A stretch of DNA of 64,000 nt from assembly GCA_040755755.1 (NCBI GenBank), contig JBFLZW010000031.1, positions 64,561 to 128,560 on the forward strand, read 5' to 3'. Positions 1 through 64,000 of the stretch are shown piece after piece. A program made the position numbers and the translations under genes. The stretch comes from a bacterium. Its GTDB lineage: Bacteria > SZUA-182 > DTGQ01. The notes beneath the pieces are model-generated. The model had not been told where the DNA came from and ran no database searches. It worked only from the letters and a program-made list of their open reading frames with translations. How positions within the stretch are numbered: the stretch's first letter is position 1; each line of letters opens with the position of its first letter.

Positions 1-695
1 TTCTGCGCCGTTATGTTCCCGGATTTGAAAAGGCTCACATCGCCCAGAGCGGATCTACAATTGGCGTGCGGGAAACTCGCAGAATCATGGGAGAATATCA
101 ACTGACGATCGACGATATTCTGACAGCACGAAAGTTTGACGATGTCATTGCCCGGGGCTCCTACCCGATCGATATCCATAATCCGGACGGGGCTGGAACC
201 ACCTTGAAGCAGCTTCCCCCCGGCGAGGCATACGATATCCCGCTGCGCTGCCTTATTCCCCGGGGAACGGAAAACCTCCTGGTTGCCGGGCGATGTATCT
301 CCGGGACGCATGAGGCGCACTCCTCCTACCGGGTCATGCCCATTGCCATAGCCACCGGCCAGGCAGCCGGGGTGTGCGCTGCCATCGCCGCCCGTGCAGG
401 CAGGGCTGTACGGGACATCCCCACCTGGGTCGTGCAGGATGAGCTTATCCTCCAGGGAGCCAATCTGGGTGCTGGACTGGAGAGCGACGCTGTGGTGGGC
501 GATGTGATGATACATGAGGAGATTAATGAGAAGCCTCAGGTGAGAACCGGTGAAGAGAACGCTCTGGAGTCCGGGGGGAAAGAGATATGCCTGGTAGGCA
601 GCGAAAAAGAGATATACCCGCTCGACGGTGATATCAGAAAAGTTGAGGCAGATGATATTCTTGTTGAGCCAGACGTTGACGCAGATAAATGGTAA
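1..695 (+). CDS. FAD-dependent oxidoreductase, C-terminal part (5' end lies outside window)
   Basis: Frame open from nt 3 to the stop at 693-695. The tail (GSYPIDIHNPDGAG...LLVAGRCISGTHEAHSSYRVM...) resembles the FAD_oxidored/FixC-like flavoprotein family. Confidence 0.55.
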   Translation, partial: LRRYVPGFEKAHIAQSGSTIGVRETRRIMGEYQLTIDDILTARKFDDVIARGSYPIDIHNPDGAGTTLKQLPPGEAYDIPLRCLIPRGTENLLVAGRCISGTHEAHSSYRVMPIAIATGQAAGVCAAIAARAGRAVRDIPTWVVQDELILQGANLGAGLESDAVVGDVMIHEEINEKPQVRTGEENALESGGKEICLVGSEKEIYPLDGDIRKVEADDILVEPDVDADKW

Positions 696-1172
696 TAAGC
701 AATGGAGCCTCACATTCTCAGGATGGAAACTTTGTGGTTCAGATCGAAACAGATGGGCGCTCTGTCCCTGAATAGTTCCGAATGGGGGAGAAATGCCGGG
801 AGAGAGGGGTTAGGCTATTGTCCCTCTCCCGGCATCTCCCATCAGGGAGTATGGTGGCGCTCCCGGGAAATTGCAGCCTGACCCCCGATTATGAAACCGA
901 GGGGCCAAGCTGTGCTGGGGATGGAGAAGGCGAGACCACCGGCCCAAAGGGGTCCTGCCTGTTTCTTCTGAGCCGCTGTAAGTCAACAAGTTTCTTGATC
1001 CCCCCGGAAATCCTCGATGGTCCCGCACCTGGGAGTTGTGGCTTACTGCTTCCGGTGTCTGTTCTCATGCCTGTTGTTCCTCCCTATCGAGGAATTCCGA
1101 GGGGTTCCGATGGCATAACCTGGTATTTTCTATGTACTGAAGCTCAATTCTTCACTTTACTGTTTCTTATTA

Positions 1173-1535
1173 TTACCTGCCCTGCAATCTCCTGCACCTT
1201 CTCAGGCAGCCTGGCATAGCCATTGCCGGATTGGGTAGATTACCTGCAAGATAGGCCGAAATGACATCCTCGGCTTCGCCGGCGATGAACGGTATTATCC
1301 GGATGCCGTATGCTGCCAGTAAGTTGGACAGACATCGGGAAATGGCTCCGCAGAGCAGCGTTTCCACTTTCATGTCAGCCAATCTGCCTGCCCTTCGAAG
1401 CGGATCATTGTCATCCAGTACCTGCCTGTTTCTGGCGATAACGGTTCCATTCTCGATGTCCAAAATAAGGATCTGCCGGGATACATCGAAAACCGGCGAA
1501 ACCCTTCCATTCCAGATTGCCAGGGCTGTTCTCAT
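1173..1535 (-). CDS. NifX/NifB-like dinitrogenase FeMo-cofactor-binding family protein (DUF134-like)
   Basis: 120-aa ORF. The N-terminus MRTALAIWNGRVSPVFDVSRQILILDIENGTVI fits the NifX/NafY small-protein pattern (MKIA.P..G..vs.HFG.a..F.i.d.e.g). GGAGAG RBS 8 nt upstream. A sigma-54 promoter lies just upstream. Confidence 0.55.
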   Translation of the reverse strand: MRTALAIWNGRVSPVFDVSRQILILDIENGTVIARNRQVLDDNDPLRRAGRLADMKVETLLCGAISRCLSNLLAAYGIRIIPFIAGEAEDVISAYLAGNLPNPAMAMPGCLRRCRRLQGR

Positions 1536-1569
1536 GGTGCATTCTCTCCAGTATCACTTCCGAAGAGTA

Positions 1570-1585
1570 AGCATCTGATGTGCCA
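1570..1585 (-). promoter_or_regulatory. sigma-54 (-24/-12) promoter for the NifX-like gene
   Basis: Minus-strand sequence TGGCACATCAGATGCT matches TGGCAC-N5-TTGCW, with GG and GC at the canonical spacing. It sits ~35 nt upstream of the ATG at 1535 and directly downstream of a sigma-54 activator gene. Confidence 0.45.
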
Positions 1586-1735
1586 GCTTGAGGAGAATAC
1601 AAAACGAGGCAGGTAAGTAAAGCAATTACAAATGGTTCACAAGTTTTTTACTGACTGGTAAGGCATCATGCGCTGTCTTTTCAGTCGCAGGGATGCGACC
1701 CTATGCACGAATGAAGTTGCTTCTCTGCTACTGTG

Positions 1736-3133
1736 CTACTGCTCGAAGCGATGGCGTCCATCTTTTTCAGGAAGGATAATGCCGAGCGCCTTGATCTTGC
1801 GAAACAGGGTGCTCTTGTGCATACCCAGCTCACGCGCTGCCGCCAGACGGTTAAAGCGGTTTCGCTGGAGAGCTTCCCGGATTGCCTGGGCTTCGACCGT
1901 CCGGATAGCGGTAGTTATTTCGCCCGCACTGGAAGGCAGGGGATCGCGGGCGATGAATTCATCCGGGAGATGGCAGAGCTCGATCCGGTCCTGATCGCAG
2001 AGAACAAAGGCATATTCGATGATATTTTCCAGTTCGCGGATATTGCCGGGATAGTCGTGGGCCATAAGAAAGGCCATTACCTGCGGGCTGACGCCGGGGA
2101 TGGATTTACCCTGCGTGCGGTTGAATCGCGATACGAAATGCTCCACCAGAAGAGGGATATCCTCTTTGCGTTTTCGCAAGGGAGGAAGATCCATCCTGAC
2201 CACGTTGATCCGATAGTACAGATCCTGCCGGAAAGCACCTTTCTTGACCTGTGCGGCAAGGTTGCGGTTGGTGGCGGCGATCACCCGGACATTGGCTTTT
2301 ACGGATGCCGTACCACCGAGGGGTTCATAGACTCTTTCCTGCAATACCCGCAGCAGCCGGATCTGCAAAGCCTGACTCACCTCGGCGATTTCATCCAGAA
2401 AGAGCGTCCCCCCTTCGGCCAGGGCAAAACGGCCTGGTTTATCTTTATCCGCTCCGGTGAAAGCACCTGCCTTGTAGCCAAAGAGCTCCGATTCCAGAAG
2501 GGTATCGGGCAGCGCACCGCAATTGATGGCCACGAAGGGGTTATTGCGCCGGGGGCTGAGATTGTGCAGCGTGCGGGCCAGAAGCTCCTTGCCGGACCCT
2601 GTCTCTCCCTGAATGAGGACGGTACTGTCACTTGCCGACACCTGGGGCAGGACATCGAATATCCTGCGCATCGAGGTGCTGCGGCTCACCAGGTCACCCG
2701 CCTGGAAGCGGCCTTCCAGTTCTTTGCGAAGCTCCTCGACCAGGCTCAGGTCACGGAAGGTTTCCGCACCACCGATTACCTGCCCCCTTTCGTTTCGCAA
2801 AAGAGCCGTAGACAGACTGATGGGAATGCGCCTTCCTCCGGCATCAACGATAAAGGCGGACCTGTTGATGATCGGAATTCCCGTTTCCAGGGTGCATCGC
2901 AGGGCACAATCCACTTCGCACATGCTGGAGCGAAAGACCTCCGAGCACAGCCTGCCGATGGCTTCCTCGCGGTCAATCCCCATGATTTCCTCCGCGGCAC
3001 GGTTGAAGGAGGTAATCCGCCAGCTACTGTCCACGGTAAATACCCCGTCGGAAATACTCTCCAGGATGATTTCAGTCGGGTTGGAAGTACTCTGTTGTAT
3101 CGTTATTTTGCTCTTTTCATGCAGCTTTCTCAT
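1736..3133 (-). CDS. sigma-54-dependent transcriptional regulator with N-terminal PAS domain and Cys cluster (NifA/NtrC-like enhancer-binding protein)
   Basis: 465 aa. PAS-like N-terminus with a CX8CX3CX3C motif. AAA+ sigma-54 interaction motifs GETGSGKE, GAFTGA, ESELFGY. C-terminal Fis-type HTH (AAARELGMHKSTLFRKIK). Confidence 0.85.
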   Translation of the reverse strand: MRKLHEKSKITIQQSTSNPTEIILESISDGVFTVDSSWRITSFNRAAEEIMGIDREEAIGRLCSEVFRSSMCEVDCALRCTLETGIPIINRSAFIVDAGGRRIPISLSTALLRNERGQVIGGAETFRDLSLVEELRKELEGRFQAGDLVSRSTSMRRIFDVLPQVSASDSTVLIQGETGSGKELLARTLHNLSPRRNNPFVAINCGALPDTLLESELFGYKAGAFTGADKDKPGRFALAEGGTLFLDEIAEVSQALQIRLLRVLQERVYEPLGGTASVKANVRVIAATNRNLAAQVKKGAFRQDLYYRINVVRMDLPPLRKRKEDIPLLVEHFVSRFNRTQGKSIPGVSPQVMAFLMAHDYPGNIRELENIIEYAFVLCDQDRIELCHLPDEFIARDPLPSSAGEITTAIRTVEAQAIREALQRNRFNRLAAARELGMHKSTLFRKIKALGIILPEKDGRHRFEQ

Positions 3134-3151
3134 GGCATGTACTATCCTTCA

Positions 3152-4075
3152 TCAAGGGCTGAAAAGAAAAAGGCGGCGGATCCGCTTCCACAGCTTTTTT
3201 TTCCTGATCTCACGGATAGCCTGGCGGGCGGCCTTCTCTCCTTCCTGGATACATTCTCTGGCCCGGGAAAAATCAGCCCAGTTAAACTCTCCCACTCTTG
3301 GGCAGATCAGCACATCAGCCTCCCGCAGTTGGTTATTCCGCAGGGAAAACAGGGTGATATCATAGGAGCGCATGACCACGTCGAGCCCGCTCTTCAAAGA
3401 ATGCAGGGGCTTCAACCGGCTCTTGCCCACGTTGCAGGCTATGACCAGATCAGCTCCCAACTGGCGGGACGCATGGATGGGAACCAGACTGATGCAGCCC
3501 CCGTCAACCAGGGTTCTCCCGCCAATGCAGACCGGCGGCAGGATTGACGGTATGGCACAGGAGGCGGCGACAGCTTCCCGGATAAGCCCCTGACTTAAAA
3601 TGATTTCCGTGCCTGATTCGATATCCGTGGCTACCAGATAGAGGGGTATACGGCTCTCCTGAAACCTGGCCTCACCAAAAAGATACGAGCTGTTCTCCCG
3701 GACAACGTCGGGAGAAATAAACGACAGCCTGGTCAATGACCGGCTGAAGAAAATACCCTTTTCCAGTAAGCCGGTGGGGATGACAGGCAGCAGCCATTTC
3801 CTGGGCTTGTTCCCGCTCTCCTCTGCACCCTCCCTGATAAAAGAATCTATCCGGAGTTTTTTAAACGGCTCGCTCTCGAGATACTCCAAAACTCTCTTCT
3901 CAAGACTGTCAGCCCTCGGGTCCAGAGCATAGAGCCCGCCGATAATGGCACCGATGCTGGTACCGACAAGCAGGTCGAATTGGAACCTCTCCTCTTCCAG
4001 CACCTTGAGAACCCCGATATGGGCCAGCCCCCGTGCAGCTCCACCTCCCAGGGCCAATGCAATTTTCATAGCCAT
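3152..4075 (-). CDS. patatin-like phospholipase
   Basis: GGGAARGLAHIGVL (GGGxRG), GTSIGA (GxSxG) and LVDGG catalytic Asp motifs. Likely start at the internal MAMKIALALGGG. Confidence 0.8.
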   Translation of the reverse strand: MAMKIALALGGGAARGLAHIGVLKVLEEERFQFDLLVGTSIGAIIGGLYALDPRADSLEKRVLEYLESEPFKKLRIDSFIREGAEESGNKPRKWLLPVIPTGLLEKGIFFSRSLTRLSFISPDVVRENSSYLFGEARFQESRIPLYLVATDIESGTEIILSQGLIREAVAASCAIPSILPPVCIGGRTLVDGGCISLVPIHASRQLGADLVIACNVGKSRLKPLHSLKSGLDVVMRSYDITLFSLRNNQLREADVLICPRVGEFNWADFSRARECIQEGEKAARQAIREIRKKKLWKRIRRLFLFSP

Positions 4076-4106
4076 CGATCGCTTTTCGAGCCAGCGGTTT
4101 GCTTGT

Positions 4107-4469
4107 TTATTTCTGGTTTTTGAGCCGCTTTTCCCGGTCAATGCGGGCTACCTGCTCCCGCACTGCCTCTGGCGGCGACCAGGACAAAAACATTCGTAAG
4201 CCAAGGATCAGTACAATAATGTCATCAATCCCCCCGATCACGGGTATGAGAAAACCCGGTATCAAATCGATAGGGCTGATGATATACAGGAAAATCCCTG
4301 CCAGGAATAATTTCAGATACACAGGGACCCGGCTATCCAGAAACAGGCGGTAAAAGAGCTTGAGAAAATCCGGCAGATGCCAGAGAAGCCGGAAGAGGTG
4401 CAAGGGATTAAGCAGTTGTAAACCAAAGGGATTTTCCAGCAATTTTTGCTCCTCTCCCCATATGATCAC
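4107..4469 (-). CDS. DUF1232 (YkvA-like) small membrane protein
   Basis: Motif SPIDLIPGFLIPVIGGIDDIIV is typical of DUF1232. Two hydrophobic segments. 4-nt overlap with the upstream TPR gene. Confidence 0.55.
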   Translation of the reverse strand: MIIWGEEQKLLENPFGLQLLNPLHLFRLLWHLPDFLKLFYRLFLDSRVPVYLKLFLAGIFLYIISPIDLIPGFLIPVIGGIDDIIVLILGLRMFLSWSPPEAVREQVARIDREKRLKNQK

Positions 4470-5755
4470 TCCCCTGCTCCGGCAAGGTTACGGCCTATGT
4501 AACGCTGCATCTCCTCTTCTCCTTCAGTATGTATATGGCCTTTGAGATAAAGATTCCAGTGGAGAGCAGCCTGCTCTTTTTTGCCCTGCTTCTCATAGGC
4601 CATGGCCAAGGCAGCCCGGCATTCCGGGTAATCGGGATTGATGGCCAGCGCCTTTTCAAACTCTCCCACAGCATCCGGCATATTTCCCTTCTCGGCATAG
4701 AGAGTCCCCAGATAGTAATGAAGGTCCGGATAATGAGGCTGAGCAGCAATTGCCTTGAGTATCATACTGATACTCTGATCGATCTCTCCCGCTTTCAGGT
4801 AAGTCAGGGCCAGGCTGATCATCGCCTGGACATAGCCGGGATTGATCTTGAGAGATTTGAGAAAGGTTTCGATAGCCCGCTGATGGAGACCCTTTTTAGC
4901 GTAATACATCCCAAGCTGATAGTGAAGGTCTGCATAGTTTGGATTTACCAGTACGGCCTTTTCGTAAAACAGGATGGTATTGGAGATAATGTCGTCGCCT
5001 TCAGTCAGTTGAACCGACGGGCCAAGAAGAGGCCGAGAGACATCAATTGGTGGAGCGGCAAAAACCCTTGAAAATTCTTCGAGTAATTTCTGATTGCAGT
5101 CGGTCTTCCGAAGCTCGCCGCCCCGGTCAGACAGGGAGCATTCCTCGATAAGGGCCATTTTTATCCTGGCTTCCCGGTAATGAGGATTAACTTCGAGCGC
5201 CTTCTGGAATTCCTTCATGGCTGCATTGAACCGGTGGGCAAGACCATGAATCGAACCAAGCAGGTAGTAGAAATCAGCATAGCGGGGATTAATTTCCAGG
5301 GCTTTCCGGTAGCATTCCGCGGCCTCGTTCAGGCGGCGGAGCTTAACATAGGTAAATCCCAGAAGGGAAATAGCCGCCGTATAGCGGGGATTGATTTCCA
5401 GCGCCCTGCGAAGCTCCTGTTCCGCCCGGTCAAATTCCCCAAGAGAGCACAAGCACTGTCCCAGATGGTAGTGAATGTCCGCGTAGTTGCCGCTGATCCG
5501 CGCGGCAGCAGCCAAATGCTCCACTGCCTTGTCGTACATCCCCAGGTGCTCGTATGCAAACCCCAGGTGCAGATAGGATTCCTTCAGATAAAAGAGAGAA
5601 AAGGTATGGAAAATACCTGCTTTTTTAGGCTGGGAAATGATTCTGCTGAATCCCTCGATAGCCTGTTCGAAATTTCCCTGCTCATAATGCCCGAGGGCTT
5701 GAGAATAGATGCTATTCTGGCCAAGAAACGGGAACTTGCCAACGATCTGGTTCAT
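4466..5755 (-). CDS. tetratricopeptide (TPR) repeat protein
   Basis: 429 aa with at least 9 consecutive 34-aa TPR units (repeated A..Y..ALEINP..A motifs). Confidence 0.8.
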   Translation of the reverse strand: MNQIVGKFPFLGQNSIYSQALGHYEQGNFEQAIEGFSRIISQPKKAGIFHTFSLFYLKESYLHLGFAYEHLGMYDKAVEHLAAAARISGNYADIHYHLGQCLCSLGEFDRAEQELRRALEINPRYTAAISLLGFTYVKLRRLNEAAECYRKALEINPRYADFYYLLGSIHGLAHRFNAAMKEFQKALEVNPHYREARIKMALIEECSLSDRGGELRKTDCNQKLLEEFSRVFAAPPIDVSRPLLGPSVQLTEGDDIISNTILFYEKAVLVNPNYADLHYQLGMYYAKKGLHQRAIETFLKSLKINPGYVQAMISLALTYLKAGEIDQSISMILKAIAAQPHYPDLHYYLGTLYAEKGNMPDAVGEFEKALAINPDYPECRAALAMAYEKQGKKEQAALHWNLYLKGHIHTEGEEEMQRYIGRNLAGAGE

Positions 5756-5978
5756 AGGATGAACTATAGAGTATCACCGGAAAAAAGTCAAGAGGAGGAG
5801 TCGGGATCAGCAAAAAGTTCAATATTCACCCGTTCGTAGTATAAATATGTTGGCCATTATGTCAGCCACCGGATTCATTCTCTGTCATTCCCGCCTCCGC
5901 TGGAATGACGGGATTGGAGGCTTGTGAGAGGTATTGGGTGGGGCAAGAGCCTGGAAGTACCTAAGATATTTGGTAGAC

Positions 5979-6082
5979 ACAAGCCCCACCCTCCATTCTA
6001 CATTTAAGGTCAAGAAGAGCAATAGCTCAACACCTCTGGGTTTGTATCCCACCGAACACCTTGAATGGAGGGTGGGGCTTGT
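5979..6082. repeat. intergenic element with perfect 20-bp inverted termini (ACAAGCCCCACCCTCCATTC ... GAATGGAGGGTGGGGCTTGT) and a 64-nt spacer
   Basis: Found by reading the sequence directly. An additional hairpin (GTCATTCC-N10-GGAATGAC) lies at 5884-5909. Confidence 0.5.
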
Positions 6083-6383
6083 ACCTACCGGACCCCATAT
6101 CCTCCCATGCCCTGTAGCCCCACCGGATACCTGATAAATGAGAGCTCCAATTTGCGTTTGACCGAATAGTATCCATAGCGAACCTGCCGCTCTCTGTGTC
6201 TCTATGGTGTCCTTATGTCTTTGCCTTTGCCTCTGTCTTTGTCTTTCTTGAGTAATTGCTCATTGAAATAGTAATAATAGGGTTGATTTGGCCGAAGAGA
6301 TTTGGTAAGGTAATGTGTAAGCAATTTAAGCTGAAAATGAACATAATTATCATCTTTTTCCGCACTTAAATTGAGTAATTATT

Positions 6384-8375
6384 ATGCCTGATGAAGGAAG
6401 AAAAAGAGTCAGTATCGAGGGGGTCAAGCCGGAAATCGACGGCGGACGTTTTCCAATTAAAAGAGTTGCCGGAGAAAAGGTCATCGTGCAGGCGGATATC
6501 TTCGCCGATGGGCATGACTCGATTTCAGCCAATCTTTTATACCGCAAAGGAGCTGAAACCGACTGGCAGGAGACTCCCCTGCAATTCCTGGTCAATGACC
6601 GGTGGCAGGGAGAATTTGTGGTTGACGGTCCGGCTGTCTATTTCTACACGATCGAAGGCTGGATCGATCACTTCAAAACCTGGCAGAAAGACCTGAGAAA
6701 GAAATTCGAGGCCGGACAGGACTTACGGGTAGATATCCTCATCGGTATCGAACACCTTGAATCGGCCGCGAAGAGGGCTCCGGCGAGCGAAGCCGCAAGG
6801 CTCCTCGAATTTGCCGGTATTTTCAGAAACGCGACGGATGTTCAGACAGTGGTCTTGGCCGCTCTTGGCCGTGAGCTTGGCGAATTGATGGCCCAAAATC
6901 CCGACAAAAAATTGTCTACCCGCTACGGGCGGGAGCTCGAGGTTGTGGTCGATCGAAAGCGCGCTCTGTTCAGCTCCTGGTATGAGCGGTTTCCCCGCAG
7001 TTGTTCCCCGCAGCCTGATCGTCCGGGAACCTTGCGGGATTGTGAGCAGCTCATTCCGGAAATAGCCAAAATGGGCTTTGATGTTTTCTACCTTCCTCCC
7101 ATTCATCCGATATCCGAAACCAGCCGCAAAGGCAGAAACAATTCGCCGAACGCCAGTCCAGGTGATGTCGGCAGCCCCTGGGCTATCGGATCAAAGGAAG
7201 GGGGGCATCGGGCGATTCACCCTCAGCTTGGGACGATGGAGGATTTTGAACGGCTGCTCAGGAGGGCTGAAAGCTTTGGAATAGAGATCGCCATGGATCT
7301 GGCCTTCCAGTGCGGCTGCGACCATCCTTACGTTCAGGAGCACCCTGAGTGGTTCAGATGGCGGCCTGACGGCACGGTTCAGTATGCCGAGAATCCTCCC
7401 AAAAAGTATGAGGATATCCTCCCGCTCAATTTTGAAACAGCCTCCTGGCAGATGCTCTGGGAGGAGCTGAAGGGGGTGGTGCTGTTCTGGATCGGGAAGG
7501 GAGTGCGGATCTTCCGGGTCGATAATCCCCATACCAAACCCTTTCCCTTTTGGGAGTGGCTGATCAGGGAAATTAAAAGGGATTACCCCGATGTTATTTT
7601 CCTGGCCGAGGCTTTCACCCGGCCAAAGCTCATGCAGCGCCTGGCCAAGCTTGGATTTACGCAAAGCTACACCTATTTCACCTGGAGAAACAGCCGGCAT
7701 GAGTTGACCGCCTATCTCGAGGAACTGACTAAGACCGACATGGCCGAGTATTTCAGGCCGAACTTCTGGCCCAACACACCGGACATTCTCCCTGAGCACC
7801 TCCAGTATGGGGGAAGGCCGGCCTTTATCATCAGGCTTGTTCTGGCGGCAACCCTTTCTTCCAGCTATGGCGTCTACGGGCCTGCCTTTGAGCTGTGCGT
7901 GAGCGAGGGCCTGCCAGGCAGGGAAGAGTATGCGAACTCGGAAAAATACGAGATTAGATACTGGGGGGATTTGAGCCGGCAGGCGGGAAACCTGCGGGAT
8001 TATCTGCGCAAGATCAACAGTATCAGGAGGGATAACCCGGCTCTGCAGACTACCCGGAACCTGCAATTTTACGAAACGGAGAACGAGTATCTCATTGCCT
8101 ATGGGAAGGCCACCGATGACCTTTCCAATATCGTCCTGGTGGTGGTCAACCTCGACCCCTTCCATATCCAGTCCGGATGGGTAAAACTTCCCCTCTCCCA
8201 ATTCGGCATAGGCCCGGACCAGCCATACCTGGTTCACGATCTGATCAGCGAGATCAAATATATCTGGTATGGCGAGAGAAATTATATAGAGCTTAATCCC
8301 AATCTTCTTCCTGCACATATTTTGAGAATCAGGAAGAGGCTGAAAAGAGAAACCGACTTCGATTATTTCGTGTGA
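6384..8375 (+). CDS. glgE: alpha-1,4-glucan:maltose-1-phosphate maltosyltransferase
   Basis: 663 aa. N-terminus RFPIKRVAGEKVIVQADIFADGHD and GH13 core (FRVDNPHTKPFPFWEWLI) are typical of GlgE. Followed by treS and glgB. Confidence 0.9.
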   Translation: MPDEGRKRVSIEGVKPEIDGGRFPIKRVAGEKVIVQADIFADGHDSISANLLYRKGAETDWQETPLQFLVNDRWQGEFVVDGPAVYFYTIEGWIDHFKTWQKDLRKKFEAGQDLRVDILIGIEHLESAAKRAPASEAARLLEFAGIFRNATDVQTVVLAALGRELGELMAQNPDKKLSTRYGRELEVVVDRKRALFSSWYERFPRSCSPQPDRPGTLRDCEQLIPEIAKMGFDVFYLPPIHPISETSRKGRNNSPNASPGDVGSPWAIGSKEGGHRAIHPQLGTMEDFERLLRRAESFGIEIAMDLAFQCGCDHPYVQEHPEWFRWRPDGTVQYAENPPKKYEDILPLNFETASWQMLWEELKGVVLFWIGKGVRIFRVDNPHTKPFPFWEWLIREIKRDYPDVIFLAEAFTRPKLMQRLAKLGFTQSYTYFTWRNSRHELTAYLEELTKTDMAEYFRPNFWPNTPDILPEHLQYGGRPAFIIRLVLAATLSSSYGVYGPAFELCVSEGLPGREEYANSEKYEIRYWGDLSRQAGNLRDYLRKINSIRRDNPALQTTRNLQFYETENEYLIAYGKATDDLSNIVLVVVNLDPFHIQSGWVKLPLSQFGIGPDQPYLVHDLISEIKYIWYGERNYIELNPNLLPAHILRIRKRLKRETDFDYFV

Positions 8376-8384
8376 GGAAGGGAA

Positions 8385-11300
8385 TTGAAATCACGAAAAG
8401 CCGCTTACCTTGAAGAGGATCCCCTCTGGTATAAGGATGCGATCATTTATGAGCTCCATGTAAAGACCTTTTACGATAGCAATAATGACGGCATCGGAGA
8501 TTTTCAGGGACTTACCCAGAAACTCGACCATCTGGCAAACCTTGGAATTACGGCTGTCTGGCTTCTCCCCTTTTATCCATCTCCCCTGAAGGATGATGGC
8601 TATGATATAGCCAATTATTTTGAAGTCCATCCTGATTATGGCACGCTGCGGGACTTCAAGGAATTTCTCAAGGAAGCCCATCGGCGGGGAATACGGGTCA
8701 TTACCGAGCTTGTTTTAAACCACACTTCCGATCAGCATGACTGGTTTCAGAAGGCCCGAAGAGCAAAACCCGGCTCCAGATGGAGAAATTATTATGTCTG
8801 GGATTCACCGGAAAAGTATAAAGATGCCAGAATTATCTTTAAAGACTTCGAAACTTCCAACTGGGCCTGGGACCCTGTAGCCAAGGCTTACTACTGGCAT
8901 CGTTTTTACTCCCATCAGCCGGATCTGAATTACAATCATCCGCATGTCCAGAAAAGCATGCTGCGGGTCATCGACTACTGGTTGAATATGGGTGTGGACG
9001 GGATGCGCCTTGATGCCGTTCCCTACCTTTATGAACGGGAGGGAACCAATTGCGAAAATCTGCCGGAAACCTATGAGTATCTGAAGAAACTGAGGTCGCA
9101 TATCGACAGCAAGTTCAGAGGCAGGATGCTTCTGGCCGAGGCCAACCAGTGGCCGGAAGATGCGGTCAACTATTTCGGAAATGGTGACGAGTGTCATATG
9201 GCCTTTCATTTTCCGCTGATGCCCAGGATGTTCATGGCCATCCGGATGGAAAACCGGTATCCAATCATGGAAATCCTCAATCAGACCCCGGCGATCCCTG
9301 ATGTCTGTCAGTGGGCGCTCTTTTTGAGGAATCACGATGAGCTTACCCTCGAAATGGTGACCGACGAGGAGCGGGACTATATGTACAGGATCTACGCCAA
9401 AGACCGCACGGCACGGATTAACCTCGGCATTCGAAGGCGTCTGGCACCGCTCCTTGGCAATGACAGAAAAAAGATAGAATTGATGAATTTTCTGCTCCTT
9501 TCCCTGCCGGGGACCCCGGTTATCTATTACGGGGATGAAATCGGCATGGGAGACAACTACTATCTGGGAGACAGAAACGGCGTCAGGACCCCGATGCAGT
9601 GGAGTGGAGACAGAAATGCCGGTTTCTCGCGGGCCAATCCCCAGAAACTCTACCTGCCGGTGATCATTGATCCTGAATACCATTATGAAGCCGTCAATGT
9701 GGAAAACCAGGACAGAAGCCAGGCTTCCCTGCTATGGTGGATGAAGCATTTTATCGCCATGAGAAACAATTTCAAGGCCTTTGGCCGGGGAACGATCGAA
9801 TTCCTCTTTCCGGAGAATATGAAGGTTCTGGCCTTTATCCGGCAGTACCAGGATGAGAACATCCTGGTGGTCGTGAACCTGTCACGGCACCCGCAGCTCG
9901 TCGAGCTTGACCTGGCAAAGTATGCCGGGTATGTGCCGGTGGAGGCTTTCAGCAAGAATTCATTCATTGTTATTAAAAATCATCCCTACGCCCTGACCCT
10001 TGGATCGTATGGCTACTACCTGTTTCTGCTCCAGAGGCAGGAGGAGGGGGGGGCAGTCCGGACCCCGAGGATCCTGCCGGAAATCAAGGTAAGCTGGAAG
10101 TGGGAGATGGTTTTGGCCGGAAAAGCGGGGGAGGAGCTTGAGCGTGAAGTATTGCCGCTTTTCCTGAAAAGTGCCCGGTGGTTCGGAGGGAAGACCCGTC
10201 TGGTCCAGCAGGTCAAGATAGCCAGGGATATCCAGCTCGGCAAGGGCAGCCAGGTCACGCATCTTTTGTTCCTCGATGTTCAGTACACGGAAGGGGTGTC
10301 CGACCTCTATCTTCTTCCCCTCTCTTTTGCTCAGGCAGATCAGGCGCAAAAGATCCTGGAGGAGTCGCCTCAGGGGGTGGTGGCCAGGCTCGTGGTCGAT
10401 GAGACGAGGGGAATCATCTATGACGGCATCTATAACGAGAAATTCCGCCAGGATCTTCTGATGATGATTGTCAGACGGTATAAAATCCGGGATAAGGAAG
10501 GGGAGGTGGCTGCCTATCCGGGGAAGGACCTTCGGGGTTCCATCAGGGGAATGCAATTACCTTCCGAATCCCAGGTACTGCGGGGTGAGCAGAGCAACTC
10601 GTCGATTATCTACGGGAACAGGTTTTTTCTCAAGCTGTTCAGGCGTCTTGAGGAGGGAATGAACTCGGAGCTCGAAATGCTGTGGTTCCTGACTGAAAAG
10701 CTATCCTGTCCTCATGTGCCGCCGTTTGCAGGAGTGATCGAGTATCGAAAGCCGCATGCCGAATCGACCATTCTGGCCATTCTTCAAGGGCTTGTGCCCA
10801 ATGCAGGGGATGCCTGGAGCTATACTCTCGATGCTCTGGAGAGGTATTTTACCGGTGTCCTCTCGAAGTCAGGCGAGATTCAGGAGGTCCCGAAGGCTCC
10901 AGCTTCGCTCCTTGAGATAGCTTATCAGGAAATCCCTCCGCTCATGCAGGAGCTCATCTCGGGTTATCTTGAAATGATAAGCCTGCTGGGCACAAGAACC
11001 GGAGAGCTTCACCTTGCTCTGGCCTCGGACCCGGAAGATCCGTTTTTTGCGCTGGAACCCTATTCACTCCTTCACCAGAGGGCCATTTATCAGTCACTGC
11101 AAACCGGGGCTCAGCGGACTTTTCATCTTCTGGAAAAGAGCCTTGCACATCTGCCTGAGGATGAAAGGAACCTGGTGCAGGAGATCCTGAGCTTAAAGAA
11201 ACAGGTGGTCAGTCTGTTCAAAGCCATTCTCCAGAAGAAGATCTCCGGCGGGAAGATCAGGATCCACGGGGATTACCATCTGGGCCAGGTGCTCTACACG

Positions 11301-11714
11301 GGAAAGGACTTTGCGATCATCGATTTTGAAGGCGAGCCGGCCCGGTCGTTGAGCGAGCGGCGATTGAAAAGGTCCCCCCTGCGGGATATAGCCGGTATGC
11401 TCAGATCGCTCCACTATGCAGCCTATACCGCTCTCTTGAAAAAAGCGCTGATCAGGGCTGAAGACAGGGTACAGCTTGAGCCCTGGGCTGACCTGTGGTA
11501 CAAATATACGGGGGGTGCTTTCCTGAGATCGTATCTCGATACGGTCAAAGATGCACCCTTTATCCCCCGGGAAAAGAACGAGCTGCAGATCATGCTCAAT
11601 GCCTTTCTCCTCGATAAGGCAATTTACGAGGTCAGATATGAATTGAACAACCGGCCAGAATGGCTGGCCATTCCCTTGCGGGGGATAAAACACCTGCTGG
11701 AGGAAAACAAGTAG
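8385..11714 (+). CDS. treS: trehalose synthase fused to maltokinase (TreS-Pep2/Mak fusion)
   Basis: 1109 aa. The N-terminal ~590 aa are GH13 TreS (YKDAIIYELHVKTFYDSNNDGIGDF, GMRLDAVPYL, NHDELT). The C-terminal ~500 aa are a maltokinase-like phosphotransferase (IHGDYHLGQVLYTGKDFAIIDFEGEP). Confidence 0.9.
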   Translation: MKSRKAAYLEEDPLWYKDAIIYELHVKTFYDSNNDGIGDFQGLTQKLDHLANLGITAVWLLPFYPSPLKDDGYDIANYFEVHPDYGTLRDFKEFLKEAHRRGIRVITELVLNHTSDQHDWFQKARRAKPGSRWRNYYVWDSPEKYKDARIIFKDFETSNWAWDPVAKAYYWHRFYSHQPDLNYNHPHVQKSMLRVIDYWLNMGVDGMRLDAVPYLYEREGTNCENLPETYEYLKKLRSHIDSKFRGRMLLAEANQWPEDAVNYFGNGDECHMAFHFPLMPRMFMAIRMENRYPIMEILNQTPAIPDVCQWALFLRNHDELTLEMVTDEERDYMYRIYAKDRTARINLGIRRRLAPLLGNDRKKIELMNFLLLSLPGTPVIYYGDEIGMGDNYYLGDRNGVRTPMQWSGDRNAGFSRANPQKLYLPVIIDPEYHYEAVNVENQDRSQASLLWWMKHFIAMRNNFKAFGRGTIEFLFPENMKVLAFIRQYQDENILVVVNLSRHPQLVELDLAKYAGYVPVEAFSKNSFIVIKNHPYALTLGSYGYYLFLLQRQEEGGAVRTPRILPEIKVSWKWEMVLAGKAGEELEREVLPLFLKSARWFGGKTRLVQQVKIARDIQLGKGSQVTHLLFLDVQYTEGVSDLYLLPLSFAQADQAQKILEESPQGVVARLVVDETRGIIYDGIYNEKFRQDLLMMIVRRYKIRDKEGEVAAYPGKDLRGSIRGMQLPSESQVLRGEQSNSSIIYGNRFFLKLFRRLEEGMNSELEMLWFLTEKLSCPHVPPFAGVIEYRKPHAESTILAILQGLVPNAGDAWSYTLDALERYFTGVLSKSGEIQEVPKAPASLLEIAYQEIPPLMQELISGYLEMISLLGTRTGELHLALASDPEDPFFALEPYSLLHQRAIYQSLQTGAQRTFHLLEKSLAHLPEDERNLVQEILSLKKQVVSLFKAILQKKISGGKIRIHGDYHLGQVLYTGKDFAIIDFEGEPARSLSERRLKRSPLRDIAGMLRSLHYAAYTALLKKALIRAEDRVQLEPWADLWYKYTGGAFLRSYLDTVKDAPFIPREKNELQIMLNAFLLDKAIYEVRYELNNRPEWLAIPLRGIKHLLEENK

Positions 11715-11748
11715 CGGGGAGAAAAAATGAGAAAGGAGAGAGAGGGCG

Positions 11749-13671
11749 ATGGATATCGGGAGCCTTTTGACTGAGAATGATATTTACCTGTTCAGGGAAG
11801 GGAGCCACTTTCGGCTCTATGATAAGCTCGGCTCTCATCTGGTAACCGTTGACGGAGTCAGCGGAGCGTACTTTGCGGTCTGGGCTCCGAATGCCGAGGG
11901 GGTTACGGTGATGGGAAAATTTAATGGCTGGAACCCGGATTCCCATTCTCTGGCCTTGAGAATGGATGGCTCAGGGATCTGGGAGGGCTTTATTCCCGGT
12001 ATCGCTCATGGTGCTCCGTACAAGTATCATATCAGATCACGCTATCGGCATTACCGGGTCGATAAAGGAGACCCTTATGCCTTCCGCTGGGAGCCTGCGC
12101 CGGAAACAGCCTCGGTGGTCTGGGACCTCAAGTATGCATGGGGAGATGGCGAGTGGATGAAAAACCGCGCCGGGGCCAATGCCTTCAATGCACCCATGTC
12201 TATCTACGAGGTGCATCTTGGATCGTGGAGACGGGTTCCGGAAGAGGACGGGCGGTTTCTTACCTACCGGGAAATGGCTGAAAGCCTGGCTGATTACGTC
12301 GAGAAGATGGGTTTTACCCATGTCGAGTTTCTGCCGGTCATGGAGCATCCCTTCTATGGTTCCTGGGGATATCAGATCGTGGGCTTCTTTGCTCCGAGCA
12401 GCAGGTTCGGCACTCCGCAGGACTTCATGGCGATGGTCGATTACCTCCATCAGCGGGGGATAGGAGTTATCCTTGACTGGGTGCCTTCGCATTTTCCCGA
12501 TAATATCCAGGGGCTGGTCTTCTTTGACGGCACTCACCTGTACGAGCATGCAGACCCACGGAAAGGATTTCATCCCGAATGGAAGAGCTATATCTTTAAC
12601 TATGGCCGCCAGGAAGTCAGGGCATTCCTGATCAGTGCCGCACTCTTCTGGTTTGACAAGTATCATATCGACGGTCTCAGGGTGGATGCCGTAGCCTCCA
12701 TGCTCTACCTGGACTATGCGCGCAAATGGGGTGAATGGATCCCGAACGAATTCGGCGGCAAGGAGAATATCGAGGCCATCAGCTTCATCAAACGGCTGAA
12801 CGAGGCCATATACAGCGCATACCCCGATGTTCAGACCATTGCCGAAGAGTCGACCGCCTGGCCCATGGTTTCCCGTCCGACCTATATCGGCGGTCTGGGA
12901 TTTGGTCTGAAGTGGAATATGGGCTGGATGCACGATACCCTGTCCTACTTTTCCAAGGACGCCGTTTACCGCAAGTACCATCAGGGCCAGCTCACGTTCA
13001 GTATCTGGTACGCCTTCTGGGAAAATTTCGTGCTTCCTCTCTCCCACGATGAGGTGGTATACGGGAAAGGCTCGCTGATCGGGAAAATGCCGGGGGACGA
13101 CTGGCAGAAATTCGCCAACCTGCGGCTGTTATTCGGATATATGTATGGTCATCCGGGCAAGAAGCTTCTGTTCATGGGGGGAGAGTTTGCCCAGTGGCGG
13201 GAGTGGAACCACGATCTCAGCCTTGACTGGCACCTCCTCGAATATTTCCCTCATCAGGGAGTGCAAAAGTGGGTCGCGGACTTAAACCGCATGTATGCCA
13301 CTGAACCGGCCCTTCACGAGCTGGACTTTTCCAGTGAAGGATTCGAATGGGTGGATTTTCACGATGCCGAATCGAGCGTCATCAGCTTCATCAGAAAAGG
13401 GAAAACCACCGGCGACCTGATCATGGCAGTCTGCAATTTCACCCCCGTGCCCCGGGAAAACTACCGGCTGGGAGTGCCGTGGAGCGGCATCTGGAAAGAG
13501 ATCCTGAACAGCGATGCCAGGGTCTATGGCGGAAGCGGCCACGGAAACTTTGGCCAGGTTGAGGCCACACCGCTTCCTGCACACGGAAAAAGCTGCTCCC
13601 TATCCCTGCTCCTGCCTCCCCTGGGCATTATTTTCCTCAAGGGTGAGGAGAGTGAGAAATTTCAGTTGTAA
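11749..13671 (+). CDS. glgB: 1,4-alpha-glucan branching enzyme
   Basis: 640 aa. GH13_9 motifs ([39 protein letters not shown]). Confidence 0.9.
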
Positions 13672-13740
13672 AATGTAGGGGGGCTCTTCGCCCCACCAAA
13701 CGCCACGCCGTCTACAGTATAGATCAGAGAGGGTAGTAAA

Positions 13741-13899
13741 TTGAAAACCAGGGAATATATTGCCGAGGTCATGTTGGACGGCCATCTTTCTTTACCTGAA
13801 AAGGTAATTCAAGATCCAGGTCTTCAACCACATACCAAGGTCAGGGTAACCATTGAAAAAGCCGAATCAGAAGCACATGGAATATATTGCTTGATATAG
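13741..13899 (+). CDS. small AbrB/SpoVT-fold antitoxin-like ORF (possibly a remnant)
   Basis: ~50-aa ORF (..GHLSLPEKVIQDPGLQPHTKVRVTIEKAE..) resembling the swapped-hairpin antitoxin motif (KGQVTIPKEIREALGL..GD.V.I). Low-GC islet after glgB. Confidence 0.3.
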   Translation: MKTREYIAEVMLDGHLSLPEKVIQDPGLQPHTKVRVTIEKAESEAHGIYCLI

Positions 13900-14009
13900 A
13901 CCTTTCTCAAATTGTTTCTATTGATAAGCAATTGGAAGAGCAAGCCGTTGATCTCTTTTGGAAGTATCAGGATAAAAGGTGGGGAATCGTGGATTGCTCT
14001 TCAATTTAG
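13881..14009 (+). pseudogene. internally deleted PIN-domain (VapC-like) toxin remnant
   Basis: Frame NILLDIDLSQIVSID...WGIVDCSSI*. The PIN-like start (ILLD.D) is joined directly to a C-terminal VDC(S/T)S-like motif. Only 42 codons remain, with further stop-interrupted fragments up to ~14100. Confidence 0.3.
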
Positions 14010-14170
14010 TGATGGAGATGGCAAACTGTTCGCTCTCATTTGGCTATGACCATCATTATTGTAGAGGCCGCAAGGCAGTTTGGTTTTGCTTTACTCGACA
14101 GTTAATTTTGATTGTGGATTAAACTTTAACATCCCCTTTAAAGTCAGTTGGGATTTATGGTGATTTCCAG

Positions 14171-14872
14171 ATGTACTATCAGGATATTCACCCCTGGGAG
14201 GTCAGCTATCAGGAGGCACTGGAGATTCAGCGAAAGCTCAGCCGTATGGTTGAGACCGGGCCGCTCAGCCAGCCGGTGACCTTGGTCGCCGGGGCCGATA
14301 TCTCTTACTCGAAGATGGATGAGCGCCTGTTTGCCGCAGTTGTGGCCTTTACCTTTCCGGACCTTGAAATCGTGGAACAGGCCAAGGCCGAAGGGCGGGC
14401 CACCTTTCCCTATATTCCGGGATTGCTCAGCTTTCGCGAAGCACCGACACTGCTGACAGCTTTTGCCCGGCTCCGGCATGAGCCCGATGTCATTCTTGTT
14501 GACGGCCAGGGTATTGCTCACCCGCGACGGCTGGGTATTGCCTCTCACCTTGGGATACTCCTTGACCGCCCGACCATAGGCTGTGCCAAAACCCGGCTGA
14601 GCGGAAACTATGTCGAACCCGGAGAGCACAAAGGAGAGAAATCCCCCTTGCAGCATGGCAGGGAAACAATCGGCATGGTGCTCAGAACCCGCACCAGGAC
14701 CAGGCCTCTCTTCATCTCGGTTGGCCATAAAATCGATCTTGAGACAGCAGTGTCGATTGTTTTGGCCTGCACCCGCACCTTCCGGCTTCCTGAACCCACC
14801 CGGCAGGCCCACCTGCTTGCCAATCGTCTCCGAAGGGAATTTTCTCCTGCCCATCGATTACCCGGTGAATGA
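14171..14872 (+). CDS. nfi: endonuclease V (deoxyinosine 3' endonuclease)
   Basis: VAGADISY...AFTFPDLEIVE...ILVDGQGIAHPRRLGIASHLG is the conserved Nfi core. Confidence 0.85.
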   Translation: MYYQDIHPWEVSYQEALEIQRKLSRMVETGPLSQPVTLVAGADISYSKMDERLFAAVVAFTFPDLEIVEQAKAEGRATFPYIPGLLSFREAPTLLTAFARLRHEPDVILVDGQGIAHPRRLGIASHLGILLDRPTIGCAKTRLSGNYVEPGEHKGEKSPLQHGRETIGMVLRTRTRTRPLFISVGHKIDLETAVSIVLACTRTFRLPEPTRQAHLLANRLRREFSPAHRLPGE

Positions 14873-15065
14873 TATCTTTATCCTGATCAGGCAAAAGATA
14901 AATCCTTATTAGACCGTGCTGTATTGCCTGATCACTTCTCCTTGCAGCTAATCGCCGCTCCTTGCAGTTTATCTCTGCCTTTGAATATGATCAATTTTCG
15001 CCGGGTTGTACTGGCCATTCCCGAAAAATTCTCATGAGCTCCATCACTATTAGAGATATTATACC

Positions 15066-15094
15066 TTGACTTTTTAAGACCTTATCTATAAGAT
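15066..15094 (+). promoter_or_regulatory. candidate sigma-70 promoter for galU (TTGACT-17 nt-TAAGAT)
   Basis: -35/-10 hexamers with a 17-nt spacer, ~80 nt upstream of the galU ATG. By eye only. Confidence 0.3.
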
Positions 15095-15171
15095 AGCATA
15101 AATCAGGTAGTGGAGTGCCATCTTTCATTTCGTGATGTATTGTGAAACTCTGAGTAAAGGAGTGTTACCGA

Positions 15172-16107
15172 ATGAACGAGTGCTCAAATATCAAAAAGGC
15201 GATATTCCCCGCCGCAGGTCTTGGAACCAGGTTTCTTCCAGCCACCAAATCCTCTCCAAAAGAAATGCTGCCTCTGGTTGATAAGCCGATGATTCAATAC
15301 GTAGTTGAGGAGGCGGTTGCCTCCGGCATCGAGGATATTACTATTGTCACCGGTCGAGGGAAACGGGCGATCGAGGATTTTTTTGATATTTCCTTTGAGC
15401 TGGAATATGAGCTGCGCAAAAGGGGCAAGGCCGAAATTCTGGAACAGATGCAAATGATATCCCATATGGCAAAAATTTCCTATATCCGGCAGAAAGAGCC
15501 ACTCGGTCTTGGCCATGCCATCCTGGTGCCACGGGATCTTGTCGGAAATCAGGCATTCGCCGTCCTTCTCGGAGACGACATTATCGATGCCGATGTTCCC
15601 TGTCTCAAGCAATTGATCGAAGTTTATAACCGATACAAATGCTCGGTCATCGCCGTGCAAAGAGTACATGACGATATCTCACAGTATGGCGTTATCAAGC
15701 CGAGACATCTGGAAAACAACGTTTATCAGGTTTTAGACCTGGTTGAAAAGCCATCACCGAGTGAGGCCCCTTCCGATCTGGCTATCATTGGCCGATACAT
15801 TTTAACTCCCGAGATATTCGACGTTCTCGAAAGGATAGGAATGGATAAGACCGGCGAAATTCAACTGACCAACGGTTTGCGCGAATTAAGCAAACGCCAG
15901 GCCATCTATGCCTGTGAATTTCAAGGGAAGCGCTACGACGCCGGAAGCAAGCTTGGCTTTCTCCAGGCCACAGTTGAATTTGCCCTGAAATGCCCTGGTC
16001 TGGGCGAAGAGTTCGCTCAGTATCTGGCAAGCCGAAACCTGGCGGATTTACTCGCTGAAAAAAAGACCTCTCAGGTTCCTCACAAAGCGAGTGACCATAT
16101 CCAATGA
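15172..16107 (+). CDS. galU: UTP--glucose-1-phosphate uridylyltransferase
   Basis: AIFPAAGLGTRFLPATKSSPKEMLPLVDKPMIQYVVEEA is the GalU N-terminal signature. Confidence 0.9.
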   Translation: MNECSNIKKAIFPAAGLGTRFLPATKSSPKEMLPLVDKPMIQYVVEEAVASGIEDITIVTGRGKRAIEDFFDISFELEYELRKRGKAEILEQMQMISHMAKISYIRQKEPLGLGHAILVPRDLVGNQAFAVLLGDDIIDADVPCLKQLIEVYNRYKCSVIAVQRVHDDISQYGVIKPRHLENNVYQVLDLVEKPSPSEAPSDLAIIGRYILTPEIFDVLERIGMDKTGEIQLTNGLRELSKRQAIYACEFQGKRYDAGSKLGFLQATVEFALKCPGLGEEFAQYLASRNLADLLAEKKTSQVPHKASDHIQ

Positions 16108-16384
16108 TAAGTCTTGAGCGATCATCTGCCACGAGGCAGTAAAGCCAGATATGCCGGCTGCTTGCCGGTGTAATATTGGGGTAAACAGGATTGATACTCT
16201 GACATGGGGAGAAGGAATGGTTTTGCCGATAACACTTATGAGCACTGTTAAGCTCAATCGGAACCGTTCTTTCACCAACATCATCCAATTCCAATGTCGT
16301 CGGATAACTGTATGTTCAGCAGGCATTACTTCAGGGTGACCCGTTAATCGAAGGGATCGTGAAATCTAGTAAGGAGGATATGCT

Positions 16385-18757
16385 GTGGCCGAGGGTGATA
16401 CCAAAAAGAACGTGCTTTTGGATAATATACCATGCTGTTTGCCACTTTTGCCGGTTAGAGATATCGTTGTTTACCCCTATATGATTCTGCCTCTCTTCGT
16501 AGGGAGAGAAAAATCCATCAAAGCTGTCGAGCAGGCCGTTGCCGAGTACGATCGCAAAATCTTCCTTGTCGCTCAGAAAGACTCGAAAGTCGAAGACCCC
16601 AGTCCCGAGGAAATATTCCGGTTCGGAACGGTCGGCAACATCATGAAACTCCTGAAACTACCTGACGGCAGGCTGAAAATCCTGATTCACGGCCTGATAC
16701 GGGCTGAGCTGAAAAAGTACAAGGAAGACAAAAACTGCTTCATTGCCAAAATAAAGAAGATCATCGAGAAGGAGAATACCGAGCATACTCTCGAAGTTGA
16801 AGCCCTGATGCGGAATGTAAAATCGCAGATGGAAAAAAGCCTCTCGCTCGGAAAAGCTCTGCTGCCGGATGTCGTGGTTATCGCCAGCAACATCGATGAT
16901 CCCGGCAAGCTGGCTGACCTGATCGTATCCAACCTGGTTCTGAAGACCGATGAAACCCAGAGTGTTCTTGAGATCATCGATCCTGTCCAGCGGCTCAAAA
17001 GAGTCAATGAGCTTTTGTCGAAGGAGCTGGAAGTTCTGGCCATGCAAAAAAAGATCCAGTCCCAGGCCAAAGAGGAGATGGACAAGGATCACCGGGAGTA
17101 TTACCTTCGCCAGCAGTTGAAAGCCATCCAGCACGAGCTGGGCCAGGTGGATGAGCGCACCGAAGAAATCAATGACCTGAAATCCAAGATAGAGAAGGCC
17201 AACCTGCCGGATGAGGCCAGGAACGAGGCCGAGAAGCAATTGTCCCGCCTGGCCAAGATGCACCCTGAAGCCGCGGAATCCGGTATGGTCCGGTCCTATC
17301 TGGAATGGCTGGTCGAGCTTCCGTGGAGCATATCAACCGAGGATAATCTCGACATTGCCCAGGCTTCCAGGGTGCTTAACGAGGATCATTATGACCTGGA
17401 AAAGGTCAAGGAAAGAATCCTTGAATACCTGAGCGTCAGAAAGCTCAAGAAAAATAAAATGAAAGGGCCTATTCTCTGCTTTGTCGGCCCTCCGGGAGTT
17501 GGGAAAACCTCCCTGGGAAAATCCATTGCCCGCTCTCTGGGAAGAAAATTCGTGCGCATCTCCCTTGGCGGTGTCCGGGACGAAGCGGAAATCCGGGGCC
17601 ATCGCCGGACCTATATCGGCTCCCTGCCGGGCCGGATTATTCAGGGAATCAGACAGGCGGGCTCCAACAATCCGATTTTCATGATGGATGAAGTAGATAA
17701 AATCGGTGCTGATTTTCGCGGGGACCCTTCGGCAGCCCTGCTGGAGGTTCTGGACCCTGAGCAAAATTCAGCCTTCACCGACCATTACCTGGGGATACCC
17801 TTCGATTTGAGCAATGTCATGTTTATCGCTACCGCCAACCTCCTCGATCCAATTCTGCCGGCCTTCCGGGACCGGATGGAGATCATCCATCTGTCCGGCT
17901 ACACCGAGATAGAAAAAATGAAAATCGCCAGACGATACCTGATTCCCAAGCAGCTGGAGGAGAATGGAATTACCGATAAAGACCTCTCTATCTCGGATCA
18001 GGCCACCCTGAAAATTATTAATGAGTATACGCGGGAGGCGGGATTGCGAAATCTGGAGCGGGAAATCGCCACCATCTGCCGCAAATGTGCAAAACGCAAA
18101 GCCGAAGGATCAACTGGCAAGATGAGTGTCGTGCCGAGAAACGTCCACCATTTCCTCGGCATCCCCTCCTATCAGAGGGAGCTGGAGTATAAATCGGACG
18201 AAGTTGGTGTCGCTACCGGATTGGCATGGACCGAGTCCGGAGGAGATATTATTCATATCGAAGCTACCACCATGAGAGGCAAAGGAGCTTTGATCCTGAC
18301 CGGACATCTGGGAGATATCATGAAAGAATCCGCTCAGGCAGCCCTGAGCTTTGCACGTTCCGAAGCCGAGCACCTGGGTATTGACGGAAACTTCAATGCT
18401 GAAAAAGATATCCATATCCATATCCCGGCAGGTGCCATTCCCAAGGATGGCCCTTCGGCTGGAGTAACCATGGCTACCTCGCTGGTTTCGCTCTTCACTA
18501 ATAAACCGGTCCGCAAGGATGTGGCCATGACTGGCGAAATCACCCTGCGAGGTCATGTCCTGCCGGTTGGAGGGCTGAAGCAGAAGGTTCTGGCTGCCAA
18601 GCGAATGGGCATTAACAATATCATTGTCCCCGCACGGAATAAAAAAGATATCCAGGATATTCCGAAACAGGTACGTCAGAATATCCATTTTACCTTTGCG
18701 GAAAATATGGAAGATATTCTGAATGTTGCCCTGAAGAATACGAATGGAAATTCGTAA
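16385..18757 (+). CDS. lon: ATP-dependent Lon protease
   Basis: 790 aa. LON N-domain, Walker A GPPGVGKTS, and the protease domain with catalytic Ser in PKDGPSAGVTMATSLVS. Confidence 0.95.
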   Translation: MAEGDTKKNVLLDNIPCCLPLLPVRDIVVYPYMILPLFVGREKSIKAVEQAVAEYDRKIFLVAQKDSKVEDPSPEEIFRFGTVGNIMKLLKLPDGRLKILIHGLIRAELKKYKEDKNCFIAKIKKIIEKENTEHTLEVEALMRNVKSQMEKSLSLGKALLPDVVVIASNIDDPGKLADLIVSNLVLKTDETQSVLEIIDPVQRLKRVNELLSKELEVLAMQKKIQSQAKEEMDKDHREYYLRQQLKAIQHELGQVDERTEEINDLKSKIEKANLPDEARNEAEKQLSRLAKMHPEAAESGMVRSYLEWLVELPWSISTEDNLDIAQASRVLNEDHYDLEKVKERILEYLSVRKLKKNKMKGPILCFVGPPGVGKTSLGKSIARSLGRKFVRISLGGVRDEAEIRGHRRTYIGSLPGRIIQGIRQAGSNNPIFMMDEVDKIGADFRGDPSAALLEVLDPEQNSAFTDHYLGIPFDLSNVMFIATANLLDPILPAFRDRMEIIHLSGYTEIEKMKIARRYLIPKQLEENGITDKDLSISDQATLKIINEYTREAGLRNLEREIATICRKCAKRKAEGSTGKMSVVPRNVHHFLGIPSYQRELEYKSDEVGVATGLAWTESGGDIIHIEATTMRGKGALILTGHLGDIMKESAQAALSFARSEAEHLGIDGNFNAEKDIHIHIPAGAIPKDGPSAGVTMATSLVSLFTNKPVRKDVAMTGEITLRGHVLPVGGLKQKVLAAKRMGINNIIVPARNKKDIQDIPKQVRQNIHFTFAENMEDILNVALKNTNGNS

Positions 18758-18786
18758 TTGGTGACTTCTCACTCTAAGGAGAACAG

Positions 18787-19968
18787 GTGTTTCATATCGC
18801 CACTGAGGATGAGATCAAGGCCGGGGCGGTCACGGATGTTTATTTCCAGCGCACTGAAGAAATCCTGCGGCATGAAGGGATCAATCACCAGGTTGTAGCC
18901 GAGGTGACCATGAAGGATGCTTCCCCAGGATGGAATTGGGGGATTCTGGCCGGCACGGAAGAAGTCACCCGCCTGCTGGAGGGGCTGCCGGTCAATGTCT
19001 GGGCCATGTCCGAAGGGACCCTGTTTGGCCTGGAGCAGCCGGTTCTGGTCATCGAAGGGAAATACCTTGATTTTCTAAAGTATGAAACCTCCCTGCTCGG
19101 CCTCCTCTGCCAGGCTTCCGGAATCGCCACCAAATCCTCCCGCTGCCGCAAGGCAGCCGGAAACCGGATATTAGCCAGTTTCGGAGCACGCAGAATGCAC
19201 CCCGCCATTGCTCCCATGATCGAGCGCAGCGCCTTTATCGGCGGATGTGATGGCGTGGCGGTAATCAAGAGCGCCGAGCTCATTCATGAGCTGCCGGTCG
19301 GAACCATGCCCCATTCGCTGATTCTGATGCTTGGAGACACCGTCAGCGCCTGTCGTGCCTTTCACGAAACCATTGACCAGCAGATACGGCGGGTAGCCCT
19401 GATCGATACCTTCTGCGATGAAAAAGAGGAGGCCCTTCGGGTAGCCGGGCAGCTTGGTCAGAACCTGTTTGCCGTTCGTCTGGATACCCCTTCCTCCCGC
19501 CGGGGCAACATGCGGCAGATCCTTGAGGAAGTCCGGTGGGAATTGAATCTGCGGGGCTTCCAGCACGTTAAATTATTTGTCAGCGGAGGGATCGATGAGC
19601 GCAGGATCCTTGAGCTCAACCCGGTGGCTGACGCCTATGGCGTGGGGACCGCCATCAGCAACGCCCCGGTTTCGGATTTCGCCCTCGATATTGTAGAAGT
19701 CGCAGGCAAGCCGATAGCCAAACGAGGGAAAAAATCTGGCCGGAAAACGGTGCTGCGATGCCCTGACTGCTTTCAGACTCAAGTCCTGGCCGCAACCGCT
19801 GAAGGCCTCGGCATTGCTCAACAGGAAGTCATCTGCTCCTGCGGAACCCCTCTTGAACCCCTCCTCACCCCGCTCATCCACCAGGGAAACGTAGTCCGCC
19901 CCCTTCCCTCACCCCAGGAAATCCGCTCCTTCGTCCTCCGGCAACTTGAGCAGGTGACGTTAGTCTAG
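18787..19968 (+). CDS. nicotinate phosphoribosyltransferase, archaeal/short type, with C-terminal Cys4 zinc ribbon
   Basis: NAPRTase-family core (DVYFQRT, ASFGARRMH, LDTPSSRRG) and a C-terminal CPDCF...CSCG ribbon. The stop TAG at 19966-19968 lies in the CTAG target duplication of the downstream element. Confidence 0.75.
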   Translation: MFHIATEDEIKAGAVTDVYFQRTEEILRHEGINHQVVAEVTMKDASPGWNWGILAGTEEVTRLLEGLPVNVWAMSEGTLFGLEQPVLVIEGKYLDFLKYETSLLGLLCQASGIATKSSRCRKAAGNRILASFGARRMHPAIAPMIERSAFIGGCDGVAVIKSAELIHELPVGTMPHSLILMLGDTVSACRAFHETIDQQIRRVALIDTFCDEKEEALRVAGQLGQNLFAVRLDTPSSRRGNMRQILEEVRWELNLRGFQHVKLFVSGGIDERRILELNPVADAYGVGTAISNAPVSDFALDIVEVAGKPIAKRGKKSGRKTVLRCPDCFQTQVLAATAEGLGIAQQEVICSCGTPLEPLLTPLIHQGNVVRPLPSPQEIRSFVLRQLEQVTLV

Positions 19969-20581
19969 GTAGTGTATGCAAAGCCTGTAATTTATGTTAA
20001 GTCTTTGATATAATGAAAGTATGGAGAAGAACAACAGAGGAGAATTAACCGATGGACAATGGGAGAGGCTGAAGGCATTGCTTCCCCCACAAAAACCAAA
20101 GACAGGGAGACCTGTGGCGTAAGGCTGGTGTCTGGGACAAGATATTTTCTGTCCTCCAGGCACAGGGTGAGGCTCAAGGTGCTATAGAGTGGGAGGTGAA
20201 CTTTGTTGATAGCACCATCATCAGAGCCTACCAGCATGCGGCTGGGGCAAAAGGGGAGACCAATCCACAGAGGCTCTTGACTACAGCCAGGGGGGATTCA
20301 GCACCAAGGTACACCTCAGATGTGGTTATGAGTTTACCCCAGGAGGTATAAGGAATCTCCAGAGGTCGGAGTAAAGATTTTCCCACAAGCTGGTTCAGCA
20401 AGGAGAGAGGTCTATACTTTATCCCCTGCTGCTAAGGCCACCTCCCTTTCAGGGACTCACTTGTGTTCGCCGCCTTGACAGCGCTTTCGTTTCGCGTAAA
20501 GGGCTGCTCAAGTGGTGCAGAGAATTTTCTTTATCGGTGGCTATGGAAACCCGTTTACCACTGAGGCTTTGCATACACTGC
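19969..20581 (+). mobile_element. IS5-family-derived miniature, non-autonomous element with degraded transposase N-terminus
   Basis: 18-bp terminal inverted repeats (GTAGTGTATGCAAAGCCT / AGGCTTTGCATACACTGC, one mismatch) flanked by a direct CTAG duplication (19965-19968 and 20582-20585). Internal frames give MEKNNRGELTDGQWERLKALLPPQKPKTGRP (IS5/IS427-group N-terminus), then stops and frameshifts. Confidence 0.6.
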
Positions 20582-20681
20582 CTAGAAACAGTAGGAATAG
20601 GGAATAAAGAAAAGTTTATATGAAGTCATGTTCAAACATTCAACCATTGACTTACAAAAATTAGAAAAAGGAGGATTAAAA

Positions 20682-20897
20682 ATGGTTGATAGCATTGATG
20701 TCCATGATTTACCGGAAGAGGAAGTTAAATTTATTCAGGAATTCACAGAGTTTATAAGACAGAAAGTAAGGAGCAATAAAGTGCAAAAAGGAGAAGAAGG
20801 GATAGAAGAAGAGATAACAGAAGAAAAAGCCCTTACCGCCCATTCTTCAAATGTAATTGGTAAACTTACGAGAAGAGAAATCTATGACTACCTCTAA
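20682..20897 (+). CDS. putative antitoxin of a VapBC-like pair
   Basis: 71-aa acidic ORF with strong RBS (AAAGGAGGA). 14-nt overlap with the downstream PIN gene. Low-GC islet. Confidence 0.45.
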   Translation: MVDSIDVHDLPEEEVKFIQEFTEFIRQKVRSNKVQKGEEGIEEEITEEKALTAHSSNVIGKLTRREIYDYL

Positions 20898-21327
20898 TCT
20901 TGCACTCTTGGATAGTAACATTCTCATTTATAGACATCAGGCTCTTTCGGAGTTTCACACCAGGACAAGAGCACTGTTAAGGAAAGGATTTAAAGGTGAT
21001 TTGCTTCTTGGTATCTGTCCTCAGGTTCTCAATGAATTTTATGCGGTAATTACCAATCCCAGACGGGTGACCGATCCTATATCGCCAGCAGAGGCGGTTA
21101 GAGAAATTGAGACATACATTAAAGCTAAAAATATCATAAAAGTATATCCTAAAGAGGATATCTTTGATGTAACTATCCATCTCTTGAAAACCTATAAGAT
21201 CAACGATAGAGATATTTTTGACCTGCAATTAGTGGCTACGATGATCTCTAATGATATTACCTGCCTTTATCCATATAACCAAAATGATTTTTCCAGATTT
21301 AAAGAGATAGAAGTATTAACACCGTAG
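20884..21327 (+). CDS. vapC: PIN-domain toxin (VapC-like)
   Basis: LALLDSNILIYR at the N-terminus, a conserved acidic residue in DIFDLQLVATM, ~145 aa. Confidence 0.7.
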   Translation: MTTSNLALLDSNILIYRHQALSEFHTRTRALLRKGFKGDLLLGICPQVLNEFYAVITNPRRVTDPISPAEAVREIETYIKAKNIIKVYPKEDIFDVTIHLLKTYKINDRDIFDLQLVATMISNDITCLYPYNQNDFSRFKEIEVLTP

Positions 21328-21496
21328 ATTATAGACTTTCTCCCCGTTGGTTGCCTTAACCGTCCACAAGGAAAGCGGTATCGTGCTGCCGCAGTCCAAA
21401 GCGGCTGCCGCTGCTTTTTGCCTTGTTCGTTTGCAAAAAGATGAGGAACCTGTGCCTGGCAAGGAGGATTGAACCCTTACCTTACCCCATCCCCCT

Positions 21497-23281
21497 CTAA
21501 CAGCTCCACTGCCCGCGGTTTCTGATGGCCTGGAAGCGGTGCCAGATCTCAATGAGGAACCAGTTTTTCAGGATCCATCCGATATTCATCCGCAGCAGGC
21601 GGGTGGGCCATTCGAGCTCTTTTTTCTCACAGATGGTGTTTTCACTCAGCTTGCGGACCCTGGCTTTGAGCTTCTGCATTTGCCGGTCCCGCTCGGCATC
21701 GTCGGATATCAGCATGATGTCGTCGATCTCCTTCATGGCCTTGATGGCCAGTTGCATCCGCTTCTCCGTCCGCTCGGCCTTTTTCGGATTTATCAGGCCA
21801 TAGCGGGCCTTCAGGCGGTTGAGGATCATTCCGGCCTCATAGGAGCTGTCGACGATCTCGCTTCTGGTCATCCACCTGGTTTCGTAGCTCAAGACATATT
21901 TCCAACTGGGGCTTTCCATTGCCCGGCGATGCTCTTCCACCGTGCGGCAGAGGATTTTGTAGCCGAATTTTTCGGGATCCTCGTAGGCCTCGCTCCCCGG
22001 ATCGATAAAGGGGGCATAGGGAGAGATAAAGGGGATCAGCCGTCTGGTATGGCCAAATCGTTCCAGCAACAGGCGGCAGTAGTCAACGGTGTTCAGAACC
22101 GACTGATAGGTCTGCTTTGAAAGGCCGATCATGAAAAAAAGGTCGATGCGCCGGCAGCCAAGGCGCAGCGAGGTATCGATCATCCGCTCCAGTTCCTCGT
22201 TGCCGTAGGGGCGGCCAAAGGTCCTTCGGACCTCTTCATCGTGGGATTCAGGGGACATTTCGATATTGAAGTTTGGCACTGCATCGGCTATCATTTCGAG
22301 GATATCGTCGGCGGGCGGGACAAAGAACTCCACGGCTACGGGATTGCGGATTTTCTGTTTCTTCAGCTCCTTCAGCAGCCGCAGGGCATACTGACGGCCC
22401 GGCTGCATCATGTCGCCGATGATGATGATCGGGGCATTCAGGTTGTTGTCGATGGTCTTCATGTCCCTGGCCAGCAATTCAGGATCCCGGTAGGCGGGCT
22501 TGGGGCGGTTGCAGTTTTTCCGGAAGGCGTAAGCCGCTCCTCCGCAGGTCCGGCAGGTGTGGGTGCAGCCCCGGACATTGAAAACCGCCGTAGCAGGATA
22601 GTTCAGCCAGTTCTGGTAGGGAGTATATCCGTGGAGGTCACGGTATCGCATGACCTTTTTCATGATATGGGAATAATCGATTTTAATGTCGTCAAGATCG
22701 GCCGGTACATTGGTCAGGGGATTGACCTGCACCTTTCCCTGACTGTCCCGCCAGGTGAGGTTGGGAATATGGTCAACCTTGGGGGCAGTGTGGCCATCGG
22801 CTTCCTTGAGCGCCGAGATGAGCTGGCGCAGCGGCTCCTCGGTCGAGTCTCCCCGCATGACGTAGTCGATCTGGGGATAGCAGCGGATCAGTTCTTCATG
22901 GAAGTAGGTGGAAGAAAGCCCTCCGAAGATAACCGGTGTTGCGGGATGGTATTTTTTTACAATCTCAGCCAGAGCAAGACTCCCCTGGACATGGGGCATC
23001 CAGTGCAGGTCGATACCGAAGATGCGGGGATGGAGGTTTTTAATCTCCTCTTCCACATTGTATCGTTTGCTTCGCAGCATCTTCAGGGCGATGTTGATGA
23101 TCCGGACATGGAATCCGAACCGGCTGAGGTATTCGGAAATGCTGGTAAAGCCGATCGGATACATCTCAAAAACCGGTGTCGAAGGAACCAGATCGCTGAT
23201 GGGTCCAAAGAGAATGGCTTTTTCTCGAAAATCATAAACGGTTGGCGGATGAAGCAATATCAAATCTGCTTCCTGTCTCAT
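21497..23281 (-). CDS. cobalamin(B12)-binding radical SAM protein (class B rSAM), function unknown
   Basis: 594 aa. N-terminal B12-binding-like domain (ADLILLHPP...PIGFTSISEYL...IFGG). CTHTCRTCGG matches the CxxxCxxC radical SAM cluster motif. The ATG overlaps the selB stop (ATGA). Confidence 0.8.
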   Translation of the reverse strand: MRQEADLILLHPPTVYDFREKAILFGPISDLVPSTPVFEMYPIGFTSISEYLSRFGFHVRIINIALKMLRSKRYNVEEEIKNLHPRIFGIDLHWMPHVQGSLALAEIVKKYHPATPVIFGGLSSTYFHEELIRCYPQIDYVMRGDSTEEPLRQLISALKEADGHTAPKVDHIPNLTWRDSQGKVQVNPLTNVPADLDDIKIDYSHIMKKVMRYRDLHGYTPYQNWLNYPATAVFNVRGCTHTCRTCGGAAYAFRKNCNRPKPAYRDPELLARDMKTIDNNLNAPIIIIGDMMQPGRQYALRLLKELKKQKIRNPVAVEFFVPPADDILEMIADAVPNFNIEMSPESHDEEVRRTFGRPYGNEELERMIDTSLRLGCRRIDLFFMIGLSKQTYQSVLNTVDYCRLLLERFGHTRRLIPFISPYAPFIDPGSEAYEDPEKFGYKILCRTVEEHRRAMESPSWKYVLSYETRWMTRSEIVDSSYEAGMILNRLKARYGLINPKKAERTEKRMQLAIKAMKEIDDIMLISDDAERDRQMQKLKARVRKLSENTICEKKELEWPTRLLRMNIGWILKNWFLIEIWHRFQAIRNRGQWSC

Positions 23282-25209
23282 GGTGCTTCCCTTCTTTTTT
23301 TCAAAATTCTTTTATCCCCCAGTCTCATAGTCAAATTCGAAGTGTCGAAATATTCGAGCAGAGCAATAGCGTACTTTCTGGAAAATCCGAATAAATCCTT
23401 AAACTCGGCTACCGAGATATCAGTTTTGTGCTGAAGATAGCTCTGCAGCTTCTGCTGGATCTGCGACAGGGCCTGCTGATGAAATAACAGTCCTTCTTTC
23501 AGCTTGATCAATGTGCCTTCGTCGATCAGGTGCTGGATCAGTCTGGCAACATCGATGCCGGACGCATGGCAGGTCTGTGCCACTTCATCGAGGCCCGGAG
23601 GCTGATAGCCTGCCTGGCGGCACATGTCCAGGATTTTGGCTTTCTGTTTTTCCTCCTCCGGGGTCAATCTGATCTGGTGAGTAGACAGGCTCAGGGTTTT
23701 CTCCTGGACAATGATTTTCCCCTGCTCCAGCAGCGAGGAAATGATCCGGGCATACAGCCGGGAATCAAGGTCCGGATGCAGGCGGACTTTCAGCTCCTCC
23801 CTGGACATTCCCGATTTCAGGGCAAACCGCTGGTGAAAGCTGGTCAAGGTGTCAATTGCCGCACTCACCAGGCCGTGGAAGACCTCCTGATGAATGACCC
23901 ATTGGTCGAGCGGATCGATGACAACAATCCGCTGCTTTGCCTGCAAATGTCCAAGATGACCGGCTATTCTGTCCTGATCGAGATTGAGGCGGGTTGTCAG
24001 ACGGGCATTGTTGATTCCCTGGATTCCCGCCTGACGGACGATGAATTCAAGGCGCGTCAGATCATCTCCCTCTTCCAGAATACGGAGCCCAGAAAGGACC
24101 GCCGCATCAGACCGCCGGTGCCGGGATGGAAGGTTGTCGATGATGTTTCCGCCTCCGATGGTGATGACCGGAGAATAGGAGCGCACCACAAAGCGGTCTT
24201 TGGCCATCAGGGCCAGGGGGGATTCGAGCTGGAATTGAACCAGGGCCTCCTGACCGGGTGCAAGCTCCTCCTCCTTGTCGAGCAGGACCGCTCTGGCCAG
24301 CACCTCCGATGTTCCGGCATGAAACCGCAGGCGGGCCCGGTTCTTCAGCGGATGAGGAGCGGACGGGAGAAGGGAAATTCGCCCGTCGAGAAGATAGGAG
24401 GCCTGCAAATGGGAAGGCAGTGATACCACATCCCCGCGGGTCAGGTCTGCCTTTTCCACGCCATGCAGGTTAATGGCCACCCGCTGTCCGGCCAGGGCCT
24501 CTTCCACCGACTGGTTATAGACCTGAATTCCCCGGATCTTGGCCTGTTTCCCGCCGGGGAATATTTCAACGGTCAGGCCCTTTTTCAAAGTCCCCGATAA
24601 GAGCGTACCGGTAACTACCGTCCCGAATCCTTTCATGGTGAATATCCGGTCAACCGGCAGCCGGCAGATACCTCCCGGATTCCGGGGCGAAACGCTTTTG
24701 GCCAGTTCTTCAAGGCCCTTGAGCAGAGCCGGGATCCCCTGGCCGGTCGTGGCCGAGACCGGAAAGATGGGGGCGTTTTCCAGGAAGGATTCCCGGACAA
24801 AACTCCTGACATCATCAAGGACCAGCTCCAGCCACTCCGGATCAACCATGTCTGTCTTGGTGACCACCACGATCCCCTTCTGGACCTGGAGCAGACGGCA
24901 GATATCGAAGTGCTCGCTGGTCTGGGGCATGACCCCTTCATCAGCGGCGATAATCAGCATCACCGCATCGATGCCGGTCACTCCGGCCACCATATGCCGC
25001 ACAAACCGCTCATGACCCGGCACATCGACAATGCCAAGGCGCTCTCCATCCGGCAGGTCCAGATGGGCAAATCCCAGCTCGATCGTGATTCCCCGCTCTT
25101 TTTCCTCCTTCAGCCTGTCCGTGTCAATGCCGGTCAAGGCCCGAACCAGGGTCGTTTTCCCATGATCAATGTGCCCGGCGGTCCCCAGGATAATCCACTT
25201 AGAGTCCAT
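23278..25209 (-). CDS. selB: selenocysteine-specific translation elongation factor
   Basis: GTPase motifs [22 protein letters not shown]. Long C-terminal winged-helix extension (~640 aa total). Start taken at MDSKW. Adjacent to selA. Confidence 0.9.
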
Positions 25210-25307
25210 CCCAAAGCTCCATTCCAAATAAAGAAAAGACACCACACAGACACAGAGACACAGAGAAAAGCACAGGATGTCGCGGTGTCTTTATCTTTTT
25301 CAAGGTA

Positions 25308-26750
25308 TCACCTCGCATCGCTTCCCCACTGTTCGAGAATTTGTCTGCCTGCCTGGATAATCTCCGGCACATCCTCATCCTGAATGGTCCGCAGGCTCAA
25401 AAGAAACCGTCCATGATTGATGCGCCCCAGAACAGGAGGCTGATTCAGGCGAAACCGCTCCTCGAGCTGGTTGATTTCTTTTCCGGATGAGGAGATGGCC
25501 ACCGAAAGGGAAGGAATGTTGTGCAGGGGAAAGGAGCCGCCGCCCACCTGGGCATCGTCATCGACCATCTCGATACTGACAGTATCATCATCATGCCGGT
25601 CTGAGGCCAGACCTTCCAGTATCCGTCTCCCCCGCTCCTCAAGCTGCTGACGGGAGGCGGTGATCATGCGCAGGGTGGGAATTTTCTGCAGAACGTCCGG
25701 TTCCCGGTACAGCTTGAGCGTACTCTCAAGAGCGGCCAGGGTCATTTTGTCAGGCCGCACAGCCCTGGTCAGAGGATTTTTCCGCAGAAGTCCGGCATAT
25801 TTTCCCCTGCACAGGATAATCCCTGCCTGCGGCCCGCCCAGGAGCTTATCGCCGCTGAAGGTTACAATCTCTGCCCCCTGCTGAATGATCCGGGAAACAA
25901 GGGGCTCATCCAGCCCGTAAGGGGAAAGGTCGGCCAGCATGCCGCTTCCAAGGTCGCAGATGACGATCAGCCCCCGTTCCTTACCCAGGTGAACCAGTTC
26001 CGGAAGGCTTGTTTCTTCCGTGAAGCCCACAATCCGGAAATTACTGGGGTGTACTTTCAGAATGGCTGCACTGTCTGATGTAATCGCCTGCCGGTAATCC
26101 TCGATGCGGGTTTTATTGGTGGTGCCGACCTCCACCAGCCTGGCCCCTCCCTTTTTCATAACCTCCGGAACCCGGAAAGATCCGCCGATTTCTACCAGCT
26201 CTCCCCGGGAAACGATTACTTCCCGGGATTCGGCCAGGGTATTGAGAACCAGCAGAACCGCAGCCGCATTGTTATTTACCACCAGAGCATCTTCTGCGCC
26301 GGTCAGATGACAGAGCAGCCGGGTGATGGAATCCCCGCGCTTTCCCCTCTTTCCGGTCAGGAGGTCATACTCGAGGTTCGTGAAGCAACTGGCCGCCGTG
26401 GTAACCCTTTCCACCGCCTCACCGGCTAAAACAGCCCGTCCGAGATTGGTATGCAGAATAATCCCCGTAGCATTGATCACTCTTCCCAATTCAGCATACT
26501 GGGTTCTCTGAAAGTACAGGTCCACTTCTTCCAGGACAGAGCTTGCCGAAACCCGGAATTCTTCAAGCTCCTGCGGGCTGGTACAGGATAAAATCCACCC
26601 TCTTTTCCCATCAAGAACCTGCCTGATCCCCTCAACCAGAATCCACCTGGGATACCAGGAAAATCTTTCCCCCCTGGCTGCGGCATGGTGAAGGATTGAT
26701 TCCACCGAAGGTATCGATCTGAGGCAGGCAGTTTGCAATTCACTCAGCAT
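25308..26750 (-). CDS. selA: L-seryl-tRNA(Sec) selenium transferase
   Basis: 480 aa. PLP-fold core with GGSFRVPEV...GDKLLGGPQAGII, the SelA signature lysine region. Confidence 0.9.
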   Translation of the reverse strand: MLSELQTACLRSIPSVESILHHAAARGERFSWYPRWILVEGIRQVLDGKRGWILSCTSPQELEEFRVSASSVLEEVDLYFQRTQYAELGRVINATGIILHTNLGRAVLAGEAVERVTTAASCFTNLEYDLLTGKRGKRGDSITRLLCHLTGAEDALVVNNNAAAVLLVLNTLAESREVIVSRGELVEIGGSFRVPEVMKKGGARLVEVGTTNKTRIEDYRQAITSDSAAILKVHPSNFRIVGFTEETSLPELVHLGKERGLIVICDLGSGMLADLSPYGLDEPLVSRIIQQGAEIVTFSGDKLLGGPQAGIILCRGKYAGLLRKNPLTRAVRPDKMTLAALESTLKLYREPDVLQKIPTLRMITASRQQLEERGRRILEGLASDRHDDDTVSIEMVDDDAQVGGGSFPLHNIPSLSVAISSSGKEINQLEERFRLNQPPVLGRINHGRFLLSLRTIQDEDVPEIIQAGRQILEQWGSDAR

Positions 26751-26895
26751 ACAAGCCTGTAACAGTCAGATAATTAATTCATAAGGTGCCGGTAAATGTC
26801 AGTAATTACTTTTGGGACTATTCGTCTTATCTATAAAGGTATCACAGCCCGGCCAAAATCTCAAGGCTTGATTTGGAAGTCCCTGGAAAGTCTCA

Positions 26896-27963
26896 TCAGG
26901 CATCCGAGCGGCTTTCGCGCTCCGGCGGCATCAAAATATGATGCTTTTTCATGAAATATCCCAGGTTCCTTCGGTCAATTCCCAGCAGCTTGGCTGTTCT
27001 GCTTTTAACCCAATTGGCCCGGTCAAGGGCATTGAGGATTATGATTCTCTCGTACATCAATAACTGGTTTCGTAAATTAAGATCCTTGGCCAGCAGCTTC
27101 CTGTCCATCGGGATGCTTTCAGTCGGAGAGACCGCAGGCTGGTGATTCTCCCTGATATGGGCAGGAAGAATATCCGGATATATTTTATCCCTGCTTTCGA
27201 TAATCATGGCATTCTCGATAACATTTTTCAATTCCCGGATATTGCCCGGCCAGTCATACTTTACGAGCAGTTCCATAGCCTCGCTGGAAACTCCCTTCAC
27301 TTTAGTCTCCATTTCATTGCTGTTATGCTGAATGAAATGCTCCAGCAGGGAAGGGATATCCTCACGCCGATCTCTCAGGGGAGGAAGAAAAATAGTAATG
27401 ACGCTCAGCCGGTAATAGAGGTCTTCGCGGAAGGTTCCCTTTTGAGCGGCATCCTTGAGAATGACATTGGTCGTGGCGATAACCCGGACATCCACCTTAA
27501 TGGTTTTACTGCTTCCCACCGGCACGATCTCGTCTTCCTGGAGCACACGCAACAGCTTGGCCTGTCCGGCCAGCGGCATATTTCCAATTTCATCGAGCAG
27601 TATGGTCCCTTTATTGGCCAGCTCAAACCGGCCCTTTCGATCCGACAGGGCACCGGTATAGGATCCCTTCACATGACCGAACAGTTCACTTTCCAGCAAT
27701 GTCTCGCTTAAAGCCGCGCAGTTCACCTTGATAAAGGGCCGCCCATTCCGTAAACTGTGCTTATAAATCGCATTAGCCACCACTTCCTTGCCTGTTCCGC
27801 TCTCGCCCTGAACCAGTACTGTTGACTTTGTCTTGGCAATGATTCCAATCAGGCGGCAAATCTCTTTGATCTTCTCGCTCTTACCGATGATATCTGCTTG
27901 AACGTAATCCTGACCCATAATCAATACATCCCCCCGATCAATGTGAACAGGTTCCAGTTTCAT
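26896..27963 (-). CDS. sigma-54-dependent transcriptional activator lacking an N-terminal sensory domain (PspF-like architecture)
   Basis: 355 aa. AAA+ motifs GESGTGKE, GSYTGA, ESELFGH. C-terminal HTH (TAKLLGIDRRNLGYFMKKH). No receiver or PAS region. Confidence 0.85.
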   Translation of the reverse strand: MKLEPVHIDRGDVLIMGQDYVQADIIGKSEKIKEICRLIGIIAKTKSTVLVQGESGTGKEVVANAIYKHSLRNGRPFIKVNCAALSETLLESELFGHVKGSYTGALSDRKGRFELANKGTILLDEIGNMPLAGQAKLLRVLQEDEIVPVGSSKTIKVDVRVIATTNVILKDAAQKGTFREDLYYRLSVITIFLPPLRDRREDIPSLLEHFIQHNSNEMETKVKGVSSEAMELLVKYDWPGNIRELKNVIENAMIIESRDKIYPDILPAHIRENHQPAVSPTESIPMDRKLLAKDLNLRNQLLMYERIIILNALDRANWVKSRTAKLLGIDRRNLGYFMKKHHILMPPERESRSDA

Positions 27964-28304
27964 AAGGGATCTTTCTCGCGCACCTCCATAAGGTGAGCAA
28001 ATCCTATGCCAGCTTAAATTTTATCCCCCCCGCTCATTTTTATGCCCATAGGTGACTATAATTCTTCAGACAATCTATCCGACCTCATGAGGCTGCACGG
28101 CGCTCCAGACAACGGGAGAGAGCCGCCTGGCATGAAATAGATTTCATATATGAAAATATTTTCATACTAGTTCAGAAATAGTATATTTCCATTCATAGTG
28201 GCATTTTTACGAACTCACGGCTATCTTATCTGTTGATTTTCTGATCTCGATACGATAAACTAGAGTATTCTGATAGTATACTTTTTTCCCTTAACGCGAG
28301 GAGC

Positions 28305-28862
28305 ATGAAGTCGAGTATGGAAGAAATAATTCAACTTGATCCGATCATCCAGCCATCGCCAGACCAATGGTATGGCGTGCATACCCGATCTCGTCATGAG
28401 CAGGCGGTTTACGAGCGACTGACAAGTAAATCCATCCATACCTTTCTCCCCAAAATGGAGGTCTGGAGTGCGCGAAAGGACAGGCAAAAGCGGATTAGAG
28501 TGCCGATGTTTCGGGGGTACCTCTTTATCCGGGCCAACCTGGAAAACCGGCTCTGGCTTACTGTCCTGCAAACTCCGGGAGTCGCCCGGATCATCAGTAG
28601 CAACGGCAAGCCGGTACCTATCCCGGAAAACCAGATTTCCTCGATCCAGACCATTCTGGAAAACGATACGGTCGTCACTCCCTATCCTTATTTGAATATT
28701 GGCGAAAAGGTACGAATTGTGGCCGGCCCCCTTAAGGGGGTGGAAGGAATTCTTCAGCGATTTAAGTCGAATAAACAAAGACTTATTCTCTCGGTAGACC
28801 TTCTTCAGCAGTCAATCTGTGTTGAATTGAATACCATTGAAGTAGAGCCGATTAATTTCTAA
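28305..28862 (+). CDS. specialised NusG paralog (UpxY/LoaP-like transcription antiterminator)
   Basis: NGN domain (WYGVHTRSRHEQAVYERL...VPMFRGYLFIR) plus KOW motif (GEKVRIVAGPLKGVEGIL). ~180 aa, shorter and more divergent than housekeeping NusG. Confidence 0.7.
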   Translation: MKSSMEEIIQLDPIIQPSPDQWYGVHTRSRHEQAVYERLTSKSIHTFLPKMEVWSARKDRQKRIRVPMFRGYLFIRANLENRLWLTVLQTPGVARIISSNGKPVPIPENQISSIQTILENDTVVTPYPYLNIGEKVRIVAGPLKGVEGILQRFKSNKQRLILSVDLLQQSICVELNTIEVEPINF

Positions 28863-29911
28863 CTGCCGAGGGGAAGACTGCTTACCGCGTTCAGAGGAAA
28901 AATTTCTTTTCCCTCGATAAAATTCCCCGCCATTTTCCGAAAAAAACCCGCACTGGCAATCATGGCTGCATTATCGGTACACAGGAGCGGCGGGGGGTAA
29001 AAGAGCCGCAAGTTCAATTTTTGCGCACTGTGCTCCGCCCTGGTCCGGAGGCAGGAATTACAGGCCACGCCGCCGACCAGAACCAGTTGCTCTATCCCCT
29101 TGATCCGGCAGGCCCTGACGGCTTTGGTAACCAGGATATCCACCACCGCCTCCTGGAAGGAGGCGGCAATATTCCGCACCTCAGGAGAAACCTCGTCGTG
29201 CGGGGAGCCCGCTTCAGGAAGCACCAGGGAACCCTGCCGGGAGCGGACATGGTTTAAAACCGCCGTCTTTAATCCGCTGAAACTGAAATCGAAGCTGTCT
29301 TTTTCCAGGTATGCGCGAGGGAATTTAACCGCCGCCGGATTGGCGGTTTTGGCGAGCCGGTCAATTATCGGCCCTCCCGGATAGCCCAGTTGCAGGATCT
29401 TGGCAACCTTGTCAAAAGCCTCGCCTGCCGCATCGTCCCTGGTTCCGCCCAGGAATTCGTAATCCGTATGACTGTGAACGGCAAAAAGGCTGGTATGCCC
29501 GCCGGAAACCAAAAGAGCGATAAAGGGGAATTCCAGGGTGGGATAAGCCAGGAAGATCGCCTTGATGTGCCCTTCGATATGATTGACGGGAATAAGGGGC
29601 TTATGCTTCAGGTAAGCAAGCGCTTTGGCGACCGATACTCCCACCAGCAGTGAGCCGATCAGTCCTGGGCCAACGGTCACGGCAATGGCCTCGAGGTCAT
29701 CGAAATCCATCCGTGCTTCCTGAAACACCTGATCCAGGATCGGAATGATGGCTTCCATAGCCTTGCGGGCTGCAATTTCCGGCACTACCCCCCCGAATCT
29801 GTGATGGACTGCAATCTGGGAGGCTATCTCCTGGGCCACAATGTGCACTCCATCCCGGACAATGGCCACTGATGTTTCATCGCAGGAGGATTCTATGCCT
29901 AAGATGTTCAT
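28859..29911 (-). CDS. tsaD: tRNA N6-adenosine threonylcarbamoyltransferase
   Basis: MNILGIESSCDETSVAIV and HIEGH metal-binding motifs of the Kae1/TsaD family. Confidence 0.9.
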   Translation of the reverse strand: MNILGIESSCDETSVAIVRDGVHIVAQEIASQIAVHHRFGGVVPEIAARKAMEAIIPILDQVFQEARMDFDDLEAIAVTVGPGLIGSLLVGVSVAKALAYLKHKPLIPVNHIEGHIKAIFLAYPTLEFPFIALLVSGGHTSLFAVHSHTDYEFLGGTRDDAAGEAFDKVAKILQLGYPGGPIIDRLAKTANPAAVKFPRAYLEKDSFDFSFSGLKTAVLNHVRSRQGSLVLPEAGSPHDEVSPEVRNIAASFQEAVVDILVTKAVRACRIKGIEQLVLVGGVACNSCLRTRAEHSAQKLNLRLFYPPPLLCTDNAAMIASAGFFRKMAGNFIEGKEIFPLNAVSSLPLGS

Positions 29912-29971
29912 ACTAATACCCCCCCATGAACAAGCAATAACCCGCTATAACACTAACTGATTTAGTATTTC

Positions 29972-30098
29972 TCCCGCAGAGACGCAGAGGCGCAGAGGAT
30001 ATCATTTGCCAGTTGACATATGGCCATGACAAGATCAACACTATAGTTATCTCTATATCATTTTTGGTCATTCTCTGCGCCTCTGCGTCTCTGCGGGA
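29972..30098. repeat. intergenic element with 26-bp perfect terminal inverted repeats built from CGCAGAGR octamers, 75-nt spacer
   Basis: TCCCGCAGAGACGCAGAGGCGCAGAG at 29972-29997 is the exact reverse complement of 30073-30098. Lies between the yibQ stop and the tsaD start. Confidence 0.55.
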
Positions 30099-30135
30099 AA
30101 TCGTTTACATTTTGTATTTCTGGGCAACCCCTTAC

Positions 30136-31377
30136 TTATTTCACCAGCTCCGATACCCTGACCAGGGTGATACCCTTGTCCCGGAACTTCGAAGCCGACT
30201 CCCTCAATGCCTGAATGGTCGCCGGATGAAGATGCCCTATGCCCACGGCCTGGCCATCCTTCAATGCCGTGTCGATCAGGAGGTCAATCTGACGACGGAT
30301 AGAGCTGACACTCTTCTGGTTGTCTAAAAATACCTGCCGGCGGGCACTCGGAACCTCAAGGGCCTGGGCGATTTCATAGCCGACGCTTCCTGGCGTGGTC
30401 CTGCTGTCAAGAAAATATAATCCACGGCTTTTCAGCTCTTCGAGAATCACCTGCATGGATTTTCGGTCCTCCAGCATCAGGGAGCCCATGTGATTATTCA
30501 CTCCCCTGGCCCCCGGCACATCCCGCAGGCCGGAGTCAAGGATTTTGAGCATCTCCTCTTTACTCATGCCAACCTGTAAGGTGTTCTTTTCCCAATAGGC
30601 CAAAGCGCATTGGCGTGGCTGCATGGGAAGGTGGAGGATGATTTCCCATGAGCGGTCATGGGCCATCTGGGCGCACTGCCGGGAAAAAGGGTGATGGGGC
30701 AGAATGGATACATTCAGGATGAGGTTCAGGTCAAACAGTGCCCTGGCCAGCTGGCGGTTATACCCCAGGTCATCGATCACCAGGGCGACCCTGGCTCTCT
30801 GCTTTCGCCTGGCCGCAGGATGCCGCTCTTCGGAGAGAATCCTGCTCTGGAAGATCAGGATGTAGCTTGCGGTATTTGTGTCTTTACTCCCCAGGAAGAA
30901 AACCATCTGCCGGTGCGAAGGGGAAATCGTTTCTTCATGGCTGGTGAAGACTTTTCCGCCACGGGCTTGAACCAGATCAAGAACTGTCTTACGGATTTTC
31001 GTCCACAGGCCCCTGTCCCCAAGCTCGATTACCCGCTTCAGCGGCAGCGAAGAAGAATCCTCGCCGCCGCTGGCAGTAACACCTTCAAGCCCCAAATCAG
31101 ACAGGGCTGTTTGAAGAGCTGAATCGAATTCCTGTGCCCAAAAGAAGCGTTTTTCTTCTTCATTCAGAATATCCGGCGGTGGCGGGATAAGCGGGGAGCC
31201 CTTCCCCCGGCTGAAGAACAGGGACTTTGCATATTCAGCGCCCTGGTGGAATTTATCCGCAAGCCTGCTCGTGGTGATGGAGAGGAAGCCCAGGATCAGG
31301 AAGAAACCTGCCAGAGCCAGAATGATGCCGGCAGGTTTCCCTTTGTCGCTTCGCTTTCTTTTTTTCCTTCTTCCCAT
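30136..31377 (-). CDS. divergent polysaccharide deacetylase family protein (YibQ-like)
   Basis: N-terminal TM segment. C-terminal domain VALVIDDLGYN...HLPMQP...GVNNHMGS is typical of the YibQ/DUF610 family. Confidence 0.7.
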   Translation of the reverse strand: MGRRKKRKRSDKGKPAGIILALAGFFLILGFLSITTSRLADKFHQGAEYAKSLFFSRGKGSPLIPPPPDILNEEEKRFFWAQEFDSALQTALSDLGLEGVTASGGEDSSSLPLKRVIELGDRGLWTKIRKTVLDLVQARGGKVFTSHEETISPSHRQMVFFLGSKDTNTASYILIFQSRILSEERHPAARRKQRARVALVIDDLGYNRQLARALFDLNLILNVSILPHHPFSRQCAQMAHDRSWEIILHLPMQPRQCALAYWEKNTLQVGMSKEEMLKILDSGLRDVPGARGVNNHMGSLMLEDRKSMQVILEELKSRGLYFLDSRTTPGSVGYEIAQALEVPSARRQVFLDNQKSVSSIRRQIDLLIDTALKDGQAVGIGHLHPATIQALRESASKFRDKGITLVRVSELVK

Positions 31378-31395
31378 CTTCTTCTCTGGACAAGC

Positions 31396-32760
31396 TTACA
31401 GTTTTTTGCTTGCCTCGAGAATTTTGGAAGCTTTAATAATATCGATGGCACGCTGCAGCTGCAGGTCCTCGAAGTATTTGGCCTCATCACCCTCTTTGGT
31501 CTTCGGTGAGTTGGGATCAGGCTGCGGCTCTGGCGGGGGAGCCTCTTCTTCACCCTCCGGCTCCAGATTCTTTTTCCGGTTTTCCATATCGACCAGATCC
31601 TTTTCCCTGATGGCATGCTCCTCCGAAATGACCATTTTCTTATCTTCCAGGCGCATGTTCTCAACGACGATATCCGGTGTAATTCCCTTGGCATGGATGG
31701 AGGTGCCTTTTGGAGTATAATATTTGGCCGTGGTCAGGCGCAGGGCGGAACCATCCGATAAGGGGTAGATAGTCTGAACCGACCCCTTGCCGAAGGTTTT
31801 GGTTCCCACCAGTACCGCCCGGCCCCAGTCCTGCAAGGCCCCGGCCACGATCTCGGAAGCGCTGGCACTGCCTGCATTGACCAGGACAACCATGGGCATG
31901 CCCTTGGGGATGAGAGGATCATGGGTTGATTTGAAGGTAATGGTCTGCTCCTCCCCTCTCCCTCTGGTGGTGACAATCACCAGTCCTTTAGGCAAAAACT
32001 TGTCGGCCACATCTACCGCCACGCTCAGCAGTCCGCCGGCATTGAACCGCTCATCGAGAATAAGTCCGTCAAGTTCCTGAATCTTCATGCCCTTGAGCTC
32101 TTTCACCATGTCCGTGGCGGTATTTTCCTGAAACTGGCGCAGCCGGATGTAGCCGATTTTCTTGTCGATGACCTTTGAGCTGACACTGGCCAGTTTGATG
32201 ATTCCCCGGGTAACGGTGAAATCCTTGGGTTTTTCGAACTCCTTGCGCATTATGGTCAGGGTCACTTTGGTCCCTTTCGGTCCCTTGATTCTCTTGGCCG
32301 CTTCGGTCAACGACATGTCACGGGTCGAGACATCGTCGATTTTTAAAATCTGGTCTTCGGATTTCAGACCCATCTGAAAAGCAGGCGTACCTTCAATCGG
32401 AGAAACAATGATCAGCACCCCGTCACGGATGGAGATTTCGATTCCGATGCCCTCGAACTTGCCCTGAGTATCAACCTGCATCTCCTTATACATGTCCGGT
32501 GTCATGAAGGAGCTGTGAGGATCAAGGGTCTGGAGCATGCCTTTGATAGCGCCGTAGACCAGATCCTTGACCTGGAATTCATCCACGTAGTTGCCCTGCA
32601 CCTTGGAGAGCACCTCACTGAAGATCCTGAGATCCTCATAGGATTCCTTTCCGGATACTACGGCCCGGCTGCCCAGACTGAAGATTCCTCCCATGAATAA
32701 AGCCATAATGAGAAGAGCATAGAGAATAATTCTTTTCTTCCTGTGCACTGCTTTTTCCAT
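31396..32760 (-). CDS. ctpA: carboxyl-terminal processing protease (S41)
   Basis: PDZ domain and the S41 catalytic region GSASASEI..., ~454 aa, N-terminal signal/TM. Confidence 0.9.
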   Translation of the reverse strand: MEKAVHRKKRIILYALLIMALFMGGIFSLGSRAVVSGKESYEDLRIFSEVLSKVQGNYVDEFQVKDLVYGAIKGMLQTLDPHSSFMTPDMYKEMQVDTQGKFEGIGIEISIRDGVLIIVSPIEGTPAFQMGLKSEDQILKIDDVSTRDMSLTEAAKRIKGPKGTKVTLTIMRKEFEKPKDFTVTRGIIKLASVSSKVIDKKIGYIRLRQFQENTATDMVKELKGMKIQELDGLILDERFNAGGLLSVAVDVADKFLPKGLVIVTTRGRGEEQTITFKSTHDPLIPKGMPMVVLVNAGSASASEIVAGALQDWGRAVLVGTKTFGKGSVQTIYPLSDGSALRLTTAKYYTPKGTSIHAKGITPDIVVENMRLEDKKMVISEEHAIREKDLVDMENRKKNLEPEGEEEAPPPEPQPDPNSPKTKEGDEAKYFEDLQLQRAIDIIKASKILEASKKL

Positions 32761-32810
32761 TTGTATCTCCTTAAAGTTTTTATCTATAACTTTAGTTACC
32801 TGCCATTAGG

Positions 32811-34028
32811 TTACTGTAGCCATATTAAGGGGTCTACAGGATTTCCCCGGAAGCGGATCTCAAAATAGACCTGCGGACTGCTCACACCTCCGGTATCACC
32901 AATCCGGGCGATGGGTTGTTTCTCCTGGACGGAGTCCCCGGAATTTACCAGCAATTCCGAGGCATGGGCATAGACACTGCAATACCCTTCTCCGTGGTCC
33001 ACAATCAGCAATTTCCCATATCCAAGACACCAGTCCGCATAGGCCACTCTTCCTGGATAAATAGAGCAGATTTCCTTCCCAGCCGGGGCCTGAATAGTGA
33101 CTCCTTTTCTCCAGGTTGCATTCCCCGCTGTGCCGGTGGGTTGTTTGCCGAAAGGAGAAGAGGAAACGATCTTTCCCTGGACAGGCCAGGGGAGCTTGCC
33201 CCTTCTGGCTGCAAATCCGGACGCAGGAGAAGGTTTGATCTGCTGCAGGCGGCGCTTCTTTTCCAGATCGGTCAATAATGCCTGAAGATCGTTTAATCGG
33301 TTCGATAATCCCTGATGGGCAAGACGGTATTCATTTTCCCGGGCCCGAAGTGCCTTGAGGTGCTTTTCTTTCTCATTTTTCTTTTGGATCCACGCTCTTT
33401 CCTGTTCGGCTGCGCTTTTTTGAAGCTCCTCGATTTCCTGCTGATGAAGATACATCTTTTCTTTTTTAATCTTAAGCTCTTCTATTTGATGGGAAAACCG
33501 CTGGATCAATCGGGAATCCTCTTCGGCAATCAATTTCATGTAGCTCACCTTCCGCCAAAGTTCAGTCATGGACTCAGCTCCCAGAATCACCCGCCAGAAT
33601 CTCAAGGGTCCTGCCTGATATACTGATCGAAGGCGTAAGGCCAGGAGATTTTTCTGCCTGGCCACAGAGCCCTGCTCTCGGTTGATCTCAAGGCTCAATT
33701 CTTCCTGCTTCAGCTTAACACTATTTATTTTATCGTCCAGTATGGCGCGTTTATACTTGTACTTTTCCGCTAATTGATCGCAGAGTTCAATTTTGCGGAG
33801 AACTTCCTCCTCTCCGGCCCGGGTTTTTTTCAATCTGTTCTCACTCTCCCGGATTTGCTGCTCAATCGCCTTTACCTTTCCCTGCGCCTGATTGATTTGC
33901 TGCTGCAGCGAGTCCTTTTTATTTGCCGCATACCCTGGGGAACTGAAAAGAGCCGCCAGAAAAAGTACCACGGTTTTCAACAACAGGATATCATAGCTGT
34001 TTTCTCTCCAAAAAGCAATCATTTCCAA
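32811..34028 (-). CDS. envC: murein hydrolase activator EnvC-like protein (coiled coil + M23 peptidase domain)
   Basis: Long N-terminal coiled coil and C-terminal LytM/M23 domain (YGKLLIVDHGEGYCSVYAHASE). Directly downstream of ftsEX. Confidence 0.8.
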   Translation of the reverse strand: MEMIAFWRENSYDILLLKTVVLFLAALFSSPGYAANKKDSLQQQINQAQGKVKAIEQQIRESENRLKKTRAGEEEVLRKIELCDQLAEKYKYKRAILDDKINSVKLKQEELSLEINREQGSVARQKNLLALRLRSVYQAGPLRFWRVILGAESMTELWRKVSYMKLIAEEDSRLIQRFSHQIEELKIKKEKMYLHQQEIEELQKSAAEQERAWIQKKNEKEKHLKALRARENEYRLAHQGLSNRLNDLQALLTDLEKKRRLQQIKPSPASGFAARRGKLPWPVQGKIVSSSPFGKQPTGTAGNATWRKGVTIQAPAGKEICSIYPGRVAYADWCLGYGKLLIVDHGEGYCSVYAHASELLVNSGDSVQEKQPIARIGDTGGVSSPQVYFEIRFRGNPVDPLIWLQ

Positions 34029-34042
34029 GCATTATCCTATCT

Positions 34043-34945
34043 TTAGGCCGAGCGGAGGGATAATGAAACCACGGCCCCGAACCCCCCGATAACCGAACCC
34101 AGAACAAGGACCAGAATCACTTTTTCCAGTTCCAGAAAGGTGATGGCAGATGCCCCGAAAATCAGATTTACCAGGGGGCTCACTTTCCAGCAGAAGGCAT
34201 GGTATACTGCGGCTGAGATCGCAATCGCCAACCCCCCGCCGAGAAAGCCCTCAAACATCCCCTCAAAGAGAAAGGGAAGACGGATATACCACTCGCTTGC
34301 GCCTATGAGTCGCATGATCGAAATTTCCTCCCGCCGCCGGTCAATGGTCAGATGAATCGTGCTGGCAGTGATAAACAGGGAAATGATGGCCAGTATGGCC
34401 CCCAGGAGGGACAGAACCAGACGGCTGACCGATACCAGGCTGGATAACCTTTCCACCCATTCAACTCCCCCCTGGATACTTTCCACTTCGGGCTGTCTGG
34501 ACAGATACTTCATCAGGGACTTTAACCGGGCAGGCTCTTTCAGAGCGGGATCCAGGAATAATTCAAAAGAGGCAGGCAGCGGGTTGGTATCAAGGCCATC
34601 CAGAAGTCGTGCATCCCTGCCGAGCGAATTTCTGAATTCCTCCAAGGCCATAGCCTTGGAAACATAGCGGACTCTGGAGATTTCAGTTATGCTGGCGAGT
34701 ACCTGCTGCAGCCGCCCGGTTTGCTCGCGGGTAAGATTGTCCCGCAGGTACACAACAACCTGAAGATTGCTGGCTGAGTCAAGGGCTTTGGAAAGATTGG
34801 AAAGGGCCATGAAGTACAGGCACAGAAGAAGCATCGAGCAGGCGATGCTCATTACGGCGATACCGGCGGGTATTCCGGCAGATCGAAGATCCTGGAGCCC
34901 CTGGCGAAGGAGGTAGGACAGTTGGCGAACCTTAGCAGTGAACAA
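34043..34945 (-). CDS. ftsX: cell division permease FtsX
   Basis: Four TM segments and a periplasmic loop. Immediately follows ftsE with overlap. Confidence 0.85.
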   Translation of the reverse strand: MFTAKVRQLSYLLRQGLQDLRSAGIPAGIAVMSIACSMLLLCLYFMALSNLSKALDSASNLQVVVYLRDNLTREQTGRLQQVLASITEISRVRYVSKAMALEEFRNSLGRDARLLDGLDTNPLPASFELFLDPALKEPARLKSLMKYLSRQPEVESIQGGVEWVERLSSLVSVSRLVLSLLGAILAIISLFITASTIHLTIDRRREEISIMRLIGASEWYIRLPFLFEGMFEGFLGGGLAIAISAAVYHAFCWKVSPLVNLIFGASAITFLELEKVILVLVLGSVIGGFGAVVSLSLRSA

Positions 34946-35579
34946 TTTTACCTTCTCGCAGGTAAATGACCCGCTTTTTCATCTCCTCAATGATCCGCAG
35001 GTTATGCGTTGCCATCAGCACCGTTGTCCCCTGGATATTGATATCGGTAAAAATCCTCATCACGTCCCTGGCCGCGTCCATATCCAGGTTTCCCGTCGGC
35101 TCATCCGCCAGGAGTAAGACCGGATCATTGACCACGGCCCGGGCAATGGCTACCCGCTGCTGCTCGCCCCCCGACAGCCTCTTCGGATAGTAATCCATCT
35201 TGCGCTCGAGGCCAACCCGCCTGAGGCAATTCCATACCTTCCGCTCGATTTCGGGTTTTGGTTTGCCCAGGACCTGCAACAGGTAGGCGACGTTCTCAAA
35301 CACCGTTTTGGAGTGAATCAGTTTGAAATCCTGAAAGACTACCCCCATTTTCCGGCGCAGATGGCAGATCTGGCTGCTCTTGATCTTACCGATATTCCTG
35401 CCGTTAACGATGATTTGTCCGGAAGATGCCTGCTCCTCCCGGAGAATGAGCCGCATCAGGGTCGTCTTTCCGGCTCCGCTCGGCCCGGCCAGGAAAACCA
35501 TCTCTCCCGGATCGATTCGCAGATTGATGTCAGTCAGAGCACTGCAATGGCCATCGAATGTTTTATGGACATGAAACAT
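34932..35579 (-). CDS. ftsE: cell division ATP-binding protein FtsE
   Basis: Walker [13 protein letters not shown] signature [14 protein letters not shown], Walker B LLLADEPT. Start taken at MFHVHKTF. Confidence 0.9.
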
Positions 35580-35642
35580 TTGGACGATAGCCGATAAAGA
35601 GGCCGAGATCGGGGCCGAAAGCGGTTGCACGGGAGCTATCCT

Positions 35643-36590
35643 TTAATTCCTCTTCTTTCTGGCCACTATTTCCCTGACGGCTTTAACGACCGCCTCAGCG
35701 GTCAGGCCATAATGGGTCAGCAGTTTTTCTGCATCTCCGGAAACTCCGAAGCTATCATTCAGGCCGATTCTTTTCAGGGGAACCGGGCATTGTTCTGAAA
35801 TGACTTCAGCCACCGCGCTTCCCAGTCCTCCAATAATCGAATGCTCTTCAGCGGTCACGATACAGCCGGTCTCCCGGGCTGCGGCCAGGATAGCCTGCTG
35901 ATCGATGGGCTTCAGGGTGGACATATTCAGGACGCGGACAGAAATGCCCTCGCTTTTCAGTATCTCGCTGGCCTTCAGTGCCCGGCTGACCATGACCCCA
36001 ATGGCGATCACGGTGGCATCGCTGCCATCTTCAAGCAGAGCGGCCTTTCCCTTCTGGAAAGTGTAGTCGGAACCCAAAACCACCGGGAACTTGCATCTGC
36101 TCAGCCGCACATAGACAGGGCTTTTGTCATTGACCAGATATTCCAGCACCTTCTCCGTTTCAATTCCATCTGCGGGTACGATAATATTCATATTGGGCAG
36201 ACTCCGCATCAGGGCAATATCCTCATTGGCCTGGTGGGTAGCGCTGTCTTCTCCCACGGTCACGCCTGCATGGGTGGCTACGATCTTAACGTTCTGCATG
36301 GAATAACAAAGAGATTGCCGGATCTGGTCCCAGGCCCTTCCGGTAGCGAAAACGGCAAAGGTGCTGACGAACGGAATCTTCCCGAAGGCAGCCAGCCCGG
36401 CTGCCGTGGCAATCATATCCTGCTCGGCGATTCCGATATTAAAAAACCTGTCCGGAAAGGCCCTGGCAAATTTTTCGGTCCGGGTAGAACAGGAAAGGTC
36501 TGCGTCGAGCACGACAATGTCAGGATTCTGCTGTCCCAGTCTCACCAATACGTCTCCATAAACATCACGAGTACCTAAACTTTGACTCAT
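35643..36590 (-). CDS. transketolase, C-terminal (pyrimidine-binding) subunit
   Basis: FNIGIAEQDMI...VRLSR motifs of the split transketolase TktB. Confidence 0.9.
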   Translation of the reverse strand: MSQSLGTRDVYGDVLVRLGQQNPDIVVLDADLSCSTRTEKFARAFPDRFFNIGIAEQDMIATAAGLAAFGKIPFVSTFAVFATGRAWDQIRQSLCYSMQNVKIVATHAGVTVGEDSATHQANEDIALMRSLPNMNIIVPADGIETEKVLEYLVNDKSPVYVRLSRCKFPVVLGSDYTFQKGKAALLEDGSDATVIAIGVMVSRALKASEILKSEGISVRVLNMSTLKPIDQQAILAAARETGCIVTAEEHSIIGGLGSAVAEVISEQCPVPLKRIGLNDSFGVSGDAEKLLTHYGLTAEAVVKAVREIVARKKRN

Positions 36591-36593
36591 AGC

Positions 36594-37448
36594 TCACCTC
36601 AACTCCAGTAATGCTTTTTCCAATTCCGCCTCGGTCGGCGCAACCCCATGATAGTGCACTTTGCCTTCCATAAAGGAAACCCCCTTGCCTTTGACCGTGT
36701 GGGCAACGATCAGCGAGGGCTTGCCCTTGACCTGTTCACACCGCTCAAATGTCGAGAGGAGAGCCGACAGGTCATGGCCATCGACCTCAAAAACCTGCCA
36801 GCCGAAAGATTCCCATTTTGGGGCTATGGGCTCGATATTCTTTATTTGGGACAGTGAACCATCAATTTGCAGTTTATTGGCATCGATGATGCCGCAGACA
36901 TTATCGAGCTTATAATGGGCCGCGGTCATGGCCGCCTCCCATATCTGGCCCTCCTGAGTCTCTCCGTCCCCCATTAAAACATATATCCTGGCCTCGGATT
37001 TGTTCAGTCTGGCAGCCAGGGCCATTCCATTGGCTACGGATAATCCCTGCCCCAGGGAGCCGGTTGAAATTTCGACCCCCGGAGTGGTCAGATTAAAGGG
37101 ATGCCCTTGCAGCATCCCGCCGAGTTTGCGAAGGTTGTCGAGCTCTGCCTTGTCGAAGTAGCCGAGTCGGGCCAGAGTGGCATACAGGGCCGGCGCTCCG
37201 TGTCCTTTCGACAGGACGAACCGGTCGCGGCCGGGCCATCGGGGATTTTTCGGATCATGGCGTAACTTCACCATGTACAGTGCGACCAGAATCTCGATGA
37301 TGGATAAAGATCCCCCCGTATGTCCGGATCCGGCGCGGGTTAACATGCGCAAAACTTCGATGCGTAATTGACGGGCCGTCTCTTTCAATTCTATAATTTT
37401 GCTCTCCGGCAATGATGACATAAATTCTTCCTCTTTACTAGGGCTCAA
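36594..37448 (-). CDS. transketolase, N-terminal (TPP-binding) subunit
   Basis: GSGHTGGSLS...GDGETQEGQIWEAA TPP-binding motifs. 4-nt gap to the C-terminal subunit gene. Confidence 0.9.
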   Translation of the reverse strand: MSPSKEEEFMSSLPESKIIELKETARQLRIEVLRMLTRAGSGHTGGSLSIIEILVALYMVKLRHDPKNPRWPGRDRFVLSKGHGAPALYATLARLGYFDKAELDNLRKLGGMLQGHPFNLTTPGVEISTGSLGQGLSVANGMALAARLNKSEARIYVLMGDGETQEGQIWEAAMTAAHYKLDNVCGIIDANKLQIDGSLSQIKNIEPIAPKWESFGWQVFEVDGHDLSALLSTFERCEQVKGKPSLIVAHTVKGKGVSFMEGKVHYHGVAPTEAELEKALLELR

Positions 37449-37619
37449 TCAATCTGACAGTTCCAGCGCGAATAGGCTCAACCTGAATGCAAAGAAAAAT
37501 ACCCAACATATCTCACACATCGGTATTCTTCAAGGCAAAATACGAGGGACGAATTACTCCGTGGTAGAATGGAAAACACTTGCGTTGGCTGGACCTTACT
37601 GATAATAGGTTGAATAATA

Positions 37620-37853
37620 TTATTCTTCAATTAATTCCAACACGTATCTCATTTTTTCTTTCCCGCCGGCGCTGGCCAGCAGAGTTCGGATAGCCGATAT
37701 GGTACGGCCTTTTTTCCCGATTACCTTCCCAATATCATCTTTTGCTACCTTAAGTTCAATAATCGTCGTTCTGCCTCCATCGATCTCGCTGATATTCACA
37801 TCTTCCGGGCTGTCCACAATCGCTTTCACAATTTTTCTAATAATGTCTCTCAT
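37620..37853 (-). CDS. KH-domain RNA-binding protein (YlqC/UPF0109-like)
   Basis: Core IGKVIGKKGRTISAIRTLL is the KH GXXG loop. Start taken at the internal MRDIIRK. Confidence 0.55.
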   Translation of the reverse strand: MRDIIRKIVKAIVDSPEDVNISEIDGGRTTIIELKVAKDDIGKVIGKKGRTISAIRTLLASAGGKEKMRYVLELIEE

Positions 37854-38012
37854 ACAACCGTACCTCTTTCTACCTTGATCTTCCTTGCTCTTTTCTTCAT
37901 TTTCTTTTGATCTGTCTCGAAAAAATTTTCCTAGCATAATGGATTCATTTTATAACAATTGGCATCATATTTGTCAACAAAAATAGTGAATCGTGAAAAA
38001 TCCCGGTTTTCC

Positions 38013-38816
38013 TCACGCCATATCCTTTTTTGCCTCTTCCCACAGCTCATCCATCTCCTGAAGAGACATTTCCTGAAGAACCTTTCCCCTCTCCCTGGCC
38101 TTTTTTTCAATGAGCTGAAAGCGGCATATGAACCGGGTGATAGACCGGCTTAACGCCCTGTCTGGATCGACCTTGATGAACCGGGCCATATTTACTAAGG
38201 CGAATAATATATCTCCTAACTCATCTTCCATCTCCTGGGTGTTTTTCCGAAAAAAAGCATCTTCAAATTCCGATATCTCCTCCCGGACCTTGTCAAGGAC
38301 CTGGTCCGCGTGCTCCCAATCGAATCCTGCTCTGGCTGCCTTCTCCTGAAGCCTGTGCGCCCGCAGAAGAGCCGGCAACTGCCGGGGGACTCCATCCAGT
38401 ACCGATTCTCTTGGTTTTTTCCCCTCAGACTGCTTGATCTGCTCCCATCTGGTCAGTACTTCCCGGCTGCTGGTCGCTGTTTCTTTACCGAATACATGAG
38501 GATGCCTGCGGATGAGTTTGGCACAGATAGTTTCAATTACCTCGACAATGGTAAACCTGTCCTCTTCGGCAGAAAGTTGAGCGAGGAAAATTATCTGAAA
38601 CAGCAAATCCCCCAATTCTTCCTTGAGATGATTACCATCATCCTCGTCAATCGCCTCCAGAACTTCGTAGCTTTCCTCGAGAAGGAGGGGTTTTACCGAA
38701 GCGAAGGTTTGCTCTTTATCCCAGACACAGCCATGCTCTCCCCGGAGTGTGGCCGCGATCTGAACCAGGCGGGTAAAAGCTTCGCCGACAGTATGCCGAT
38801 TCTTATCCTCGTGCAC
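38013..38816 (-). CDS. mazG: nucleoside triphosphate pyrophosphohydrolase MazG
   Basis: Tandem MazG domains with EELGDLLFQI and ELGDILFALVN motifs. Confidence 0.85.
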   Translation of the reverse strand: MHEDKNRHTVGEAFTRLVQIAATLRGEHGCVWDKEQTFASVKPLLLEESYEVLEAIDEDDGNHLKEELGDLLFQIIFLAQLSAEEDRFTIVEVIETICAKLIRRHPHVFGKETATSSREVLTRWEQIKQSEGKKPRESVLDGVPRQLPALLRAHRLQEKAARAGFDWEHADQVLDKVREEISEFEDAFFRKNTQEMEDELGDILFALVNMARFIKVDPDRALSRSITRFICRFQLIEKKARERGKVLQEMSLQEMDELWEEAKKDMA

Positions 38817-38963
38817 CGTGCTGATGTGGTCTCCTTTACGATCTTTTTATTATGAGGGCAGTTGTCTGATTATTCTGTAATGGACGGTACCACCTAAATT
38901 ATATATCGATGCTCATTGGATTTTCAAATTAAATATGTCTCATTCTGCATTATTTTTTACCTC

Positions 38964-38992
38964 TTGACATTAAAAATGAATCTTGTTATTTT
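38964..38992 (+). promoter_or_regulatory. candidate sigma-70 promoter of the hrcA operon (TTGACA-17 nt-TATTTT)
   Basis: Consensus -35 with a 17-nt spacer, 10 nt upstream of the CIRCE operator. Confidence 0.4.
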
Positions 38993-39002
38993 TATTCTGA
39001 TG

Positions 39003-39029
39003 TTAGCACTCTATTTAATAGAGTGCTAA
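39003..39029 (+). promoter_or_regulatory. CIRCE operator (HrcA binding site)
   Basis: TTAGCACTC-N9-GAGTGCTAA is a perfect match to the CIRCE consensus, directly upstream of hrcA. Confidence 0.9.
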
Positions 39030-39052
39030 TTTGCTATCATGGAGACATCGAC

Positions 39053-40078
39053 GTGATTGAGGAACTTACTGAACGAGAAAAATTTATCCTTGAAGCAATT
39101 ATCAGGCAATATATCGGTATGGCTGAACCGATCGGTTCCCGGACCATTTCCAAAAAAATCAACCTGCCGCTCTCCCCGGCCACCATCCGTAATATTATGG
39201 CTGATCTGGAAGAGAAGGGATACCTTCAACACCCTCATACCTCTGCCGGGAGGATCCCGACGGATCAGGGCTATCGATATTATGTTGACAACCTTCTCAA
39301 ATCAAGTAGCCGGAAAAAGTCCAGAAAGACAGGGCTTGAGCCCCTGTCAAAAATTCATGAGCGGGAGGAGCTCATGGAAGGAGCCTGCCGGCTCTTATCC
39401 CTGCTGTCCAAATATGTCGGTATCGTCATTCCACCCAAGATCACTGACCTGCGGATGAAGCGCATGGATTTTATCCCCTTGAGCTCACACCGGATACTGG
39501 CGGTATTTGTATCTGAGACCGGCCTGGTGTACAACAAGATTATCGAGGCCAGGGAACCGTACACCGAGCGAGAGCTGAATATGATGAACCAGTTCATCAA
39601 TGAACGGTATCAGCATATGAATATCGTGCAAATCAGGGATAAACTCATGGAAGTAGTGTCCGAAGAGGGGAGACTGTACAAGAACCTGTTTGACAATATC
39701 AACCTCCTCAGTGAGGAAATCTCCAGAAGTCAGACAGACAGCCTCTATCTGCAGGGGCAGTCGAATATTCTGAAGCATCCAGAGTTTGCCGATGTCCAGA
39801 AGATCAGGGCGCTGTTCGATGCCTTCGAGGAAAAGATCAAGCTCATCCGGCTGCTGGATAAATGCATCGATTACGAGGGAGTAAGGGTTATCATCGGAGC
39901 GGAAAACGATAACCCTGATATTCAGGATTGCAGCATTGTCGCGGCACGCTACCAGATGGGAACCCTAGCCAGCGGCGTTATCGGCGTTATCGGGCCTACC
40001 AGGATGCGGTATCAGGAAGTTATCGAGCTGGTAGGCAGTGCAGCGAAAATCATCGATACGCTTTTCTCCGAAGAATAA
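39053..40078 (+). CDS. hrcA: heat-inducible transcription repressor HrcA
   Basis: LTEREKFILEAIIRQYIGMAEPIGSRTISKK winged-helix N-terminus. ~340 aa. Start placed at the GTG after CIRCE; the tracked ORF starts inside CIRCE. Confidence 0.9.
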   Translation: MIEELTEREKFILEAIIRQYIGMAEPIGSRTISKKINLPLSPATIRNIMADLEEKGYLQHPHTSAGRIPTDQGYRYYVDNLLKSSSRKKSRKTGLEPLSKIHEREELMEGACRLLSLLSKYVGIVIPPKITDLRMKRMDFIPLSSHRILAVFVSETGLVYNKIIEAREPYTERELNMMNQFINERYQHMNIVQIRDKLMEVVSEEGRLYKNLFDNINLLSEEISRSQTDSLYLQGQSNILKHPEFADVQKIRALFDAFEEKIKLIRLLDKCIDYEGVRVIIGAENDNPDIQDCSIVAARYQMGTLASGVIGVIGPTRMRYQEVIELVGSAAKIIDTLFSEE

Positions 40079-40137
40079 CAGATTATCAATCCATATGAAT
40101 TCAAAAGAACATCAGTAATAACAGGAGGAATTATCTT

Positions 40138-40695
40138 TTGGCTGAACCAGAAATACAATCAGCCCAGGCCGATGATCAGCAGGAAGCGCTGAGTGCACTT
40201 CATCAGGAACTCAATAACCTGAAGCGGCAGCTCGAACACTGTCAAAGTGCGCTCCAGAAGGAAAAGGAAATAAATAGAGAGCTTTCCGATAAGTCGTTGC
40301 GCCTTCAGGCGGAGTTTGAGAATTTTCGCCAGCGGATGCAGAAAGAAAAATCTGATTTCATGCGGTATGCACTCGAAAACCTCTTCAAAAATCTCCTGCC
40401 CCTGATCGATAACTTCGAGTTGGCCCTGGAATCGGCTGAAAAATCCTCGTGCTTCGAGGGGCTTTCCGAAGGAGTGAAACTTATTCACAGCCAGTTCCTG
40501 GATACTCTCCAGAAAGAGGGCCTGACCCGCTTTTCCTCTCTCGGCGAGCTCTTTGATCCCCGAAAGCATGAGGCTGTTATCCAGGTAGACTCTGACGGTC
40601 ATGGTGAAAATACCGTCGTAGAAGAATTCAAGAAGGGATATTGCCTCCATGACCGGCTTTTACGGCCCGCTCTGGTGGCCGTTGTTAAGGGCTGA
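40138..40695 (+). CDS. grpE: nucleotide exchange factor GrpE
   Basis: Coiled-coil N-terminus and the GrpE core (FENFRQRMQKEK...KGY). Confidence 0.9.
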   Translation: MAEPEIQSAQADDQQEALSALHQELNNLKRQLEHCQSALQKEKEINRELSDKSLRLQAEFENFRQRMQKEKSDFMRYALENLFKNLLPLIDNFELALESAEKSSCFEGLSEGVKLIHSQFLDTLQKEGLTRFSSLGELFDPRKHEAVIQVDSDGHGENTVVEEFKKGYCLHDRLLRPALVAVVKG

Positions 40696-40714
40696 CCCCT
40701 TAACCCATGAAAAA

Positions 40715-41503
40715 ATGCCCAAATTTTTTATACTCCCGAAGGATATTTCCTCCGATCAGGCAATTATCAGAGGTGGTGACGCCCATCACATCCGCCGTGT
40801 TCTCCGCTTGAAGGCGAACGATGAGATAACGATCAATTGTCAGGGCAGAGACCTCCTGGCCCGGATTGAAACCATCTCTCCCTCCGAGGTCCGGCTTCGG
40901 ATCATGGAGCATCTTCCCTCCCCCTTCCAGAACAAAAATTCCCTCGTCCTGGTCCAGGGGATTCCCAAGCACTCGACCATGGACCTGATCCTCCAGAAAT
41001 CCACCGAGCTCGGAGTTGAGGAAATCATGCCCCTGGCCTCAAGCCGCAGCTTCGTCAATGAACAAAGGACAGTATCTGAAGGAAGGTGGCAGCGATGGCA
41101 AAAAATCTGCCAGGAGGCTGCCAAGCAATGCGGCCGAAGCACGGTTCCCAAGCTCCATCATCCGCTCGACCTTCCCGCCGTGTGCAGCCAGGTGGTCAAA
41201 GAGAACCGCATTCTTCCCCTGCTCCTGTGGGAGAAAGCCCAGCAGAGCCCCCTGAAATCCATCCTGGCTGGGAGGAGAAGAGTACACGGCAGAGAAGAAG
41301 AGGAAGATAGAGAATCAGGGACCAGAGAAGGAAATAAAATCTTTATCCTGGTTGGACCGGAAGGGAGCTTTTCCGGGGATGAAATTCAAATGGCCATACA
41401 GGCCGGGTTCATCCCCGTATCCTGTGCTCCCTGGATACTTCGGGCCGAGACTGCTGCCCTCTATGCACTATCCATTATTCAGTACGAGTTCAATTTCCCA
41501 TAG
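40715..41503 (+). CDS. rsmE: 16S rRNA (uracil1498-N3)-methyltransferase
   Basis: MPKFFILP...GDAHHIRRVLRLK...LVQGIPK...ILVGPEGSFS motifs of RsmE. Confidence 0.85.
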   Translation: MPKFFILPKDISSDQAIIRGGDAHHIRRVLRLKANDEITINCQGRDLLARIETISPSEVRLRIMEHLPSPFQNKNSLVLVQGIPKHSTMDLILQKSTELGVEEIMPLASSRSFVNEQRTVSEGRWQRWQKICQEAAKQCGRSTVPKLHHPLDLPAVCSQVVKENRILPLLLWEKAQQSPLKSILAGRRRVHGREEEEDRESGTREGNKIFILVGPEGSFSGDEIQMAIQAGFIPVSCAPWILRAETAALYALSIIQYEFNFP

Positions 41504-41739
41504 GCACCCCGGGATGAGCCGGATATGCAGGGTATGCAGAGCGCGCTGAAGCCGCCTTCTTTCTCCCTCGCCCCTTCGGGGAGAGGGCCGGGGTGAGGGG
41601 CTTTCTCGGTACGTAGCCTAAAGCTATTGACATTGCCCACTGGGGCTCCCTGCAGGCTGCCCACACAAGGGGCAAGGGCAGGCACATGAATGCCTGCCCT
41701 TCCAGGTGATAAAAATCATTACCCCCACATTGGCGCAGA

Positions 41740-42165
41740 TTAGATTCCAAGTGCCAGCAGGGTAGTGGTAGATGTGCTTCCTCCCAGGAGAAGAGCAGTA
41801 GCTATACCGATACTGGTAGAACTGGTGGTGTAGGTTGGATAGGAGTAAGTAGGTGTTGGAGTGGGCGTAGAATAGGTAGTATAGGGAGTATAGCTCGTAT
41901 AGGGAGTAGTGCTGTAAAGAGTGGTGGAGGAAGTGGGAAGTACGCCTAACAGGGCAAGTGTGGTCAATAGTGCCTGAGCACCCCGGTAAGGAATAAGCTC
42001 TGGAGGAACGGGAACATAGGGAGAATACCCAAAGGGGCTGTAAACATAGGTATAATAGGGACCGGAAGCACTGTAGTAGGCATCGGCAGTGGATACAAAA
42101 GCCGGGGAGGATATTAACACTACCATAAAAAGCCACAAAGCTGCTTTTCCAATTTTTGCTCTCAT
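41740..42165 (-). CDS. secreted Tyr/Thr/Ser/Pro-rich low-complexity protein
   Basis: Good RBS (AAGGGA). Signal peptide MRAKIGKAALWLFMVVLISSPAFVSTADA. Mature part is dominated by Y/T/S/P repeats (YTSYTPYTTYSTPTPTPTYSYPTYTT) with a hydrophobic C-terminal tail. Preceded by a 585-bp AT-rich region. Confidence 0.5.
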   Translation of the reverse strand: MRAKIGKAALWLFMVVLISSPAFVSTADAYYSASGPYYTYVYSPFGYSPYVPVPPELIPYRGAQALLTTLALLGVLPTSSTTLYSTTPYTSYTPYTTYSTPTPTPTYSYPTYTTSSTSIGIATALLLGGSTSTTTLLALGI

Positions 42166-42750
42166 TGCGTTTCCCTTTCATAATCTTGAAGCTTTCCGAT
42201 TTGTTTTCTCATAAACCCTGACCTGCTTACCACGGGCAAAGCATAATAGCCATCTCTCACCCCCTTTGTGAACTCAGTGCGAACACTCTTCTCGCCGGAA
42301 AAATGAGAAAAACAGATGCATGAAAATAGCTGGAGAAGAAGTCGCTTAATTAAAGAGATTGTTAAAAAAGGCTGGGGAACTGGGGAGAAATAATTATTGT
42401 ATCGTATGAGCCGTTGAATGAATGAAAATATGTGTCTATTATATTGAGACGAATTTTTTTCGATTTCGTTATGGAACGGCCTTTGTTTAATTGAGAGGCT
42501 ATCTGAAAATCTCCCTCCAGATGAAGAACTGTACCTGCCGTCATCGAGAAGCTGGAGAAAAAGGTTAAAAACATCCGGCCTCAATGTCCTTTTTCCATTT
42601 CATCCAGTAAAATAACGCTGTAGGACCTAACAGTTTTAACTTATACTGAAATATGTTAAGGATTAATCTATTAATATATAATTAATCGTGGGCACATCTC
42701 CTTCCAGAATCAAATTGACATTTATGCATAAATGATGCATACTTGTGCAT

Positions 42751-42948
42751 ATGAGGACGACATTAAACATTGATGACAAAATTTTAGAGAAGGCTTCACT
42801 GTTAACAGGTGTAAAGGAAAAGACAGCCTTAGTGCGTCTTGGATTAGAGGCCCTTATAGCTCGTGAAAGCAGTAAGCGACTCGCAAGGCTGGGTGGCTCT
42901 GAAAAGAATCTTCGGCCTATTCCAAGACGAAGGTTTAAAGAATCATAA
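42751..42948 (+). CDS. vapB: VapB-type antitoxin
   Basis: MRTTLNIDDKILEKA...ALVRLGLEAL matches ribbon-helix-helix-type VapB antitoxins. Ends 2 nt before the PIN gene. Confidence 0.55.
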   Translation: MRTTLNIDDKILEKASLLTGVKEKTALVRLGLEALIARESSKRLARLGGSEKNLRPIPRRRFKES

Positions 42949-42950
42949 TC

Positions 42951-43328
42951 ATGGTTATCGTCGATACTTCTCTTTGGGTTACCCACCTGAGAGAAGGCAA
43001 CAACCACCTTGAAGAATTGCTGCTGAATGGAGAAGTACTCTGTCATCCCTTCATCGTCGGTGAATTGGCGTGTGGGAACATCAAAAACAGAGTTGAATTA
43101 CTGACGCTTCTTCAATCACTTGAGATGGCTCCAACTGTCACCTTGGATGAACTATTGTATTTTATTGAGCGAAATAGATTAATGGGCAAAGGGGTCGGTT
43201 TTGTTGATGCACACCTATTAGCCTCAGCCCAATTAGCGGAAGTGCCCTTATGGACTTCTGATAAGAGATTGAAATCATCGGCAATTGACCTTAAAGTCGC
43301 CTATAAAGACGGGGCTGTTATATTCTGA
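42951..43328 (+). CDS. vapC: PIN-domain toxin VapC
   Basis: MVIVDTSLWV...VDAHLLASA...WTSDKRL are the conserved PIN acidic positions. 125 aa. Confidence 0.8.
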   Translation: MVIVDTSLWVTHLREGNNHLEELLLNGEVLCHPFIVGELACGNIKNRVELLTLLQSLEMAPTVTLDELLYFIERNRLMGKGVGFVDAHLLASAQLAEVPLWTSDKRLKSSAIDLKVAYKDGAVIF

Positions 43329-43368
43329 AGGGCGAAATGTAACCCTGTCCCCCTTACCCCCTTCAGCC

Positions 43369-44334
43369 TTAATGTTTCCAGAGCTTCTTCAAAATGGAAA
43401 GCGGGCCTTTGGTGTCTTTATTCTCAGGGGCATCCTTGTGCTGGTGTCCTTCCCCTTTTTGATCGGAGGAAGGGGAACCCGGACGCTCATTGGAGGAGGG
43501 CTTTGGTATTTCAGCCAGGCGGCCGCTGCCCAGAAAGCGAAACAGGGGCCCCAAGGGGCCGAGGGACAGCTCATCGCCGGGATTGAGCGGTGACTGAAGG
43601 TCGATGGGCTGCCGGTTGACCATAATCAATCGTTGTCCCGTGAGGTCCTTGACCCAGTAGCGATCCTGACTGTAGAAGACCTGGACATGCTGACCCTGGA
43701 TACCAGGATGGTCAAGCTGAAAATCGCAGCTTGCCTCTTTTCCCATGGTAACCGGCACCGCTTTGTATGAGCGCAGCGTAGGGCCATACTGGATAATGAG
43801 GGGGACTCTCACGTTGTGCACCACGACTTTGCCTGCTGCCTCGACAGGCTCAGGATGAAGGGGTGGGGGTTCGGGCTGGAGGAAGGGGTGCTCAGGCTCC
43901 AGCCGGGAAGATGAATCCGGTTCACTCTCCGGGGGATGATGCGGCGGTGAAGGCAGGGGGCCGCTTTGCTGCGGAGCCGGGAGAACGCTTTCTTTCCCGG
44001 CTTGGTTTTCCTGAATCTGGGTCAGGAAGCTGACCTTTGGCCCGCCTTCGGCAAAAGACAACACGTCTCCGTTCTTCAGGTACGCCTCTTCAACCACTCT
44101 CTTGCCGTTGACAAAGGTGCCATTGGTGCTGTGGTCTACCAATTTAAAGCGATTTCCGTCTCGGACTATTTCGGCATGGTTGCGGGAAATTATGGTCAGA
44201 TCCGCCGGGAACTTCAAATGACATGACTGGTGGCGGCCAATGGCAATCCTGGCTTCGGAAAACTCCTGAATTTCGCCCTTGAGAGGCCCTTGAATATGAA
44301 CGAGTTGAACGGTAATAACCGGCTGTTGCTTCAT
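43369..44334 (-). CDS. tandem FHA-domain protein with Pro-rich linker
   Basis: Two FHA cores (IGRHQSCHLKF...SRNHAEI...GSTNGTFVNG and MGKEASCDFQL...GQHVQVF...GQRLIMVN) separated by a PPHHPPESEPD linker. Confidence 0.8.
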   Translation of the reverse strand: MKQQPVITVQLVHIQGPLKGEIQEFSEARIAIGRHQSCHLKFPADLTIISRNHAEIVRDGNRFKLVDHSTNGTFVNGKRVVEEAYLKNGDVLSFAEGGPKVSFLTQIQENQAGKESVLPAPQQSGPLPSPPHHPPESEPDSSSRLEPEHPFLQPEPPPLHPEPVEAAGKVVVHNVRVPLIIQYGPTLRSYKAVPVTMGKEASCDFQLDHPGIQGQHVQVFYSQDRYWVKDLTGQRLIMVNRQPIDLQSPLNPGDELSLGPLGPLFRFLGSGRLAEIPKPSSNERPGSPSSDQKGEGHQHKDAPENKDTKGPLSILKKLWKH

Positions 44335-44521
44335 TGGGAATAAAAATTATCTGATGGTAAATGGTTTATCATCCTGTTTGCAGTCCAGAACTCAATTATA
44401 GCCTGAATCTCGCATTTCTTGCAAGAAAATAATTATTTACAACCTGCCATAAGTTTACTAAAATAGGATTGACTTTTAACCTTTCTCATGAGAGGATCTA
44501 TAACCACCAAATTGAAAGGCG

Positions 44522-45250
44522 ATGCCTATGACAGTCTCATTTGGACAATCAGATCCTGGCCTCAGACGCTCGAATAATGAAGATGCTTTCATCATCATAT
44601 CCGAAGCGGACCTTCTGGCAGTGGCCGATGGAATGGGCGGGGCAGCGGCTGGTGAGGTGGCCAGCCGGATATTTATTGAATCCGCCTCGGCACTTTCCGG
44701 CGGTGCGAAGTGTCAATCCGAGCAGGAAGCCCTTGTCAGGGTCCAGGATATCTTCAGATCAGCCAATGAAAAAATTATTAACCATGCCAGGCAGAACCCT
44801 CAGTGCCGGGGAATGGGGTGTACCGCCGAAGTCATTGTCTTCACCAGCCAGGGTTATGTTCTTGGCCATGTAGGAGACAGCCGCACCTATCTGCTGCGAG
44901 CGGGACAACTGAAACGATTGACGCATGATCACTCTGTGGTCCAGGAGCAGATCGACCAGGGCCTCATCACGCCAGAGGATGCCAGAAAACATCCCCTCAA
45001 AAGTGTTATCCTCAGAGCTGTAGGTGTCAACGAACAGTTGGCCCTTGACCTGATACGGGATAAAACCGTTCCCGGCGACCTTTTTCTCCTCTGCTCCGAC
45101 GGTCTGACAGATATGATTGACGATTCCTTCATCAAGGATATCCTTTCCCGTCCCCTGACTCTTTCTCAAAAGGGAACCCAGTTAATCGAGGCTGCCAAAT
45201 CAGCCGGGGGGTATGACAACGTAACGGTAGTTCTCGGTGAAGTAAAGTGA
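44522..45250 (+). CDS. PP2C-family Ser/Thr protein phosphatase
   Basis: RRSNNEDAF...VADGMGGAAAGE...GDSR...CSDGL motifs of PPM phosphatases. Confidence 0.85.
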   Translation: MPMTVSFGQSDPGLRRSNNEDAFIIISEADLLAVADGMGGAAAGEVASRIFIESASALSGGAKCQSEQEALVRVQDIFRSANEKIINHARQNPQCRGMGCTAEVIVFTSQGYVLGHVGDSRTYLLRAGQLKRLTHDHSVVQEQIDQGLITPEDARKHPLKSVILRAVGVNEQLALDLIRDKTVPGDLFLLCSDGLTDMIDDSFIKDILSRPLTLSQKGTQLIEAAKSAGGYDNVTVVLGEVK

Positions 45251-46204
45251 TTGACCATGAGCAAGTTCACTCGGGCGTGGATGGTCCTGGCCGTTGCCGC
45301 TGTCACGGTTTTTCTGCTGTTTGCGTTTGCCGGGGCTGGAAGCGCGGACGTGGAGTTCAGATCGTATCCTTTTCCTCTGCCGGAGGTGGAGGATGTCATT
45401 TCACGATGGCTGCACAGCAACGGCTTTGAGATCGTCCGTGCTTGCCGGGAAGGGGGCCAGGTCCACCTGGGAGCGATGAAAGAAGGCGAGCGCTGGCAGA
45501 TCATGCTCAAGCCCCGCTCTCCCCTGGCCTCGGAGGTCCAGGCCGAATACTTCCGGCAGGGGCAGCCCGATCAGGCGCTCCAGAAAGAACTATGGGCCCA
45601 TCTGCAAAGATATGCCCGGAATCCTGCTGCCGAACAAGAGGATTACGGTGTCCCCTCCCCGGTTTTGGCCCACAGTGAATCGGTGGTCTGCATCAAAGCC
45701 GAGCGGGGAGGAAAACCGATTCAGTTCTCCGGTTTCATTATTGACCGGGAGGGGTTAATATTAGGAACAGCCCATGACCTTGAAGGGATCCAGGAGGTCA
45801 GGGTTATTCTCGATAACGGCCATGAGCTGAACGGACAACTATGCAGGGCCGATCATGACCGGGATTTGGCTCTTATTGCCGTCAAGACCAGGTTCGATGC
45901 CTGCATTTCTCTTTCCCGGGGACGAAACCTCCTGAGCATGGGTGAAAAGGTGTTTTCGATCGGATGTCCCGTCAATCTGCAGGGAACGGTCCATGCCGGT
46001 TTCATCGACGGCCCTCCGAGGAAGGTGAATACTCTGCTCCTGTGGCAGGTGAATATGGAAGTCCTGCCGGGAAGCAGCGGCAGCCCGGTGTTTGATACCC
46101 AGGGAAACGTGGTGGCTGTTGTCAAGGGCAGATACCGCGGCACGGATTCAGTGGGCTTTCTGATCCCAATGGAGACGATCAGAGAATTTATGGGACAAAA
46201 ATAG
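45251..46204 (+). CDS. membrane-anchored trypsin-like (S1) serine protease with N-terminal domain of unknown function
   Basis: N-terminal TM/signal. C-terminal chymotrypsin fold with GTAHDL (His), DLALI (Asp) and GSSGSPVFD (Ser). No PDZ. Starts 1 nt after the PP2C stop. Confidence 0.75.
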   Translation: MTMSKFTRAWMVLAVAAVTVFLLFAFAGAGSADVEFRSYPFPLPEVEDVISRWLHSNGFEIVRACREGGQVHLGAMKEGERWQIMLKPRSPLASEVQAEYFRQGQPDQALQKELWAHLQRYARNPAAEQEDYGVPSPVLAHSESVVCIKAERGGKPIQFSGFIIDREGLILGTAHDLEGIQEVRVILDNGHELNGQLCRADHDRDLALIAVKTRFDACISLSRGRNLLSMGEKVFSIGCPVNLQGTVHAGFIDGPPRKVNTLLLWQVNMEVLPGSSGSPVFDTQGNVVAVVKGRYRGTDSVGFLIPMETIREFMGQK

Positions 46205-46217
46205 GACGGAAGTTAGC

Positions 46218-47450
46218 ATGTTATTACAGTATGGACGGTATCAGATCGAAAATGAGCTTGGCAAGGGAGCTATGGGGGTGGTCTACCGGGCCCATGATCC
46301 CCGGATTGACCGGTCAGTCGCTTTGAAGGTCCTGCGTCCGGACCGGGTCACCAACGAGGATTTCGTCCAGCGGTTCCTCAAGGAGGCTAAAGCGATTGGC
46401 AGGCTTTCGCATCCCAATATCGTTACTGTCTATGACGTCGGGCAGGATCAGGACACGATCTTTATTGCCATGGAATTTCTCGATGGCAAACCTCTTCATA
46501 CGATCTTGCAGGAAGCAAAACCGGATATTGGCACCATCGTCGATCTTGGCATCCAGGTAGCCTGTGCCCTCGATTATGCCCACCAGAAGGGAATCGTTCA
46601 CCGGGATATCAAGCCCGGCAATATTATTGTCCAGCCCGATGGCCGGGTGAAAATAACCGACTTCGGAATTGCCCATATCGAAGATTCCTCGGCCACGCAG
46701 CAGACCAGGGCGGGAGAGATTCTCGGCAGCCCGGCTTATATGTCCCCCGAACAGGTGATGGGCCAGCCGGTGGACGGACGCTCAGATCTGTATTCGCTGG
46801 GCGTTGTCCTCTACGAGCTGTGCGCCGGGAAGCGGCCCTTCCAGGAAGATAACCTGGCCGCTCTTTTCAGGGCCATTACTCAGGATAATCCCCCTGAACT
46901 GTCAGCTCTCGACCCGGCAATCCCCCCCCTGCTTTCGCAGACAATCGTAAAGTGCCTGAGCAAGCAGCCGGAGAAACGCTTTCAGACCGGCCTTGCCCTG
47001 GCCGATGCCCTGAAGACCTGCCTGAAGAAGACAAAAGCCGCCCCGACCGGACAGGATCGGCCAAAGGGCAGGTTCCTGGTGCTCCTGATCGCGGTTTTCC
47101 TGATCAGTATCACGGCGGGGATTTTGGTCTATTTCTTCGGCTCAGCCAGGGATGATCGTCTTCCTCCTCCTTCTCCTCCTCCGTCGGTTACGGAGCAGCA
47201 ACCGCCGCCGACTGGAGAAGCGCCTCCGGTGATTGCTTTTCTCAAGGTCGAAAGTACGCCCGTCGGTGCCCAGATTTTCGTGGATGGAACCCTGCACGGG
47301 AAAACGCCTGCCCGGCTTGAGCTTGCGCCCGGAAAACATGAGGTCCGGCTGACTTTGCCCGCTTATTTTGACTGGGAAGCCCAGGTTCAGTTACCCGAAA
47401 AGGTCGAGACCCCTCTCCTGGTCCGGCTGATGCCGACCGAGGAGGAGTAG
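46218..47450 (+). CDS. Hanks-type Ser/Thr protein kinase with TM segment and extracytoplasmic PEGA domain
   Basis: Kinase motifs GKGAMGVVY, HRDIKPGN, DFG, SPE. TM segment FLVLLIAVFLISITAGILVYFF. C-terminal ESTPVGAQIFVDGTLHGKTPARLELAPGKHEVRL is a PEGA domain. Confidence 0.9.
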   Translation: MLLQYGRYQIENELGKGAMGVVYRAHDPRIDRSVALKVLRPDRVTNEDFVQRFLKEAKAIGRLSHPNIVTVYDVGQDQDTIFIAMEFLDGKPLHTILQEAKPDIGTIVDLGIQVACALDYAHQKGIVHRDIKPGNIIVQPDGRVKITDFGIAHIEDSSATQQTRAGEILGSPAYMSPEQVMGQPVDGRSDLYSLGVVLYELCAGKRPFQEDNLAALFRAITQDNPPELSALDPAIPPLLSQTIVKCLSKQPEKRFQTGLALADALKTCLKKTKAAPTGQDRPKGRFLVLLIAVFLISITAGILVYFFGSARDDRLPPPSPPPSVTEQQPPPTGEAPPVIAFLKVESTPVGAQIFVDGTLHGKTPARLELAPGKHEVRLTLPAYFDWEAQVQLPEKVETPLLVRLMPTEEE

Positions 47451-47483
47451 TGGTCAGTGGTCAGTGATCAGTGGTTAGTGGCT
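47449..47483. repeat. five tandem AGTGGTC-type heptamers (AGTGGTC AGTGGTC AGTGATC AGTGGTT AGTGGCT)
   Basis: Read directly. The first unit overlaps the kinase stop codon. A second array of the same heptamer is at 59121-59176. Confidence 0.6.
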
Positions 47484-47488
47484 GGAAT

Positions 47489-47535
47489 CCAGAAGTCAGG
47501 AGAAAAACAGCCCTTATTCTGACTCCTGACTCCTG
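47489..47535. repeat. GTCAG-repeat hairpin element (CCAGAAGTCAGGAG...CTGACTCCTGACTCCTG)
   Basis: Imperfect 13-bp stem with a 16-20-nt loop. Related copy at 57107-57173. Confidence 0.5.
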
Positions 47536-47561
47536 AATTCTTTAAAAAAAAGGAGTGTCAG

Positions 47562-49556
47562 ATGAAGATTACCCGAAAATGCCGTGCCGTCAGTTTGATC
47601 CTCACCCTTGGTTTTTTCCTCTCGGGAATGGGCGTAAGCTATGGCCAGATCGCACCCGGCCAGTCCGCTCCGCTCTTTTCCCTGAAGGATATCGCCGGAA
47701 AATCCCATGACCTGGCCCAGATGAAAAATCAGCCCATGATTATTCTCTACTTCTTCGATGCAGAATCGAGGCCGAGCCAGGAAGGAATCGTAAGCCTGAA
47801 TCAATTGGCCAGACAATACAAGGGCTATGACCTGACCACCCTGGCCATTACCCTCTCTCCGCGGGCCAAGATCGATCAGTTCAGGAAGCAGACCGACCTA
47901 GGGTTTCCCATCATCCAGGACCAGTCCGGGATCAGCGACCGGTATCAGGCCCGGCAGATACTGCCCACGGTCTGCATTATCGGGCCGGGTCTTCGCGTTC
48001 TCGACCATTTTCAGGGCGGAGGCAAAACCACCGAAGTGATGCTGGTCAGGCTGGCCGAGAGGGAATTACAGAGAAAACAGACCACGCTGGCTAAAGCCAT
48101 CAGCGCCGAGGTGGTAAAAAAGAACCCTCACAATACCAGGGCCAAAACAGTGGCTGGTTATGCAGCCCTCAGGGAGGGGAACCTCAAGCAGGCGCAGGAG
48201 GTTTTCCAGAACCTGGCCAAAGACAGCGGACAGGCAGAGGTACTTGGCAAAGAAGGGCTGGCCGCCGTTCATGTCCAGAAGGGAGAGGCGGCCAGAGCCC
48301 TTGAGCTGGCCAGAGAGATAGAGCACAAAGCTCCTGAAAGATCCTATGTCCATGTCATCAAGGGAGATATTCTCGCCAGTCAGGATAAAAAGCAGGAGGC
48401 CGAGGCGGAATATCAGAAAGCGATAGCCAAGAAGGATGCCGAGCCGTACCAGGAAGCGGTCAGGCATAACCAGCTTGGCCGGTTGTATGCAAGCAGCGGA
48501 CAGTATCAAAAGGCGCGTGAGCTTTACGACCAGGCGGTGGCCATCGATCCTTATTACATCGAGGGGACGACCAACAAGGGGATAACCTACCAGAAAGAAG
48601 GCAATTGGGATAAAGCCCTGGAATCCTTTCAGCAGGCCGTCACCCTTGACAAGGGCGATACCTTTGCGGTTGTCCTGGCCAAAAAAGCCCAGGAGATGCT
48701 GGAGTTCCAGAAAGACAACGAGCGTAAAAAACGGGTTGACCAACTGGTGAAAGACCTGGCCGAGCGGTACCGCAGTCAGGAGAAGTCCAGGCCAAAGGAT
48801 GAAGATACCTGGACCTCCCGGCCCATGATTATCTCCTTTGTCGATTTTCAGGAAAAAGGCGGCCTGGCCGAGCGGGATGGCTTCTCGACCGTGATGACCA
48901 GCCAGTTAAGCGATTCCCTGACCGCCTCGAACCGGGTCCAGGTGGTGGAGCGGGTGCTGATCGAGCGTCTCATGGAGGAGTTGAACCTTGGTTCTTCGGA
49001 TCTGGCTGATCAGGAAACTGCGCTCAAGCTTGGCCGGGTACTGGCCGCCAAACTGATCGGCACCGGATCCCTCTTTTACCTGCCCAACGGGACGCTCCTG
49101 AATCTCAGGCTCATCGACAGCGAAACCTCAGCCATCCCTTTGGTGATCACCCGGCAAATCAGCCCCCAGGCATCTCTGGAAAAAGAGCTTTACGCCCTCA
49201 ACCGGCAGATATTAAGGACAGTCATGGAAAAGTATCCCCTGCACGGGTATCTGGTTGAAGTCACAGGAGATCAGGCCCTGGTTAACCTCGGCTCCCGCCA
49301 GGGAGTGGTTCAGGGGACACGGTTTGAAGTGCTGGAAGAAGGCAAGCCGATCACCTACAAGGGGAAGACGCTCCAGAGCTCACCAAAAATCATCGCCCAG
49401 GCCGAGGTTGTCCGGGTTGAGCCTGACCTGTGCCATATCCGGATCATCAGCCAGGAAAGACCCCTGAAAACCGATGACAAGGTCCAGGAGAGAATCGCGG
49501 AAGCGGTCCTGGGAGAAGGCAGCGAAGAAGGTAGTGGAAGCAGGGATCATGAATAG
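47562..49556 (+). CDS. secreted multidomain protein: Cys-less peroxiredoxin/thioredoxin-like fold + TPR repeats + C-terminal CsgG/LpoB-like domain
   Basis: Signal peptide. AhpC/TSA-like N-terminus (PLFSLKDIAGKSHDLAQMKNQPMIILYFFDAESRPSQEG ... FPIIQD) lacks the catalytic Cys. Central TPR units. The C-terminal region matches the CsgG/LpoB/TolB-N-like pattern (ISFVDFQEKGG...RVQVVERVLIERLMEELNLGSSDLADQETALKLGRVLAAKLIGTGSL). Confidence 0.6.
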   Translation: MKITRKCRAVSLILTLGFFLSGMGVSYGQIAPGQSAPLFSLKDIAGKSHDLAQMKNQPMIILYFFDAESRPSQEGIVSLNQLARQYKGYDLTTLAITLSPRAKIDQFRKQTDLGFPIIQDQSGISDRYQARQILPTVCIIGPGLRVLDHFQGGGKTTEVMLVRLAERELQRKQTTLAKAISAEVVKKNPHNTRAKTVAGYAALREGNLKQAQEVFQNLAKDSGQAEVLGKEGLAAVHVQKGEAARALELAREIEHKAPERSYVHVIKGDILASQDKKQEAEAEYQKAIAKKDAEPYQEAVRHNQLGRLYASSGQYQKARELYDQAVAIDPYYIEGTTNKGITYQKEGNWDKALESFQQAVTLDKGDTFAVVLAKKAQEMLEFQKDNERKKRVDQLVKDLAERYRSQEKSRPKDEDTWTSRPMIISFVDFQEKGGLAERDGFSTVMTSQLSDSLTASNRVQVVERVLIERLMEELNLGSSDLADQETALKLGRVLAAKLIGTGSLFYLPNGTLLNLRLIDSETSAIPLVITRQISPQASLEKELYALNRQILRTVMEKYPLHGYLVEVTGDQALVNLGSRQGVVQGTRFEVLEEGKPITYKGKTLQSSPKIIAQAEVVRVEPDLCHIRIISQERPLKTDDKVQERIAEAVLGEGSEEGSGSRDHE

Positions 49557-50082
49557 AAGAGCATGGCTGACAGGTCTTATCCTGGTTGGATTTTTTTGCG
49601 CCTCCTGCACGTTGCGTCAATCCCTGCCCCTTGGGCAGGGCACAGCGATGGAAAAGGATACTGCAATTGAAAAGGGTGCTGCGGTAGCTGTCTGGGATTT
49701 CGATAACTTGAGCCCATCTGCCGAAGGCCAGCCGCCTTCACTGGGAGAGCTTCTCTCCGCTCAGGTTATGGAATCGCTCCAGTCTCGCGGGGATGTAACG
49801 GTCATCGAGCGGCAGCGGCTGCACCTGGCCCTTGAGGAGCTTAAATTGGGATCGACCTCACTGGCGGATGAGGCCACACGGTTAAAGCTCGGCCATCTGG
49901 TGGGAGCCCGGCTGATGGTTTTTGGAGCCTACCAGGCGATCGCCGGCACCATGCGCCTCGACCTGCGGCTGGTCGAAGTGGAAACCGGCAAGGTGCGTAA
50001 TGCTGTCAAAGGAACGGCTTCGAGCGGGGATATGGCCGAATGGCTGAAGACCGCCAGGGAAGCCGCGGCAGGGCTGCTGTAG
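49549..50082 (+). CDS. CsgG/LpoB-like lipoprotein (paralog of the C-terminal domain of the preceding gene)
   Basis: Lipobox ILVGFFCASC. AVWDFDNLS...DVTVIERQRLHLALEELKLGSTSLADEATRLKLGHLVGARLMVFGAY parallels the upstream domain. The ATG overlaps the upstream gene by 8 nt. Confidence 0.6.
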   Translation: MNRRAWLTGLILVGFFCASCTLRQSLPLGQGTAMEKDTAIEKGAAVAVWDFDNLSPSAEGQPPSLGELLSAQVMESLQSRGDVTVIERQRLHLALEELKLGSTSLADEATRLKLGHLVGARLMVFGAYQAIAGTMRLDLRLVEVETGKVRNAVKGTASSGDMAEWLKTAREAAAGLL

Positions 50083-50107
50083 GGCACACATTCTCCGAAA
50101 ATTCTAT

Positions 50108-50401
50108 TCAGGGATGAGAAGTTATTGCAATGATGGTAATTTGACCTGCATCAGGACCATAATACCAAAAGACCCTATATGCCGCAGGAGTGGATTGTTC
50201 AGCATAAGCTTCAAAGACTTTTTCTTTTTCGGGTCCTTTTAAGCTGGTGAATTCATGGGTTTCAAGACTTTTATGTCTTGGATTTTCAGCTAATAAATGG
50301 ACAGTCCTGGTTACTGCCTTGTACCTTTTTTCGAGTCCCTTGTCAGTTTTAAGCCTCTCTAATTGCTTTTTTGCCTGATCAGTAAGGAAGATTTCAAACA
50401 A
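50108..50401 (-). CDS. RelE/ParE-superfamily type II toxin (YoeB/Txe-like)
   Basis: 97 aa. The C-terminus YRVFWYYGPDAGQITIIAITSHP is typical of RelE-fold toxins. Low GC. 11-nt gap to the upstream small ORF. Confidence 0.55.
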   Translation of the reverse strand: MFEIFLTDQAKKQLERLKTDKGLEKRYKAVTRTVHLLAENPRHKSLETHEFTSLKGPEKEKVFEAYAEQSTPAAYRVFWYYGPDAGQITIIAITSHP

Positions 50402-50412
50402 AACTGGCTATC

Positions 50413-50694
50413 CTAAAATTCATCAAGATTAAGTTTCGATATCTTGCCCTCGGATGCATCCTTTAAGCCGTCCATAACACTTTCAAGGGCTTCTTTATTT
50501 TGAAAAAGCCAAACCTCTGAAGCTGGAATTTCTGCTATAGGTTGTAAGAGAATCTCTCCCCGGTTATTTTTATATAGTCTGACTCTTTTATAACCCTTCA
50601 AAAGATCACCCAGAGTAATTCGTGTTCTGTCGTCAATTGTTTTAGTATCAACCTCTTGAAATTCATCATTAATCTGCAGGGTATTATTTTTCAT
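50413..50694 (-). CDS. putative cognate antitoxin
   Basis: 93-aa ORF immediately upstream of the toxin on the same strand. Start taken at MKNNTLQIN. No confident fold assignment. Confidence 0.4.
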   Translation of the reverse strand: MKNNTLQINDEFQEVDTKTIDDRTRITLGDLLKGYKRVRLYKNNRGEILLQPIAEIPASEVWLFQNKEALESVMDGLKDASEGKISKLNLDEF

Positions 50695-50851
50695 AGTATC
50701 ACCTCCTGAACAGAATATACTATAATTCCCATATTGGGTCAATGGGCAATTCTATTCCTCCAGCAATTCTAATTATGAACTTTTATGGACAATTTAACCT
50801 CACATCTTTCGGGATTGGATAGAGGTTTATAGCGGTTCCCGGTTGAGTGGA

Positions 50852-51223
50852 CTACCTGATAGTAGTATAACCAGATAGAATAGAATGGCACTGAGAAGCT
50901 GTCTGAAAAATACCAAGGCTTGATTGTCTGATTTTATTCACTACCGGAGAGAAGAAGGTCTCAATCCGAAATCGTTTCCTGTACCAGTTGCAGGCATCTT
51001 GTGTCGATTCAACATTGGTGACCAGAGAGATGGGCTCTTTGTAGTCCTTCTCCCACCAGAGGATAGCATGAACAGGACCATAGGCTTGGTTGGTGAAAAA
51101 GACACCTGGCAGACTCACAGGCTTTTGTCCCTGGGGGACAAAGATCTTGCCCAGAGGAGAGCTTTTTGTCTCCCTTAAAGAGCACACTGCTTTTGCCCGG
51201 GCGACAGGCATACTGCCAGCCAT
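50852..51223 (-). pseudogene. C-terminal fragment of an IS4-like DDE transposase
   Basis: Contains the YRKRFRIETFFSPVVNK region, which matches the IS4-family Y-x2-R-x2-IE-x2-F..K C-terminal motif. No N-terminal or DD regions. Its last ~35 bp are repeated at 53818-53852. Confidence 0.5.
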
Positions 51224-51282
51224 AGCTTTGTAAGAAATTATTTTACGTTATTCTGGTTTATTTCAGAGACGAGGCTTCACCT

Positions 51283-51690
51283 TTAAGGAACTAAATAAGG
51301 GGACTCAGGTCGTGGCCTGAGTTTTCCTTCCTTGCAGTCAACGATCAGGTCGAGTTCCTCCAAAATGGTCTGGCCGAGCAGACCTTCGCTCCCCGGAGGA
51401 CCGACCACACAATTAACCGGCGTGATTCTGTTTTCAACCCTGACCATAGCCACTCCAGCCACTTCTCTTTCCTCTTTCCGTTCATCCGCGTAGGTGACGA
51501 TGACCTTATCCAGCCTTTTCAGGCCGAGTTGCTCCACCAGGTCCTGGGGCAGGACGAGCATTGTTGAGCCGCTATCGACCAGCACCCTGACCCTTTCCCT
51601 GCGGATCTCCTCTATTTTCCTGAGATTGTGCTCATATAATACCCTATCGTCGTAATTCTCAATCTCAAGCTCAACGATGACTTCACCCAT
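51283..51690 (-). CDS. retropepsin-like (clan AA) aspartic protease, bacterial single-domain type
   Basis: 135 aa with RVLVDSGSTMLVLP (D-S/T-G catalytic triad in the retropepsin context) and a downstream GLLGQTILEEL flap-like region. Confidence 0.55.
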   Translation of the reverse strand: MGEVIVELEIENYDDRVLYEHNLRKIEEIRRERVRVLVDSGSTMLVLPQDLVEQLGLKRLDKVIVTYADERKEEREVAGVAMVRVENRITPVNCVVGPPGSEGLLGQTILEELDLIVDCKEGKLRPRPESPYLVP

Positions 51691-51853
51691 GTTCTATCCA
51701 CTCCTTTCAGTATCCGGTTTTGCTGCCCCCTGAGAGCAAATATAGCGAATAACCATGAGTATTGTCAATGAATTATAATGTTTTTCACGACAAGGGATCA
51801 GGCAGAAATTTATCGTAACAATGCATCCAATCAAGGAAAGAGCAAAAAAGAGC

Positions 51854-52612
51854 ATGCTGGCTATCGAAAACCTGAGTGTTCGGCTTTTTAGCCGAACTAT
51901 CCTGAAAGATGTTAATCTTCATATTCCTCCGGGCGAAGTTCATGCCCTGTTCGGCCCCAATGGATCAGGGAAAACAACGCTCCTGATGACTATCATGGGC
52001 TTTCCTGAGTATGAGGTGATTTCGGGCCGGATTATTCTCAAGGGAGAGGATATTACGAACCTTCCAGTTTATGAAAGGGCTCAGGCAGGAATCGGCATCT
52101 CGTTTCAGCGGCCTCCAACCATCAAGGGAATAAAGACGCAGCAGATGCTCAAGATCTGCAATCGCAGCCAGCAGGACTTTAGCCCCTTTATCGAGGAGCT
52201 GAATTTTCAGGATCTTCTGGCCCGTGATGTCAATCAGGGATTTTCAGGGGGAGAAATCAAAAAATCCGAGATGCTGCAGCTCCTGGTCCAGCGCCCCCTG
52301 ATGGCCCTTCTGGATGAGCCGGAATCGGGGGTGGACCTTGAAAACATCGCTCTCATCGGTGGGGCTATCAATCAGTTGCTTCACCGGAACTGGCCGGGGG
52401 AAGAAACAACCGAATGCCGGCGCAAAGTGCGCGAAGAGCGCCGTATTGCCGGGCTGATCATTACCCATACCGGCTACATTCTCGACTATGTGGAAGCGGA
52501 CCGGGGGCATGTGATGATGGACGGCACGATTGCCTGCCACGGAAATCCCCGGGAAATACTGCGCTGCATCAAAGAGGTAGGATATGAGGAGTGCGTGCGA
52601 TGCCTGATCTGA
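51854..52612 (+). CDS. sufC: Fe-S cluster assembly ATPase SufC
   Basis: Walker A GPNGSGKTT, signature FSGGEIKKSE, D-loop LDEPESGVD. An alternative start at 51821 is possible. Confidence 0.85.
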   Translation: MLAIENLSVRLFSRTILKDVNLHIPPGEVHALFGPNGSGKTTLLMTIMGFPEYEVISGRIILKGEDITNLPVYERAQAGIGISFQRPPTIKGIKTQQMLKICNRSQQDFSPFIEELNFQDLLARDVNQGFSGGEIKKSEMLQLLVQRPLMALLDEPESGVDLENIALIGGAINQLLHRNWPGEETTECRRKVREERRIAGLIITHTGYILDYVEADRGHVMMDGTIACHGNPREILRCIKEVGYEECVRCLI

Positions 52613-53817
52613 GAAAAGAGAGGGCGCAGGCTGCCCTGCACAAACAGGCCCTGTACGGCCCGGATATCGACTTGAGGCAGTTTTCCCTGACAGCTCCTGA
52701 AGAGCCGTATCAGAAAGACCTTCGGCAGCTCCCGAAGGAGTTTTCCCGGCAGGTTCTGTCCGCGGGCATTGAAACCGGGGAAAAGGGCCGGTCAGGGACG
52801 TATCTCCAGAAAAACCACTCGGTGCTCCACTGCCAGATCCATCAGGAAGGGGTCGAGATTCTGAACATCGACGATGCCCTGGCAAGATATGACTGGCTTG
52901 GAGACTACTGGTGGAAGATGGTGCCCGTGGACCAGGATAAATATACCGCCTGGGCGTATCTTCACCCGCATCACGGATACTTCATCCGGGCACTGCCGGA
53001 AGCCAAAACCACCTTCCCGCTTCAGGCCTGCCTGTATATCGAGCAGGACAACCTGGTGCAGAACGTACACAATATCATCATTGCTGAAGAGGGGTCGGAA
53101 CTGGATATCATTACCGGCTGTGCCGCCCATTCAGGAATGAAACGGGGGCTGCATGTGGGAGTATCGGAGTTTTACGTCAAAAAAGGAGCCAGGCTTACCT
53201 TTACCATGATCCACAACTGGGCCGAGCAGATGGATGTCAGGCCCCGATCAGCCGCAGCCGTCGGGCCTTCGGGTATTTTTATCTCCAACTACGTTTCCAT
53301 GAAGCCGATCCGGTCGTTGCAGATGTATCCGGCCACCTGGCTGCAGGGGAAAGATGCCCTGGCCCGGTATCATAACATCCTGGTGGCTACCCCTGGCTCT
53401 GAGCTGGATGTGGGCTCCACTGTTACCCTGGAGGCACCAGGCACCCGGGCTGAAGTGGTGAGCCGGGCTATTTCAGCCGGAGGGAAAATATGGGCCAGGG
53501 GACGACTGGTCGGGAAAGCGGAAGATATCAAAGCCCATCTCGAATGCCGCGGCCTGATTCTGGAAGAGGGAGGAACGATTCAGGCCATTCCGGAGCTGGA
53601 AGGCCATCTGCCGGGAATAGACCTTTCTCACGAGGCTGCCGTAGGGAAAATCGCCCAGGAAGAGATCAATTACCTGATGGCCAGGGGGCTTCCCGAATCG
53701 GAAGCCATTGCCGCCATTGTCCGGGGCTTCCTGACCGTGGATATTGCGGGCCTGCCAGGTGAGCTGCAAACGGAATTGAACCGGGTGATAGAGGAGAGCG
53801 AGAAGACGCTTCTGTGA
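52591..53817 (+). CDS. sufB: Fe-S cluster assembly scaffold SufB/SufD-family protein (minimal SufBC system)
   Basis: 408 aa with beta-helix SufB/D core. 22-nt overlap with sufC. Confidence 0.8.
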   Translation: MRAMPDLRKERAQAALHKQALYGPDIDLRQFSLTAPEEPYQKDLRQLPKEFSRQVLSAGIETGEKGRSGTYLQKNHSVLHCQIHQEGVEILNIDDALARYDWLGDYWWKMVPVDQDKYTAWAYLHPHHGYFIRALPEAKTTFPLQACLYIEQDNLVQNVHNIIIAEEGSELDIITGCAAHSGMKRGLHVGVSEFYVKKGARLTFTMIHNWAEQMDVRPRSAAAVGPSGIFISNYVSMKPIRSLQMYPATWLQGKDALARYHNILVATPGSELDVGSTVTLEAPGTRAEVVSRAISAGGKIWARGRLVGKAEDIKAHLECRGLILEEGGTIQAIPELEGHLPGIDLSHEAAVGKIAQEEINYLMARGLPESEAIAAIVRGFLTVDIAGLPGELQTELNRVIEESEKTLL

Positions 53818-53897
53818 GAGGCTGTCTGAAAAATACCAGGGCTTGATGATTGTGATAATCTAAAATTCCCCCATTTTAGGGGTTTGTGACAACGCAA
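53818..53897 (-). pseudogene. second short remnant of the same IS4-like transposase C-terminus
   Basis: GAGAGGCTGTCTGAAAAATACCAGGGCTTGATGATTG duplicates 50895-50926 (2 mismatches plus a 3-bp indel). Both encode ...GIFQTAS... Confidence 0.4.
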
Positions 53898-54049
53898 AAT
53901 TCCCCCACCCCTGACTGAAGTTTCCGGTATTTATATGGGCAGAAAAAAACTAAAGACCATGATACCGGAGGCAGGAAGATGATAGGGATGAATAAGTATG
54001 AATACATATTCCCCGTGTTAACAGCTTTGAGGAGTTAAACGAGTATCTA

Positions 54050-54388
54050 TTGGGGCAATGTCTGTCTCATGATGACCATAAAGTGGAGGGGAAGGAAGGA
54101 TGTGTTGAGGAGCTTTTTGAGAAGGAGAAATCCCAAAACATTACCATGTTATACAATGATATTTCCTTAACTGGAGATATGCTCGTAAGATCTGTTAATT
54201 GGAAAAATTACCCTTTTCCGGTTCCGGTAAAAATCATAATTCAAATAATGCCATCAGAGCATCGTGATCTTTTACAATTAGCAGATAGGCTTGGAATACC
54301 AAAACGTGATTTTCACAAAGTGATTAATCAATGGAGTACGGAGCCTCTATATCAATTCATCAGCCCAGTAGGCCAGTTTAATTTTTAA
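54050..54388 (+). CDS. hypothetical protein (low-GC orphan)
   Basis: 112-aa ORF, N-terminus MGQCLSHDD..., possible HTH (DLLQLADRLGIPKRDFHKVINQW). Followed by an intrinsic terminator. No family recognised. Confidence 0.3.
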   Translation: MGQCLSHDDHKVEGKEGCVEELFEKEKSQNITMLYNDISLTGDMLVRSVNWKNYPFPVPVKIIIQIMPSEHRDLLQLADRLGIPKRDFHKVINQWSTEPLYQFISPVGQFNF

Positions 54389-54396
54389 TGATAAGC

Positions 54397-54427
54397 GTCA
54401 CCAATTTTAAATTTTTGGTGACTTTTT
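54397..54427 (+). terminator. rho-independent terminator (GTCACCAA-N10-TTGGTGAC + TTTTT)
   Basis: Perfect 8-bp stem with a T-run, 9 nt after the stop of the 54050-54388 ORF. Confidence 0.5.
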
Positions 54428-54485
54428 GGTGACTTAAACACAAAAGGGTTACCGACTCTAATCAGTAACCCCTTGAGTTTACTGA

Positions 54486-54557
54486 AGCCGGCGATGGGAT
54501 TCGAACCCGCGGCCTGCTGATTACGAATCAGCTGCTCTACCCCTGAGCTACGCCGGC
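54486..54557 (-). tRNA. tRNA-Thr (anticodon CGU)
   Basis: Cloverleaf folded by hand: GCCGGCG acceptor stem, GCTC/GAGC D-stem, GCTGA/TCAGC anticodon stem, loop TTCGTAA (anticodon CGT), TTCGAAT T-loop. One C-A mismatch in the T-stem. No encoded CCA. Confidence 0.75.
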
Positions 54558-54658
54558 GATTACCTGCACATTCAACATCGATGAAGTGGCGAATGATTAT
54601 CCTTCAACCCTGAACGCTATTATACTCAAGCATCAGGATCTAAGGCAAGAGAAAAAAC

Positions 54659-55246
54659 TCAGTCAGCCCGGCGAAGATGGTACTGGTTCATGATTTCCTG
54701 TTTGCTCAACAGCGCCTCTACCGGGACACCTGCCTCCCGGATTCGCTCCAGCCCGTTTTCTTCCTGCCGGTCGATTAAAACGATTGCTTTTTCGACCAGG
54801 AGGCCATTGGCCCTGGCCCGTTCAATGGCCGTGATGGTCGATTGTCCGGTGGTAACTACGTCATCAACCACCACCACCCGGTCTGCGGGATGCAGGTCTC
54901 CCTCGATTTCCCGCTGCAAACCGTGATCTTTTTTCAATTTGCGGACGATGAAAGCTTTAATATTCTGTTGATGTTGATACGCGACACTCATGACTGCATA
55001 GGCGATGGGGTCTGCTCCAAGAGTCAGTCCGCCAATGCCCTGGATGTTAAGATCCCGTATCATGGCAAAAATCAGATGGCCGATACAATCCATTCCCTCC
55101 GGAATCAAGGTTACTTTCCGGCAGTCAAGATAATAATTGCTTGTCTTCCCGGAGGACAGCATGAAGGGCTTGTCTTCGCTGTAGTTGAAGGCCCGATCCA
55201 AAACCAGATTCAATAATCTTTCCTTCATCTCTTTCACGGTTTTCAT
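54659..55246 (-). CDS. pyrE: orotate phosphoribosyltransferase
   Basis: PRPP-binding motif VVVVDDVVTTGQS in a type I PRTase fold. ~195 aa. Confidence 0.9.
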   Translation of the reverse strand: MKTVKEMKERLLNLVLDRAFNYSEDKPFMLSSGKTSNYYLDCRKVTLIPEGMDCIGHLIFAMIRDLNIQGIGGLTLGADPIAYAVMSVAYQHQQNIKAFIVRKLKKDHGLQREIEGDLHPADRVVVVDDVVTTGQSTITAIERARANGLLVEKAIVLIDRQEENGLERIREAGVPVEALLSKQEIMNQYHLRRAD

Positions 55247-55317
55247 GAACCTTTCTTCTTGTTTTTCAGGAACATTCTTTCTTATAACATTCTTTCTTAT
55301 GAGGAGGAAAGAGCACG

Positions 55318-57054
55318 TTAGAAAAATTCCGGGAATTTAGAGCTCATTTCTCTCAAGACAAATTCCTCGATTTCTTTGGCCGTCGAGAAAGACATGGCCT
55401 TGTAGGCAAGCTCCGTAGCCTGCTCCAGCCGGACGGAACGGACAATCTGCTTGATGATCGGGATCGAAGCCGTGTTCATGCTGAACTCATCCAGCTCCAA
55501 CCCTAACAGAATCAAAGTCGATAGCGGATCCCCTGCCATTTCTCCGCACATCCCTACCGGGATGCCCTCGGAGTGCCCTGCCTCCACCGTGCGCTTGATC
55601 AATCGAAGAACAGCCGGGTGCAGCGGCTCATACAGGTAGGCCACATGCTCGTTTCCCCGGTCGATGGCGATGGAATACTGGATCAGATCGTTGGTGCCGA
55701 TGCTGAAAAAATCTGCCTCCTTGGCCAGCAGGTCAGCGGTAATTGAAGCCGAGGGGATTTCGATCATTACGCCGACCGGGATGTCCTCGTCAAAATAAAT
55801 TCCCTCCGACGACAACTCGTCCTTGACTTCGGCCAGAATGAGATTGGCCTGCTGGAGTTCCTCGATACCGGAGATCATGGGGTACATGATGCGCAGTTTT
55901 CCATAGGCACTGGCCCGCAGAATTGCCCGCAACTGGAGGCGGAACAGGTCGGAGTGCTTCAGGGAGAACCGGATGGCGCGAAGGCCCAACACAGGGTTCG
56001 GCTCATCCATGACGTGCAGCTTGGATTCGATCTTGTCACCTCCAAGATCCAGGGTGCGGATAGTTGCCTGTCGGGGACTCACCTGCTCAGCCAGCCGCTT
56101 GTAGACACGGAAATGGTCTTCCTCCGTGGGTAATTTGGGGCTGTTCATATAGAAAAACTCGGTCCGGTACAATCCGATCCCTTCCGCTCCCCGGCTCAGT
56201 ACATGGGGAATATCATCCAGGAATTCGATATTGGCCATGATTTCTATTTTATATCCATCCAGGGTTTCGGCCGGCTGGTCAGTATATTTCAAAAGCTCCT
56301 GAATGACATATTTGAATCTGCGCTGCTTTTCCAGATAATCGCGAAACTCTTCCGGGGTCGGTTTGACGATAACCACCCCATCGGTCCCATCGATGATGAT
56401 CGGATCTCCGGTCTTGACAAAGGTGCAGATGTTCTCCAGACCTACCACTGCCGGGATTTCCAGCGAACGGGCCATAATGGCCGTATGTGAAGTCCGGGCC
56501 CCAAGGTCCGTGGCGAAGCCGATTACCCTCCCCCGGTGCATCTGAGCGGTATCGGCTGGTGACAAATCGTGGGCAACAACGATAACATCCTCCTCAAACC
56601 CGTCGAGGCTCCTCATTTTTTCCCCTACCAGGTTATGCAGGATCCTTTGCCCTACGTGTTCGATGTCACTTTTGCGCTCCTTCATGTACGGATCTTCGAT
56701 CTGGTCAAAAATATTGGCGAACCGGGTCAATACCTTTCGTAATGCCCACTCGGCATTGACCCGTTCTTCCCTGACGATATTTATGGCTTCATTAACCAGC
56801 ATCTCATCTTCGAGAATAAGAATGTGGACATCCACGATATGAGCATGCCCCTGGTCACCAAGGTCGTGGGTGAGTTTCTCCTTTACCTGCAAGAGCTGCT
56901 CGCGGGATTTTTGCAGGGCATCCATGAATCGGGCGACTTCTTCCTCGACCATGTCACCAGCGATGGTAAATTTTTCAACCTTGATTTTTCTTCTATCCAG
57001 TAAAAAAGCTTTACCGATGCTGATGCCTGGTGATACCCCTACTCCTTTCAGCAT
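55318..57054 (-). CDS. ptsI: phosphoenolpyruvate-protein phosphotransferase (PTS enzyme I)
   Basis: 578 aa. Phospho-His region GGRTSHTAIMARSLEIPAVVG and the PEP-utilising C-terminal domain. Confidence 0.95.
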   Translation of the reverse strand: MLKGVGVSPGISIGKAFLLDRRKIKVEKFTIAGDMVEEEVARFMDALQKSREQLLQVKEKLTHDLGDQGHAHIVDVHILILEDEMLVNEAINIVREERVNAEWALRKVLTRFANIFDQIEDPYMKERKSDIEHVGQRILHNLVGEKMRSLDGFEEDVIVVAHDLSPADTAQMHRGRVIGFATDLGARTSHTAIMARSLEIPAVVGLENICTFVKTGDPIIIDGTDGVVIVKPTPEEFRDYLEKQRRFKYVIQELLKYTDQPAETLDGYKIEIMANIEFLDDIPHVLSRGAEGIGLYRTEFFYMNSPKLPTEEDHFRVYKRLAEQVSPRQATIRTLDLGGDKIESKLHVMDEPNPVLGLRAIRFSLKHSDLFRLQLRAILRASAYGKLRIMYPMISGIEELQQANLILAEVKDELSSEGIYFDEDIPVGVMIEIPSASITADLLAKEADFFSIGTNDLIQYSIAIDRGNEHVAYLYEPLHPAVLRLIKRTVEAGHSEGIPVGMCGEMAGDPLSTLILLGLELDEFSMNTASIPIIKQIVRSVRLEQATELAYKAMSFSTAKEIEEFVLREMSSKFPEFF

Positions 57055-57106
57055 TAAAAATCAGCCTCCCTGCTTTGACCTCAATCTTGAGGTAAGAATC
57101 CAGAAT

Positions 57107-57173
57107 CCAGGAGTCAGAAGTCAGAAGTCAGAATAAATACTCTTTTCTCCTGGCTCCTGACTCCTGACTCCTG
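57107..57173. repeat. GTCAG-repeat hairpin element between ptsH and ptsI (CCAGGAGTCAGAAGTCAGAAGTCAG...CTGGCTCCTGACTCCTGACTCCTG)
   Basis: 24-bp imperfect inverted repeat with a ~18-nt loop. Same GTCAG/CTGAC unit as 47489-47535. Confidence 0.5.
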
Positions 57174-57179
57174 TCTTTT

Positions 57180-57449
57180 TTAATTTTTTTCCCCGAATTT
57201 ATCTTCAATCAGTTCTATCAGCTTTGTCAGAAGCTCCTGCGCATCGGAACCATTCACATCGACCAACAGCTCACTGCCCAGTGGAGCATCCAGGGTCAAT
57301 ATTCCGAGGAGGCTTTTCCCATTGGCCGTAACGTCCCCTTTCTGAATGGTTATTTCTGAAGTATACTTATTGGCCAGATTGACAATCTGACTGGCAGCTC
57401 GTGCATGTAAGCCCAACTTATTTTTAATAAATACTGTCTGCTTTGGCAT
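57180..57449 (-). CDS. ptsH: phosphocarrier protein HPr
   Basis: His15 region GLHARAAS and Ser46 region GKSLLGILTL. 89 aa. Confidence 0.9.
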   Translation of the reverse strand: MPKQTVFIKNKLGLHARAASQIVNLANKYTSEITIQKGDVTANGKSLLGILTLDAPLGSELLVDVNGSDAQELLTKLIELIEDKFGEKN

Positions 57450-57512
57450 ATCTTCCCCCGGCAGATTGACGAGCGGATGAGAACCACAAAGAGAGAATGT
57501 TATACTTTATAC

Positions 57513-58298
57513 CTATATGATATTCAATAATCCTAACAAGATACAAGTGCTGCTGGTAATAAGCAATACTTTAATCAAGGTAATCTTTCGACGAAAAAGC
57601 TCTGAAATTACGAGAACTCCGAACAGTAATCCCAGCTTGTCCAGTGCACTGCGCCATGGCCACACTGGTTTACAATCCCATTTTATCACAACTGGGATCA
57701 TCGCTCCAAGAACAATCATCAGAAAAGATTTCAGATAAGCGCTGTATCGGAATAAATCGTACTTTCGAATCCTTTCCACAATTCTCCTCTCAAGAACATA
57801 ACCCTGCCAAAAGCCGAAAAATTTTACGTAGAAGTGAGGGATATTGTAGATGAGAAGGAAGGCAAGGGGAGCATATTCCCAGCCGGCCAGGGCCAGAGCG
57901 GCAGCCAGGACGCCAAGGAACGGCCGCCAGGAAGCCCAGAAAAAAGAATCCCCCAAAGCGCCCATCGGCCCCATCATTGCCTTTTTAAACGTCAGGATGT
58001 CTTCTGTCCGGATACCTTCGCCCTGAGCATGTTTTTCCTCCATTTTAATAATAGCCCCCAGAACAAAAGAGGCCATATAGGGGTGGGAATTGTAGAACTC
58101 AAGATGCCGCAGCAGGGCTGCCTCCCGTTCTTTCCGGTCCGGGTAAATTCTCCGGAGGGCAGGAAGAGCGGAAAAGGTAAAACCGAGATTTTGCATTTTC
58201 CTGAAATTCCAGCTCCCCTGGAAGATAAACGAACGAAAAACAACCCGGAGTAAATCGACCTTCCGCAGGCAGACAGCGCTTTGTGTACGTGATTTCAC
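57513..58298 (-). CDS. PTS mannose/fructose/sorbose-family EIID component
   Basis: FQGSWNFRKMQNLGF...HLEFYNSHPYMASFVLG motifs of EIID(Man). Confidence 0.85.
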   Translation of the reverse strand: MKSRTQSAVCLRKVDLLRVVFRSFIFQGSWNFRKMQNLGFTFSALPALRRIYPDRKEREAALLRHLEFYNSHPYMASFVLGAIIKMEEKHAQGEGIRTEDILTFKKAMMGPMGALGDSFFWASWRPFLGVLAAALALAGWEYAPLAFLLIYNIPHFYVKFFGFWQGYVLERRIVERIRKYDLFRYSAYLKSFLMIVLGAMIPVVIKWDCKPVWPWRSALDKLGLLFGVLVISELFRRKITLIKVLLITSSTCILLGLLNII

Positions 58299-58299
58299 A

Positions 58300-59085
58300 T
58301 TACCCCCTGCTCCACTTTCCCTTTATGGATTCCTTCAATCCATACAGCACACTCAGAAGGAGGGACGGGACCCCAAAGGCCATCCAGCACGGAAGAGGCC
58401 AGAGAGAGGAAAGCAGTGTGGCCAACAGAAAGCTCAAGGCAAACAGCCAGTACATATCTTTACTGCGAAAGGCATCGAAGAGCAGGGCGATGCCAATCAT
58501 CGGATAGGCAAAATACAAAAGCTTTAATCCACGATATAATCCCGGGGGAAATAAGGGGGCAATCCGCTGGAGAAGCGGGACGGTAATGAGCAGACTTATC
58601 AGGCACAGGCTGAATGAGCGAAGATAGAACAACCCGATCCCGCTGAAGTGGAGAAGATCGATTTTCCTTGATGTTTTTCCCGTGACCGCTGCCTGGACCT
58701 GATCGCAGATCCTGCCATTGGCCTTTCTGACCAGGATGCTCACCCGCTGGGCAAGGATCGAGAAGGGGATCGCCAATAAAATGGCCAGGCTGATCAGGGA
58801 CTCGCGGGAGCCTGGAAAAAATGGCCCGGCCAAAAGGCAGATTCCGGCAGCAATAACTGCTGCCATCGATCCGTCCAGGGGGACTGAACATCCGATCGGC
58901 AAAAGGTAAACCATCATAAGCTCAAGGAATGCCCCTATCACCAGTCCGGCATGCAAATCTCCAAACATCCATCCAAGCAGAGGAGCAGCCACAACCGGCT
59001 GCGAAATCATTATTTGAGTCAGCGAAACATCATCTAAATTTATCAGCCCGCCGATGAGACTGATTTCAAGGATTTGCTGAATCAC
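58300..59085 (-). CDS. PTS mannose-family EIIC component
   Basis: Polytopic membrane protein with the EIIC(Man) N-terminal pattern (MISQPVVAAPLLGWMFGD). 1-nt spacing to the EIID gene. Confidence 0.8.
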   Translation of the reverse strand: MIQQILEISLIGGLINLDDVSLTQIMISQPVVAAPLLGWMFGDLHAGLVIGAFLELMMVYLLPIGCSVPLDGSMAAVIAAGICLLAGPFFPGSRESLISLAILLAIPFSILAQRVSILVRKANGRICDQVQAAVTGKTSRKIDLLHFSGIGLFYLRSFSLCLISLLITVPLLQRIAPLFPPGLYRGLKLLYFAYPMIGIALLFDAFRSKDMYWLFALSFLLATLLSSLWPLPCWMAFGVPSLLLSVLYGLKESIKGKWSRG

Positions 59086-59120
59086 CCTAACCTCTTAATC
59101 CTGAGCCTTGCATTGATTTA

Positions 59121-59176
59121 AGTGGTCAGTGGCCAGTAATTAGTGACCAGTGGTCAGTAAAAAACTGATAACTGAT
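59121..59176. repeat. eight tandem heptamers of the AGTGGTC family (AGTGGTC AGTGGCC AGTAATT AGTGACC AGTGGTC AGTAAAA AACTGAT AACTGAT)
   Basis: Read directly. Lies between the GH57 stop and the EIIC start. Same unit as 47449-47483. Confidence 0.55.
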
Positions 59177-59189
59177 ACTTCTCTCTTGC

Positions 59190-61367
59190 CTAGTTATGGC
59201 TGTAATTGGAAACCTGCATCCGGAAGCGGCAGGTCCATCCCTCCCCTGCGGCTAAGTTGATATCCCAGTAGGGAAGGATAACCGAGCTCTGATAAACTCT
59301 TTCAAACCCTGATTCAGAATTTGAGGCGGTTTCGATCGGGAATCTCCAGATGCCGGGGTAGTCAGCAAAATCGAAAGAGACAATCAGACCAAGGGCTTCA
59401 TCCACCAGTTGAATCTGCTCGACCTGCTCCAGGGTTCCCCAACTGGCCAGTTGCCGATCCTTGAGGGCAATGCCGGGTACTTGATAATACCTGTCCGCAC
59501 TTCGTCCGGCCAGAAGGTTCACATTGAATTCTACTCCGAATCGGCATCGAACGGTCGATTTCCCTAAATTGACCAGTTGATACTCGAAAGCTAATTCCGA
59601 TTTATCTGCCTGAACCCTCACCGCTTTTTCAACGCGGAATGGGATATGCTCTCCATCGATCAGCAGGGAACCATCCCGGGAAAGAATAAGGTGGAGCATG
59701 TCCTGAGTCGATTGAAGTTGCTGTTTCTGGTAATTTCCGGTAATAAAATCCCCATATTCCTGATGTTGTAACCGGCTGAACTCCTTGAGTGTGGTGACAG
59801 GAGGGAAGAAATGATCGAGCAGGCAGTTGCGGGCATATTGATCATAATAAAGCAGCTCAGCCAGATCCTTTTCCTTGCTGACCGTAATCTCATGGATGCT
59901 CTTTACCCCATAGCTGTCATCCTGATCCACTCCTATGTGTGCTCCCTGCTGCAGTTTCTGGTGATACGTTTCCCGTCTGCGCATGAGAGAGTTGATCAGG
60001 TTAAAGGCTTTTGGCCGGTAGTCCAGTTCGTTGATCGTGCCCCCTGCGTCCATGTCAAGCCAGAACATCAGACTGGATGTTTTGACCAGGATTTCCTCTC
60101 TTCCGTCGCCATCCATGTCCACTGGCAGGCAATCGATCCAGCTCTCCGTCGGATGAAGCCGCTCATCGATGATGTTCTCTGCCTTGATCAGGTGATTATA
60201 GACTCCATCCCGCAAATGCGGGAGGTAGAGCCCGCCAAAAAGGCCGTGCCAGTAAGCATCATTGCATTGGCCTTTCCAGAGCTCATCCCGTGCCCGATCC
60301 AGCCATTGCTGAGAAGAATCCGCGGATGCCCCTTTACTCTGATACTGTTCGATCTGCTTACTCACCCAGAGCATTTTCTGATAGAGGTTGTTGCTCTCCG
60401 AATACTTGCTCAAAAAGTTGCGCCAGAAACCTCCCTTGACAAAGGGTTTGGCTCTCTGAGGGAACTCTTTGGTATTACTGATCATTCTTTCCAGAGCAAT
60501 AAATTCCTCCGCCGTCTGGATCGGCAGTGCCCACTCCTCCATCTCCGAATACGAGGCGGTCGGCAAATAAACTTTTCCCAGCGGAGGAAACTTGTCCACA
60601 TATTCGCCGTAAGTTATTGTTTCAAGAACATCCTGATTTTCTTCAACCAGGCTGAAGAACTGATCCAGCCAGCCCTGATTATAAACCAGATCATAGGTAC
60701 CCGGCCAGACACCGAATTTTTCTCCGTCATCGGCCATAACCCGCAGATTCCCCCTCCCCCGGTTTTCATGCAGCAGATAATCGATCGTCATCCGGGGGGA
60801 TTTAAATGGAATCGTATATCGCAGATACTTGCTGCCGGGGAAGACTTTCAGCAGGTTTCCCTGCTCCTCGGTAAGGTAATAACCCCACAGTTCCTCTTCA
60901 CGAATGCCGGCGGATCGAAAATGCAGGTCATCTACCGCCAGATACTCAATTTCAGCCTCTCGAATGTAGCGCACCAGATGCGGCTCCCACACCCGCTCGG
61001 CCAGCCACATGCCCCTCGGTGTGGTATGAAAGCGTTCTTTGAGAAACCGGTTCAATTTTTTAATCTGGCCAACCTTATCCACATCCGGGAGAATCGGTAA
61101 AATCGGTTCATAATAGCCGCCGCTCAATAATTCTACCTGTCCCCGCTCGATCATGTCAGCCACGATATCCAAAAGAGGAGAGGATTTTTCCAAAAACCAG
61201 TTCCAGAGTGTTCCTGAATAGTGGAGACTTATCTTGATTCCGGGATGTCTTTTCAACACCTCCCAAAAGGGAAAATATGCTTTCTGGTAACATCCTTCGA
61301 AAACAAAATCAAAGTTTCCTATCGGCTGGTGATTATGAATTCCCAAAATAAGGTATTGTTTTTCCAA
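59190..61367 (-). CDS. glycoside hydrolase family 57 protein (alpha-amylase/4-alpha-glucanotransferase-like)
   Basis: 725 aa. N-terminus LILGIHNHQPIGNFDFVFE...YEPILPIL and the WLAERVWEP/EY region are characteristic of GH57 catalytic domains. Confidence 0.85.
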   Translation of the reverse strand: MEKQYLILGIHNHQPIGNFDFVFEGCYQKAYFPFWEVLKRHPGIKISLHYSGTLWNWFLEKSSPLLDIVADMIERGQVELLSGGYYEPILPILPDVDKVGQIKKLNRFLKERFHTTPRGMWLAERVWEPHLVRYIREAEIEYLAVDDLHFRSAGIREEELWGYYLTEEQGNLLKVFPGSKYLRYTIPFKSPRMTIDYLLHENRGRGNLRVMADDGEKFGVWPGTYDLVYNQGWLDQFFSLVEENQDVLETITYGEYVDKFPPLGKVYLPTASYSEMEEWALPIQTAEEFIALERMISNTKEFPQRAKPFVKGGFWRNFLSKYSESNNLYQKMLWVSKQIEQYQSKGASADSSQQWLDRARDELWKGQCNDAYWHGLFGGLYLPHLRDGVYNHLIKAENIIDERLHPTESWIDCLPVDMDGDGREEILVKTSSLMFWLDMDAGGTINELDYRPKAFNLINSLMRRRETYHQKLQQGAHIGVDQDDSYGVKSIHEITVSKEKDLAELLYYDQYARNCLLDHFFPPVTTLKEFSRLQHQEYGDFITGNYQKQQLQSTQDMLHLILSRDGSLLIDGEHIPFRVEKAVRVQADKSELAFEYQLVNLGKSTVRCRFGVEFNVNLLAGRSADRYYQVPGIALKDRQLASWGTLEQVEQIQLVDEALGLIVSFDFADYPGIWRFPIETASNSESGFERVYQSSVILPYWDINLAAGEGWTCRFRMQVSNYSHN

Positions 61368-61426
61368 AATCTATCTCCATCAAAAGTATGAGATACCGTC
61401 AATCTGGCTTTGGCCAGGCTTTGATT

Positions 61427-61921
61427 TTACTTGCGCCCGATTAACTTCTGGTACAGGGGAATGTCCTGCAAATCGATCTGCTTATCCTGAGGGAGAGCAC
61501 GCAAATCCAAATGAACCCCGCTTTTCTGAATGTCCACCAGGTAGGAAGCCTCCTCTGCCTTAATTGCTATGTTGCTCTGAATCTCTATCTCTCCGGAATG
61601 AACACACCCCAGGTTCACTTCCCGGATTGGAAAACCCAGATCCAGGGACCTTTTGAAGTCCTTCAATTTGGAAAACAGGACGATAACATTTTTGTCCGGC
61701 AAATCGTGGCTGAGACATTTTTCTACGGTCAGGGCAATACTGTAAGCTTCTACCTTGATATTTTCCGGTACGGCAAGTTTCATGACTTCCAACCGAAGCT
61801 CATCTTTTTCAACTTCATCATCAGCAACAATAATCATGCTTGCCTTCAGGAATTTCGCCCATCCGACAATCACTTGGCCGTGAATTAATCTTTCATCGAT
61901 CCGTACTAAAACTATCGGCAT
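61427..61921 (-). CDS. PTS mannose-family EIIB component
   Basis: MPIVLVRIDERLIHGQVIVGW contains the EIIB(Man) phospho-His. Confidence 0.85.
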   Translation of the reverse strand: MPIVLVRIDERLIHGQVIVGWAKFLKASMIIVADDEVEKDELRLEVMKLAVPENIKVEAYSIALTVEKCLSHDLPDKNVIVLFSKLKDFKRSLDLGFPIREVNLGCVHSGEIEIQSNIAIKAEEASYLVDIQKSGVHLDLRALPQDKQIDLQDIPLYQKLIGRK

Positions 61922-62003
61922 AAATGTATCTACACTTTGTTAAAAAATGAACTAACCGGGGAAAGGGGGTTCTGGACTCAAAGCTTACTGCCAGTACCTG
62001 CCC

Positions 62004-62427
62004 CTATAATTTAACTTTTTTCTCTTCGAGTTTCTTGTTTAAGAGGTCACTGGCGATAATAATCTTTTCCCGACCGTAGATAAAGACGGTCTCTTTGATT
62101 TCCTCCAGGCAGTGCCCTTCACGATACGTAGCCAGCTTTAACAGCATGGGAAGGTTCACGCCCGTAACAACCTCGATACGCTTCGTGGACAAAAAGGATA
62201 AGCTCAGGTTTGAGGGACTTCCTCCGAACATATCCGTTAAAATCAAAACTCCCGAACCGGAATCCACCGCTTCGATGGCTTTCTGTATATCGTGCATCGC
62301 CTGCTCTACCCCGTTTCTCGAATCTACTGAAACGGCCTTCATTTTCGGAAGCGAACCGACAATAAGCTCAGAGCTTTTCAGCAGCTCTTCCGCCAGGTTC
62401 CCGTGAGCGACGATAACTACTCCCACC
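62004..62427 (-). CDS. PTS mannose-family EIIA component
   Basis: MVGVVIVAHGNLAEELL...LILTDMFGGSP is the EIIA(Man) fold with His10. Confidence 0.85.
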
Positions 62428-62466
62428 ATGTTATTTTCCATTTTGTCCTCACTTAAGTAGTAAAGC

Positions 62467-63426
62467 TCAAATAAGTTTGGCCTTGGATTTTTTGCTCAGT
62501 ATATCGATCACCTTCTGATCAAAGTCACGGGCTGAGTAATAACCGCTTTCCTTTAAGAGCTGATTTCGGGCTGCAACCTCAATAATAATGGCCATGTTTC
62601 TCCCCGGAGCTACCGGCATTTTAATTAACGGCACCTCAACTCCCAGGATATTCACCGTACTTTCCTTCAGCCCCAGTCGATCATACTCATACTCTTTTTT
62701 CCACTCTTCCATCACTACCGCAAGCTCTATCTTTTTTCGGTAACGGACAGCAGCCACTCCAAAGAGGTCTTTAATGTTGATGATTCCAAGGCCCCGCAGC
62801 TCCATATGATAGCGGATCATCTCCGGGCCGCTGCCAATCAGCACGTCAGGGGGCAGCAGTTTGATGTTGACCATGTCATCCGAAATCAACCGATGTCCTC
62901 GAACAATAAGGTCCAGCGCGCATTCACTCTTACCGATGCTGCTCTTGCCAAGCAGGAGAACTCCCCGTCCGTAGATGTCCATCAGAACACCATGAATGCT
63001 CGTTTCCAGGGCTAACTTCTCTTCCATGTAAGTTGAAATCTGACGGATAAAAATCGAACTTTGGAGACTGGATTGCAATATGGGGATTTTATACTTGTTT
63101 CCTACCGAAATCAGCTCCGGCGGCGGCAGCATGCTCTTGGTGAGAATAAAGCAGGAAATAGGTATTTGGCAAATAGCCTCTAAGACTTCCTGACGACGCT
63201 CACTGGAGAGGGTGTCCATAAAGGACACTTCGGTACTTCCTAAGACCTGGACCCGTTCTGCCCGTATCTGGGCAAAATACCCTGCCAGCGCCAGCCCCGG
63301 TTTTTGAATGCGAGGGGAGGTAATCTTGCGGTCGAGCCCTTCGTCCCCATTCAGGACTTTCAATTGCAGCCGTTCCGCCTGCTCGTTTACGAGCTCCCGG
63401 ATGGTTAAGCATTTCTGGACGAGCAT
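62467..63426 (-). CDS. hprK: HPr kinase/phosphorylase
   Basis: P-loop GKSSIGKSECALDL and the HprK signature region LEMRGLGIINI. 319 aa. Confidence 0.95.
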   Translation of the reverse strand: MLVQKCLTIRELVNEQAERLQLKVLNGDEGLDRKITSPRIQKPGLALAGYFAQIRAERVQVLGSTEVSFMDTLSSERRQEVLEAICQIPISCFILTKSMLPPPELISVGNKYKIPILQSSLQSSIFIRQISTYMEEKLALETSIHGVLMDIYGRGVLLLGKSSIGKSECALDLIVRGHRLISDDMVNIKLLPPDVLIGSGPEMIRYHMELRGLGIINIKDLFGVAAVRYRKKIELAVVMEEWKKEYEYDRLGLKESTVNILGVEVPLIKMPVAPGRNMAIIIEVAARNQLLKESGYYSARDFDQKVIDILSKKSKAKLI

Positions 63427-63436
63427 TCTTGCGTGT

Positions 63437-63904
63437 TTATCCTATAACGTCTTTTTCTTCATCGGCAATGGCCTGGTAAATGTCTCTGCCACTTTTAGCC
63501 TGCATTAATGCCTCTCGGAAGGTTGTTTTTTTCAGGAGCCGGGAAATTCTGGCCAGTATCTTCAGATGCAAAGGCGCCGAATTCTCCGGTGCCAGAAACA
63601 GAAAGAAGAGGTGAGCGGGCTTATTATCCAGAGATTCGAAATTGATTCCCTTTCGTGACCGTCCGAAAGCGGCCACCAGCGTTTTTATGTCACTGAATTT
63701 GGCATGGGGAATGGCCACGCCGTCCCCTATCCCGGTACTGCCCAGCTTTTCTCTCTCCAGTAAAACCTCCAGAGCCTTATCAGCATTCCGTACCTGGTTG
63801 TTATTAACCAGAAGTTGAACTAATTCCCTGAGCACCCCCATCTTGGTTTCAGCTTTGAGATCTGCTTCAATAACCTCCTCCGGCAAATAATCCAAGACCC
63901 TCAT
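63437..63904 (-). CDS. ptsN: PTS IIA-like nitrogen regulatory protein PtsN (EIIA-Ntr)
   Basis: Fructose/mannitol-type EIIA fold with the GDGVAIPHAK active His. Sits upstream of hprK, as in rpoN-hpf-ptsN-hprK loci. Confidence 0.9.
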   Translation of the reverse strand: MRVLDYLPEEVIEADLKAETKMGVLRELVQLLVNNNQVRNADKALEVLLEREKLGSTGIGDGVAIPHAKFSDIKTLVAAFGRSRKGINFESLDNKPAHLFFLFLAPENSAPLHLKILARISRLLKKTTFREALMQAKSGRDIYQAIADEEKDVIG

Positions 63905-63939
63905 AAAATTCCCTCCATTACGCGGACCATATCACTCTC

Positions 63940-64000
63940 TCACTGGAGCTCAGGCTCAATCAGTACCACTTTATCATCTTTAGACCGGTAAATTACACTG
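63940..64000 (-). CDS. hpf: 3' end of an upstream gene, possibly ribosome hibernation promoting factor (window edge)
   Basis: C-terminal ...SVIYRSKDDKVVLIEPELQ* resembles the long-HPF C-terminal domain ending (VIYRR.DG..GLIEPE). Only 20 codons are visible. Confidence 0.35.
   Translation of the reverse strand, partial: SVIYRSKDDKVVLIEPELQ

Follow-up and report, generated by a model that had tools for sequence, protein, structure and literature searches.

The insertion sequences of the IS427 group, among them IS1248, ISPaes1 and ISPam4 of Paracoccus, are 832-865 bp long, have inverted repeats (IRs) of 13-21 bp and direct repeats (DRs) of 2 or 4 bp, and carry two overlapping ORFs with a conserved frameshift motif (PMC3281130). 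An IS5-type element with CTAG direct repeats is also on record (PMC9241763). Among annotated transposases, the closest to the OrfAB protein that we reconstructed from a relative of the present element belong to an ISSoc13-like element (Nostoc sp. HK-01 plasmid, AP018325.1) and to ISMra2 (Methylobacterium radiotolerans, NC_010510.1), with 62% and 58% amino acid identity, respectively, over 98-100% of the length. Both of these elements are bounded CTAG/GGCGT.../CTAG, as is the clade described here; their ends, GGCGTGTTTTAAAACT and GGCGTCTCTGCAAA, have the outermost bases alone in common with the end GTAGTGTATGCAAAGCCT of our element. They differ from it in coming from other phyla and in being intact copies.

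In the 64-kb stretch of DNA that was analysed as a whole (hereafter the window), a unit of 613 bp at positions 19969-20581 is very probably a defective insertion sequence of the IS427 group within the IS5 family. It is of a known kind, a real but ordinary broken, internally deleted IS copy. The features of the locus are the following.

18787-19968, + strand: nicotinate phosphoribosyltransferase (NAPRT) gene, 393 aa (NF006415, E 5.6e-154, 512 bits, cut-off 243)
19965-19968, no strand: left CTAG target copy, adjoining the left terminal inverted repeat
19969-19986, + strand: left terminal inverted repeat, GTAGTGTATGCAAAGCCT
20006-20014, + strand: putative extended -10-like motif, TGATATAAT, 6 nt upstream of the orfA ATG
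20021-20122, + strand: truncated N-terminus of orfA, 33 aa, encoding MEKNNRGELTDGQWERLKALLPPQKPKTGRPVA; ends just past the deletion junction
20115-20252, + strand: rest of orfA in another frame, WRKAGVWDK...NFVDSTIIRAYQHAAGAK
20248-20253, + strand: programmed -1 frameshift site between orfA and orfB, CAAAAG, retained as in relative L003
20251-20403, + strand: start of orfB, …EALDYSQGGFSTKVHLR…TPG…LVQQG
20404-20563, no strand: segment of about 160 bp without assignment, in place of the catalytic C-terminal two thirds of orfB
20564-20581, - strand: right terminal inverted repeat, reverse complement GCAGTGTATGCAAAGCCT
20582-20585, no strand: right CTAG target copy, adjoining the right terminal inverted repeat
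20682-20897, + strand: presumed VapB-type antitoxin, a small acidic ORF of 71 aa with its ATG behind GGAGGA, assigned by position only
20884-21327, + strand: PIN-domain VapC toxin gene (Pfam PIN, TIGR00028), not part of the element

The boundaries of the element agree with those proposed in the first-pass annotation. The terminal inverted repeats (TIRs) of 18 bp, 19969-19986 and 20564-20581, are complementary at 17 of 18 positions, with one mismatch. A search with the TIR pattern, allowing up to three mismatches, yielded two matches in the 64 kb, which are the two ends of the element (expectation 0.07), and two or more matches were obtained in none of 100 shuffled sequences. The left end is conserved in the relatives as G[CT]NGTGTATGCAAAGCCT, and relative L020 has as its left end the GCAGTG variant found in the right TIR of the window. 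The window contains only 10 CTAG sites, as compared with about 250 expected from base composition and about 45 from a Markov estimate; because the tetranucleotide is so rare here, two copies exactly abutting the repeats are not due to chance. Six further independent flanks of related ISs also have CTAG in front of the left end. The reading of CTAG as an IS5-family signature is well founded. The target duplication is either CTAG (4 bp) or its central TA (2 bp): the site is palindromic and fits either, so that the two are indistinguishable. No empty site came to light in a search based on the exact NAPRT protein and the homologues closest to it. Every contig with the identical NAPRT protein also has the element, and the closest other NAPRT orthologues (around 82% amino acid identity) end in TGA or TAA and are followed by different genes. 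Since no empty site was recovered, the duplication is deduced from the pattern rather than directly seen; the predicted empty site is ...GTTAGTCTAGAAACAGTAGG... with a single CTAG.

The assignment to the IS427 group was strengthened by relatives from other metagenomes, whose full-length form measures 867 bp and has the same ends as the window element. Over element positions 4-352, DNA identity was 89-90% with L003, 78-89% with L020 and 83-86% with L004-L007. The intact relative L005:430-1296 is 867 bp long and has a perfect 14-bp TIR. L004-L007 have CTAG on both sides within four different flanks. In L003 and L020, CTAG stands before the left end in two further independent contexts, and both of their contigs end around 80-95 bp before the right end of the element. 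The OrfAB protein reconstructed from L005 matched the NCBIfam model NF033580 (IS5 family transposase) end to end (E 1.1e-89, 300 bits), and its matches to the ISSoc13-like and ISMra2 transposases come as two pieces, which is consistent with a frameshift. The relatives resemble the IS427 group in size (867 bp versus 832-865 bp), in the short duplication of 2 or 4 bp, in the two overlapping ORFs, which a -1 frameshift joins to give a DDE transposase of about 260 aa matching NF033580, and in repeat length, the 18 bp of the window copy and the perfect 14 bp of the relatives both falling within 13-21 bp. The window copy differs from the group in being cut to 613 bp, in having lost two of the three catalytic residues, and in containing 160 bp of unrelated sequence; it does not appear to correspond to any named entry of ISfinder. 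Its match to NF033580 and its DNA identity of 83-90% to full-length relatives bear out the IS5/IS427-type derivation that had been proposed, and related full-length ISs, whose absence would have spoken against the element, do exist. No full-length master copy of close identity (>90%) was found in these searches. The GTDB genomes, scanned with CTAGGNNGTGTATGCAAAGCCT, gave one match, a decayed relative in a Chloroflexota MAG, and the five matches in the JGI metagenomes were small MITEs, each of another subtype than this element; neither collection, as scanned, included the window's own genome, and neither yielded a copy of the element.

The interior retains a recognisable part of the transposase of around 435 bp. 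The ORF at 20021-20122 matched Pfam DUF4096 below the gathering score (E 1.6e-4), and the stitched remnant of 111 aa matched NF033580 with an E value of 6.5e-20 and 71.8 bits, which is under the cut-off of 110 because the protein is truncated. Alignment with L003 and L005 mapped a clean, out-of-frame deletion of 119 bp in orfA, with its junction at 20114/20115; it is the sole gap in the alignment of element positions 4-352 to the relatives. The remainder of orfA (20115-20252) is 76% identical to the reconstructed OrfAB of L005 (tblastn, E 1.6e-17) and 89% identical in DNA to L003, and it keeps the region of the first catalytic Asp (GAT at 20208-20210). OrfA is 141-147 aa long in L003 and L005. 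In orfB, around 21 bp are deleted in frame near 20322-20328, a stop codon stands at 20372-20374, and homology fades beyond about 20403 (BLASTP E 0.007 up to LVQQG). The full OrfAB, used as a tblastn query on the window, was covered at residues 2-164 of 266 and no further; the DDE triad has lost its second Asp and its Glu. These data show that the copy can encode no transposase: autonomous elements of this type have around 800-1000 bp and a complete transposase, and here there are 613 bp, two deletions and missing catalytic residues. The element is non-autonomous, as had been claimed. Its earlier description as stop- and frameshift-ridden goes too far. The change of frame at 20248-20253 belongs to the programmed -1 site that is normal for the family and also occurs in intact relatives; when the reading frames are compared, the CAAAAG site and the frame relationship are the same in the window, L003 and L005. 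The true lesions are the two deletions, the stop codon and the loss or replacement of the catalytic C-terminal part. Likewise, the N-terminus of the transposase is present as reported, but it is not all that remains, the 435 bp comprising parts of both orfA and orfB.

The segment of about 160 bp that follows orfB (20404-20563) was examined as part of the 3' 160-220 bp. In local alignments with the relatives on both strands it scored no better than shuffled sequences. A minus-strand similarity of this segment to the left end of the IS, indicated by tblastn, disappeared in a DNA-level test. No stop-free frame of the downstream part had a relevant match in NCBIfam or Pfam, and no transposase model was hit; Rfam returned a single snoRNA match below threshold, and RNA folding was ordinary (z -1.7 and +0.6). 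A phmmer search of 1.84 billion representatives gave two matches only, both inflated by internal repeats of the segment. Such a segment is odd for a copy that decayed by deletion only, since the relatives share around 90% identity among themselves in this part of the element.

The best explanation is insertion of an IS at a stop codon, with decay of the copy. The intact form is around 867 bp long, with TIRs of 14-18 bp and overlapping orfA and orfB; a programmed -1 frameshift would join these two, yielding a DDE transposase of some 266 aa. This enzyme is predicted to cut at the repeats, to insert the element into the palindrome CTAG and to duplicate CTAG or its central TA. One copy probably entered the CTAG that holds the TAG stop of the NAPRT gene; the left duplicate would restore the same TAG, leaving the NAPRT protein unchanged. 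Function may have been lost after insertion, or the copy may have been defective already on arrival. The 119-bp out-of-frame deletion takes away some 40 residues of the OrfA DNA-binding region, around 21 bp are lacking early in orfB, and the region for the second Asp and the Glu has given way to the 160 bp of unrecognisable sequence. The TIRs being intact, the remnant could presumably move solely with a cognate transposase supplied in trans.

The upstream gene, which had been called pncB-like, does encode nicotinate phosphoribosyltransferase, and the left CTAG contains its TAG stop (19966-19968). The view that the duplication formed this stop is correct as to its position; the stop was not newly created. 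Because the C-terminus is as long as that in 12 relatives, C-TAG must have been the end of the gene even before the insertion. The gene is intact despite the insertion, and the insertion fell at the stop codon because the element targets CTAG. Three of nine CTAG sites in the window serve as TAG stops of ORFs of at least 183 codons. With CTAG strongly depleted in this genome, a CTAG-specific IS is funnelled to TAG stops and to sites between genes, where its insertions do unusually little harm.

A MITE usually has fewer than about 300 bp, occurs in many copies and lacks long coding remnants. Another reading of the locus is an active, MITE-like, non-autonomous element, internally deleted before its arrival, mobilised in trans by a full-length IS and present in several copies. 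The window element does have the TIRs and target duplication of its parent IS and no functional transposase gene, and its ends are preserved (17 of 18 TIR positions, both flanking CTAGs perfect) in spite of gross internal damage. Furthermore, soil metagenomes contain true MITEs (loci L009-L013) that share the GGCGTGTATGCAAAGCCT ends and the flanking CTAG and measure about 130 or 177 bp; the 177-bp type occurs in at least three contexts. In two samples, Logan k=31 contigs end at 20545, 36 bp short of the right end, as expected if the terminal 66 bp or so were repeated in those samples. The same contigs run unbroken through the left end, however, contrary to what repeated whole copies would give. 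The element is 613 bp long, keeps 71% of the full length and has long coding remnants, unlike typical MITEs. One copy was seen in the 64 kb, with no other transposase of its family in the window (pattern search with three mismatches, blastn with word size 7, tblastn), and the genome and metagenome collections scanned held no further copy. We consider this reading unlikely, and the term MITE-like of the first-pass annotation goes further than a single copy of 71% of full length, with no sign of mobilisation in trans, allows.

The VapBC pair next to the element is a toxin-antitoxin locus of low GC content, as had been noted: the vapBC stretch has 36-40% GC, versus 55-59% in the flanking genes. 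VapC matched Pfam PIN (E 3.2e-7, 31.4 bits, cut-off 23.6) and, just below the cut-off of 73.6, TIGR00028 (E 8.5e-20, 71.4 bits); homologues of 147 aa are widespread, the best being 68% identical. The 71-aa ORF overlaps vapC by 14 nt, lies outside the element and matched no Pfam or NCBIfam family, so that the arrangement of a PIN toxin behind a small overlapping antitoxin gene is present with the antitoxin assigned by position. The element might be an end of a mobile or polymorphic unit containing vapBC, in which case the cassette would have come in together with the IS end or be gained and lost with it; or it might drive vapBC from an outward promoter of the IS. In favour of this, vapBC starts around 100 bp past the right end, reads in the direction of orfA and lies in the stretch of sharply lower GC. 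The putative motif TGATATAAT, which was not among the calls of a consensus promoter scan, is invariant in the relatives (alignment columns T42-T50) and oriented towards vapBC, with no terminator-like site on the + strand in between. Logan contig ends at 20545 and 21382 exactly bracket the right IS tip and vapBC, and the exact VapC is on record from the NCBI MAG alone, while the flanking proteins recur in two to three Logan samples.

Against such a unit, CTAG on both sides of the 613 bp points to an IS that inserted alone into a pre-existing junction, and downstream synteny varies even among relatives. The contig breaks may be ordinary repeat breaks, and the middle contig of about 896 bp may fall below the size at which proteins are recorded. 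A vapBC composite transposon was rejected: no second TIR-like sequence occurs elsewhere in the window. We regard a boundary or promoter role as very improbable, and slightly more so the specific version in which, within the natural population, the right IS tip and vapBC (20546-21381) vary by presence or absence or make up a segment that moves separately; this version was retained because independent short-k assemblies break at both points and the exact VapC comes from one MAG. If it were true, a dead IS would provide a recombination or transposition end, or a leaderless-type promoter, to a toxin-antitoxin cassette. The earlier suggestion of an acquired islet with the element at its edge finds no support: the duplicated flanks are those of a simple insertion, and the pncB-vapBC junction would have existed before it. 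A second IS end is not present beyond vapBC, and nothing ties the arrival of vapBC to the element.

A chance palindrome in the intergenic region, for which the single copy in the window might speak, is refuted by the shuffles (two matches in 0 of 100), by the match of the interior to the IS5 transposase model and by its 83-90% identity to independent IS copies with the same ends.

The defective IS copy matters little except for annotation, in which the 620 bp that follow the NAPRT gene should carry the label of a defective IS5/IS427-type element rather than of small hypothetical ORFs. In addition, metagenomes could be searched with the conserved clade end GNNGTGTATGCAAAGCCT beside CTAG for the full-length, decayed and MITE forms of the clade.

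The segment from 19965 to 20585 reads CTAG, GTAGTGTATGCAAAGCCT, an interior, AGGCTTTGCATACACTGC and again CTAG. A repeat finder reported for both arms an inverted repeat of 23 nucleotides with 96% complementarity; its length beyond the 18-mer is due to the palindromic CTAG and one additional base. Allowing up to three mismatches, the 18-mer was found at only two sites in the 64 kb (0.07 expected), and two matches were obtained in none of 100 shuffles.

18787-19968 (+): nicotinate phosphoribosyltransferase (NAPRT) gene
19969-19986: left repeat of the 613-bp element
20006-20014: promoter-like motif TGATATAAT, invariant among relatives, ending 6 nt before the orfA ATG (20021)
20564-20581: right repeat of the element
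20682-20897 (+) and 20884-21327 (+): small ORF and VapC of the vapBC pair

No other palindromic tetranucleotide of the window is nearly as rare as CTAG: it occurs 10 times, where base composition would give about 250 and a Markov model about 45, so that two copies exactly abutting the repeats are not due to chance. ACGT (55) and CGCG (73) are also low. Since the target is palindromic, duplication of the four bases CTAG is indistinguishable from duplication of TA; in the latter case the element would span 19968-20582, one base longer at each end. A 2-bp duplication is tabulated for most IS427-group members (PMC3281130). The first-pass annotation had described the terminal repeats and their CTAG flanks correctly, and its other observations (a 33-codon ORF with the peptide it quoted, the neighbouring genes and a drop in GC) were likewise recovered.

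The three forward frames hold pieces of the kind found in the short IS5-type transposase, LTDGQWERLKALLPPQKPKTGRP, then WRKAGVWDK...NFVDSTIIRAYQHAAGAK, then GGFSTKVHL; stitched together, they match NCBIfam NF033580 (IS5 family transposase) with an E value of 6.5e-20. A search of 5.8 billion proteins yielded about 300 OrfA-type proteins of 120-190 aa with PF13340. The best matches are nearly identical over the shared parts, and their overall identity is just 52-54% because the query lacks 40 residues. Contigs encoding related OrfA proteins were retrieved and their DNA compared with the element. Over element positions 4-146 and 147-352, identity was 89-90% for contig L003, 83-86% for L004-L007 and 78-89% for L020. 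All these copies start with G[CT]NGTGTATGCAAAG[CT]CT directly after CTAG, in flanks that vary from contig to contig. In L004-L007 the complete element measures 867 bp; its 14-bp inverted repeat is perfect, and each end abuts CTAG. It encodes an OrfA of 141 aa, and a -1 shift at GCAAAAAGG joins the two frames into an OrfAB of 266 aa that matches NF033580 over its whole length (E 1.1e-89). The closest annotated relatives, an ISSoc13-like element (Nostoc plasmid) and ISMra2 (Methylobacterium), share 58-62% aa identity; each was matched in two pieces, with the bounds CTAG/GGCGT.../CTAG. According to PMC3281130, members of the IS427 group are 832-865 bp long, with inverted repeats of 13-21 bp and direct repeats of 2 bp or, less often, 4 bp; their two ORFs overlap and carry a conserved frameshift motif. 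CTAG direct repeats have been reported for a related IS5-type element (PMC9241763). The intact form belongs to the IS427 group. Homology, the structure of the relatives and the published group traits together make the family assignment secure. The window copy, defective and as yet unnamed, adds a new member to this well-known group, and involves no new mechanism.

In L004, a JGI contig (814-1702 and 1692-2920), the 867-bp element is nested in an IS630-like element with HTH_23/DDE_3 genes, sitting in the CTAG where the terminal repeat of the latter (CTAGTACCCTGACAAGG) has its tip; the same flank occurs in L006. Another decayed relative, with the same left end after CTAG, lies in a Chloroflexota MAG (L008:2400-2700, JAGNBF010000033.1); its OrfA-like frame reads QLTDKQ, an in-frame stop, then QQLQSLLPLEKLKTGRPNLSHRQIIN, and no orfB was detectable there by tblastn.

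The damage to the window copy, 254 bp shorter than the intact form, was mapped from the alignment with the relatives (A1) and by comparing reading frames. After GAGACCTG (20114), the window copy lacks 119 bp that every relative has. This deletion takes away about 40 OrfA residues and shifts the frame, which is why the first ORF stops at 20122. The remaining orfA runs on in another frame through the region of the first catalytic Asp (VDST, GAT at 20208-20210). The frame change at CAAAAG (20248-20253), identical in L003, is no mutation but corresponds to the programmed -1 site. The orfB start reads EALDYSQGGFSTKVHLR; about 7 codons are missing near 20322-20328, followed by TPG. The orfB frame meets a stop at 20372-20374, and the last faint match is LVQQG at about 20403 (BLASTP E 0.007). 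By tblastn with the full OrfAB, residues 2-164 of 266 are covered; the stretch with GDKAY (second Asp) and IERLINRLK (Glu) is gone. The element cannot make a transposase and is non-autonomous, as first proposed. The description of its interior as only a stop- and frameshift-ridden N-terminus goes too far: one shift is the normal programmed site, and the first Asp region and the orfB start are also kept. With the extended -10-like TGATATAAT so near the orfA ATG, the transposase mRNA may be leaderless. This putative -10 of the window copy is directed towards vapBC, and no + strand terminator was predicted between the two.

Where the catalytic part of orfB should be stands a segment of about 160 bp (20404-20563). 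It matched neither the relatives, on both strands, nor protein or Rfam families, and its folding stability is not unusual. A phmmer search of 1.84 billion representatives gave two matches only, both repeat-inflated. The frame continuous with orfB is open for 70 codons, through the right repeat, and contains FVSRKGLLKWCREF, weakly like an HTH motif (VSTVYGWCREF) that two unrelated metagenomic proteins contain in repeated form; this likeness is probably spurious.

The upstream gene encodes a nicotinate phosphoribosyltransferase (NF006415, 512 bits). In an alignment with 12 homologues (...VSLS, ...VTLS), most of them stop in the very column where its C-terminus, ...VLRQLEQVTLV, stops, so the length of the protein was left unchanged by the insertion. 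GTC TAG, which contains a CTAG site, must have been the end of the gene before the element arrived. The statement that the duplicated CTAG forms the stop is correct to the letter, but the insertion gave rise to no stop that was not there before. With the two copies at the element taken as a single site, the window has nine CTAG sites, and three of these are TAG stops of long ORFs (396, 183 and 726 codons). In a CTAG-depleted genome, an IS requiring CTAG would therefore land on a stop codon in roughly one case out of three.

Downstream, the low-GC VapBC pair is real: VapC has a PIN domain, and the GC content of about 20550-21450 is only 36-40%, while the flanking genes have 55-59%. Homologues of VapC with a length of exactly 147 aa occur widely, the best outside the source MAG being 68% identical, a spread typical of horizontally shuffled TA modules. 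The proposal that the element marks the edge of an acquired islet was not borne out, nor can the acquisition be ascribed to it. CTAG on both sides of the 613-bp unit implies a simple, lone insertion into a pre-existing NAPRT-vapBC junction, and no second IS end lies beyond vapBC (18-mer, up to 3 mismatches, 64-kb window). The initial interpretation was otherwise largely right, with corrections on the frameshift, the stop codon and the MITE-like status. Relatives differ in the genes downstream of NAPRT, which are rpsO-pnp in L014 and mraZ in L016. A Logan contig with an identical radical-SAM gene ends at 21382, and the exact VapC is on record from the NCBI MAG only. Logan contigs (k=31) thus stop on either side of 20546-21381 (at 20545 and at 21382), an interval made up of the right tip of the IS plus vapBC; these ends could reflect ordinary repeat breakage or presence/absence polymorphism of vapBC. 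On the minus strand at 21497-26750, the gene for the B12-binding radical-SAM enzyme comes, in its direction of transcription, right after homologues of selB and selA, which were assigned from the Pfam marks of the matching Logan contig (L017); selenoprotein synthesis by this organism is therefore probable.

A multicopy, actively mobilised MITE-like element appears unlikely. Both ends and both flanking CTAGs are intact, genuine CTAG-flanked MITEs with the same end exist (about 130 and 177 bp), and the contigs that carry an identical NAPRT gene in two Logan assemblies (k=31) break off at 20545, 36 bp short of the right end, as expected if the terminal 66 bp or so recur elsewhere in those samples. 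Against this, the left end shows no break in Logan contigs, the element is 613 bp in size with long coding remnants, it is single-copy in the window with no cognate transposase there, and no further copies were found in the genome and metagenome collections scanned. The element is better taken as a defective IS copy, for which mobilisation in trans is possible. The MITEs, on JGI metagenome contigs (L009:689-820; L011:132-308; also L010, L012 and L013), have GGCGTGTATGCAAAGCCT as their end sequence, are flanked by CTAG and show no transposase homology; the one of about 130 bp is in L009, and the 177-bp type (L010-L013) occurs in at least three different flanks.

Follow-up and report, generated by a model that had tools for sequence, protein, structure and literature searches.

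A TIGR04190 radical SAM gene at the end of a candidate selA-selB operon, and the gene neighborhoods of its family

The selA-selB-radical SAM block and its products

The window, that is, the whole 64-kb stretch of DNA that was analyzed, carries on its minus strand a sigma-54 activator gene followed by selA, selB, and a radical SAM gene downstream of a predicted sigma-54 promoter. The features of the block and its upstream region are:

21497..23281, minus strand: B12-binding/radical SAM protein of 594 aa, TIGR04190 (B12_SAM_Ta0216), 682.8 bits against a cut-off of 500
23278..23281, minus strand: ATGA overlap of the selB stop and radical SAM start, putative translational coupling, preceded by AAGAAGGGAAG
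23278..25209, minus strand: selB, selenocysteine-specific elongation factor, TIGR00475, 383.4 bits against a cut-off of 242.25
25230..25298, minus strand: hairpin and U-rich run in the selA-selB spacer, MFE -25.3 kcal/mol, z-score -1.37 (weak)
25308..26750, minus strand: selA, L-seryl-tRNA(Sec) selenium transferase, TIGR00474, 563.7 bits against a cut-off of 267.9
26896..27963, minus strand: sensor-less sigma-54 enhancer-binding protein of 355 aa (AAA+, lid, HTH_8)
27996..28011, minus strand: predicted sigma-54 (-24/-12) promoter TGGCATAGGATTTGCT, 33 nt upstream of the activator ATG
28132..28166, minus strand: two adjacent palindromes, TATGAAAATATTTTCATA and ATGAAAT-CT-ATTTCAT, approximately 120-170 bp upstream of the sigma-54 promoter
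28305..28862, plus strand: UpxY/LoaP/RfaH-type NusG paralogue, divergent from the activator, NF033644, 128.3 bits against a cut-off of 100

SelA was full length, with residues 10-467 spanning positions 1-452 of the 455-position TIGR00474 profile, and also matched Pfam SelA (E = 5.9e-146) and Se-cys_synth_N. The selB open reading frame reached a GTG at 25245 (23278-25245), although translation probably starts at the in-frame ATG at 25209, and its product matched the GTP_EFTU, GTP_EFTU_D2, Beta-barrel_SelB, SelB-wing_2, and SelB-wing_3 domains. Both SelA and SelB matched their equivalog profiles as full-length proteins and are conventional components of selenocysteine insertion. The arrangement of selA then selB on one strand was likewise that of the canonical sel organization, represented by E. 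coli selAB and by sel genes grouped with selD, selC, or formate dehydrogenase genes. It differed from that organization in ending with a third, apparently translationally coupled B12-type radical SAM gene, in being headed by a sigma-54 activator and promoter, and in that no tRNA-Sec gene (selC), selD, formate dehydrogenase, or evident selenoprotein gene was found within the 64-kb window.

The positions and strand of the four genes agreed with the preliminary description, as did the ATGA overlap and the placing of selA shortly upstream of selB, the distance from the selA stop to the selB ATG being 98 nt. Four-nucleotide overlaps are common in operons and a single instance means little; the ATGA overlap was also present in seven related loci (L001, L002, L003, L081, L082, L083, and L086) and was kept among relatives at 71-88% protein identity. 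The hairpin in the selA-selB spacer may act as a partial terminator or processing site, and in L081, L084, and L086 the two genes abut or overlap, unlike in the window. No terminator was predicted between the activator gene and selA, and a weak sigma-70-like site was located within the 3' end of selB. From this layout, the block from the activator to the radical SAM gene is a candidate for a single transcription unit, with co-transcription inferred.

The TIGRFAM profile search proposed in the preliminary description placed the radical SAM protein in TIGR04190, covering profile positions 1-529 of 554. A B12-binding domain (PF02310) was identified at residues 36-148 and a Radical_SAM domain (PF04055) at 237-401, including the CxxxCxxC motif CTHTCRTCGG at residues 239-248, of which C239, C243, and C246 were invariant in the 18 sequences aligned. 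The gene was rejected as a UGA-recoded selenoprotein, as the preliminary description had already held, since its open reading frame is uninterrupted by in-frame TGA and stops at TAG; tblastn matches in other loci were single continuous segments.

A sequence search of PDB chains with the protein found nothing and a profile search gave only E ~0.2-0.4, while an AF2 model (pLDDT 76, pTM 0.80) had as its top Foldseek matches the class B methyltransferases TsrM (E = 4e-18), TokK, CysS, and MgmA, with probability 1.00, query-normalized TM-scores of 0.46-0.55, and E-values from 4e-18 to 7e-14. The modeled protein has the class B fold of a Rossmann-type cobalamin domain and a partial TIM-barrel radical SAM core, sharing with these enzymes the N-terminal B12 domain, the radical SAM core, and the CxxxCxxC motif at only 12-15% identity. 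C-methylation is the default chemistry of class B radical SAM enzymes. The fold also occurs in non-methylases, including AprD4, BchE, and the archaeal Grs and Ted (the last two in 10.1101/2025.10.20.683597), and AprD4 is among its members that do without cobalamin.

The sigma-54 activator and its upstream region

The activator contains, in this order, a Sigma54_activat domain (residues 25-191), an AAA lid, and HTH_8, with no N-terminal sensor domain, a GESGTGKE Walker A motif, and GSYTGA in place of GAFTGA. Like PspF, it has AAA+ and HTH domains but no regulatory domain at its N terminus, and its gene is divergent from the neighboring one. It scored under the cut-off of every named equivalog, and its identity as PspF was rejected (TIGR02974, 275.7 bits against 443.55; NF008622, 242.5 against 529). 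It further differs from PspF in that no pspA was seen in its neighborhood, its divergent neighbor encodes the UpxY-type NusG paralogue, and the predicted sigma-54 promoter would drive the activator gene itself. This NusG paralogue gene was conserved in L001, L002, and L081.

The promoter TGGCATAGGATTTGCT has one mismatch to TGGCAC-N5-TTGCW and its core GGCAT.GGA.TTGCT was invariant in the window, L001, L002, and L081 (four loci). Matches at equal stringency across the window were no more frequent than chance, so the case for the promoter lies in its position and conservation. The two palindromes, candidate sites for the enhancer-binding protein, were largely kept in L001, L002, and L081 while the sequence around them diverged. 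The preliminary description had placed the block under a PspF-like sigma-54 activator; the conserved near-consensus promoter and the lack of a predicted terminator before selA are consistent with sigma-54 control, and the likeness to PspF does not extend to equivalog level. The activator headed the block in the window, L001, L002, and L081 and was absent from that position in L084 and L086; it is restricted to the immediate subclade of the window.

Gene neighborhoods of the TIGR04190 family

Orthologue co-localization was compared in 170 loci, a non-random sample of the nearest relatives of two chosen queries. Because many of these loci belong to one phylum, the counts are higher than the number of independent events. 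In this comparison, which the preliminary description had proposed as a check, selA, selB, or selD lay within 3.5 kb of the radical SAM gene in 78/170 loci. The linkage took three gene orders (radical SAM-selA, selA-selB-radical SAM, and radical SAM-selB), mostly with overlapping or near-abutting genes, and the pairing of the radical SAM gene with sel genes is not accidental. The selA-selB-radical SAM order was found in the window clade (L001, L002, L004, L081, L084, and L086), while L041 had the order radical SAM-selB-selD-csd-selA-tRNA-Sec. Approximately 70 Syntrophia-type loci had radical SAM-selA, with blast matches 14-308 nt apart (mostly <70 nt) and open reading frames that often overlap, an UshA-like (seleno)protein gene (NF041198) overlapping the radical SAM start, selA 3' of the radical SAM gene, and tRNA-Sec a few kb downstream.

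Neutral hitch-hiking, in which a shared promoter kept the genes together and their adjacency is inherited synteny of no functional meaning, would require few independent events, as an NJ tree placed nearly all sel-linked loci in one large clade. It would also fit the housekeeping genes rluD, pgeF, folK, and tal interleaved in the same conserved block, the comparable case of rluD-pgeF, which separate selA from tRNA-Sec at these loci, and the variation by phylum of the family's neighbors (moxR, MenA, and sel genes). Against this, the linkage outlasted changes of gene order and of both flanks, with selA-rluD and formate dehydrogenase-radical SAM adjacencies lost more often, and the 4-nt overlap was maintained over the protein divergence given above; we regard hitch-hiking as rather improbable.

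In 18 loci from other lineages the radical SAM gene adjoined and followed a gene for MenA, MenG/UbiE, or a long-chain polyprenyl-diphosphate synthase, frequently closing a formate dehydrogenase operon. These included named MAGs of Aerophobetes (L047), Planctomycetota (L053), and Candidatus Subteraquimicrobium (L043), the remainder being unlabeled metagenome contigs. The menA assignments scored 133 and 128 bits against the TIGR00751 cut-off of 102, and L150 had the order MenA-MenG/UbiE (TIGR01934, 206 bits against 158)-radical SAM. The window and the sel-linked loci all lacked men genes, and none of the 170 loci combined men with sel genes within 3.5 kb. In a further context the radical SAM gene followed moxR (29 loci, 11 of them from Chloroflexota-labeled MAGs of Anaerolineae, Chloroflexia, or Anaerolineaceae).

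Formate dehydrogenase genes lay within 9 kb of the radical SAM gene in 42 loci across both the sel-linked and men-linked clades. Several phyla had a cluster of fdhA-fdhB-nrfD-fdhE, MenA, polyprenyl-diphosphate synthase, and a small radical SAM gene followed by the TIGR04190 gene. FdhA had an in-frame TGA at EHQARI-U-HS in L013, L041, and L095, and L093 had no stop at that site. The position of the radical SAM gene downstream of fdhE, mobA, tatA, and tatC in six loci (L041, L087, L089, L092, L093, and L095) and 3' of fdhA(Sec)-fdhB-fdhE in many Syntrophia-type loci would suit a maturation factor for a periplasmic Mo/W formate dehydrogenase, with sel and men genes as satellites of its operon. 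This role is very unlikely, as MenA-radical SAM or MenA-MenG-radical SAM occurred with no formate dehydrogenase nearby in L110, L144, L150, L163, and L169, and none was found near the gene in the moxR-linked loci or the window clade.

A single equivalog model covered all these contexts, with TIGR04190 scores of 668-694 bits in every one. Identity reached ≥90% over all three context classes in 135 of 594 alignment columns, and just five positions were class-specific between sel-linked and men-linked sequences. The TIGR04190 family itself is not selenium-specific.

Possible function of the radical SAM protein

The most likely role of the radical SAM protein is to tailor menaquinone or the molecule's prenyl tail rather than a selenium compound, a reading drawn from gene neighborhood and favored because in other phyla the family sits in menaquinone-biosynthesis clusters. 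That it has this role and joined the sel operon through a common tie to a selenocysteine-containing, quinone-linked formate dehydrogenase is a proposal held with middling confidence. Anaerobes are known to make methylated menaquinones by way of the HemN-like class C enzymes MenK/MqnK/MenK2, and an analogous tailoring step after MenA and MenG is proposed here. The parallel is one of gene neighborhood and implies no homology, since those enzymes belong to a different radical SAM class and have no B12-binding domain. Two points count against the quinone-tailoring reading: the menaquinone ring methylases known so far (MenK/MqnK) belong to class C rather than class B of the radical SAM enzymes (cited in PMC8065906), and men genes are missing from the window and the sel-linked loci. 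In the literature, no paper was found tying the TIGR04190 family to sel or men genes.

The preliminary description had offered either a selenium-linked function, such as modification of a selenium-containing substrate or cofactor, or a shared regulatory need. The co-localization with sel genes on which it drew was borne out, selenium-directed chemistry was not favored, and a shared regulatory need fits better. Action within the selenocysteine pathway, on tRNA-Sec, SelA, SelB, a selenoprotein such as FdhA, or a selenium substrate or cofactor, would agree with the sel linkage of 78/170 loci in three gene orders and with the predicted translational coupling. It would also agree with the Syntrophia-type radical SAM gene being flanked on both sides by selenium-related genes (UshA-like and selA) and with radical SAM-selA being the most invariant adjacency of that region. 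This adjacency was retained more faithfully than formate dehydrogenase-radical SAM in Syntrophia, persisting in loci with rho or suhB on the upstream side instead, and a purely indirect link to sel genes therefore fits less easily. Radical-SAM-type enzymes that act on translation factors provide a precedent, as EpmB modifies EF-P and Dph2 modifies EF2. Nevertheless, such a role is unlikely given that, in MenA-linked and moxR-linked loci as well as in others, members of the same equivalog family, with conserved residues near-identical, have no sel gene within 10 kb. The window's close relatives L006 and L085 also retain the radical SAM gene and the convergent Rieske, cytochrome b, and cytochrome c genes with no selAB nearby. 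In addition, the family is absent from selenoproteome and selenium-trait reviews. Its namesake Ta0216 is a protein of Thermoplasma, which is not known to have a selenocysteine system.

Under the quinone-tailoring reading, sel genes would gather at the formate dehydrogenase-MenA-TIGR04190 locus where FdhA carries selenocysteine, and in L041 the two features are combined. In Syntrophia-type genomes the men genes would then have departed, giving UshA-like selenoprotein-radical SAM-selA-rluD, and in the window lineage only selA-selB-radical SAM would be left, held as one translationally coupled unit. Co-expression of these three genes would serve one physiological module, namely formate-linked anaerobic electron transport. 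Should the protein instead act directly in selenium biology, whether by modifying tRNA-Sec, SelA, SelB, or a selenoprotein or by making a selenium- or methyl-bearing redox cofactor for a selenocysteine formate dehydrogenase, which we consider doubtful, the operon would mark a hitherto unrecognized step, accessory to the selenocysteine trait, in Syntrophia-type and related anaerobes.

The selA-selB-rSAM block and its transcription

Four genes followed one another on the minus strand of the window, coding for a sigma-54 activator, SelA, SelB and a B12-binding radical SAM protein (rSAM), with a vapBC pair (20628-21327) on the other strand downstream of rSAM:

26896-27963, minus strand: activator, 355 aa, AAA+ domain from residue 25, C-terminal HTH_8, no sensor domain
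25308-26750, minus strand: selA, TIGR00474 at 563.7 bits (cut-off 267.9)
23278-25245 (ORF), minus strand: selB, TIGR00475 at 383.4 bits (cut-off 242.25), both SECIS-binding winged-helix domains
21497-23281, minus strand: rSAM, 594 aa, B12-binding and Radical_SAM domains, cluster motif CTHTCRTCGG

The genes, coordinates, domains, ATGA overlap, and TAG stop of the preliminary description were confirmed in every detail. SelA and SelB were shown to be standard proteins. An in-frame ATG at 25209 yields the canonical SelB N-terminus and was taken as the start, leaving 98 nt between the selA stop and selB. The selA, selB, and rSAM genes are closely spaced, and the last two overlap, the rSAM ATG sharing the ATGA at 23281-23278 with the selB TGA behind a purine-rich ribosome-binding site. 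A search of the TIGRFAM radical SAM subfamilies, proposed in the same description, placed rSAM clearly in NCBIfam TIGR04190 “B12_SAM_Ta0216” (682.8 bits versus a cut-off of 500). Its predicted structure (AF2, pTM 0.80) showed a class-B-fold radical SAM protein, with TsrM, TokK, CysS, and MgmA as best structural matches at 12-15% identity, while a sequence search against PDB chains gave no match and a profile search only weak TsrM and TokK matches. Recoding of rSAM as a selenoprotein was ruled out by its TAG stop and the absence of an in-frame TGA.

The activator carries a Walker A motif GESGTGKE and a sigma-54 contact loop GSYTGA in place of the canonical GAFTGA. The candidate regulatory features and the gene divergent from the activator were:

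28011-27996, minus strand: near-consensus sigma-54 promoter TGGCATAGGATTTGCT, 33 nt upstream of the activator ATG
28132-28166, minus strand: two adjacent palindromes, TATGAAAATATTTTCATA and ATGAAAT-CT-ATTTCAT, about 120-170 bp upstream of the sigma-54 promoter
25230-25298, minus strand: hairpin then U-run in the 98-nt selA-selB spacer, z-score only -1.4
23306-23334, minus strand: weak sigma-70-like site TTGACT-17-AAGAAT (9/12 matches), inside the selB 3' end just upstream of the rSAM start
28305-28862, plus strand: UpxY/LoaP/RfaH-type NusG paralogue (NF033644, 128 bits), divergent from the activator and followed by tsaD

Sigma-54 matches at this stringency were no commoner across the window than chance expects; the site is correctly placed and was unchanged in the three loci most closely related, with the spacer around it diverging. 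The palindromes were largely conserved in related loci and their layout is that expected of enhancer sites. No intrinsic terminator was predicted in the activator-selA interval and no sigma-54 promoter at two or fewer mismatches lay directly upstream of selA. The selA and selB genes abut or overlap in three of the related loci (L081, L084, and L086), so the spacer is specific to the lineage of the window. The sigma-70-like site may provide an internal promoter; as the simplest reading, we infer one autoregulated sigma-54 transcript spanning all four genes. The lone NusG paralogue, conserved in L001, L002, and L081, could act as a processive antiterminator of this transcript. Scanned against Rfam from end to end, the window gave tRNA-Thr as its one match, and neither a cobalamin riboswitch nor any other known RNA lay close to the operon.

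The naming of the activator as PspF-like stood in part. It is sensor-less and has a conserved promoter, but it passed no named equivalog model, PspF included (275.7 bits versus 443.55), and besides the window only L001, L002, and L081 have it at the head of the block; the position upstream of selA is taken in L086 by a divergent lysyl-tRNA synthetase gene and in L084 by another B12-binding-domain protein. The activator is a lineage-specific addition rather than a conserved part of the unit. The extra L084 protein (2991-4454, 487 aa), directly upstream of selA-selB-rSAM, has a weak B12-binding-domain match.

The 64-kb window lacked tRNA-Sec, selD, and formate dehydrogenase genes as well as any detectable selenoprotein gene. 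Candidates for TGA read-through proved to be ordinary adjacent genes, namely GlgE with TreS, a split transketolase, and a PP2C with a protease. The first lies in an alpha-glucan pathway cluster (GlgE-TreS/maltokinase-GlgB, 6384-13671, plus strand), the transketolase is split between one gene for its N half and one for its C half (35643-37448, minus strand), and the PP2C phosphatase is grouped with a trypsin-like protease, a Ser/Thr kinase with a PEGA domain, and an AhpC/TSA-TPR protein (44522-49556, plus strand).

Pairing with selenocysteine genes across related loci

The comparison covered 170 loci (L numbers) encoding rSAM relatives at 49-98% identity, from 80 species-representative genomes, 80 metagenome contigs (second-clade seed), and 10 contigs obtained by exact protein look-up. 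The preliminary description would have been contradicted by orthologues that never lie near selenium genes elsewhere; they clearly do lie near them, with sel genes within 3.5 kb of rSAM in 78/170 loci and in three arrangements. In the window clade (64-100% identity), selA-selB-rSAM was complete in L001, L002, L081, L084, and L086, partial in L003, L082, and L083, and interrupted by a LysR gene in L004; seven loci of this clade kept the ATGA overlap. The second arrangement, rSAM directly followed by selA, occurred in about 70 loci from Syntrophaceae, Syntrophorhabdus, and other Thermodesulfobacteriota, with blast matches 14-308 nt apart (mostly <70 nt) and called ORFs that often overlap, in the block [fdhA(Sec)-fdhB-fdhE]-...-UshA-like (seleno)protein-rSAM-selA-rluD-pgeF-...-tRNA-Sec. 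The third was found in L041 as fdhA(Sec)-fdhB-fdhE-mobA-small rSAM-rSAM-selB-selD-x-cysteine desulfurase-selA(reverse)-tRNA-Sec.

A neighbor-joining tree placed all sel-linked members except L041 in one large clade, where only the sister pair L006/L085 had adequate flanks yet no sel gene nearby. The rSAM-selA adjacency was the most invariant within the second arrangement and persisted with rho, suhB, patatin, or fdhE upstream. The sel-rSAM pairing is more than chance. Neutral hitch-hiking of rSAM and the sel genes would fit the presence of housekeeping genes (rluD, pgeF) interspersed among them and the confinement of sel-linkage to a single clade, but the linkage survives rearrangements and we regard this explanation as improbable.

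In Syntrophia-type loci (types L008-L036 and L099-L161), rSAM starts with a 4-nt overlap onto a gene (for instance, L012:9054-9983) whose ORF, in the part that follows the presumed UGA, scored 199 bits on NF041198 “UshA-like (seleno)protein”; this gene is a second selenium-related neighbor of rSAM. A Rieske/cytochrome b/multihaem cytochrome c set converges on rSAM in nine window-clade loci (L002, L004-L007, and L083-L086), including both loci that lack selAB, and is absent from the window, where vapBC takes its place. The two loci in question, L006 and L085, are close relatives of the window that kept rSAM and this convergent set without selAB; the rSAM gene can thus outlive selAB at the locus.

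TIGR04190 in menaquinone and other contexts

TIGR04190 relatives numbered at least 6,445 and at least 7,862 in two homologue searches (8,000 candidates each), with members spread over many anaerobic phyla. In the clade of L041, TIGR04190 was the last gene of the cluster fdhA-fdhB-nrfD-fdhE-(mobA)-MenA-long-chain polyprenyl-diphosphate synthase-small rSAM (PTO1314/HpnH-like)-TIGR04190 (L087, L089, L091-L095, L097, L047 labelled Aerophobetes, and L053 labelled Planctomycetota), with no sel genes at these loci. Its prenyltransferase is MenA (TIGR00751, 133 and 128 bits versus a cut-off of 102). The small radical SAM gene preceding TIGR04190 in MenA-type clusters, often overlapping it (L041:6955-7863, L087:6094-7008, L047, L053, L088, L091-L095, and L097), carries DUF3463 with the PTO1314 family and HpnH as best, sub-cut-off matches; it is a possible partner in a two-enzyme system.

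Another clade had a MenA-like gene directly upstream of rSAM (L110, L144, L150, L152-L154, L163, and L169); L110 passed TIGR00751 (127.7 bits) and L144 failed (88.7), though all its best matches were MenA models. The order in L150 was MenA-MenG/UbiE-rSAM (TIGR01934, 206 bits versus 158), while L156 had MenG-rSAM and L043 polyprenyl synthases on either side of rSAM. In one clade (L150:3362-4228, L163:8024-8926, L144, L154, and L169), MenA-rSAM is closely preceded by an (R)-S-adenosyl-L-methionine hydrolase-like gene (DUF62-type SAM-cleaving, sub-cut-off). In total, 18/170 loci were men-linked and 29/170 moxR-linked; MAGs labelled Anaerolineae, Chloroflexia, or Anaerolineaceae supplied 11 of the latter, and unlabelled metagenome contigs the others. 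No locus of the 170 had sel and men genes together within 3.5 kb of rSAM.

Proteins from every context scored alike on one equivalog model and passed it (668-694 bits), and a joint alignment of sel-, men-, and moxR-linked proteins had 135/594 columns at least 90% identical. Sel-linked and men-linked members were distinguished by only five positions, three of them conservative (K/R, M/L, and I/L), and a neofunctionalized sel-linked subfamily was rejected on this count. All contexts hold one family, and the family is not selenium-specific. The family namesake Ta0216 comes from Thermoplasma, which makes a methylated menaquinone and is not known to have a selenocysteine system.

These data divide the selenium-linked interpretation of the preliminary description: the co-localisation is conserved and a shared regulatory need is plausible with it, but selenium-directed chemistry became less likely given one family across men and moxR contexts. 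A direct role of rSAM in the selenocysteine pathway draws on the strong, order-independent sel linkage and the flanking UshA-like selenoprotein; set against the men- and moxR-linked members, the selAB-less L006/L085, the few class-specific positions, and Ta0216, it appears unlikely.

Proposed function and implications

Since rSAM recurs after MenA, MenG, and polyprenyl synthase, it may tailor menaquinone, or the prenyl chain of menaquinone, the selenium link being indirect via formate dehydrogenase; we give this proposal an even chance. Methylation is the default chemistry of class-B radical SAM enzymes. A formate dehydrogenase operon lay within 9 kb in 42 loci of both sel-linked and men-linked clades, and FdhA had an in-frame TGA at EHQARI-U-HS in L013, L041, and L095, with no stop there in L093. 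The sel genes could plausibly have gathered at the locus because FdhA is a selenoprotein, and rSAM because formate dehydrogenase feeds electrons to the quinone pool. L041, with sel genes, formate dehydrogenase, and rSAM together, would represent an intermediate state; once the men and fdh genes were lost or had moved elsewhere, the co-transcribed remnant would be rSAM-selA (Syntrophia type) or selA-selB-rSAM (window clade). A role in formate dehydrogenase maturation is very unlikely, as MenA-rSAM clusters occur without formate dehydrogenase nearby.

The menaquinone proposal has weak points: men genes were found in none of the sel-linked loci, the rSAM-selA pair is better conserved than formate dehydrogenase-rSAM, and the functional evidence is gene neighborhood throughout. 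The known menaquinone ring methylases (MenK/MqnK) are class C enzymes, which also counts against it. The archaeal lipid B12-rSAM enzymes Grs, Gmm, Cgm, and Ted were considered as possible counterparts; the MenA/MenG neighbors point to quinones and not to tetraether lipids. A quinone-methylation role has been speculated for the B12-rSAM protein Slr0320 of Synechocystis (PMC8065906).

The literature search found no paper naming TIGR04190 or Ta0216 or tying a B12-rSAM to selAB or to MenA/MenG, and the selenoproteome papers did not mention the family. The proteins belong to known families, and the operon, as an arrangement of sel genes, is a new variant; the sel and men neighborhood signals for TIGR04190 are both strong and previously unreported. 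The case cautions that tight, conserved operon coupling can come from a third partner common to the genes, as proposed here for formate dehydrogenase, and need not mean a common pathway. TIGR04190, a large orphan radical SAM family, thereby gains two concrete competing functional hypotheses. Were the selenium link direct, a pathway regarded as fully enumerated (SelA, SelB, SelC, and SelD) would gain an accessory component. Menaquinone tailoring would instead be a way of modifying menaquinones that depends on cobalamin and differs from that of the class C enzymes MenK/MqnK, and it would matter for how syntrophs and other anaerobes carry out formate-linked electron transport.

Follow-up and report, generated by a model that had tools for sequence, protein, structure and literature searches.

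A stand-alone UpxY-type NusG paralog back to back with a sigma-54 activator gene and its candidate enhancer

RESULTS AND DISCUSSION

A UpxY-family gene convergent with tsaD

The window, that is, the whole 64-kb stretch of DNA analyzed here, contains housekeeping, glgE-treS/mak-glgB, PTS, and chaperone genes. Within it, a gene for a 181-amino-acid (aa) NusG paralog (positions 28317 to 28862, plus strand) lies between a divergently oriented gene for a sigma-54 enhancer-binding protein (26896 to 27918, minus strand) and tsaD (28859 to 29911, minus strand). The initial annotation had described the gene as convergent with tsaD, and the stop codons of the two indeed overlap by 4 nucleotides (nt). 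The region upstream of the gene, likewise described there as AT rich, has a G+C content of 41%, compared to 51% for the window.

The open reading frame (ORF) at 28305 to 28862 (plus strand, 185 aa) contains a Pfam NGN domain (PF02357; E = 1e-24) and scored 128.3 bits against the NCBIfam UpxY model NF033644 (cutoff, 100), with residues 22 to 176 aligned to model positions 1 to 160 of 164. The cutoffs of the related models were not reached: the LoaP model NF033641 gave 89.4 bits (cutoff, 125), the RfaH models TIGR01955 and NF006534 gave 89.2 (144.5) and 66.1 (124) bits, respectively, and the equivalog model for housekeeping NusG, TIGR00922, gave 75 bits (135.7). As the NCBIfam UpxY, LoaP, RfaH, and NusG models span residues 22 to 180, the KOW part is included in these comparisons. 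The family assignment uses these curated cutoffs as a proxy for a reference tree of NusG, RfaH, UpxY, LoaP, and TaA, and it agrees with the earlier reading of the protein as a specialized NusG paralog like those of the UpxY, LoaP, and TaA types, with NGN and KOW domains. GenBank entries for homologs of 88 to 100% identity in metagenome-assembled genomes (MAGs) carry the label "UpxY family transcription antiterminator." By its sequence, the protein is a specialized, stand-alone NusG paralog of the UpxY type and belongs to a known family.

In the AlphaFold model (pLDDT, 90.7), an NGN domain is followed by a five-stranded beta-barrel KOW domain. The C-terminal strands at residues 120 to 178 (pLDDT of about 90) do not form an RfaH-like alpha-hairpin, although this is a single AF2 model and fold switching is possible. 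Foldseek matches included NusG, RfaH, and the LoaP-type NusG-RNA complex 8f5g, which was also the best PDB match by sequence, at only 53 bits.

The second ATG of the ORF, at 28317, is the conserved start, yielding the protein of 181 aa; orthologs have GTG, GTC, or GTA in place of the ATG at 28305, and the start of P0001, a database homolog, corresponds to 28317. An exact database look-up with the 185-aa ORF returned zero matches because database entries use the 181-aa start. A Shine-Dalgarno-like GAGGAG (28298 to 28303, plus strand) lies 13 nt 5' of this ATG. The purine run, (A/G)GGAG or GAGGAG, is kept in the four closer lineages (the window, L003, L005, and L090); L010 and L011 have a degenerate form of it.

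Genomic context and selection

All genomes compared here are MAGs of uncultured bacteria, among which orthologs of the UpxY-like protein (78 to 88% identity) were found in at least six lineages. Their common gene order is rSAM-selB-selA-activator, followed by the divergent UpxY-like gene and the convergent tsaD. In each of the eight orthologous loci, the UpxY-like gene is monocistronic and flanked by the activator gene and tsaD. No ORF for an UpxZ partner follows it in the window, where tsaD overlaps its stop codon. Apart from the glgE-treS/mak-glgB operon, no polysaccharide or secondary-metabolite cluster was found in the window, and no target operon or recruitment site of the UpxY-like protein was detected there. 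The description of the gene as standing alone, outside any such operon, thus holds for both the window and the ortholog neighborhoods. Distant homologs (49 to 53% identity) are located in nucleotide-sugar clusters, and others precede genes for giant surface proteins, both settings being in line with the UpxY family at large.

Pairwise dN/dS ratios of the UpxY-like gene ranged from 0.03 to 0.09 among five lineages, indicating strong purifying selection, and its dN was lower than those of tsaD, selA, and selB in all comparisons. These values contradict the suggestion that the locus might be a remnant. The UpxY-like protein and the activator are the two most conserved proteins in the block. Synonymous divergence was high (dS of about 0.8 or more, often saturated), so intergenic blocks that are still identical must be under constraint.

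A sensor-less sigma-54 activator with its own promoter

The initial annotation called the divergent neighbor a sigma-54 activator, an assignment borne out by Pfam (Sigma54_activat, 2.5e-69; AAA_lid_14; HTH_8, 4.4e-11). The protein (340 aa) consists of about 9 residues followed by the AAA+ domain, its lid, and HTH_8, with no sensory domain. Its scores are below all NCBIfam equivalog cutoffs, including that of PspF (TIGR02974; 275.7 against 443.55). Homologs begin with MGQDYVQ, which places the start at the ATG at 27918; the upstream ORF codon, ATG 27963, is not conserved. A GGGGGG motif 5' of the start is conserved across the whole clade. The loop that usually reads GAFTGA is GSYTGA in this activator and GSFTGA or GAFTGA in sister clades, and we assume that the GSYTGA form is active on sigma-54. 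The window does not contain rpoN, but the hpf-ptsN-hprK cluster at its end suggests that rpoN lies just outside.

A sigma-54 promoter, TGGCATAGGATTTGCT (27996 to 28011, minus strand; -24 GG at 28010 to 28009 and -12 GC at 27998 to 27997), points into the activator gene and is the only perfect match to TGGCAY-N5-TTGCW in the 64 kb. All eight orthologous loci carry the block GAGCAAnnCCyATGCC, with the GG and GC always kept and three positions varying. Minus-strand transcription would start near 27985.

Downstream, the selA-selB-rSAM genes have a sigma-70 promoter of their own with an extended -10 (TTGAGA-N14-TGnTAyyTT; 26836 to 26864, minus strand), which is invariant in five lineages. The stretch from the activator gene to selA showed no terminator-like site. 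Given this separate invariant promoter, the activator gene is effectively monocistronic, as in sister genomes. An operon of the enhancer-binding protein gene with selA-selB-rSAM that needs antitermination was considered and rejected, as selA is served by its own invariant sigma-70 promoter and the activator genes of the sister genomes are monocistronic.

A control region between the divergent genes

Alignment of the intergenic region from six lineages revealed three conserved islands: the sigma-54 promoter, a group of palindromes, and a sigma-70-like promoter of the UpxY-like gene (TTGATT-N17-TAAACT; 28233 to 28261, plus strand). In all six ortholog lineages, the -35 of this last element is invariant and its -10 (GATAAAyT/GATAGAAT) is conserved despite saturated synonymous sites. 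With just 8 of 12 consensus positions matched, it escaped a generic promoter scan. Transcription of the UpxY-like gene would start near 28268, so that the leader would be about 50 nt long. The 340-nt leader proposed previously is therefore not upheld, since the promoter conserved in the six lineages ends at 28261, about 55 nt 5' of the ATG; what lies between the two genes is a control region for divergent transcription instead of a leader.

Searches of this region for RNA and antitermination signals were negative. No Rfam family was detected at either gathering or permissive thresholds, with three chance matches (E of at least 1). The ops element GGCGGTAG is absent from the region upstream of the gene, as noted before, and a JUMPstart-like element was likewise not found there; in the 64 kb of the window, three minus-strand copies of GGCGGTAG occur, about two being expected by chance. 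No plus-strand sigma-54 promoter was found upstream of the UpxY-like gene, nor was any leader motif common to this clade and its homologs of 58 to 62% identity. The short leader of the UpxY-like gene contains ATATACTTT, a sequence kept in four of the six lineages and absent from L010 and L011; ops-like sites of this clade have no consensus with which to compare it. An IHF site was also considered and rejected: only one match to the consensus was found, with one mismatch; it coincides in part with the -35, beyond the dyads, and lacks conservation in its TTR part.

The palindromes and their position

The overlapping perfect palindromes seen initially are real. One, TTTCATATATGAAA, is a perfect 14-bp palindrome at 28142 to 28155, and the other, ATGAAAATATTTTCAT at 28150 to 28165, extends to a perfect 18-mer at 28149 to 28166. 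In 3,000 first-order Markov simulations of the 341-bp region, palindromes of at least 14 bp arose in 3.3% and of at least 16 bp in 0.6%. Both are unique within the 64-kb window; a search there for a second copy gave 3 matches with at most three mismatches, against 3.2 expected. The further TTCATA repeats also exist, the motif occurring at 27959, 28143, 28161, and 28192.

The palindromes are formed by four alternating half-sites, ATGAAA at 28132, TTTCAT at 28142, ATGAAA at 28150, and TTTCAT at 28160, which together make up a candidate enhancer (upstream activating sequence [UAS]; 28132 to 28166) supported by conservation and spacing. Across lineages, the layout is ATGAAA-N4-TTTCAT-N2-ATGAAA-N4-TTkCAy; six lineages retain the core TTTC(A/C)TATA(T/A)GAAA together with the distal half-site TTkCAy. 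An extra TTCAT(A) half-site at 28191 to 28198, about 31 bp from the fourth half-site, is conserved in five of the six lineages, where it reads TTCATAG, TTCACAA, or TTCATAT. The array also resembles ARG boxes (TGAAT-W4-ATTCA), a candidate that was rejected because the spacing is 18 bp and not 21 bp and the neighborhood has no arginine genes.

The dyad center lies 128 to 191 bp from the GG of the sigma-54 promoter. The distances from the dyad to this promoter (141, 151, 184, and 204 bp) fall in one helical phase at 10.5 bp per turn (R = 0.95, P of about 0.009, n = 4), whereas those to the -35 of the UpxY-like gene (86, 119, 82, and 109 bp) share no phase (R = 0.41). Inclusion of sister loci weakened the phasing with the sigma-54 promoter (R = 0.66, n = 7, P of about 0.04), with L173 out of phase; these statistics cover 4 to 7 loci, and the anchor was picked after the data had been seen.

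Sister loci carry the activator and a related dyad but not the UpxY-like gene

A search with the activator retrieved a clade of sensor-less activators of 332 to 345 aa and 60 to 68% identity. A metagenome scan with the same query yielded two orthologs only, the remainder being generic activators of at most 53% identity. All sensor-less homologs examined (L172 to L177) have their own upstream sigma-54 promoter. At three of these loci (L172, L173, and L176), the gene order is ftsEX-M23-ctpA-pda-tsaD, followed after 235 to 341 nt by the activator gene on the same strand, and no UpxY gene is present. Here the sigma-54 promoter lies 80 to 95 nt 5' of the activator ATG, and a dyad, rTGmAw-N7-TwCAT-AGT-ATGCAA, is located 142 to 200 bp upstream of the promoter, directly after the tsaD stop codon; it resembles that of the window lineage without being identical, and it can be aligned only to within about 1 nt. 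As these loci have the activator, promoter, and dyad but no UpxY gene, the promoter and palindromes most likely belong to the activator, and a UpxY cassette (about 28200 to 28862) appears to have been inserted or relocated between tsaD and the enhancer. A UpxY homolog of 59 to 61% identity is instead found between xseB and trpE in the sister MAGs JBLIRP and JBLIRO and in their relative JBLIRN. Its orthology is plausible, since tsaD is only 52 to 56% identical at this divergence.

The recognition helix of the activator HTH, IDRRNLGYF, is identical in the window lineage and in the tsaD-linked sisters, wherever the TTTCAT-type dyad was found. A paralog clade, one member of which occurs in the same MAG as L002, has the helix IDQRNLSYF; the only clearly palindromic example in this clade, L175, carries a different dyad, CTGGCTTGTTAGCCAG, with its own sigma-54 promoter about 170 bp downstream. 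This co-occurrence of helix and dyad gives indirect support to the activator as the protein that would bind the dyads, and the palindromes are most likely the enhancer of its own promoter.

A probable pair of regulatory units back to back

The reading that we consider probable is that two independent regulatory units stand back to back, an autoregulated sigma-54 activator gene and a monocistronic UpxY-type gene. The activator gene would be transcribed from its own sigma-54 promoter (28011 to 27996), with the array at 28132 to 28166, perhaps together with the half-site at 28192, as its UAS. Activator dimers would bind the array through the C-terminal Fis-type HTH and assemble the ATPase ring, which, by DNA looping over about 140 bp, would reach the promoter and convert the closed sigma-54 complex to the open form. 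For the activator, the outcome would be positive autoregulation. The UpxY-like gene would be transcribed from the sigma-70-like promoter at 28233 to 28261 with its leader of about 50 nt. By inference from its family, the NGN domain of the product would attach to the RNA polymerase clamp where the enzyme pauses at specific sites, and the protein would promote processive, termination-resistant elongation of one or a few distant operons, acting in trans like RfaH. The cassette may have entered between the tsaD stop codon and the activator enhancer in the window lineage, and the palindromes would in this way have come to stand "in front of" the UpxY-like gene.

Four other readings are less probable than this one. 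The least credible, with next to no chance of being right, is that the gene is either the housekeeping nusG or what a former polysaccharide or secondary-metabolite locus has left behind in its decay. Its isolation from any biosynthetic cluster would fit a remnant, but the ORF is intact, its promoter and Shine-Dalgarno sequence are conserved, and the dN/dS values in five lineages are low; a housekeeping NusG is at odds with the score below the equivalog cutoff and with a context in which the activator gene and tsaD replace secE-nusG-rplK. The initial annotation had regarded the palindromes in the leader as an operator-like site. On such a model, a conventional dimeric repressor or activator would bind them in a long leader or promoter region and control the NusG paralog alone. 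Perfect palindromes of 14 and 18 bp suit such a site, as does a weak sigma-70-like match that overlaps them (TTTTCA-17-TATATT; 28159 to 28187), but this match is not conserved, its -10 being lost in L005, L011, and L090, and the conserved promoter leaves only the short leader. The dyad is, moreover, in helical phase with the minus-strand sigma-54 promoter and not with the -35 of the UpxY-like gene, and sister genomes without a UpxY gene at this place have a related dyad between tsaD and the activator gene. We therefore regard an operator role as improbable. Somewhat more can be said for a shared enhancer, by which the dyads would serve both divergent genes, the activator would also modulate the sigma-70 promoter of the UpxY-like gene, and the two would form a coexpressed module. 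The distance from the dyad to the -35 is exactly 86 bp in five of eight loci, the sequence between them is conserved in close lineages although dS is saturated, and the two products are those best conserved in the block. However, at the distant loci the spacing to the -35 shifts by nonintegral turns (82, 109, and 119 bp), and the dyad center lies about 120 bp upstream of the predicted start, a long way for a site from which an activator or repressor would control a sigma-70 promoter. As the UpxY homolog of the sister genomes is also found at another locus whose upstream region has neither a sigma-54 promoter nor such a dyad, a shared enhancer seems unlikely, if less so than the operator.

Relocation itself may nevertheless have been functional, in that the activator would switch on a sigma-54 regulon and the coregulated NusG paralog would be recruited in trans to its long transcripts, a proposal to which we give only a slight chance. 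If such a coupled initiation and elongation module proved true, it would be the first link of enhancer-dependent initiation to a specialized NusG; our literature search found no paper tying UpxY-type factors to sigma-54. An action in cis is very improbable. Here, the UpxY-like protein would be recruited in its own leader, and antisense read-through would damp expression of tsaD-pda-ctpA-envC-ftsXE. The overlapping 3' ends and the lack of a detectable terminator-like site after the gene would be compatible with this, as would the conservation of ATATACTTT in the leaders of four lineages and the location of the opsX sites of Bacteroides, 9 to 111 nt before the upxY start codon (PMC11685472). Against it, a gap of about 170 nt precedes tsaD in L011, the leader motif is missing from two lineages, no pause or ops-like signature was found in the leader, and the sister-lineage homolog is not convergent with tsaD. 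For the two independent units favored here, RfaH-like action in trans is the best reading of a gene that is monocistronic, moved between loci, strongly constrained, and without downstream genes. Of the alternatives offered initially, action in trans or a locus remnant, the former thus survives as a prediction, and the latter does not.

Comparison with known systems

UpxY-type factors bind RNA polymerase paused at specific sites and favor processive elongation (PMC11685472, PMC7593976). The protein described here resembles Bacteroides UpxY in its NGN and KOW domains, its score above the family cutoff, and the presence of its distant homologs in nucleotide-sugar clusters. In Class-1 UpxY proteins, a basic beta2-beta3 hairpin contacts upstream DNA (PMC11685472), and the present protein likewise has a basic hairpin at this place, SARKDRQKRIRVP. 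Unlike its Bacteroides counterparts, the gene is not the first in a polysaccharide operon, has no UpxZ partner, is monocistronic and convergent with tsaD, and has no recognized ops-like site in its leader. While UpxY and RfaH have been reported to evolve faster than NusG (PMC7593976), this gene evolves more slowly than the neighboring housekeeping genes.

RfaH is encoded by a stand-alone gene and acts in trans on distant operons (PMC7593976), and the gene studied here resembles it in being monocistronic, standing alone, and presumably acting in trans. It differs in that its product scores below the RfaH cutoffs, no GGCGGTAG lies close by, and the C-terminal domain is predicted, albeit weakly and from a single AF2 model, to be a beta-barrel. 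The locus provides a clear case of a UpxY-family gene that is monocistronic, in a housekeeping context, moved between loci, and more constrained than tsaD and selA. These features are what one would expect of a factor that acts in trans in the manner of RfaH but falls outside the paradigms of the Proteobacteria and Bacteroidota. If targets are found in MAGs, the known modes of action of UpxY-type factors would be broadened. The locus also corrects a plausible misreading, as AT-rich palindromes before a gene may belong to its divergent neighbor, which they probably do here as a textbook sigma-54 enhancer. On present evidence, nothing at the locus lies outside known mechanisms; it adds a new stand-alone member to the known UpxY family, beside an ordinary sigma-54 enhancer-promoter unit of the neighboring gene.

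Like PspF and HrpR-HrpS, the activator consists of an AAA+ domain and an HTH only, and its dyads lie 130 to 200 bp upstream of a sigma-54 promoter in a divergent intergenic region. It differs from PspF in its score (276 against 444 bits) and in its GSYTGA loop, and, unlike for PspF and HrpR-HrpS, no PspA-like or HrpV-like antagonist is encoded close by. The arrangement of the promoter also differs: the Escherichia coli pspF gene is driven by sigma-70 and its upstream sites activate the divergent pspA, whereas the sigma-54 promoter described here drives the activator gene itself, a design predicted to produce positive feedback.

Sigma-54 activators and their loops

The sigma-54-contacting loop of the sensor-less activator (26896-27918, minus strand; residues ELFGHVKGSYTGA) reads GSYTGA rather than GAFTGA. 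The loop was GSYTGA in 13 of 45 sensor-less homologs, GSFTGA in 17, and GAFTGA in 14; longer homologs carried mostly GAFTGA (61 of 75).

Two loci, L175 (JAILZY010000062.1, 4206-5240) and L174 (8001-8999), encode another sensor-less activator, a paralog with 68% identity. L175 belongs to the same MAG as locus L002, a close relative of the genome studied here. Upstream of the paralog gene are a sigma-54 promoter of its own and a palindrome of different sequence, CTGGCTTGTTAGCCAG; downstream come unannotated ORFs or a PilZ gene, with a gene encoding a subtilisin-like S8 peptidase beyond them. The paralog probably represents a separate autoregulated circuit. In L174, two ~33-nt AAATTTTCATTTTTTCTATGCGTATTTCAAGG-like copies (7650-7682 and 7876-7906) flank the sigma-54 promoter of the gene encoding the activator homolog P0152. 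Each copy is followed by a G+C-rich hairpin, and these copies are repeat elements.

Other promoters and rpoN

Within the window, a further sigma-54-like promoter with one mismatch (TGGCACATCAGATGCT; 1570-1585, minus strand) lies 35 nt upstream of an ORF (1173-1535, minus strand) encoding a 120-aa Nitro_FeMo-Co (NifX/NafY-like) protein. As the TTTCAT-type dyad is absent upstream of this candidate promoter, it is presumably served by an activator other than the 26896-27918 protein.

The far end of the window encodes the C terminus of a long HPF-like protein (63437-64000, minus strand; ending in VIYRSKDDKVVLIEPELQ), followed (55318-63426, minus strand) by a PtsN-like EIIA, HprK, mannose-type PTS IIA/IIB/IIC/IID, a GH57 amylase-type enzyme, and PtsI. 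Such a gene set is usually located downstream of rpoN, and rpoN is therefore probably situated just outside the window.

Upstream of selA, a sigma-70 promoter with an extended -10 element (TTGAGA-N14-TGnTAyyTT; 26836-26864, minus strand) is invariant. In the more divergent lineages L010 and L011, the selA ATG follows this promoter by ~15 to 20 nt or less, implying that the predicted selA leader would be very short there.

UpxY homologs, palindromes, and repeats

In L006 to L008, three tandem copies of GTGCAGATTA lie ~75 to 105 nt 5' of the start of P0021, a 62% identical UpxY homolog (e.g., ~1050-1085 in L006). Downstream of the P0021 gene are an HTH_17 gene and genes for giant surface proteins that are cadherin-like or unannotated; in one case an IS110 transposase gene adjoins the locus. 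P0021 may represent a mobile form of the UpxY factor that acts in cis.

The UpxY-like gene itself contains a perfect 14-bp palindrome (CCCCCTTAAGGGGG; 28727-28740) within its KOW-coding part (GPLKGV). As the window contains eight palindromes of 14 bp or longer versus approximately four expected, its occurrence is probably due to chance.

A perfect 20-bp inverted repeat (ACAAGCCCCACCCTCCATTC and GAATGGAGGGTGGGGCTTGT; 5978-5997 and 6063-6082), whose arms are 65 nt apart, is located in the 628-nt gap that precedes the glgE-treS/mak-glgB alpha-glucan operon. A search of Rfam gave no match for this repeat, which could correspond to either a structured leader or a small mobile element.

What the first reader, a model, noticed from the sequence alone, without database searches (positions are those of the whole stretch)
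41740..42165. Secreted Tyr/Thr/Ser/Pro-rich low-complexity protein behind a 585-bp AT-rich region
The ORF has a good RBS and an ADA-type signal-peptidase site. Its mature part is almost entirely YT(S)P repeats and ends in a hydrophobic tail. It has no recognisable enzymatic domain. Candidate roles are an adhesive or fibre-forming surface protein, or a ribosomal peptide-type precursor. CsgG-like lipoprotein genes lie 6-8 kb away. The long AT-rich upstream region with palindromes suggests tight regulation. It may also be a spurious ORF in a purine-rich strand, but the RBS and signal peptide argue against that.
Basis: inference. Interest (0 to 1): 0.5.

Follow-up and report, generated by a model that had tools for sequence, protein, structure and literature searches.

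The report
New family of charge-free secreted proteins
The ORF is a real gene for a small exported protein with almost no charged residues, the founding example of an undescribed family found only in a few uncultured sediment bacteria; it probably builds or coats an envelope structure, but its function is untested.

Summary
The ORF at 41740-42165 (minus strand, 141 aa) is a real gene. It has 61 relatives at 90% clustering, or 22 clusters at 50%. All come from metagenomes or MAGs, all are 121-204 aa, and none matches Pfam, NCBIfam, PHROGs or PDB. Against its closest orthologue, substitutions fall 13/7/34 by codon position and all length differences are in frame.

The shared architecture is:
- a Sec signal peptide (A-x-A cleavage site);
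- a Tyr/Phe/Pro/Gly-rich stretch;
- one invariant Arg in an R-x-A motif;
- 85-110 residues of Thr/Leu/Gly/Ala/Ser/Pro, with no charged residue at all in 49 of 64 members;
- one to three copies of the module 'IGxTTALLLGG-STTT-LLxLGI', the last ending exactly at the C-terminus.

Its 'hydrophobic tail' is the most conserved motif of the family.

AlphaFold2 gives no confident fold. The neighbourhood is not conserved, and nothing supports a link to the weak CsgG-like domain 5.4 kb away or a RiPP role.

My best reading, which is inference, is a self-associating envelope or coat protein. It would work like chaplins or sulfur-globule proteins but is not a member of either family. Interest is moderate.

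The parts
41740..42165 (-). Coding sequence, 141 aa plus stop; identical to NCBI MAG protein AB1611_10740 (P0001)
   Evidence: 100% identical database entry; purifying selection in this frame; best codon likelihood of the six frames.
42079..42165 (-). Signal peptide, residues 1-29: MRAKIGKAALWLFMVVLISSPAFVSTADA, predicted cleavage ADA|YY
   Evidence: Direct reading. It is the only 19-residue window above Kyte-Doolittle 1.6. It is also the only part AlphaFold2 models confidently, as a helix with pLDDT about 90. A-x-A sites are conserved across the family.
41992..42078 (-). Aromatic/Pro-rich N-terminal region of the mature protein, residues 30-58 (YYSASGPYYTYVYSPFGYSPYVPVPPELI)
   Evidence: Family alignments A1 and A2. 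P36, Y38, Y40, G46 and P49 are invariant or nearly so in A1.
41935..41991 (-). First conserved module, residues 59-77 (PYRGAQALLTTLALLGVLP). It holds the family's invariant Arg61 (41983-41985) and Ala63.
   Evidence: R61 and A63 are invariant across the 28 sequences of A2. Arg is the single basic residue of the mature protein in nearly all members.
41815..41934 (-). Y/T/S/P low-complexity spacer, residues 78-117. It is specific to the window/L007/L004 subfamily and takes the place of an internal hydrophobic module.
   Evidence: Alignment A1. A 9-nt periodic DNA repeat lies at 41869-41904. In-frame indels separate the window from L007 and L004.
41743..41814 (-). C-terminal module, residues 118-141 (SIGIATALLLGGSTSTTTLLALGI); the most conserved motif of the family and always at the very C-terminus
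   Evidence: invariant G, T, L, G positions; C-termini of the 64 members.
42173..42178 (-). Shine-Dalgarno-like AAAGGG, 7 nt upstream of the ATG
   Evidence: Direct reading. Conserved in L007 and L004. SD-like sites precede all family genes examined.
42243..42272 (-). Promoter-like site: TTCACA, 18 nt, TATTAT. Its spacer is the block AAGGGGGTGAGA (42255-42266), which is identical in the three orthologous loci.
   Evidence: 10 of 12 consensus matches; block conserved at -101, -101 and -134. Function is inferred only.
41674..41701 (-). Perfect 11-bp inverted repeat, 38 nt past the stop codon. On the mRNA it folds as a 12-bp GC-rich hairpin with no U-run. It is a likely 3' end or stabiliser.
   Evidence: repeat I5; hairpin present in both the MFE and the centroid fold. 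The terminator scan found no canonical terminator.
42166..42744 (.). 579-bp AT-rich (38% GC) non-coding gap shared with the divergent vapBC operon. The proximal ~315 nt align at 76.5% with the orthologous locus L007.
   Evidence: mismatches are 26/33/30 by position modulo 3 and L007 has stops in all frames, so the 140-aa ORF at 42162-42584 is not coding.

Best explanation
The gene encodes a small protein that the Sec pathway exports, with the signal peptide cleaved after Ala29. The mature 112-residue chain has net charge about zero (one Glu, one Arg) and is disordered on its own. It carries two short Leu/Thr/Gly modules, one at residues 59-77 after the invariant Arg and one at the extreme C-terminus, joined by a Tyr/Thr/Ser/Pro spacer.

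My proposal is that it is a structural envelope protein. The hydrophobic modules would drive self-association, or docking onto a hydrophobic surface or membrane leaflet, in the periplasm or on the cell surface of a diderm bacterium. The hydroxyl-rich spacer would form an extended stretch, possibly glycosylated or cross-linked through Tyr. It would then act as a coat, matrix or fibre subunit. This is how chaplins and sulfur-globule envelope proteins work.

Shown here: the gene is real, the family is conserved, the export signal is present, the composition is charge-free, the architecture is modular, there are several paralogues per genome, and no known domain matches.

Inferred: cleavage site, cellular location, self-assembly and physiological role.
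For: Family and selection:
- Real conserved family: 12 hits with the single sequence, 22 clusters at 50% identity among 1.84 billion representatives, and 61 proteins with the profile.
- Purifying selection in this frame.

Sequence features:
- Signal peptide and A-x-A sites throughout the family.
- Almost always exactly one Arg and no Lys in the mature protein. In 49 of 64 members there is no charged residue in the 85-110 residues after that Arg, a stretch that is T 28%, L 21%, G 11%.
- The hydrophobic modules stay below the transmembrane threshold of Kyte-Doolittle 1.6.
- The modules recur one to three times per protein, which fits assembly units better than a sorting signal.
- AlphaFold2 finds no globular fold: pLDDT 59.5 and 56.8.

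Genomic setting:
- Two to four paralogues per genome, some in tandem, as in chaplin, curlin and Sgp gene sets.
- The hosts are diderm: LptE is encoded beside two members.
- One subfamily sits directly downstream of a second secreted, charge-poor family with no Pfam match (WWPLPPYNTLWPLW...), which suggests a multi-component structure.
- The genes are stand-alone with long AT-rich upstream regions.

Published analogues: Sgp proteins are small, Sec-exported, extremely hydrophobic and repetitive, with regularly spaced Pro (PMC10386293). Chaplins are small secreted hydrophobic domains present once or twice per protein (PMC3079736).
Against: - No experimental or expression data exist for any member.
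- No assembly, secretion or anchoring machinery is linked to the genes, so passage across the outer membrane has no support.
- AlphaFold2 places short helices, not beta hairpins, at the modules, though at low confidence.
- There is no sequence similarity to any known amyloid or coat protein.
- The strict C-terminal position of the last module and the invariant Arg could instead point to processing or anchoring.
Confidence: 0.45

Rival explanations
1. It is a membrane-anchored stalk protein. After signal-peptide cleavage the C-terminal 23-residue hydrophobic module stays in the inner membrane as a stop-transfer anchor, or enters a membrane leaflet as a re-entrant hairpin. The Thr/Ser/Pro/Tyr region then projects into the periplasm as a mucin-like, possibly glycosylated spacer.
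For: The C-terminal module averages about 1.5 on the Kyte-Doolittle scale over 23 residues (my own sum; 19-residue windows score 1.0-1.6), close to the transmembrane threshold. It always sits at the very C-terminus. AlphaFold2 draws a helix-break-helix there, at low confidence.
Against: No 19-residue window outside the signal peptide reaches 1.6. No basic residues follow the segment, whereas stop-transfer anchors and all known C-terminal sorting domains have them. The same module also occurs internally one or two times, and its core is a conserved GG(G)-STTT stretch, which is unusual inside a transmembrane helix.
Confidence: 0.2
2. It is a precursor of secreted hydrophobic peptides. A trypsin-like protease cuts after the invariant Arg, or between modules. 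This releases one to three uncharged peptides of about 25 residues, or a charge-free polypeptide of about 80 residues, that acts as a signal, surfactant or membrane-active toxin.
For: A single invariant Arg sits in a conserved R-x-A context about 30-50 residues after the signal peptide, and everything after it is charge-free. The highly conserved module is present in one to three copies separated by variable spacers, like a multi-core precursor.
Against: No protease, maturation enzyme, ABC exporter or immunity gene recurs beside family genes. The trypsin-like gene in the window (45251-46204) belongs to an FHA/kinase cluster found at no other family locus. There are no Cys residues or other RiPP hallmarks. 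Uncharged peptides with 21% Leu and 28% Thr would be barely soluble.
Confidence: 0.12
3. It is a curli-type amyloid subunit secreted through the nearby CsgG-like protein.
For: A weak CsgG match (PF03783, 25.2 bits, residues 424-504 of a 664-aa protein) lies at 47562-49556, 5.4 kb away.
Against: There is no Curlin_rpt match and the mature protein has almost no Gln (0.9%) and no Asn. The CsgG-like domain is partial, is fused to AhpC and TPR domains, has no lipobox, and sits in an FHA/PP2C/protease/kinase cluster. No CsgG-like gene lies near any other family member.
Confidence: 0.03
4. It is a spurious ORF that stays open only because the coding strand is pyrimidine-rich.
For: Strand composition is strongly skewed (GC skew up to +0.53). 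A second frame on the same strand is also open, giving the 185-aa ORF at 41624-42181. Codon usage is atypical: GC3 is 0.42 against 0.63 in neighbouring genes.
Against: There are 61 homologues with conserved motifs, signal peptides and SD sites. Substitutions against L007 are 13/7/34 by codon position, with 26 synonymous against 19 non-synonymous codons and only in-frame indels. This frame has the best codon likelihood, -33 against -57 to -99.
Confidence: 0.01

Closest known systems
Chaplins (ChpA-H) of Streptomyces, Pfam PF03777
   Same: They are small Sec-exported proteins made of one or two copies of a conserved hydrophobic module. Each genome has several paralogues, there is no enzymatic domain, and they self-assemble into a hydrophobic coat (PMC3079736).
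   Different: There is no sequence match. The family here has no conserved Cys pair, and its module is about 22 residues of Leu/Thr/Gly rather than about 40. The hosts are diderm, uncultured sediment bacteria rather than actinomycetes. No sortase-anchored long forms exist. Amyloid formation is untested.
Sulfur globule envelope proteins SgpA, SgpB, SgpC and SgpD of Allochromatium vinosum
   Same: They carry a Sec signal peptide, are 11-13 kDa, extremely hydrophobic and repetitive with regularly spaced Pro, and are encoded by stand-alone genes. They are periplasmic structural proteins of a diderm that coat a hydrophobic inclusion (PMC10386293). From my own recollection, not checked here, SgpA-C are rich in Gly and Tyr, like the N-terminal region of this family.
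   Different: Homology was not tested because no Sgp sequences or models were available. No sulfur-oxidation genes occur in the window or beside other members. The Thr/Leu-rich charge-free domain and the C-terminal LLxLGI motif are not known Sgp features.
Curli (CsgA/CsgB) and Fap functional amyloids
   Same: They are secreted repeat proteins of diderm bacteria in which short strand-turn-strand units stack into fibres.
   Different: There are no Gln/Asn-rich curlin repeats and no Pfam match. There is no linked CsgEFG or FapF secretion operon.
C-terminal sorting domains (PEP-CTERM, GlyGly-CTERM, LPXTG and similar)
   Same: They share a conserved motif plus a hydrophobic stretch at the extreme C-terminus. 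The GG that precedes the hydrophobic run loosely recalls GlyGly-CTERM.
   Different: There is no basic cluster after the hydrophobic run, because the protein ends at ...LLALGI. The module is also repeated internally. No NCBIfam sorting-signal model matches. No sortase, exosortase or rhombosortase gene was seen nearby.
Extensin or mucin-like Ser/Thr/Pro/Tyr-rich wall proteins
   Same: The window subfamily's spacer (TPYTSYTPYTTYSTPTPTPTYSYPTY) has the Pro/hydroxy-amino-acid composition and the Y-x-Y motifs typical of extended wall proteins that can be glycosylated or Tyr-cross-linked. This comparison rests on my own knowledge.
   Different: This is an analogy of composition only. The spacer is not conserved across the family, where Tyr is only 1.3% of the post-Arg region overall.

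Membership tests
The new family defined here (no accession) | Sec signal peptide with an A-x-A site, then an aromatic/Pro-rich stretch, then the single invariant Arg in an R-x-A motif | tested here: met
   The window protein has ADA|YY, YYTYVYSPFGYSPY and PYR61GA63. R61 and A63 are invariant in alignment A2.
The new family defined here (no accession) | A post-Arg region free of charged residues that ends in ...TALLLGG-STTT-LL[AL]LGI at the C-terminus | tested here: met
   There are 80 residues after R61 with no D, E, K, R or H, and the C-terminus is STSTTTLLALGI. The profile scores 148.8 bits, E 1.6e-38.
Chaplin (PF03777) | The roughly 40-residue chaplin domain, detected by the Pfam model, with its conserved Cys pair | tested here: not met
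   No member hits the Pfam model at E<=1. The mature window protein has no Cys.
Chaplin (PF03777) | Assembly into amyloid fibrils or a surface-active film | not testable with these tools
   This needs purified protein (ThT, FTIR, EM). AlphaFold2 monomer models are uninformative at pLDDT below 60.
Curli CsgA/CsgB (PF07012) | Curlin repeats (S-x5-Q-x-G-x-G-N-x-A-x3-Q) | tested here: not met
   No Pfam hit. The mature protein is 0.9% Gln and 0% Asn.
Curli CsgA/CsgB (PF07012) | Genetic linkage to the csgEFG secretion genes | tested here: not met
   The only candidate is a weak, partial CsgG domain inside a 664-aa AhpC/TPR protein 5.4 kb away. Nothing comparable lies near the other family loci.
Sulfur globule proteins (Sgp) | Small, Sec-exported, extremely hydrophobic, repetitive with regularly spaced Pro | tested here: inconclusive
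   The general properties are shared (PMC10386293). That is a resemblance of composition, not homology.
Sulfur globule proteins (Sgp) | Sequence homology to SgpA-D and co-occurrence with sulfur-oxidation (Dsr/Sox) genes | not tested
No such genes were seen in the window or in the loci examined.
PEP-CTERM, GlyGly-CTERM, LPXTG and other C-terminal sorting signals | A signature motif, then a transmembrane helix, then a basic cluster at the C-terminus, matched by the NCBIfam/TIGRFAM models | tested here: not met
   No NCBIfam hit at E<=1. The proteins end in LGI, LGL or LGLL with no basic residue.
RiPP precursor | Adjacent maturation enzymes, protease or transporter, and a leader peptide rather than a Sec signal | tested here: not met
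   The neighbourhoods of about 13 independent loci share no such genes. A Sec-type signal peptide is present.

The most novel reading that the evidence does not exclude
The family, together with the co-located W/P/L-rich secreted family (WWPLPPYNTLWPLW...), would form a so far unknown, essentially charge-free proteinaceous envelope structure in an uncultured lineage near Schekmanbacteria and Nitrospirota. This could be a hydrophobic sheath, a coat for a periplasmic or extracellular hydrophobic or mineral phase, or a fibre. In the window subfamily the fibre would be unusually Tyr-rich (15% of the mature protein). Maturation would be by cleavage at the single invariant Arg.
Probability: 0.12. 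Interest if true: 0.75.

Novelty: new variant of a known kind. Interest (0 to 1): 0.42.

Why it matters
The window gene now belongs to a defined family with a clear signature: one invariant Arg, then about 90 residues with no charge, then a module fixed at the C-terminus. All its members were previously unlinked 'hypothetical proteins', and they occur only in poorly known sediment bacteria.

Polypeptides this long with no ionisable side chain are rare. Where such proteins are understood, as with chaplins, hydrophobins and sulfur-globule proteins, they build interfaces and coats. If that holds here, the family would be a marker for an unseen envelope structure in an uncultured lineage, and a compact candidate for self-assembling protein material.

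If it does not hold, the family still needs an explanation. Its C-terminal 22 residues are more conserved than most enzymes' active sites.

Tried and rejected
Searches that found nothing:
- Pfam, NCBIfam and PHROGs scans of the family, and a PDB profile search.
- Full-text search for the family motifs in the literature.
- Viral contigs and plasmids, so there is no sign of a mobile-element origin.
- Sigma-54, sigma-28 and sigma-E consensus scans, and shared 8-mers, in the upstream regions of family genes.
- Rfam scan of the window: only one tRNA, far from the locus.

Structure prediction:
- Two AlphaFold2 runs were made: the window protein with 28 sequences, and the central member P0009 with 59. 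Mean pLDDT was 59.5 and 56.8, and only the signal peptide was confident. I therefore ran no fold search, because the matches would be meaningless.

Context and reach:
- I looked for a conserved gene neighbourhood. None covers the whole family. Only subfamily-specific pairs appear, with a sulfatase-TPR gene and with the WPL-family gene, and neither is present in the window.
A narrower alignment returned only 4 loci.
- I tried to gauge how related the host genomes are from their GH57 genes, but these proved to be different paralogues.

Upstream region:
- RNAalifold on the conserved leader gave a weak structure of -8 kcal/mol from only three sequences. I do not count this as evidence.
- The 140-aa ORF in the upstream gap is rejected as non-coding.
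- The 185-aa alternative-frame ORF over the gene is rejected by the codon-position pattern of substitutions and by codon likelihood.

Full report
**1. The observation**

The ORF lies at 41740-42165 on the minus strand and encodes 141 aa from an ATG. An SD-like AAAGGG sits 7 nt upstream of the start. The N-terminus has a basic n-region, a 17-residue hydrophobic core and the sequence STADA|YY, which fits a type I signal peptidase site.

The predicted mature protein of 112 residues is T 22%, Y 15%, S 13%, P 12.5% and L 12.5%. It has one Glu, one Arg, and no Lys, His, Cys, Met or Trp.

The gap to the divergent vapB gene is 579 bp at 38% GC, against 51% for the window. The description is therefore accurate, with three corrections:
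- A conserved hydrophobic module (residues 59-77) was overlooked.
- The two larger inverted repeats in the gap lie at the vapB end.
- The 'CsgG-like lipoprotein genes' are one weak partial domain in a 664-aa AhpC/TPR protein without a lipobox.

**2. The gene is real**

The protein is identical to a MAG entry, AB1611_10740 from an unclassified 'bacterium'. Three searches found relatives:
- The single sequence found 12 relatives.
- An exhaustive profile search of 1.84 billion cluster representatives found 22.
- A profile search of the 5.8-billion-protein set found 61.

All relatives are 121-204 aa and all come from metagenomes or MAGs.

Against the closest orthologue (locus L007), 96 of 141 codons are identical, 26 differ synonymously and 19 non-synonymously. 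Differences by codon position are 13/7/34, and length differences against L007 and L004 are multiples of three. Codon likelihood is best in this frame, at -33 against -57 to -99 for the other five. That includes the other open frame on the same strand, which gives a 185-aa ORF and is a by-product of the pyrimidine-rich coding strand. Every family gene examined has an SD-like site.

The upstream 140-aa ORF is not coding. Mismatches against L007 fall 26/33/30 by position modulo 3, and L007 has stops in all frames.

**3. Anatomy of the family**

- (a) A Sec-type signal peptide ends in A-x-A, followed by Gln or Tyr.
- (b) Next come 30-50 residues rich in Tyr, Phe, Pro and Gly, for example QFYYPPV.PFYGYGYGY.
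- (c) One invariant Arg follows, in an R-[GSNT]-A context. It is almost always the only basic residue of the mature protein.
- (d) After the Arg come 85-110 residues that are T 28%, L 21%, G 11%, A 9.5%, S 8.6% and P 8%. In 49 of 64 members this stretch has no charged residue. Most of the rest have a single Asp or His at position R+3.
- (e) Within that stretch there are one to three copies of a module of about 22 residues, [ST]-[IL]-G-x-T-T-A-L-L-L-G-G-(G)-x-S-T-T-T-L-L-[AL]-L-G-I. The last copy ends exactly at the C-terminus and is the most conserved part of the protein.

The window protein and its two orthologues (L007, L004) form a short subfamily. In it, an internal module is replaced by a Tyr/Thr/Ser/Pro spacer that changes by in-frame indels and contains a 9-nt periodic DNA repeat. 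The 'hydrophobic tail' is the family signature.

**4. What it is not**

- No member matches Pfam, NCBIfam (including all C-terminal sorting-signal models) or PHROGs, and a PDB profile search found nothing.
- No window outside the signal peptide reaches the usual transmembrane threshold; the modules score 1.0-1.6.
- Two AlphaFold2 runs gave no confident fold. Mean pLDDT was 59.5 and 56.8, only the signal peptide was confident, and short low-confidence helices appeared at the modules.
- The family is absent from viral contigs and plasmids.

**5. Genomic context**

In the window the gene is convergent with rsmE and divergent from a vapBC toxin-antitoxin pair. Beyond that lies an FHA / PP2C / trypsin-like / Ser-Thr kinase (PEGA) / AhpC-TPR-CsgG-like cluster. 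On the other side lie hrcA-grpE, mazG, transketolase and ftsEX.

Across the other loci the neighbours differ. Only rsmE is shared, with the closest orthologue.

Two subfamily-specific associations exist:
- An 800-888-aa arylsulfatase-like + TPR gene lies directly downstream of family genes in two genomes that are 61% diverged at that gene (L001/L015/L016 and L009).
- A second secreted, charge-poor family with no Pfam or NCBIfam match (WWPLPPYNTLWPLWSPVLSP...) lies directly upstream of family genes twice in L011. It flanks P0024, the window genome's own paralogue, in L008. It also lies 3-6 kb from P0026 in L010.

Neither partner is in the 64-kb window.

Genomes carry two to four paralogues, some in tandem. 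The hosts are diderm, since LptE is encoded next to two members. They are unclassified: the window's Lon protease is 68% identical to Ca. Schekmanbacteria and about 66% to Nitrospirota, and all closer hits are labelled only 'bacterium'. At least two host MAGs come from mangrove or mudflat sediment.

**6. Regulatory region**

The proximal 315 nt upstream align at 76.5% with L007. Three orthologous loci share the block AAGGGGGTGAGA about 100-134 nt upstream, together with the SD region.

In the window this block is the spacer of a promoter-like site, TTCACA-18-TATTAT at 42272-42243. The block is also a near-perfect SD sequence, and 6 nt after its G-run an 8-codon ORF begins in the window and in L007, but not in L004. 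These two readings exclude each other and neither was tested.

A stable 12-bp hairpin without a U-run lies 38 nt past the stop codon. Long AT-rich upstream regions (29-41% GC) recur at most stand-alone family genes. No alternative-sigma consensus is shared, and no Rfam family matches near the locus.

**7. Interpretation**

The most economical reading is an exported, intrinsically disordered, almost uncharged protein. Its short Leu/Thr/Gly modules would mediate self-association or docking to a hydrophobic surface. Its hydroxyl-rich spacers would be extended. This describes a coat, matrix or fibre subunit of the envelope.

It resembles two known cases in how it would work:
- Chaplins are small secreted proteins with one or two hydrophobic modules and several paralogues per genome (PMC3079736).
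- Sulfur-globule envelope proteins are Sec-exported, 11-13 kDa, extremely hydrophobic and repetitive with spaced prolines, and act in the periplasm of a diderm (PMC10386293).

It is not a member of the chaplin or curli families by any test I could run. Homology to Sgp proteins could not be tested, because no Sgp sequences or models were available.

Two rivals remain open. One is a C-terminally anchored mucin-like stalk. The other is a precursor cut at the invariant Arg into hydrophobic peptides. The curli/CsgG and RiPP ideas lack support, and the spurious-ORF idea is refuted.

**8. Verdict**

This is a real gene and a new, narrowly distributed protein family with a striking charge-free design. 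Its function is unknown and is inferred from composition and architecture alone. Interest is moderate. It would rise sharply if the family, perhaps with its W/P/L-rich partner, proves to build a new envelope structure.

Noticed in passing
L011:7332-7901 and 9474-10025; L008:2-97 and 1476-1928; L010:11830-13080 and 14537-15565: A second undescribed secreted family (signal peptide, then WWPLPPYNTLWPLWSPVLSP...PGLTWDP..YPWLLYNT.SG..YYDPL.GINLWP). It is rich in Trp, Pro and Leu and poor in charged residues, and the short forms end in ...AIAGLTLI. It has no Pfam or NCBIfam match. It sits directly upstream of family genes twice in L011, flanks the window genome's other paralogue (P0024) in L008, and lies 3-6 kb from P0026 in L010. 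It is not present in the window.
   Followed up: partly
L001:1958-4624, L009:9025-11436, L015:1039-3582, L016:1037-3703: An arylsulfatase-like (PF00884/PF01663) + TPR protein of 800-888 aa lies directly downstream of family genes in two genomes whose copies of it are 61% identical. This may be a subfamily-specific functional pair. It is intriguing next to a Tyr/Ser/Thr-rich substrate candidate. There is no equivalent in the window.
   Followed up: partly
window 42745-43328 (+), with repeats at 42648-42700 and 42710-42754: A VapB/VapC (PIN) toxin-antitoxin pair runs divergent from the ORF. The inverted repeat at 42710-42754 overlaps a promoter-like TTGACA-17-CATACT and looks like the usual autoregulatory operator. 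Other family loci also sit near TA or defence-like genes: RHH/PemK in L003 and DUF4276 + AAA_15 in L012.
   Followed up: partly
window 43369-49556: A signalling cluster: a protein with two FHA domains, a PP2C phosphatase, a secreted trypsin-like protease, a Ser/Thr kinase with a PEGA domain, and a 664-aa AhpC/TSA + TPR protein with weak CsgG and FlgT_C matches. It is unrelated to the ORF as far as the other loci show.
   Followed up: partly
window 42227-42266 (-): The block AAGGGGGTGAGA, identical in three orthologous loci, is a near-perfect Shine-Dalgarno sequence. An 8-codon ORF follows it in the window (MAIMLCPW) and in L007 (MDLILYPQ), but not in L004. It overlaps the predicted -35/-10 spacer, so it is either a promoter or operator element or a leader-peptide RBS. 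This is unresolved.
   Followed up: partly
window 41545-41610: A GC-rich element (…CTCCCTCGCCCCTTCGGGGAGAGGGCCGGGGTGAGGGG…) lies between the convergent rsmE gene and the ORF. It can form a hairpin. It is present once in the window, with 0 matches expected by chance. From memory, similar sequences occur as intergenic repeats in other bacteria.
   Followed up: partly
window 41740-42165: The gene's synonymous codon choice departs from its neighbours: GC3 is 0.42 against 0.63, with a preference for ACT, CTT and GCT. Together with the AT-rich flank and the adjacent TA module, this could mean either high-expression bias or recent acquisition.
   Followed up: no
window 1733-3547 (+): A 604-aa ORF with no Pfam or NCBIfam match. 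I did not examine it further.
   Followed up: no
L005:9011-10297: Two family paralogues lie in tandem, one of about 220-249 aa and one of 162 aa, separated by about 30 nt. An OmpA-family glycine-zipper protein follows them.
   Followed up: partly
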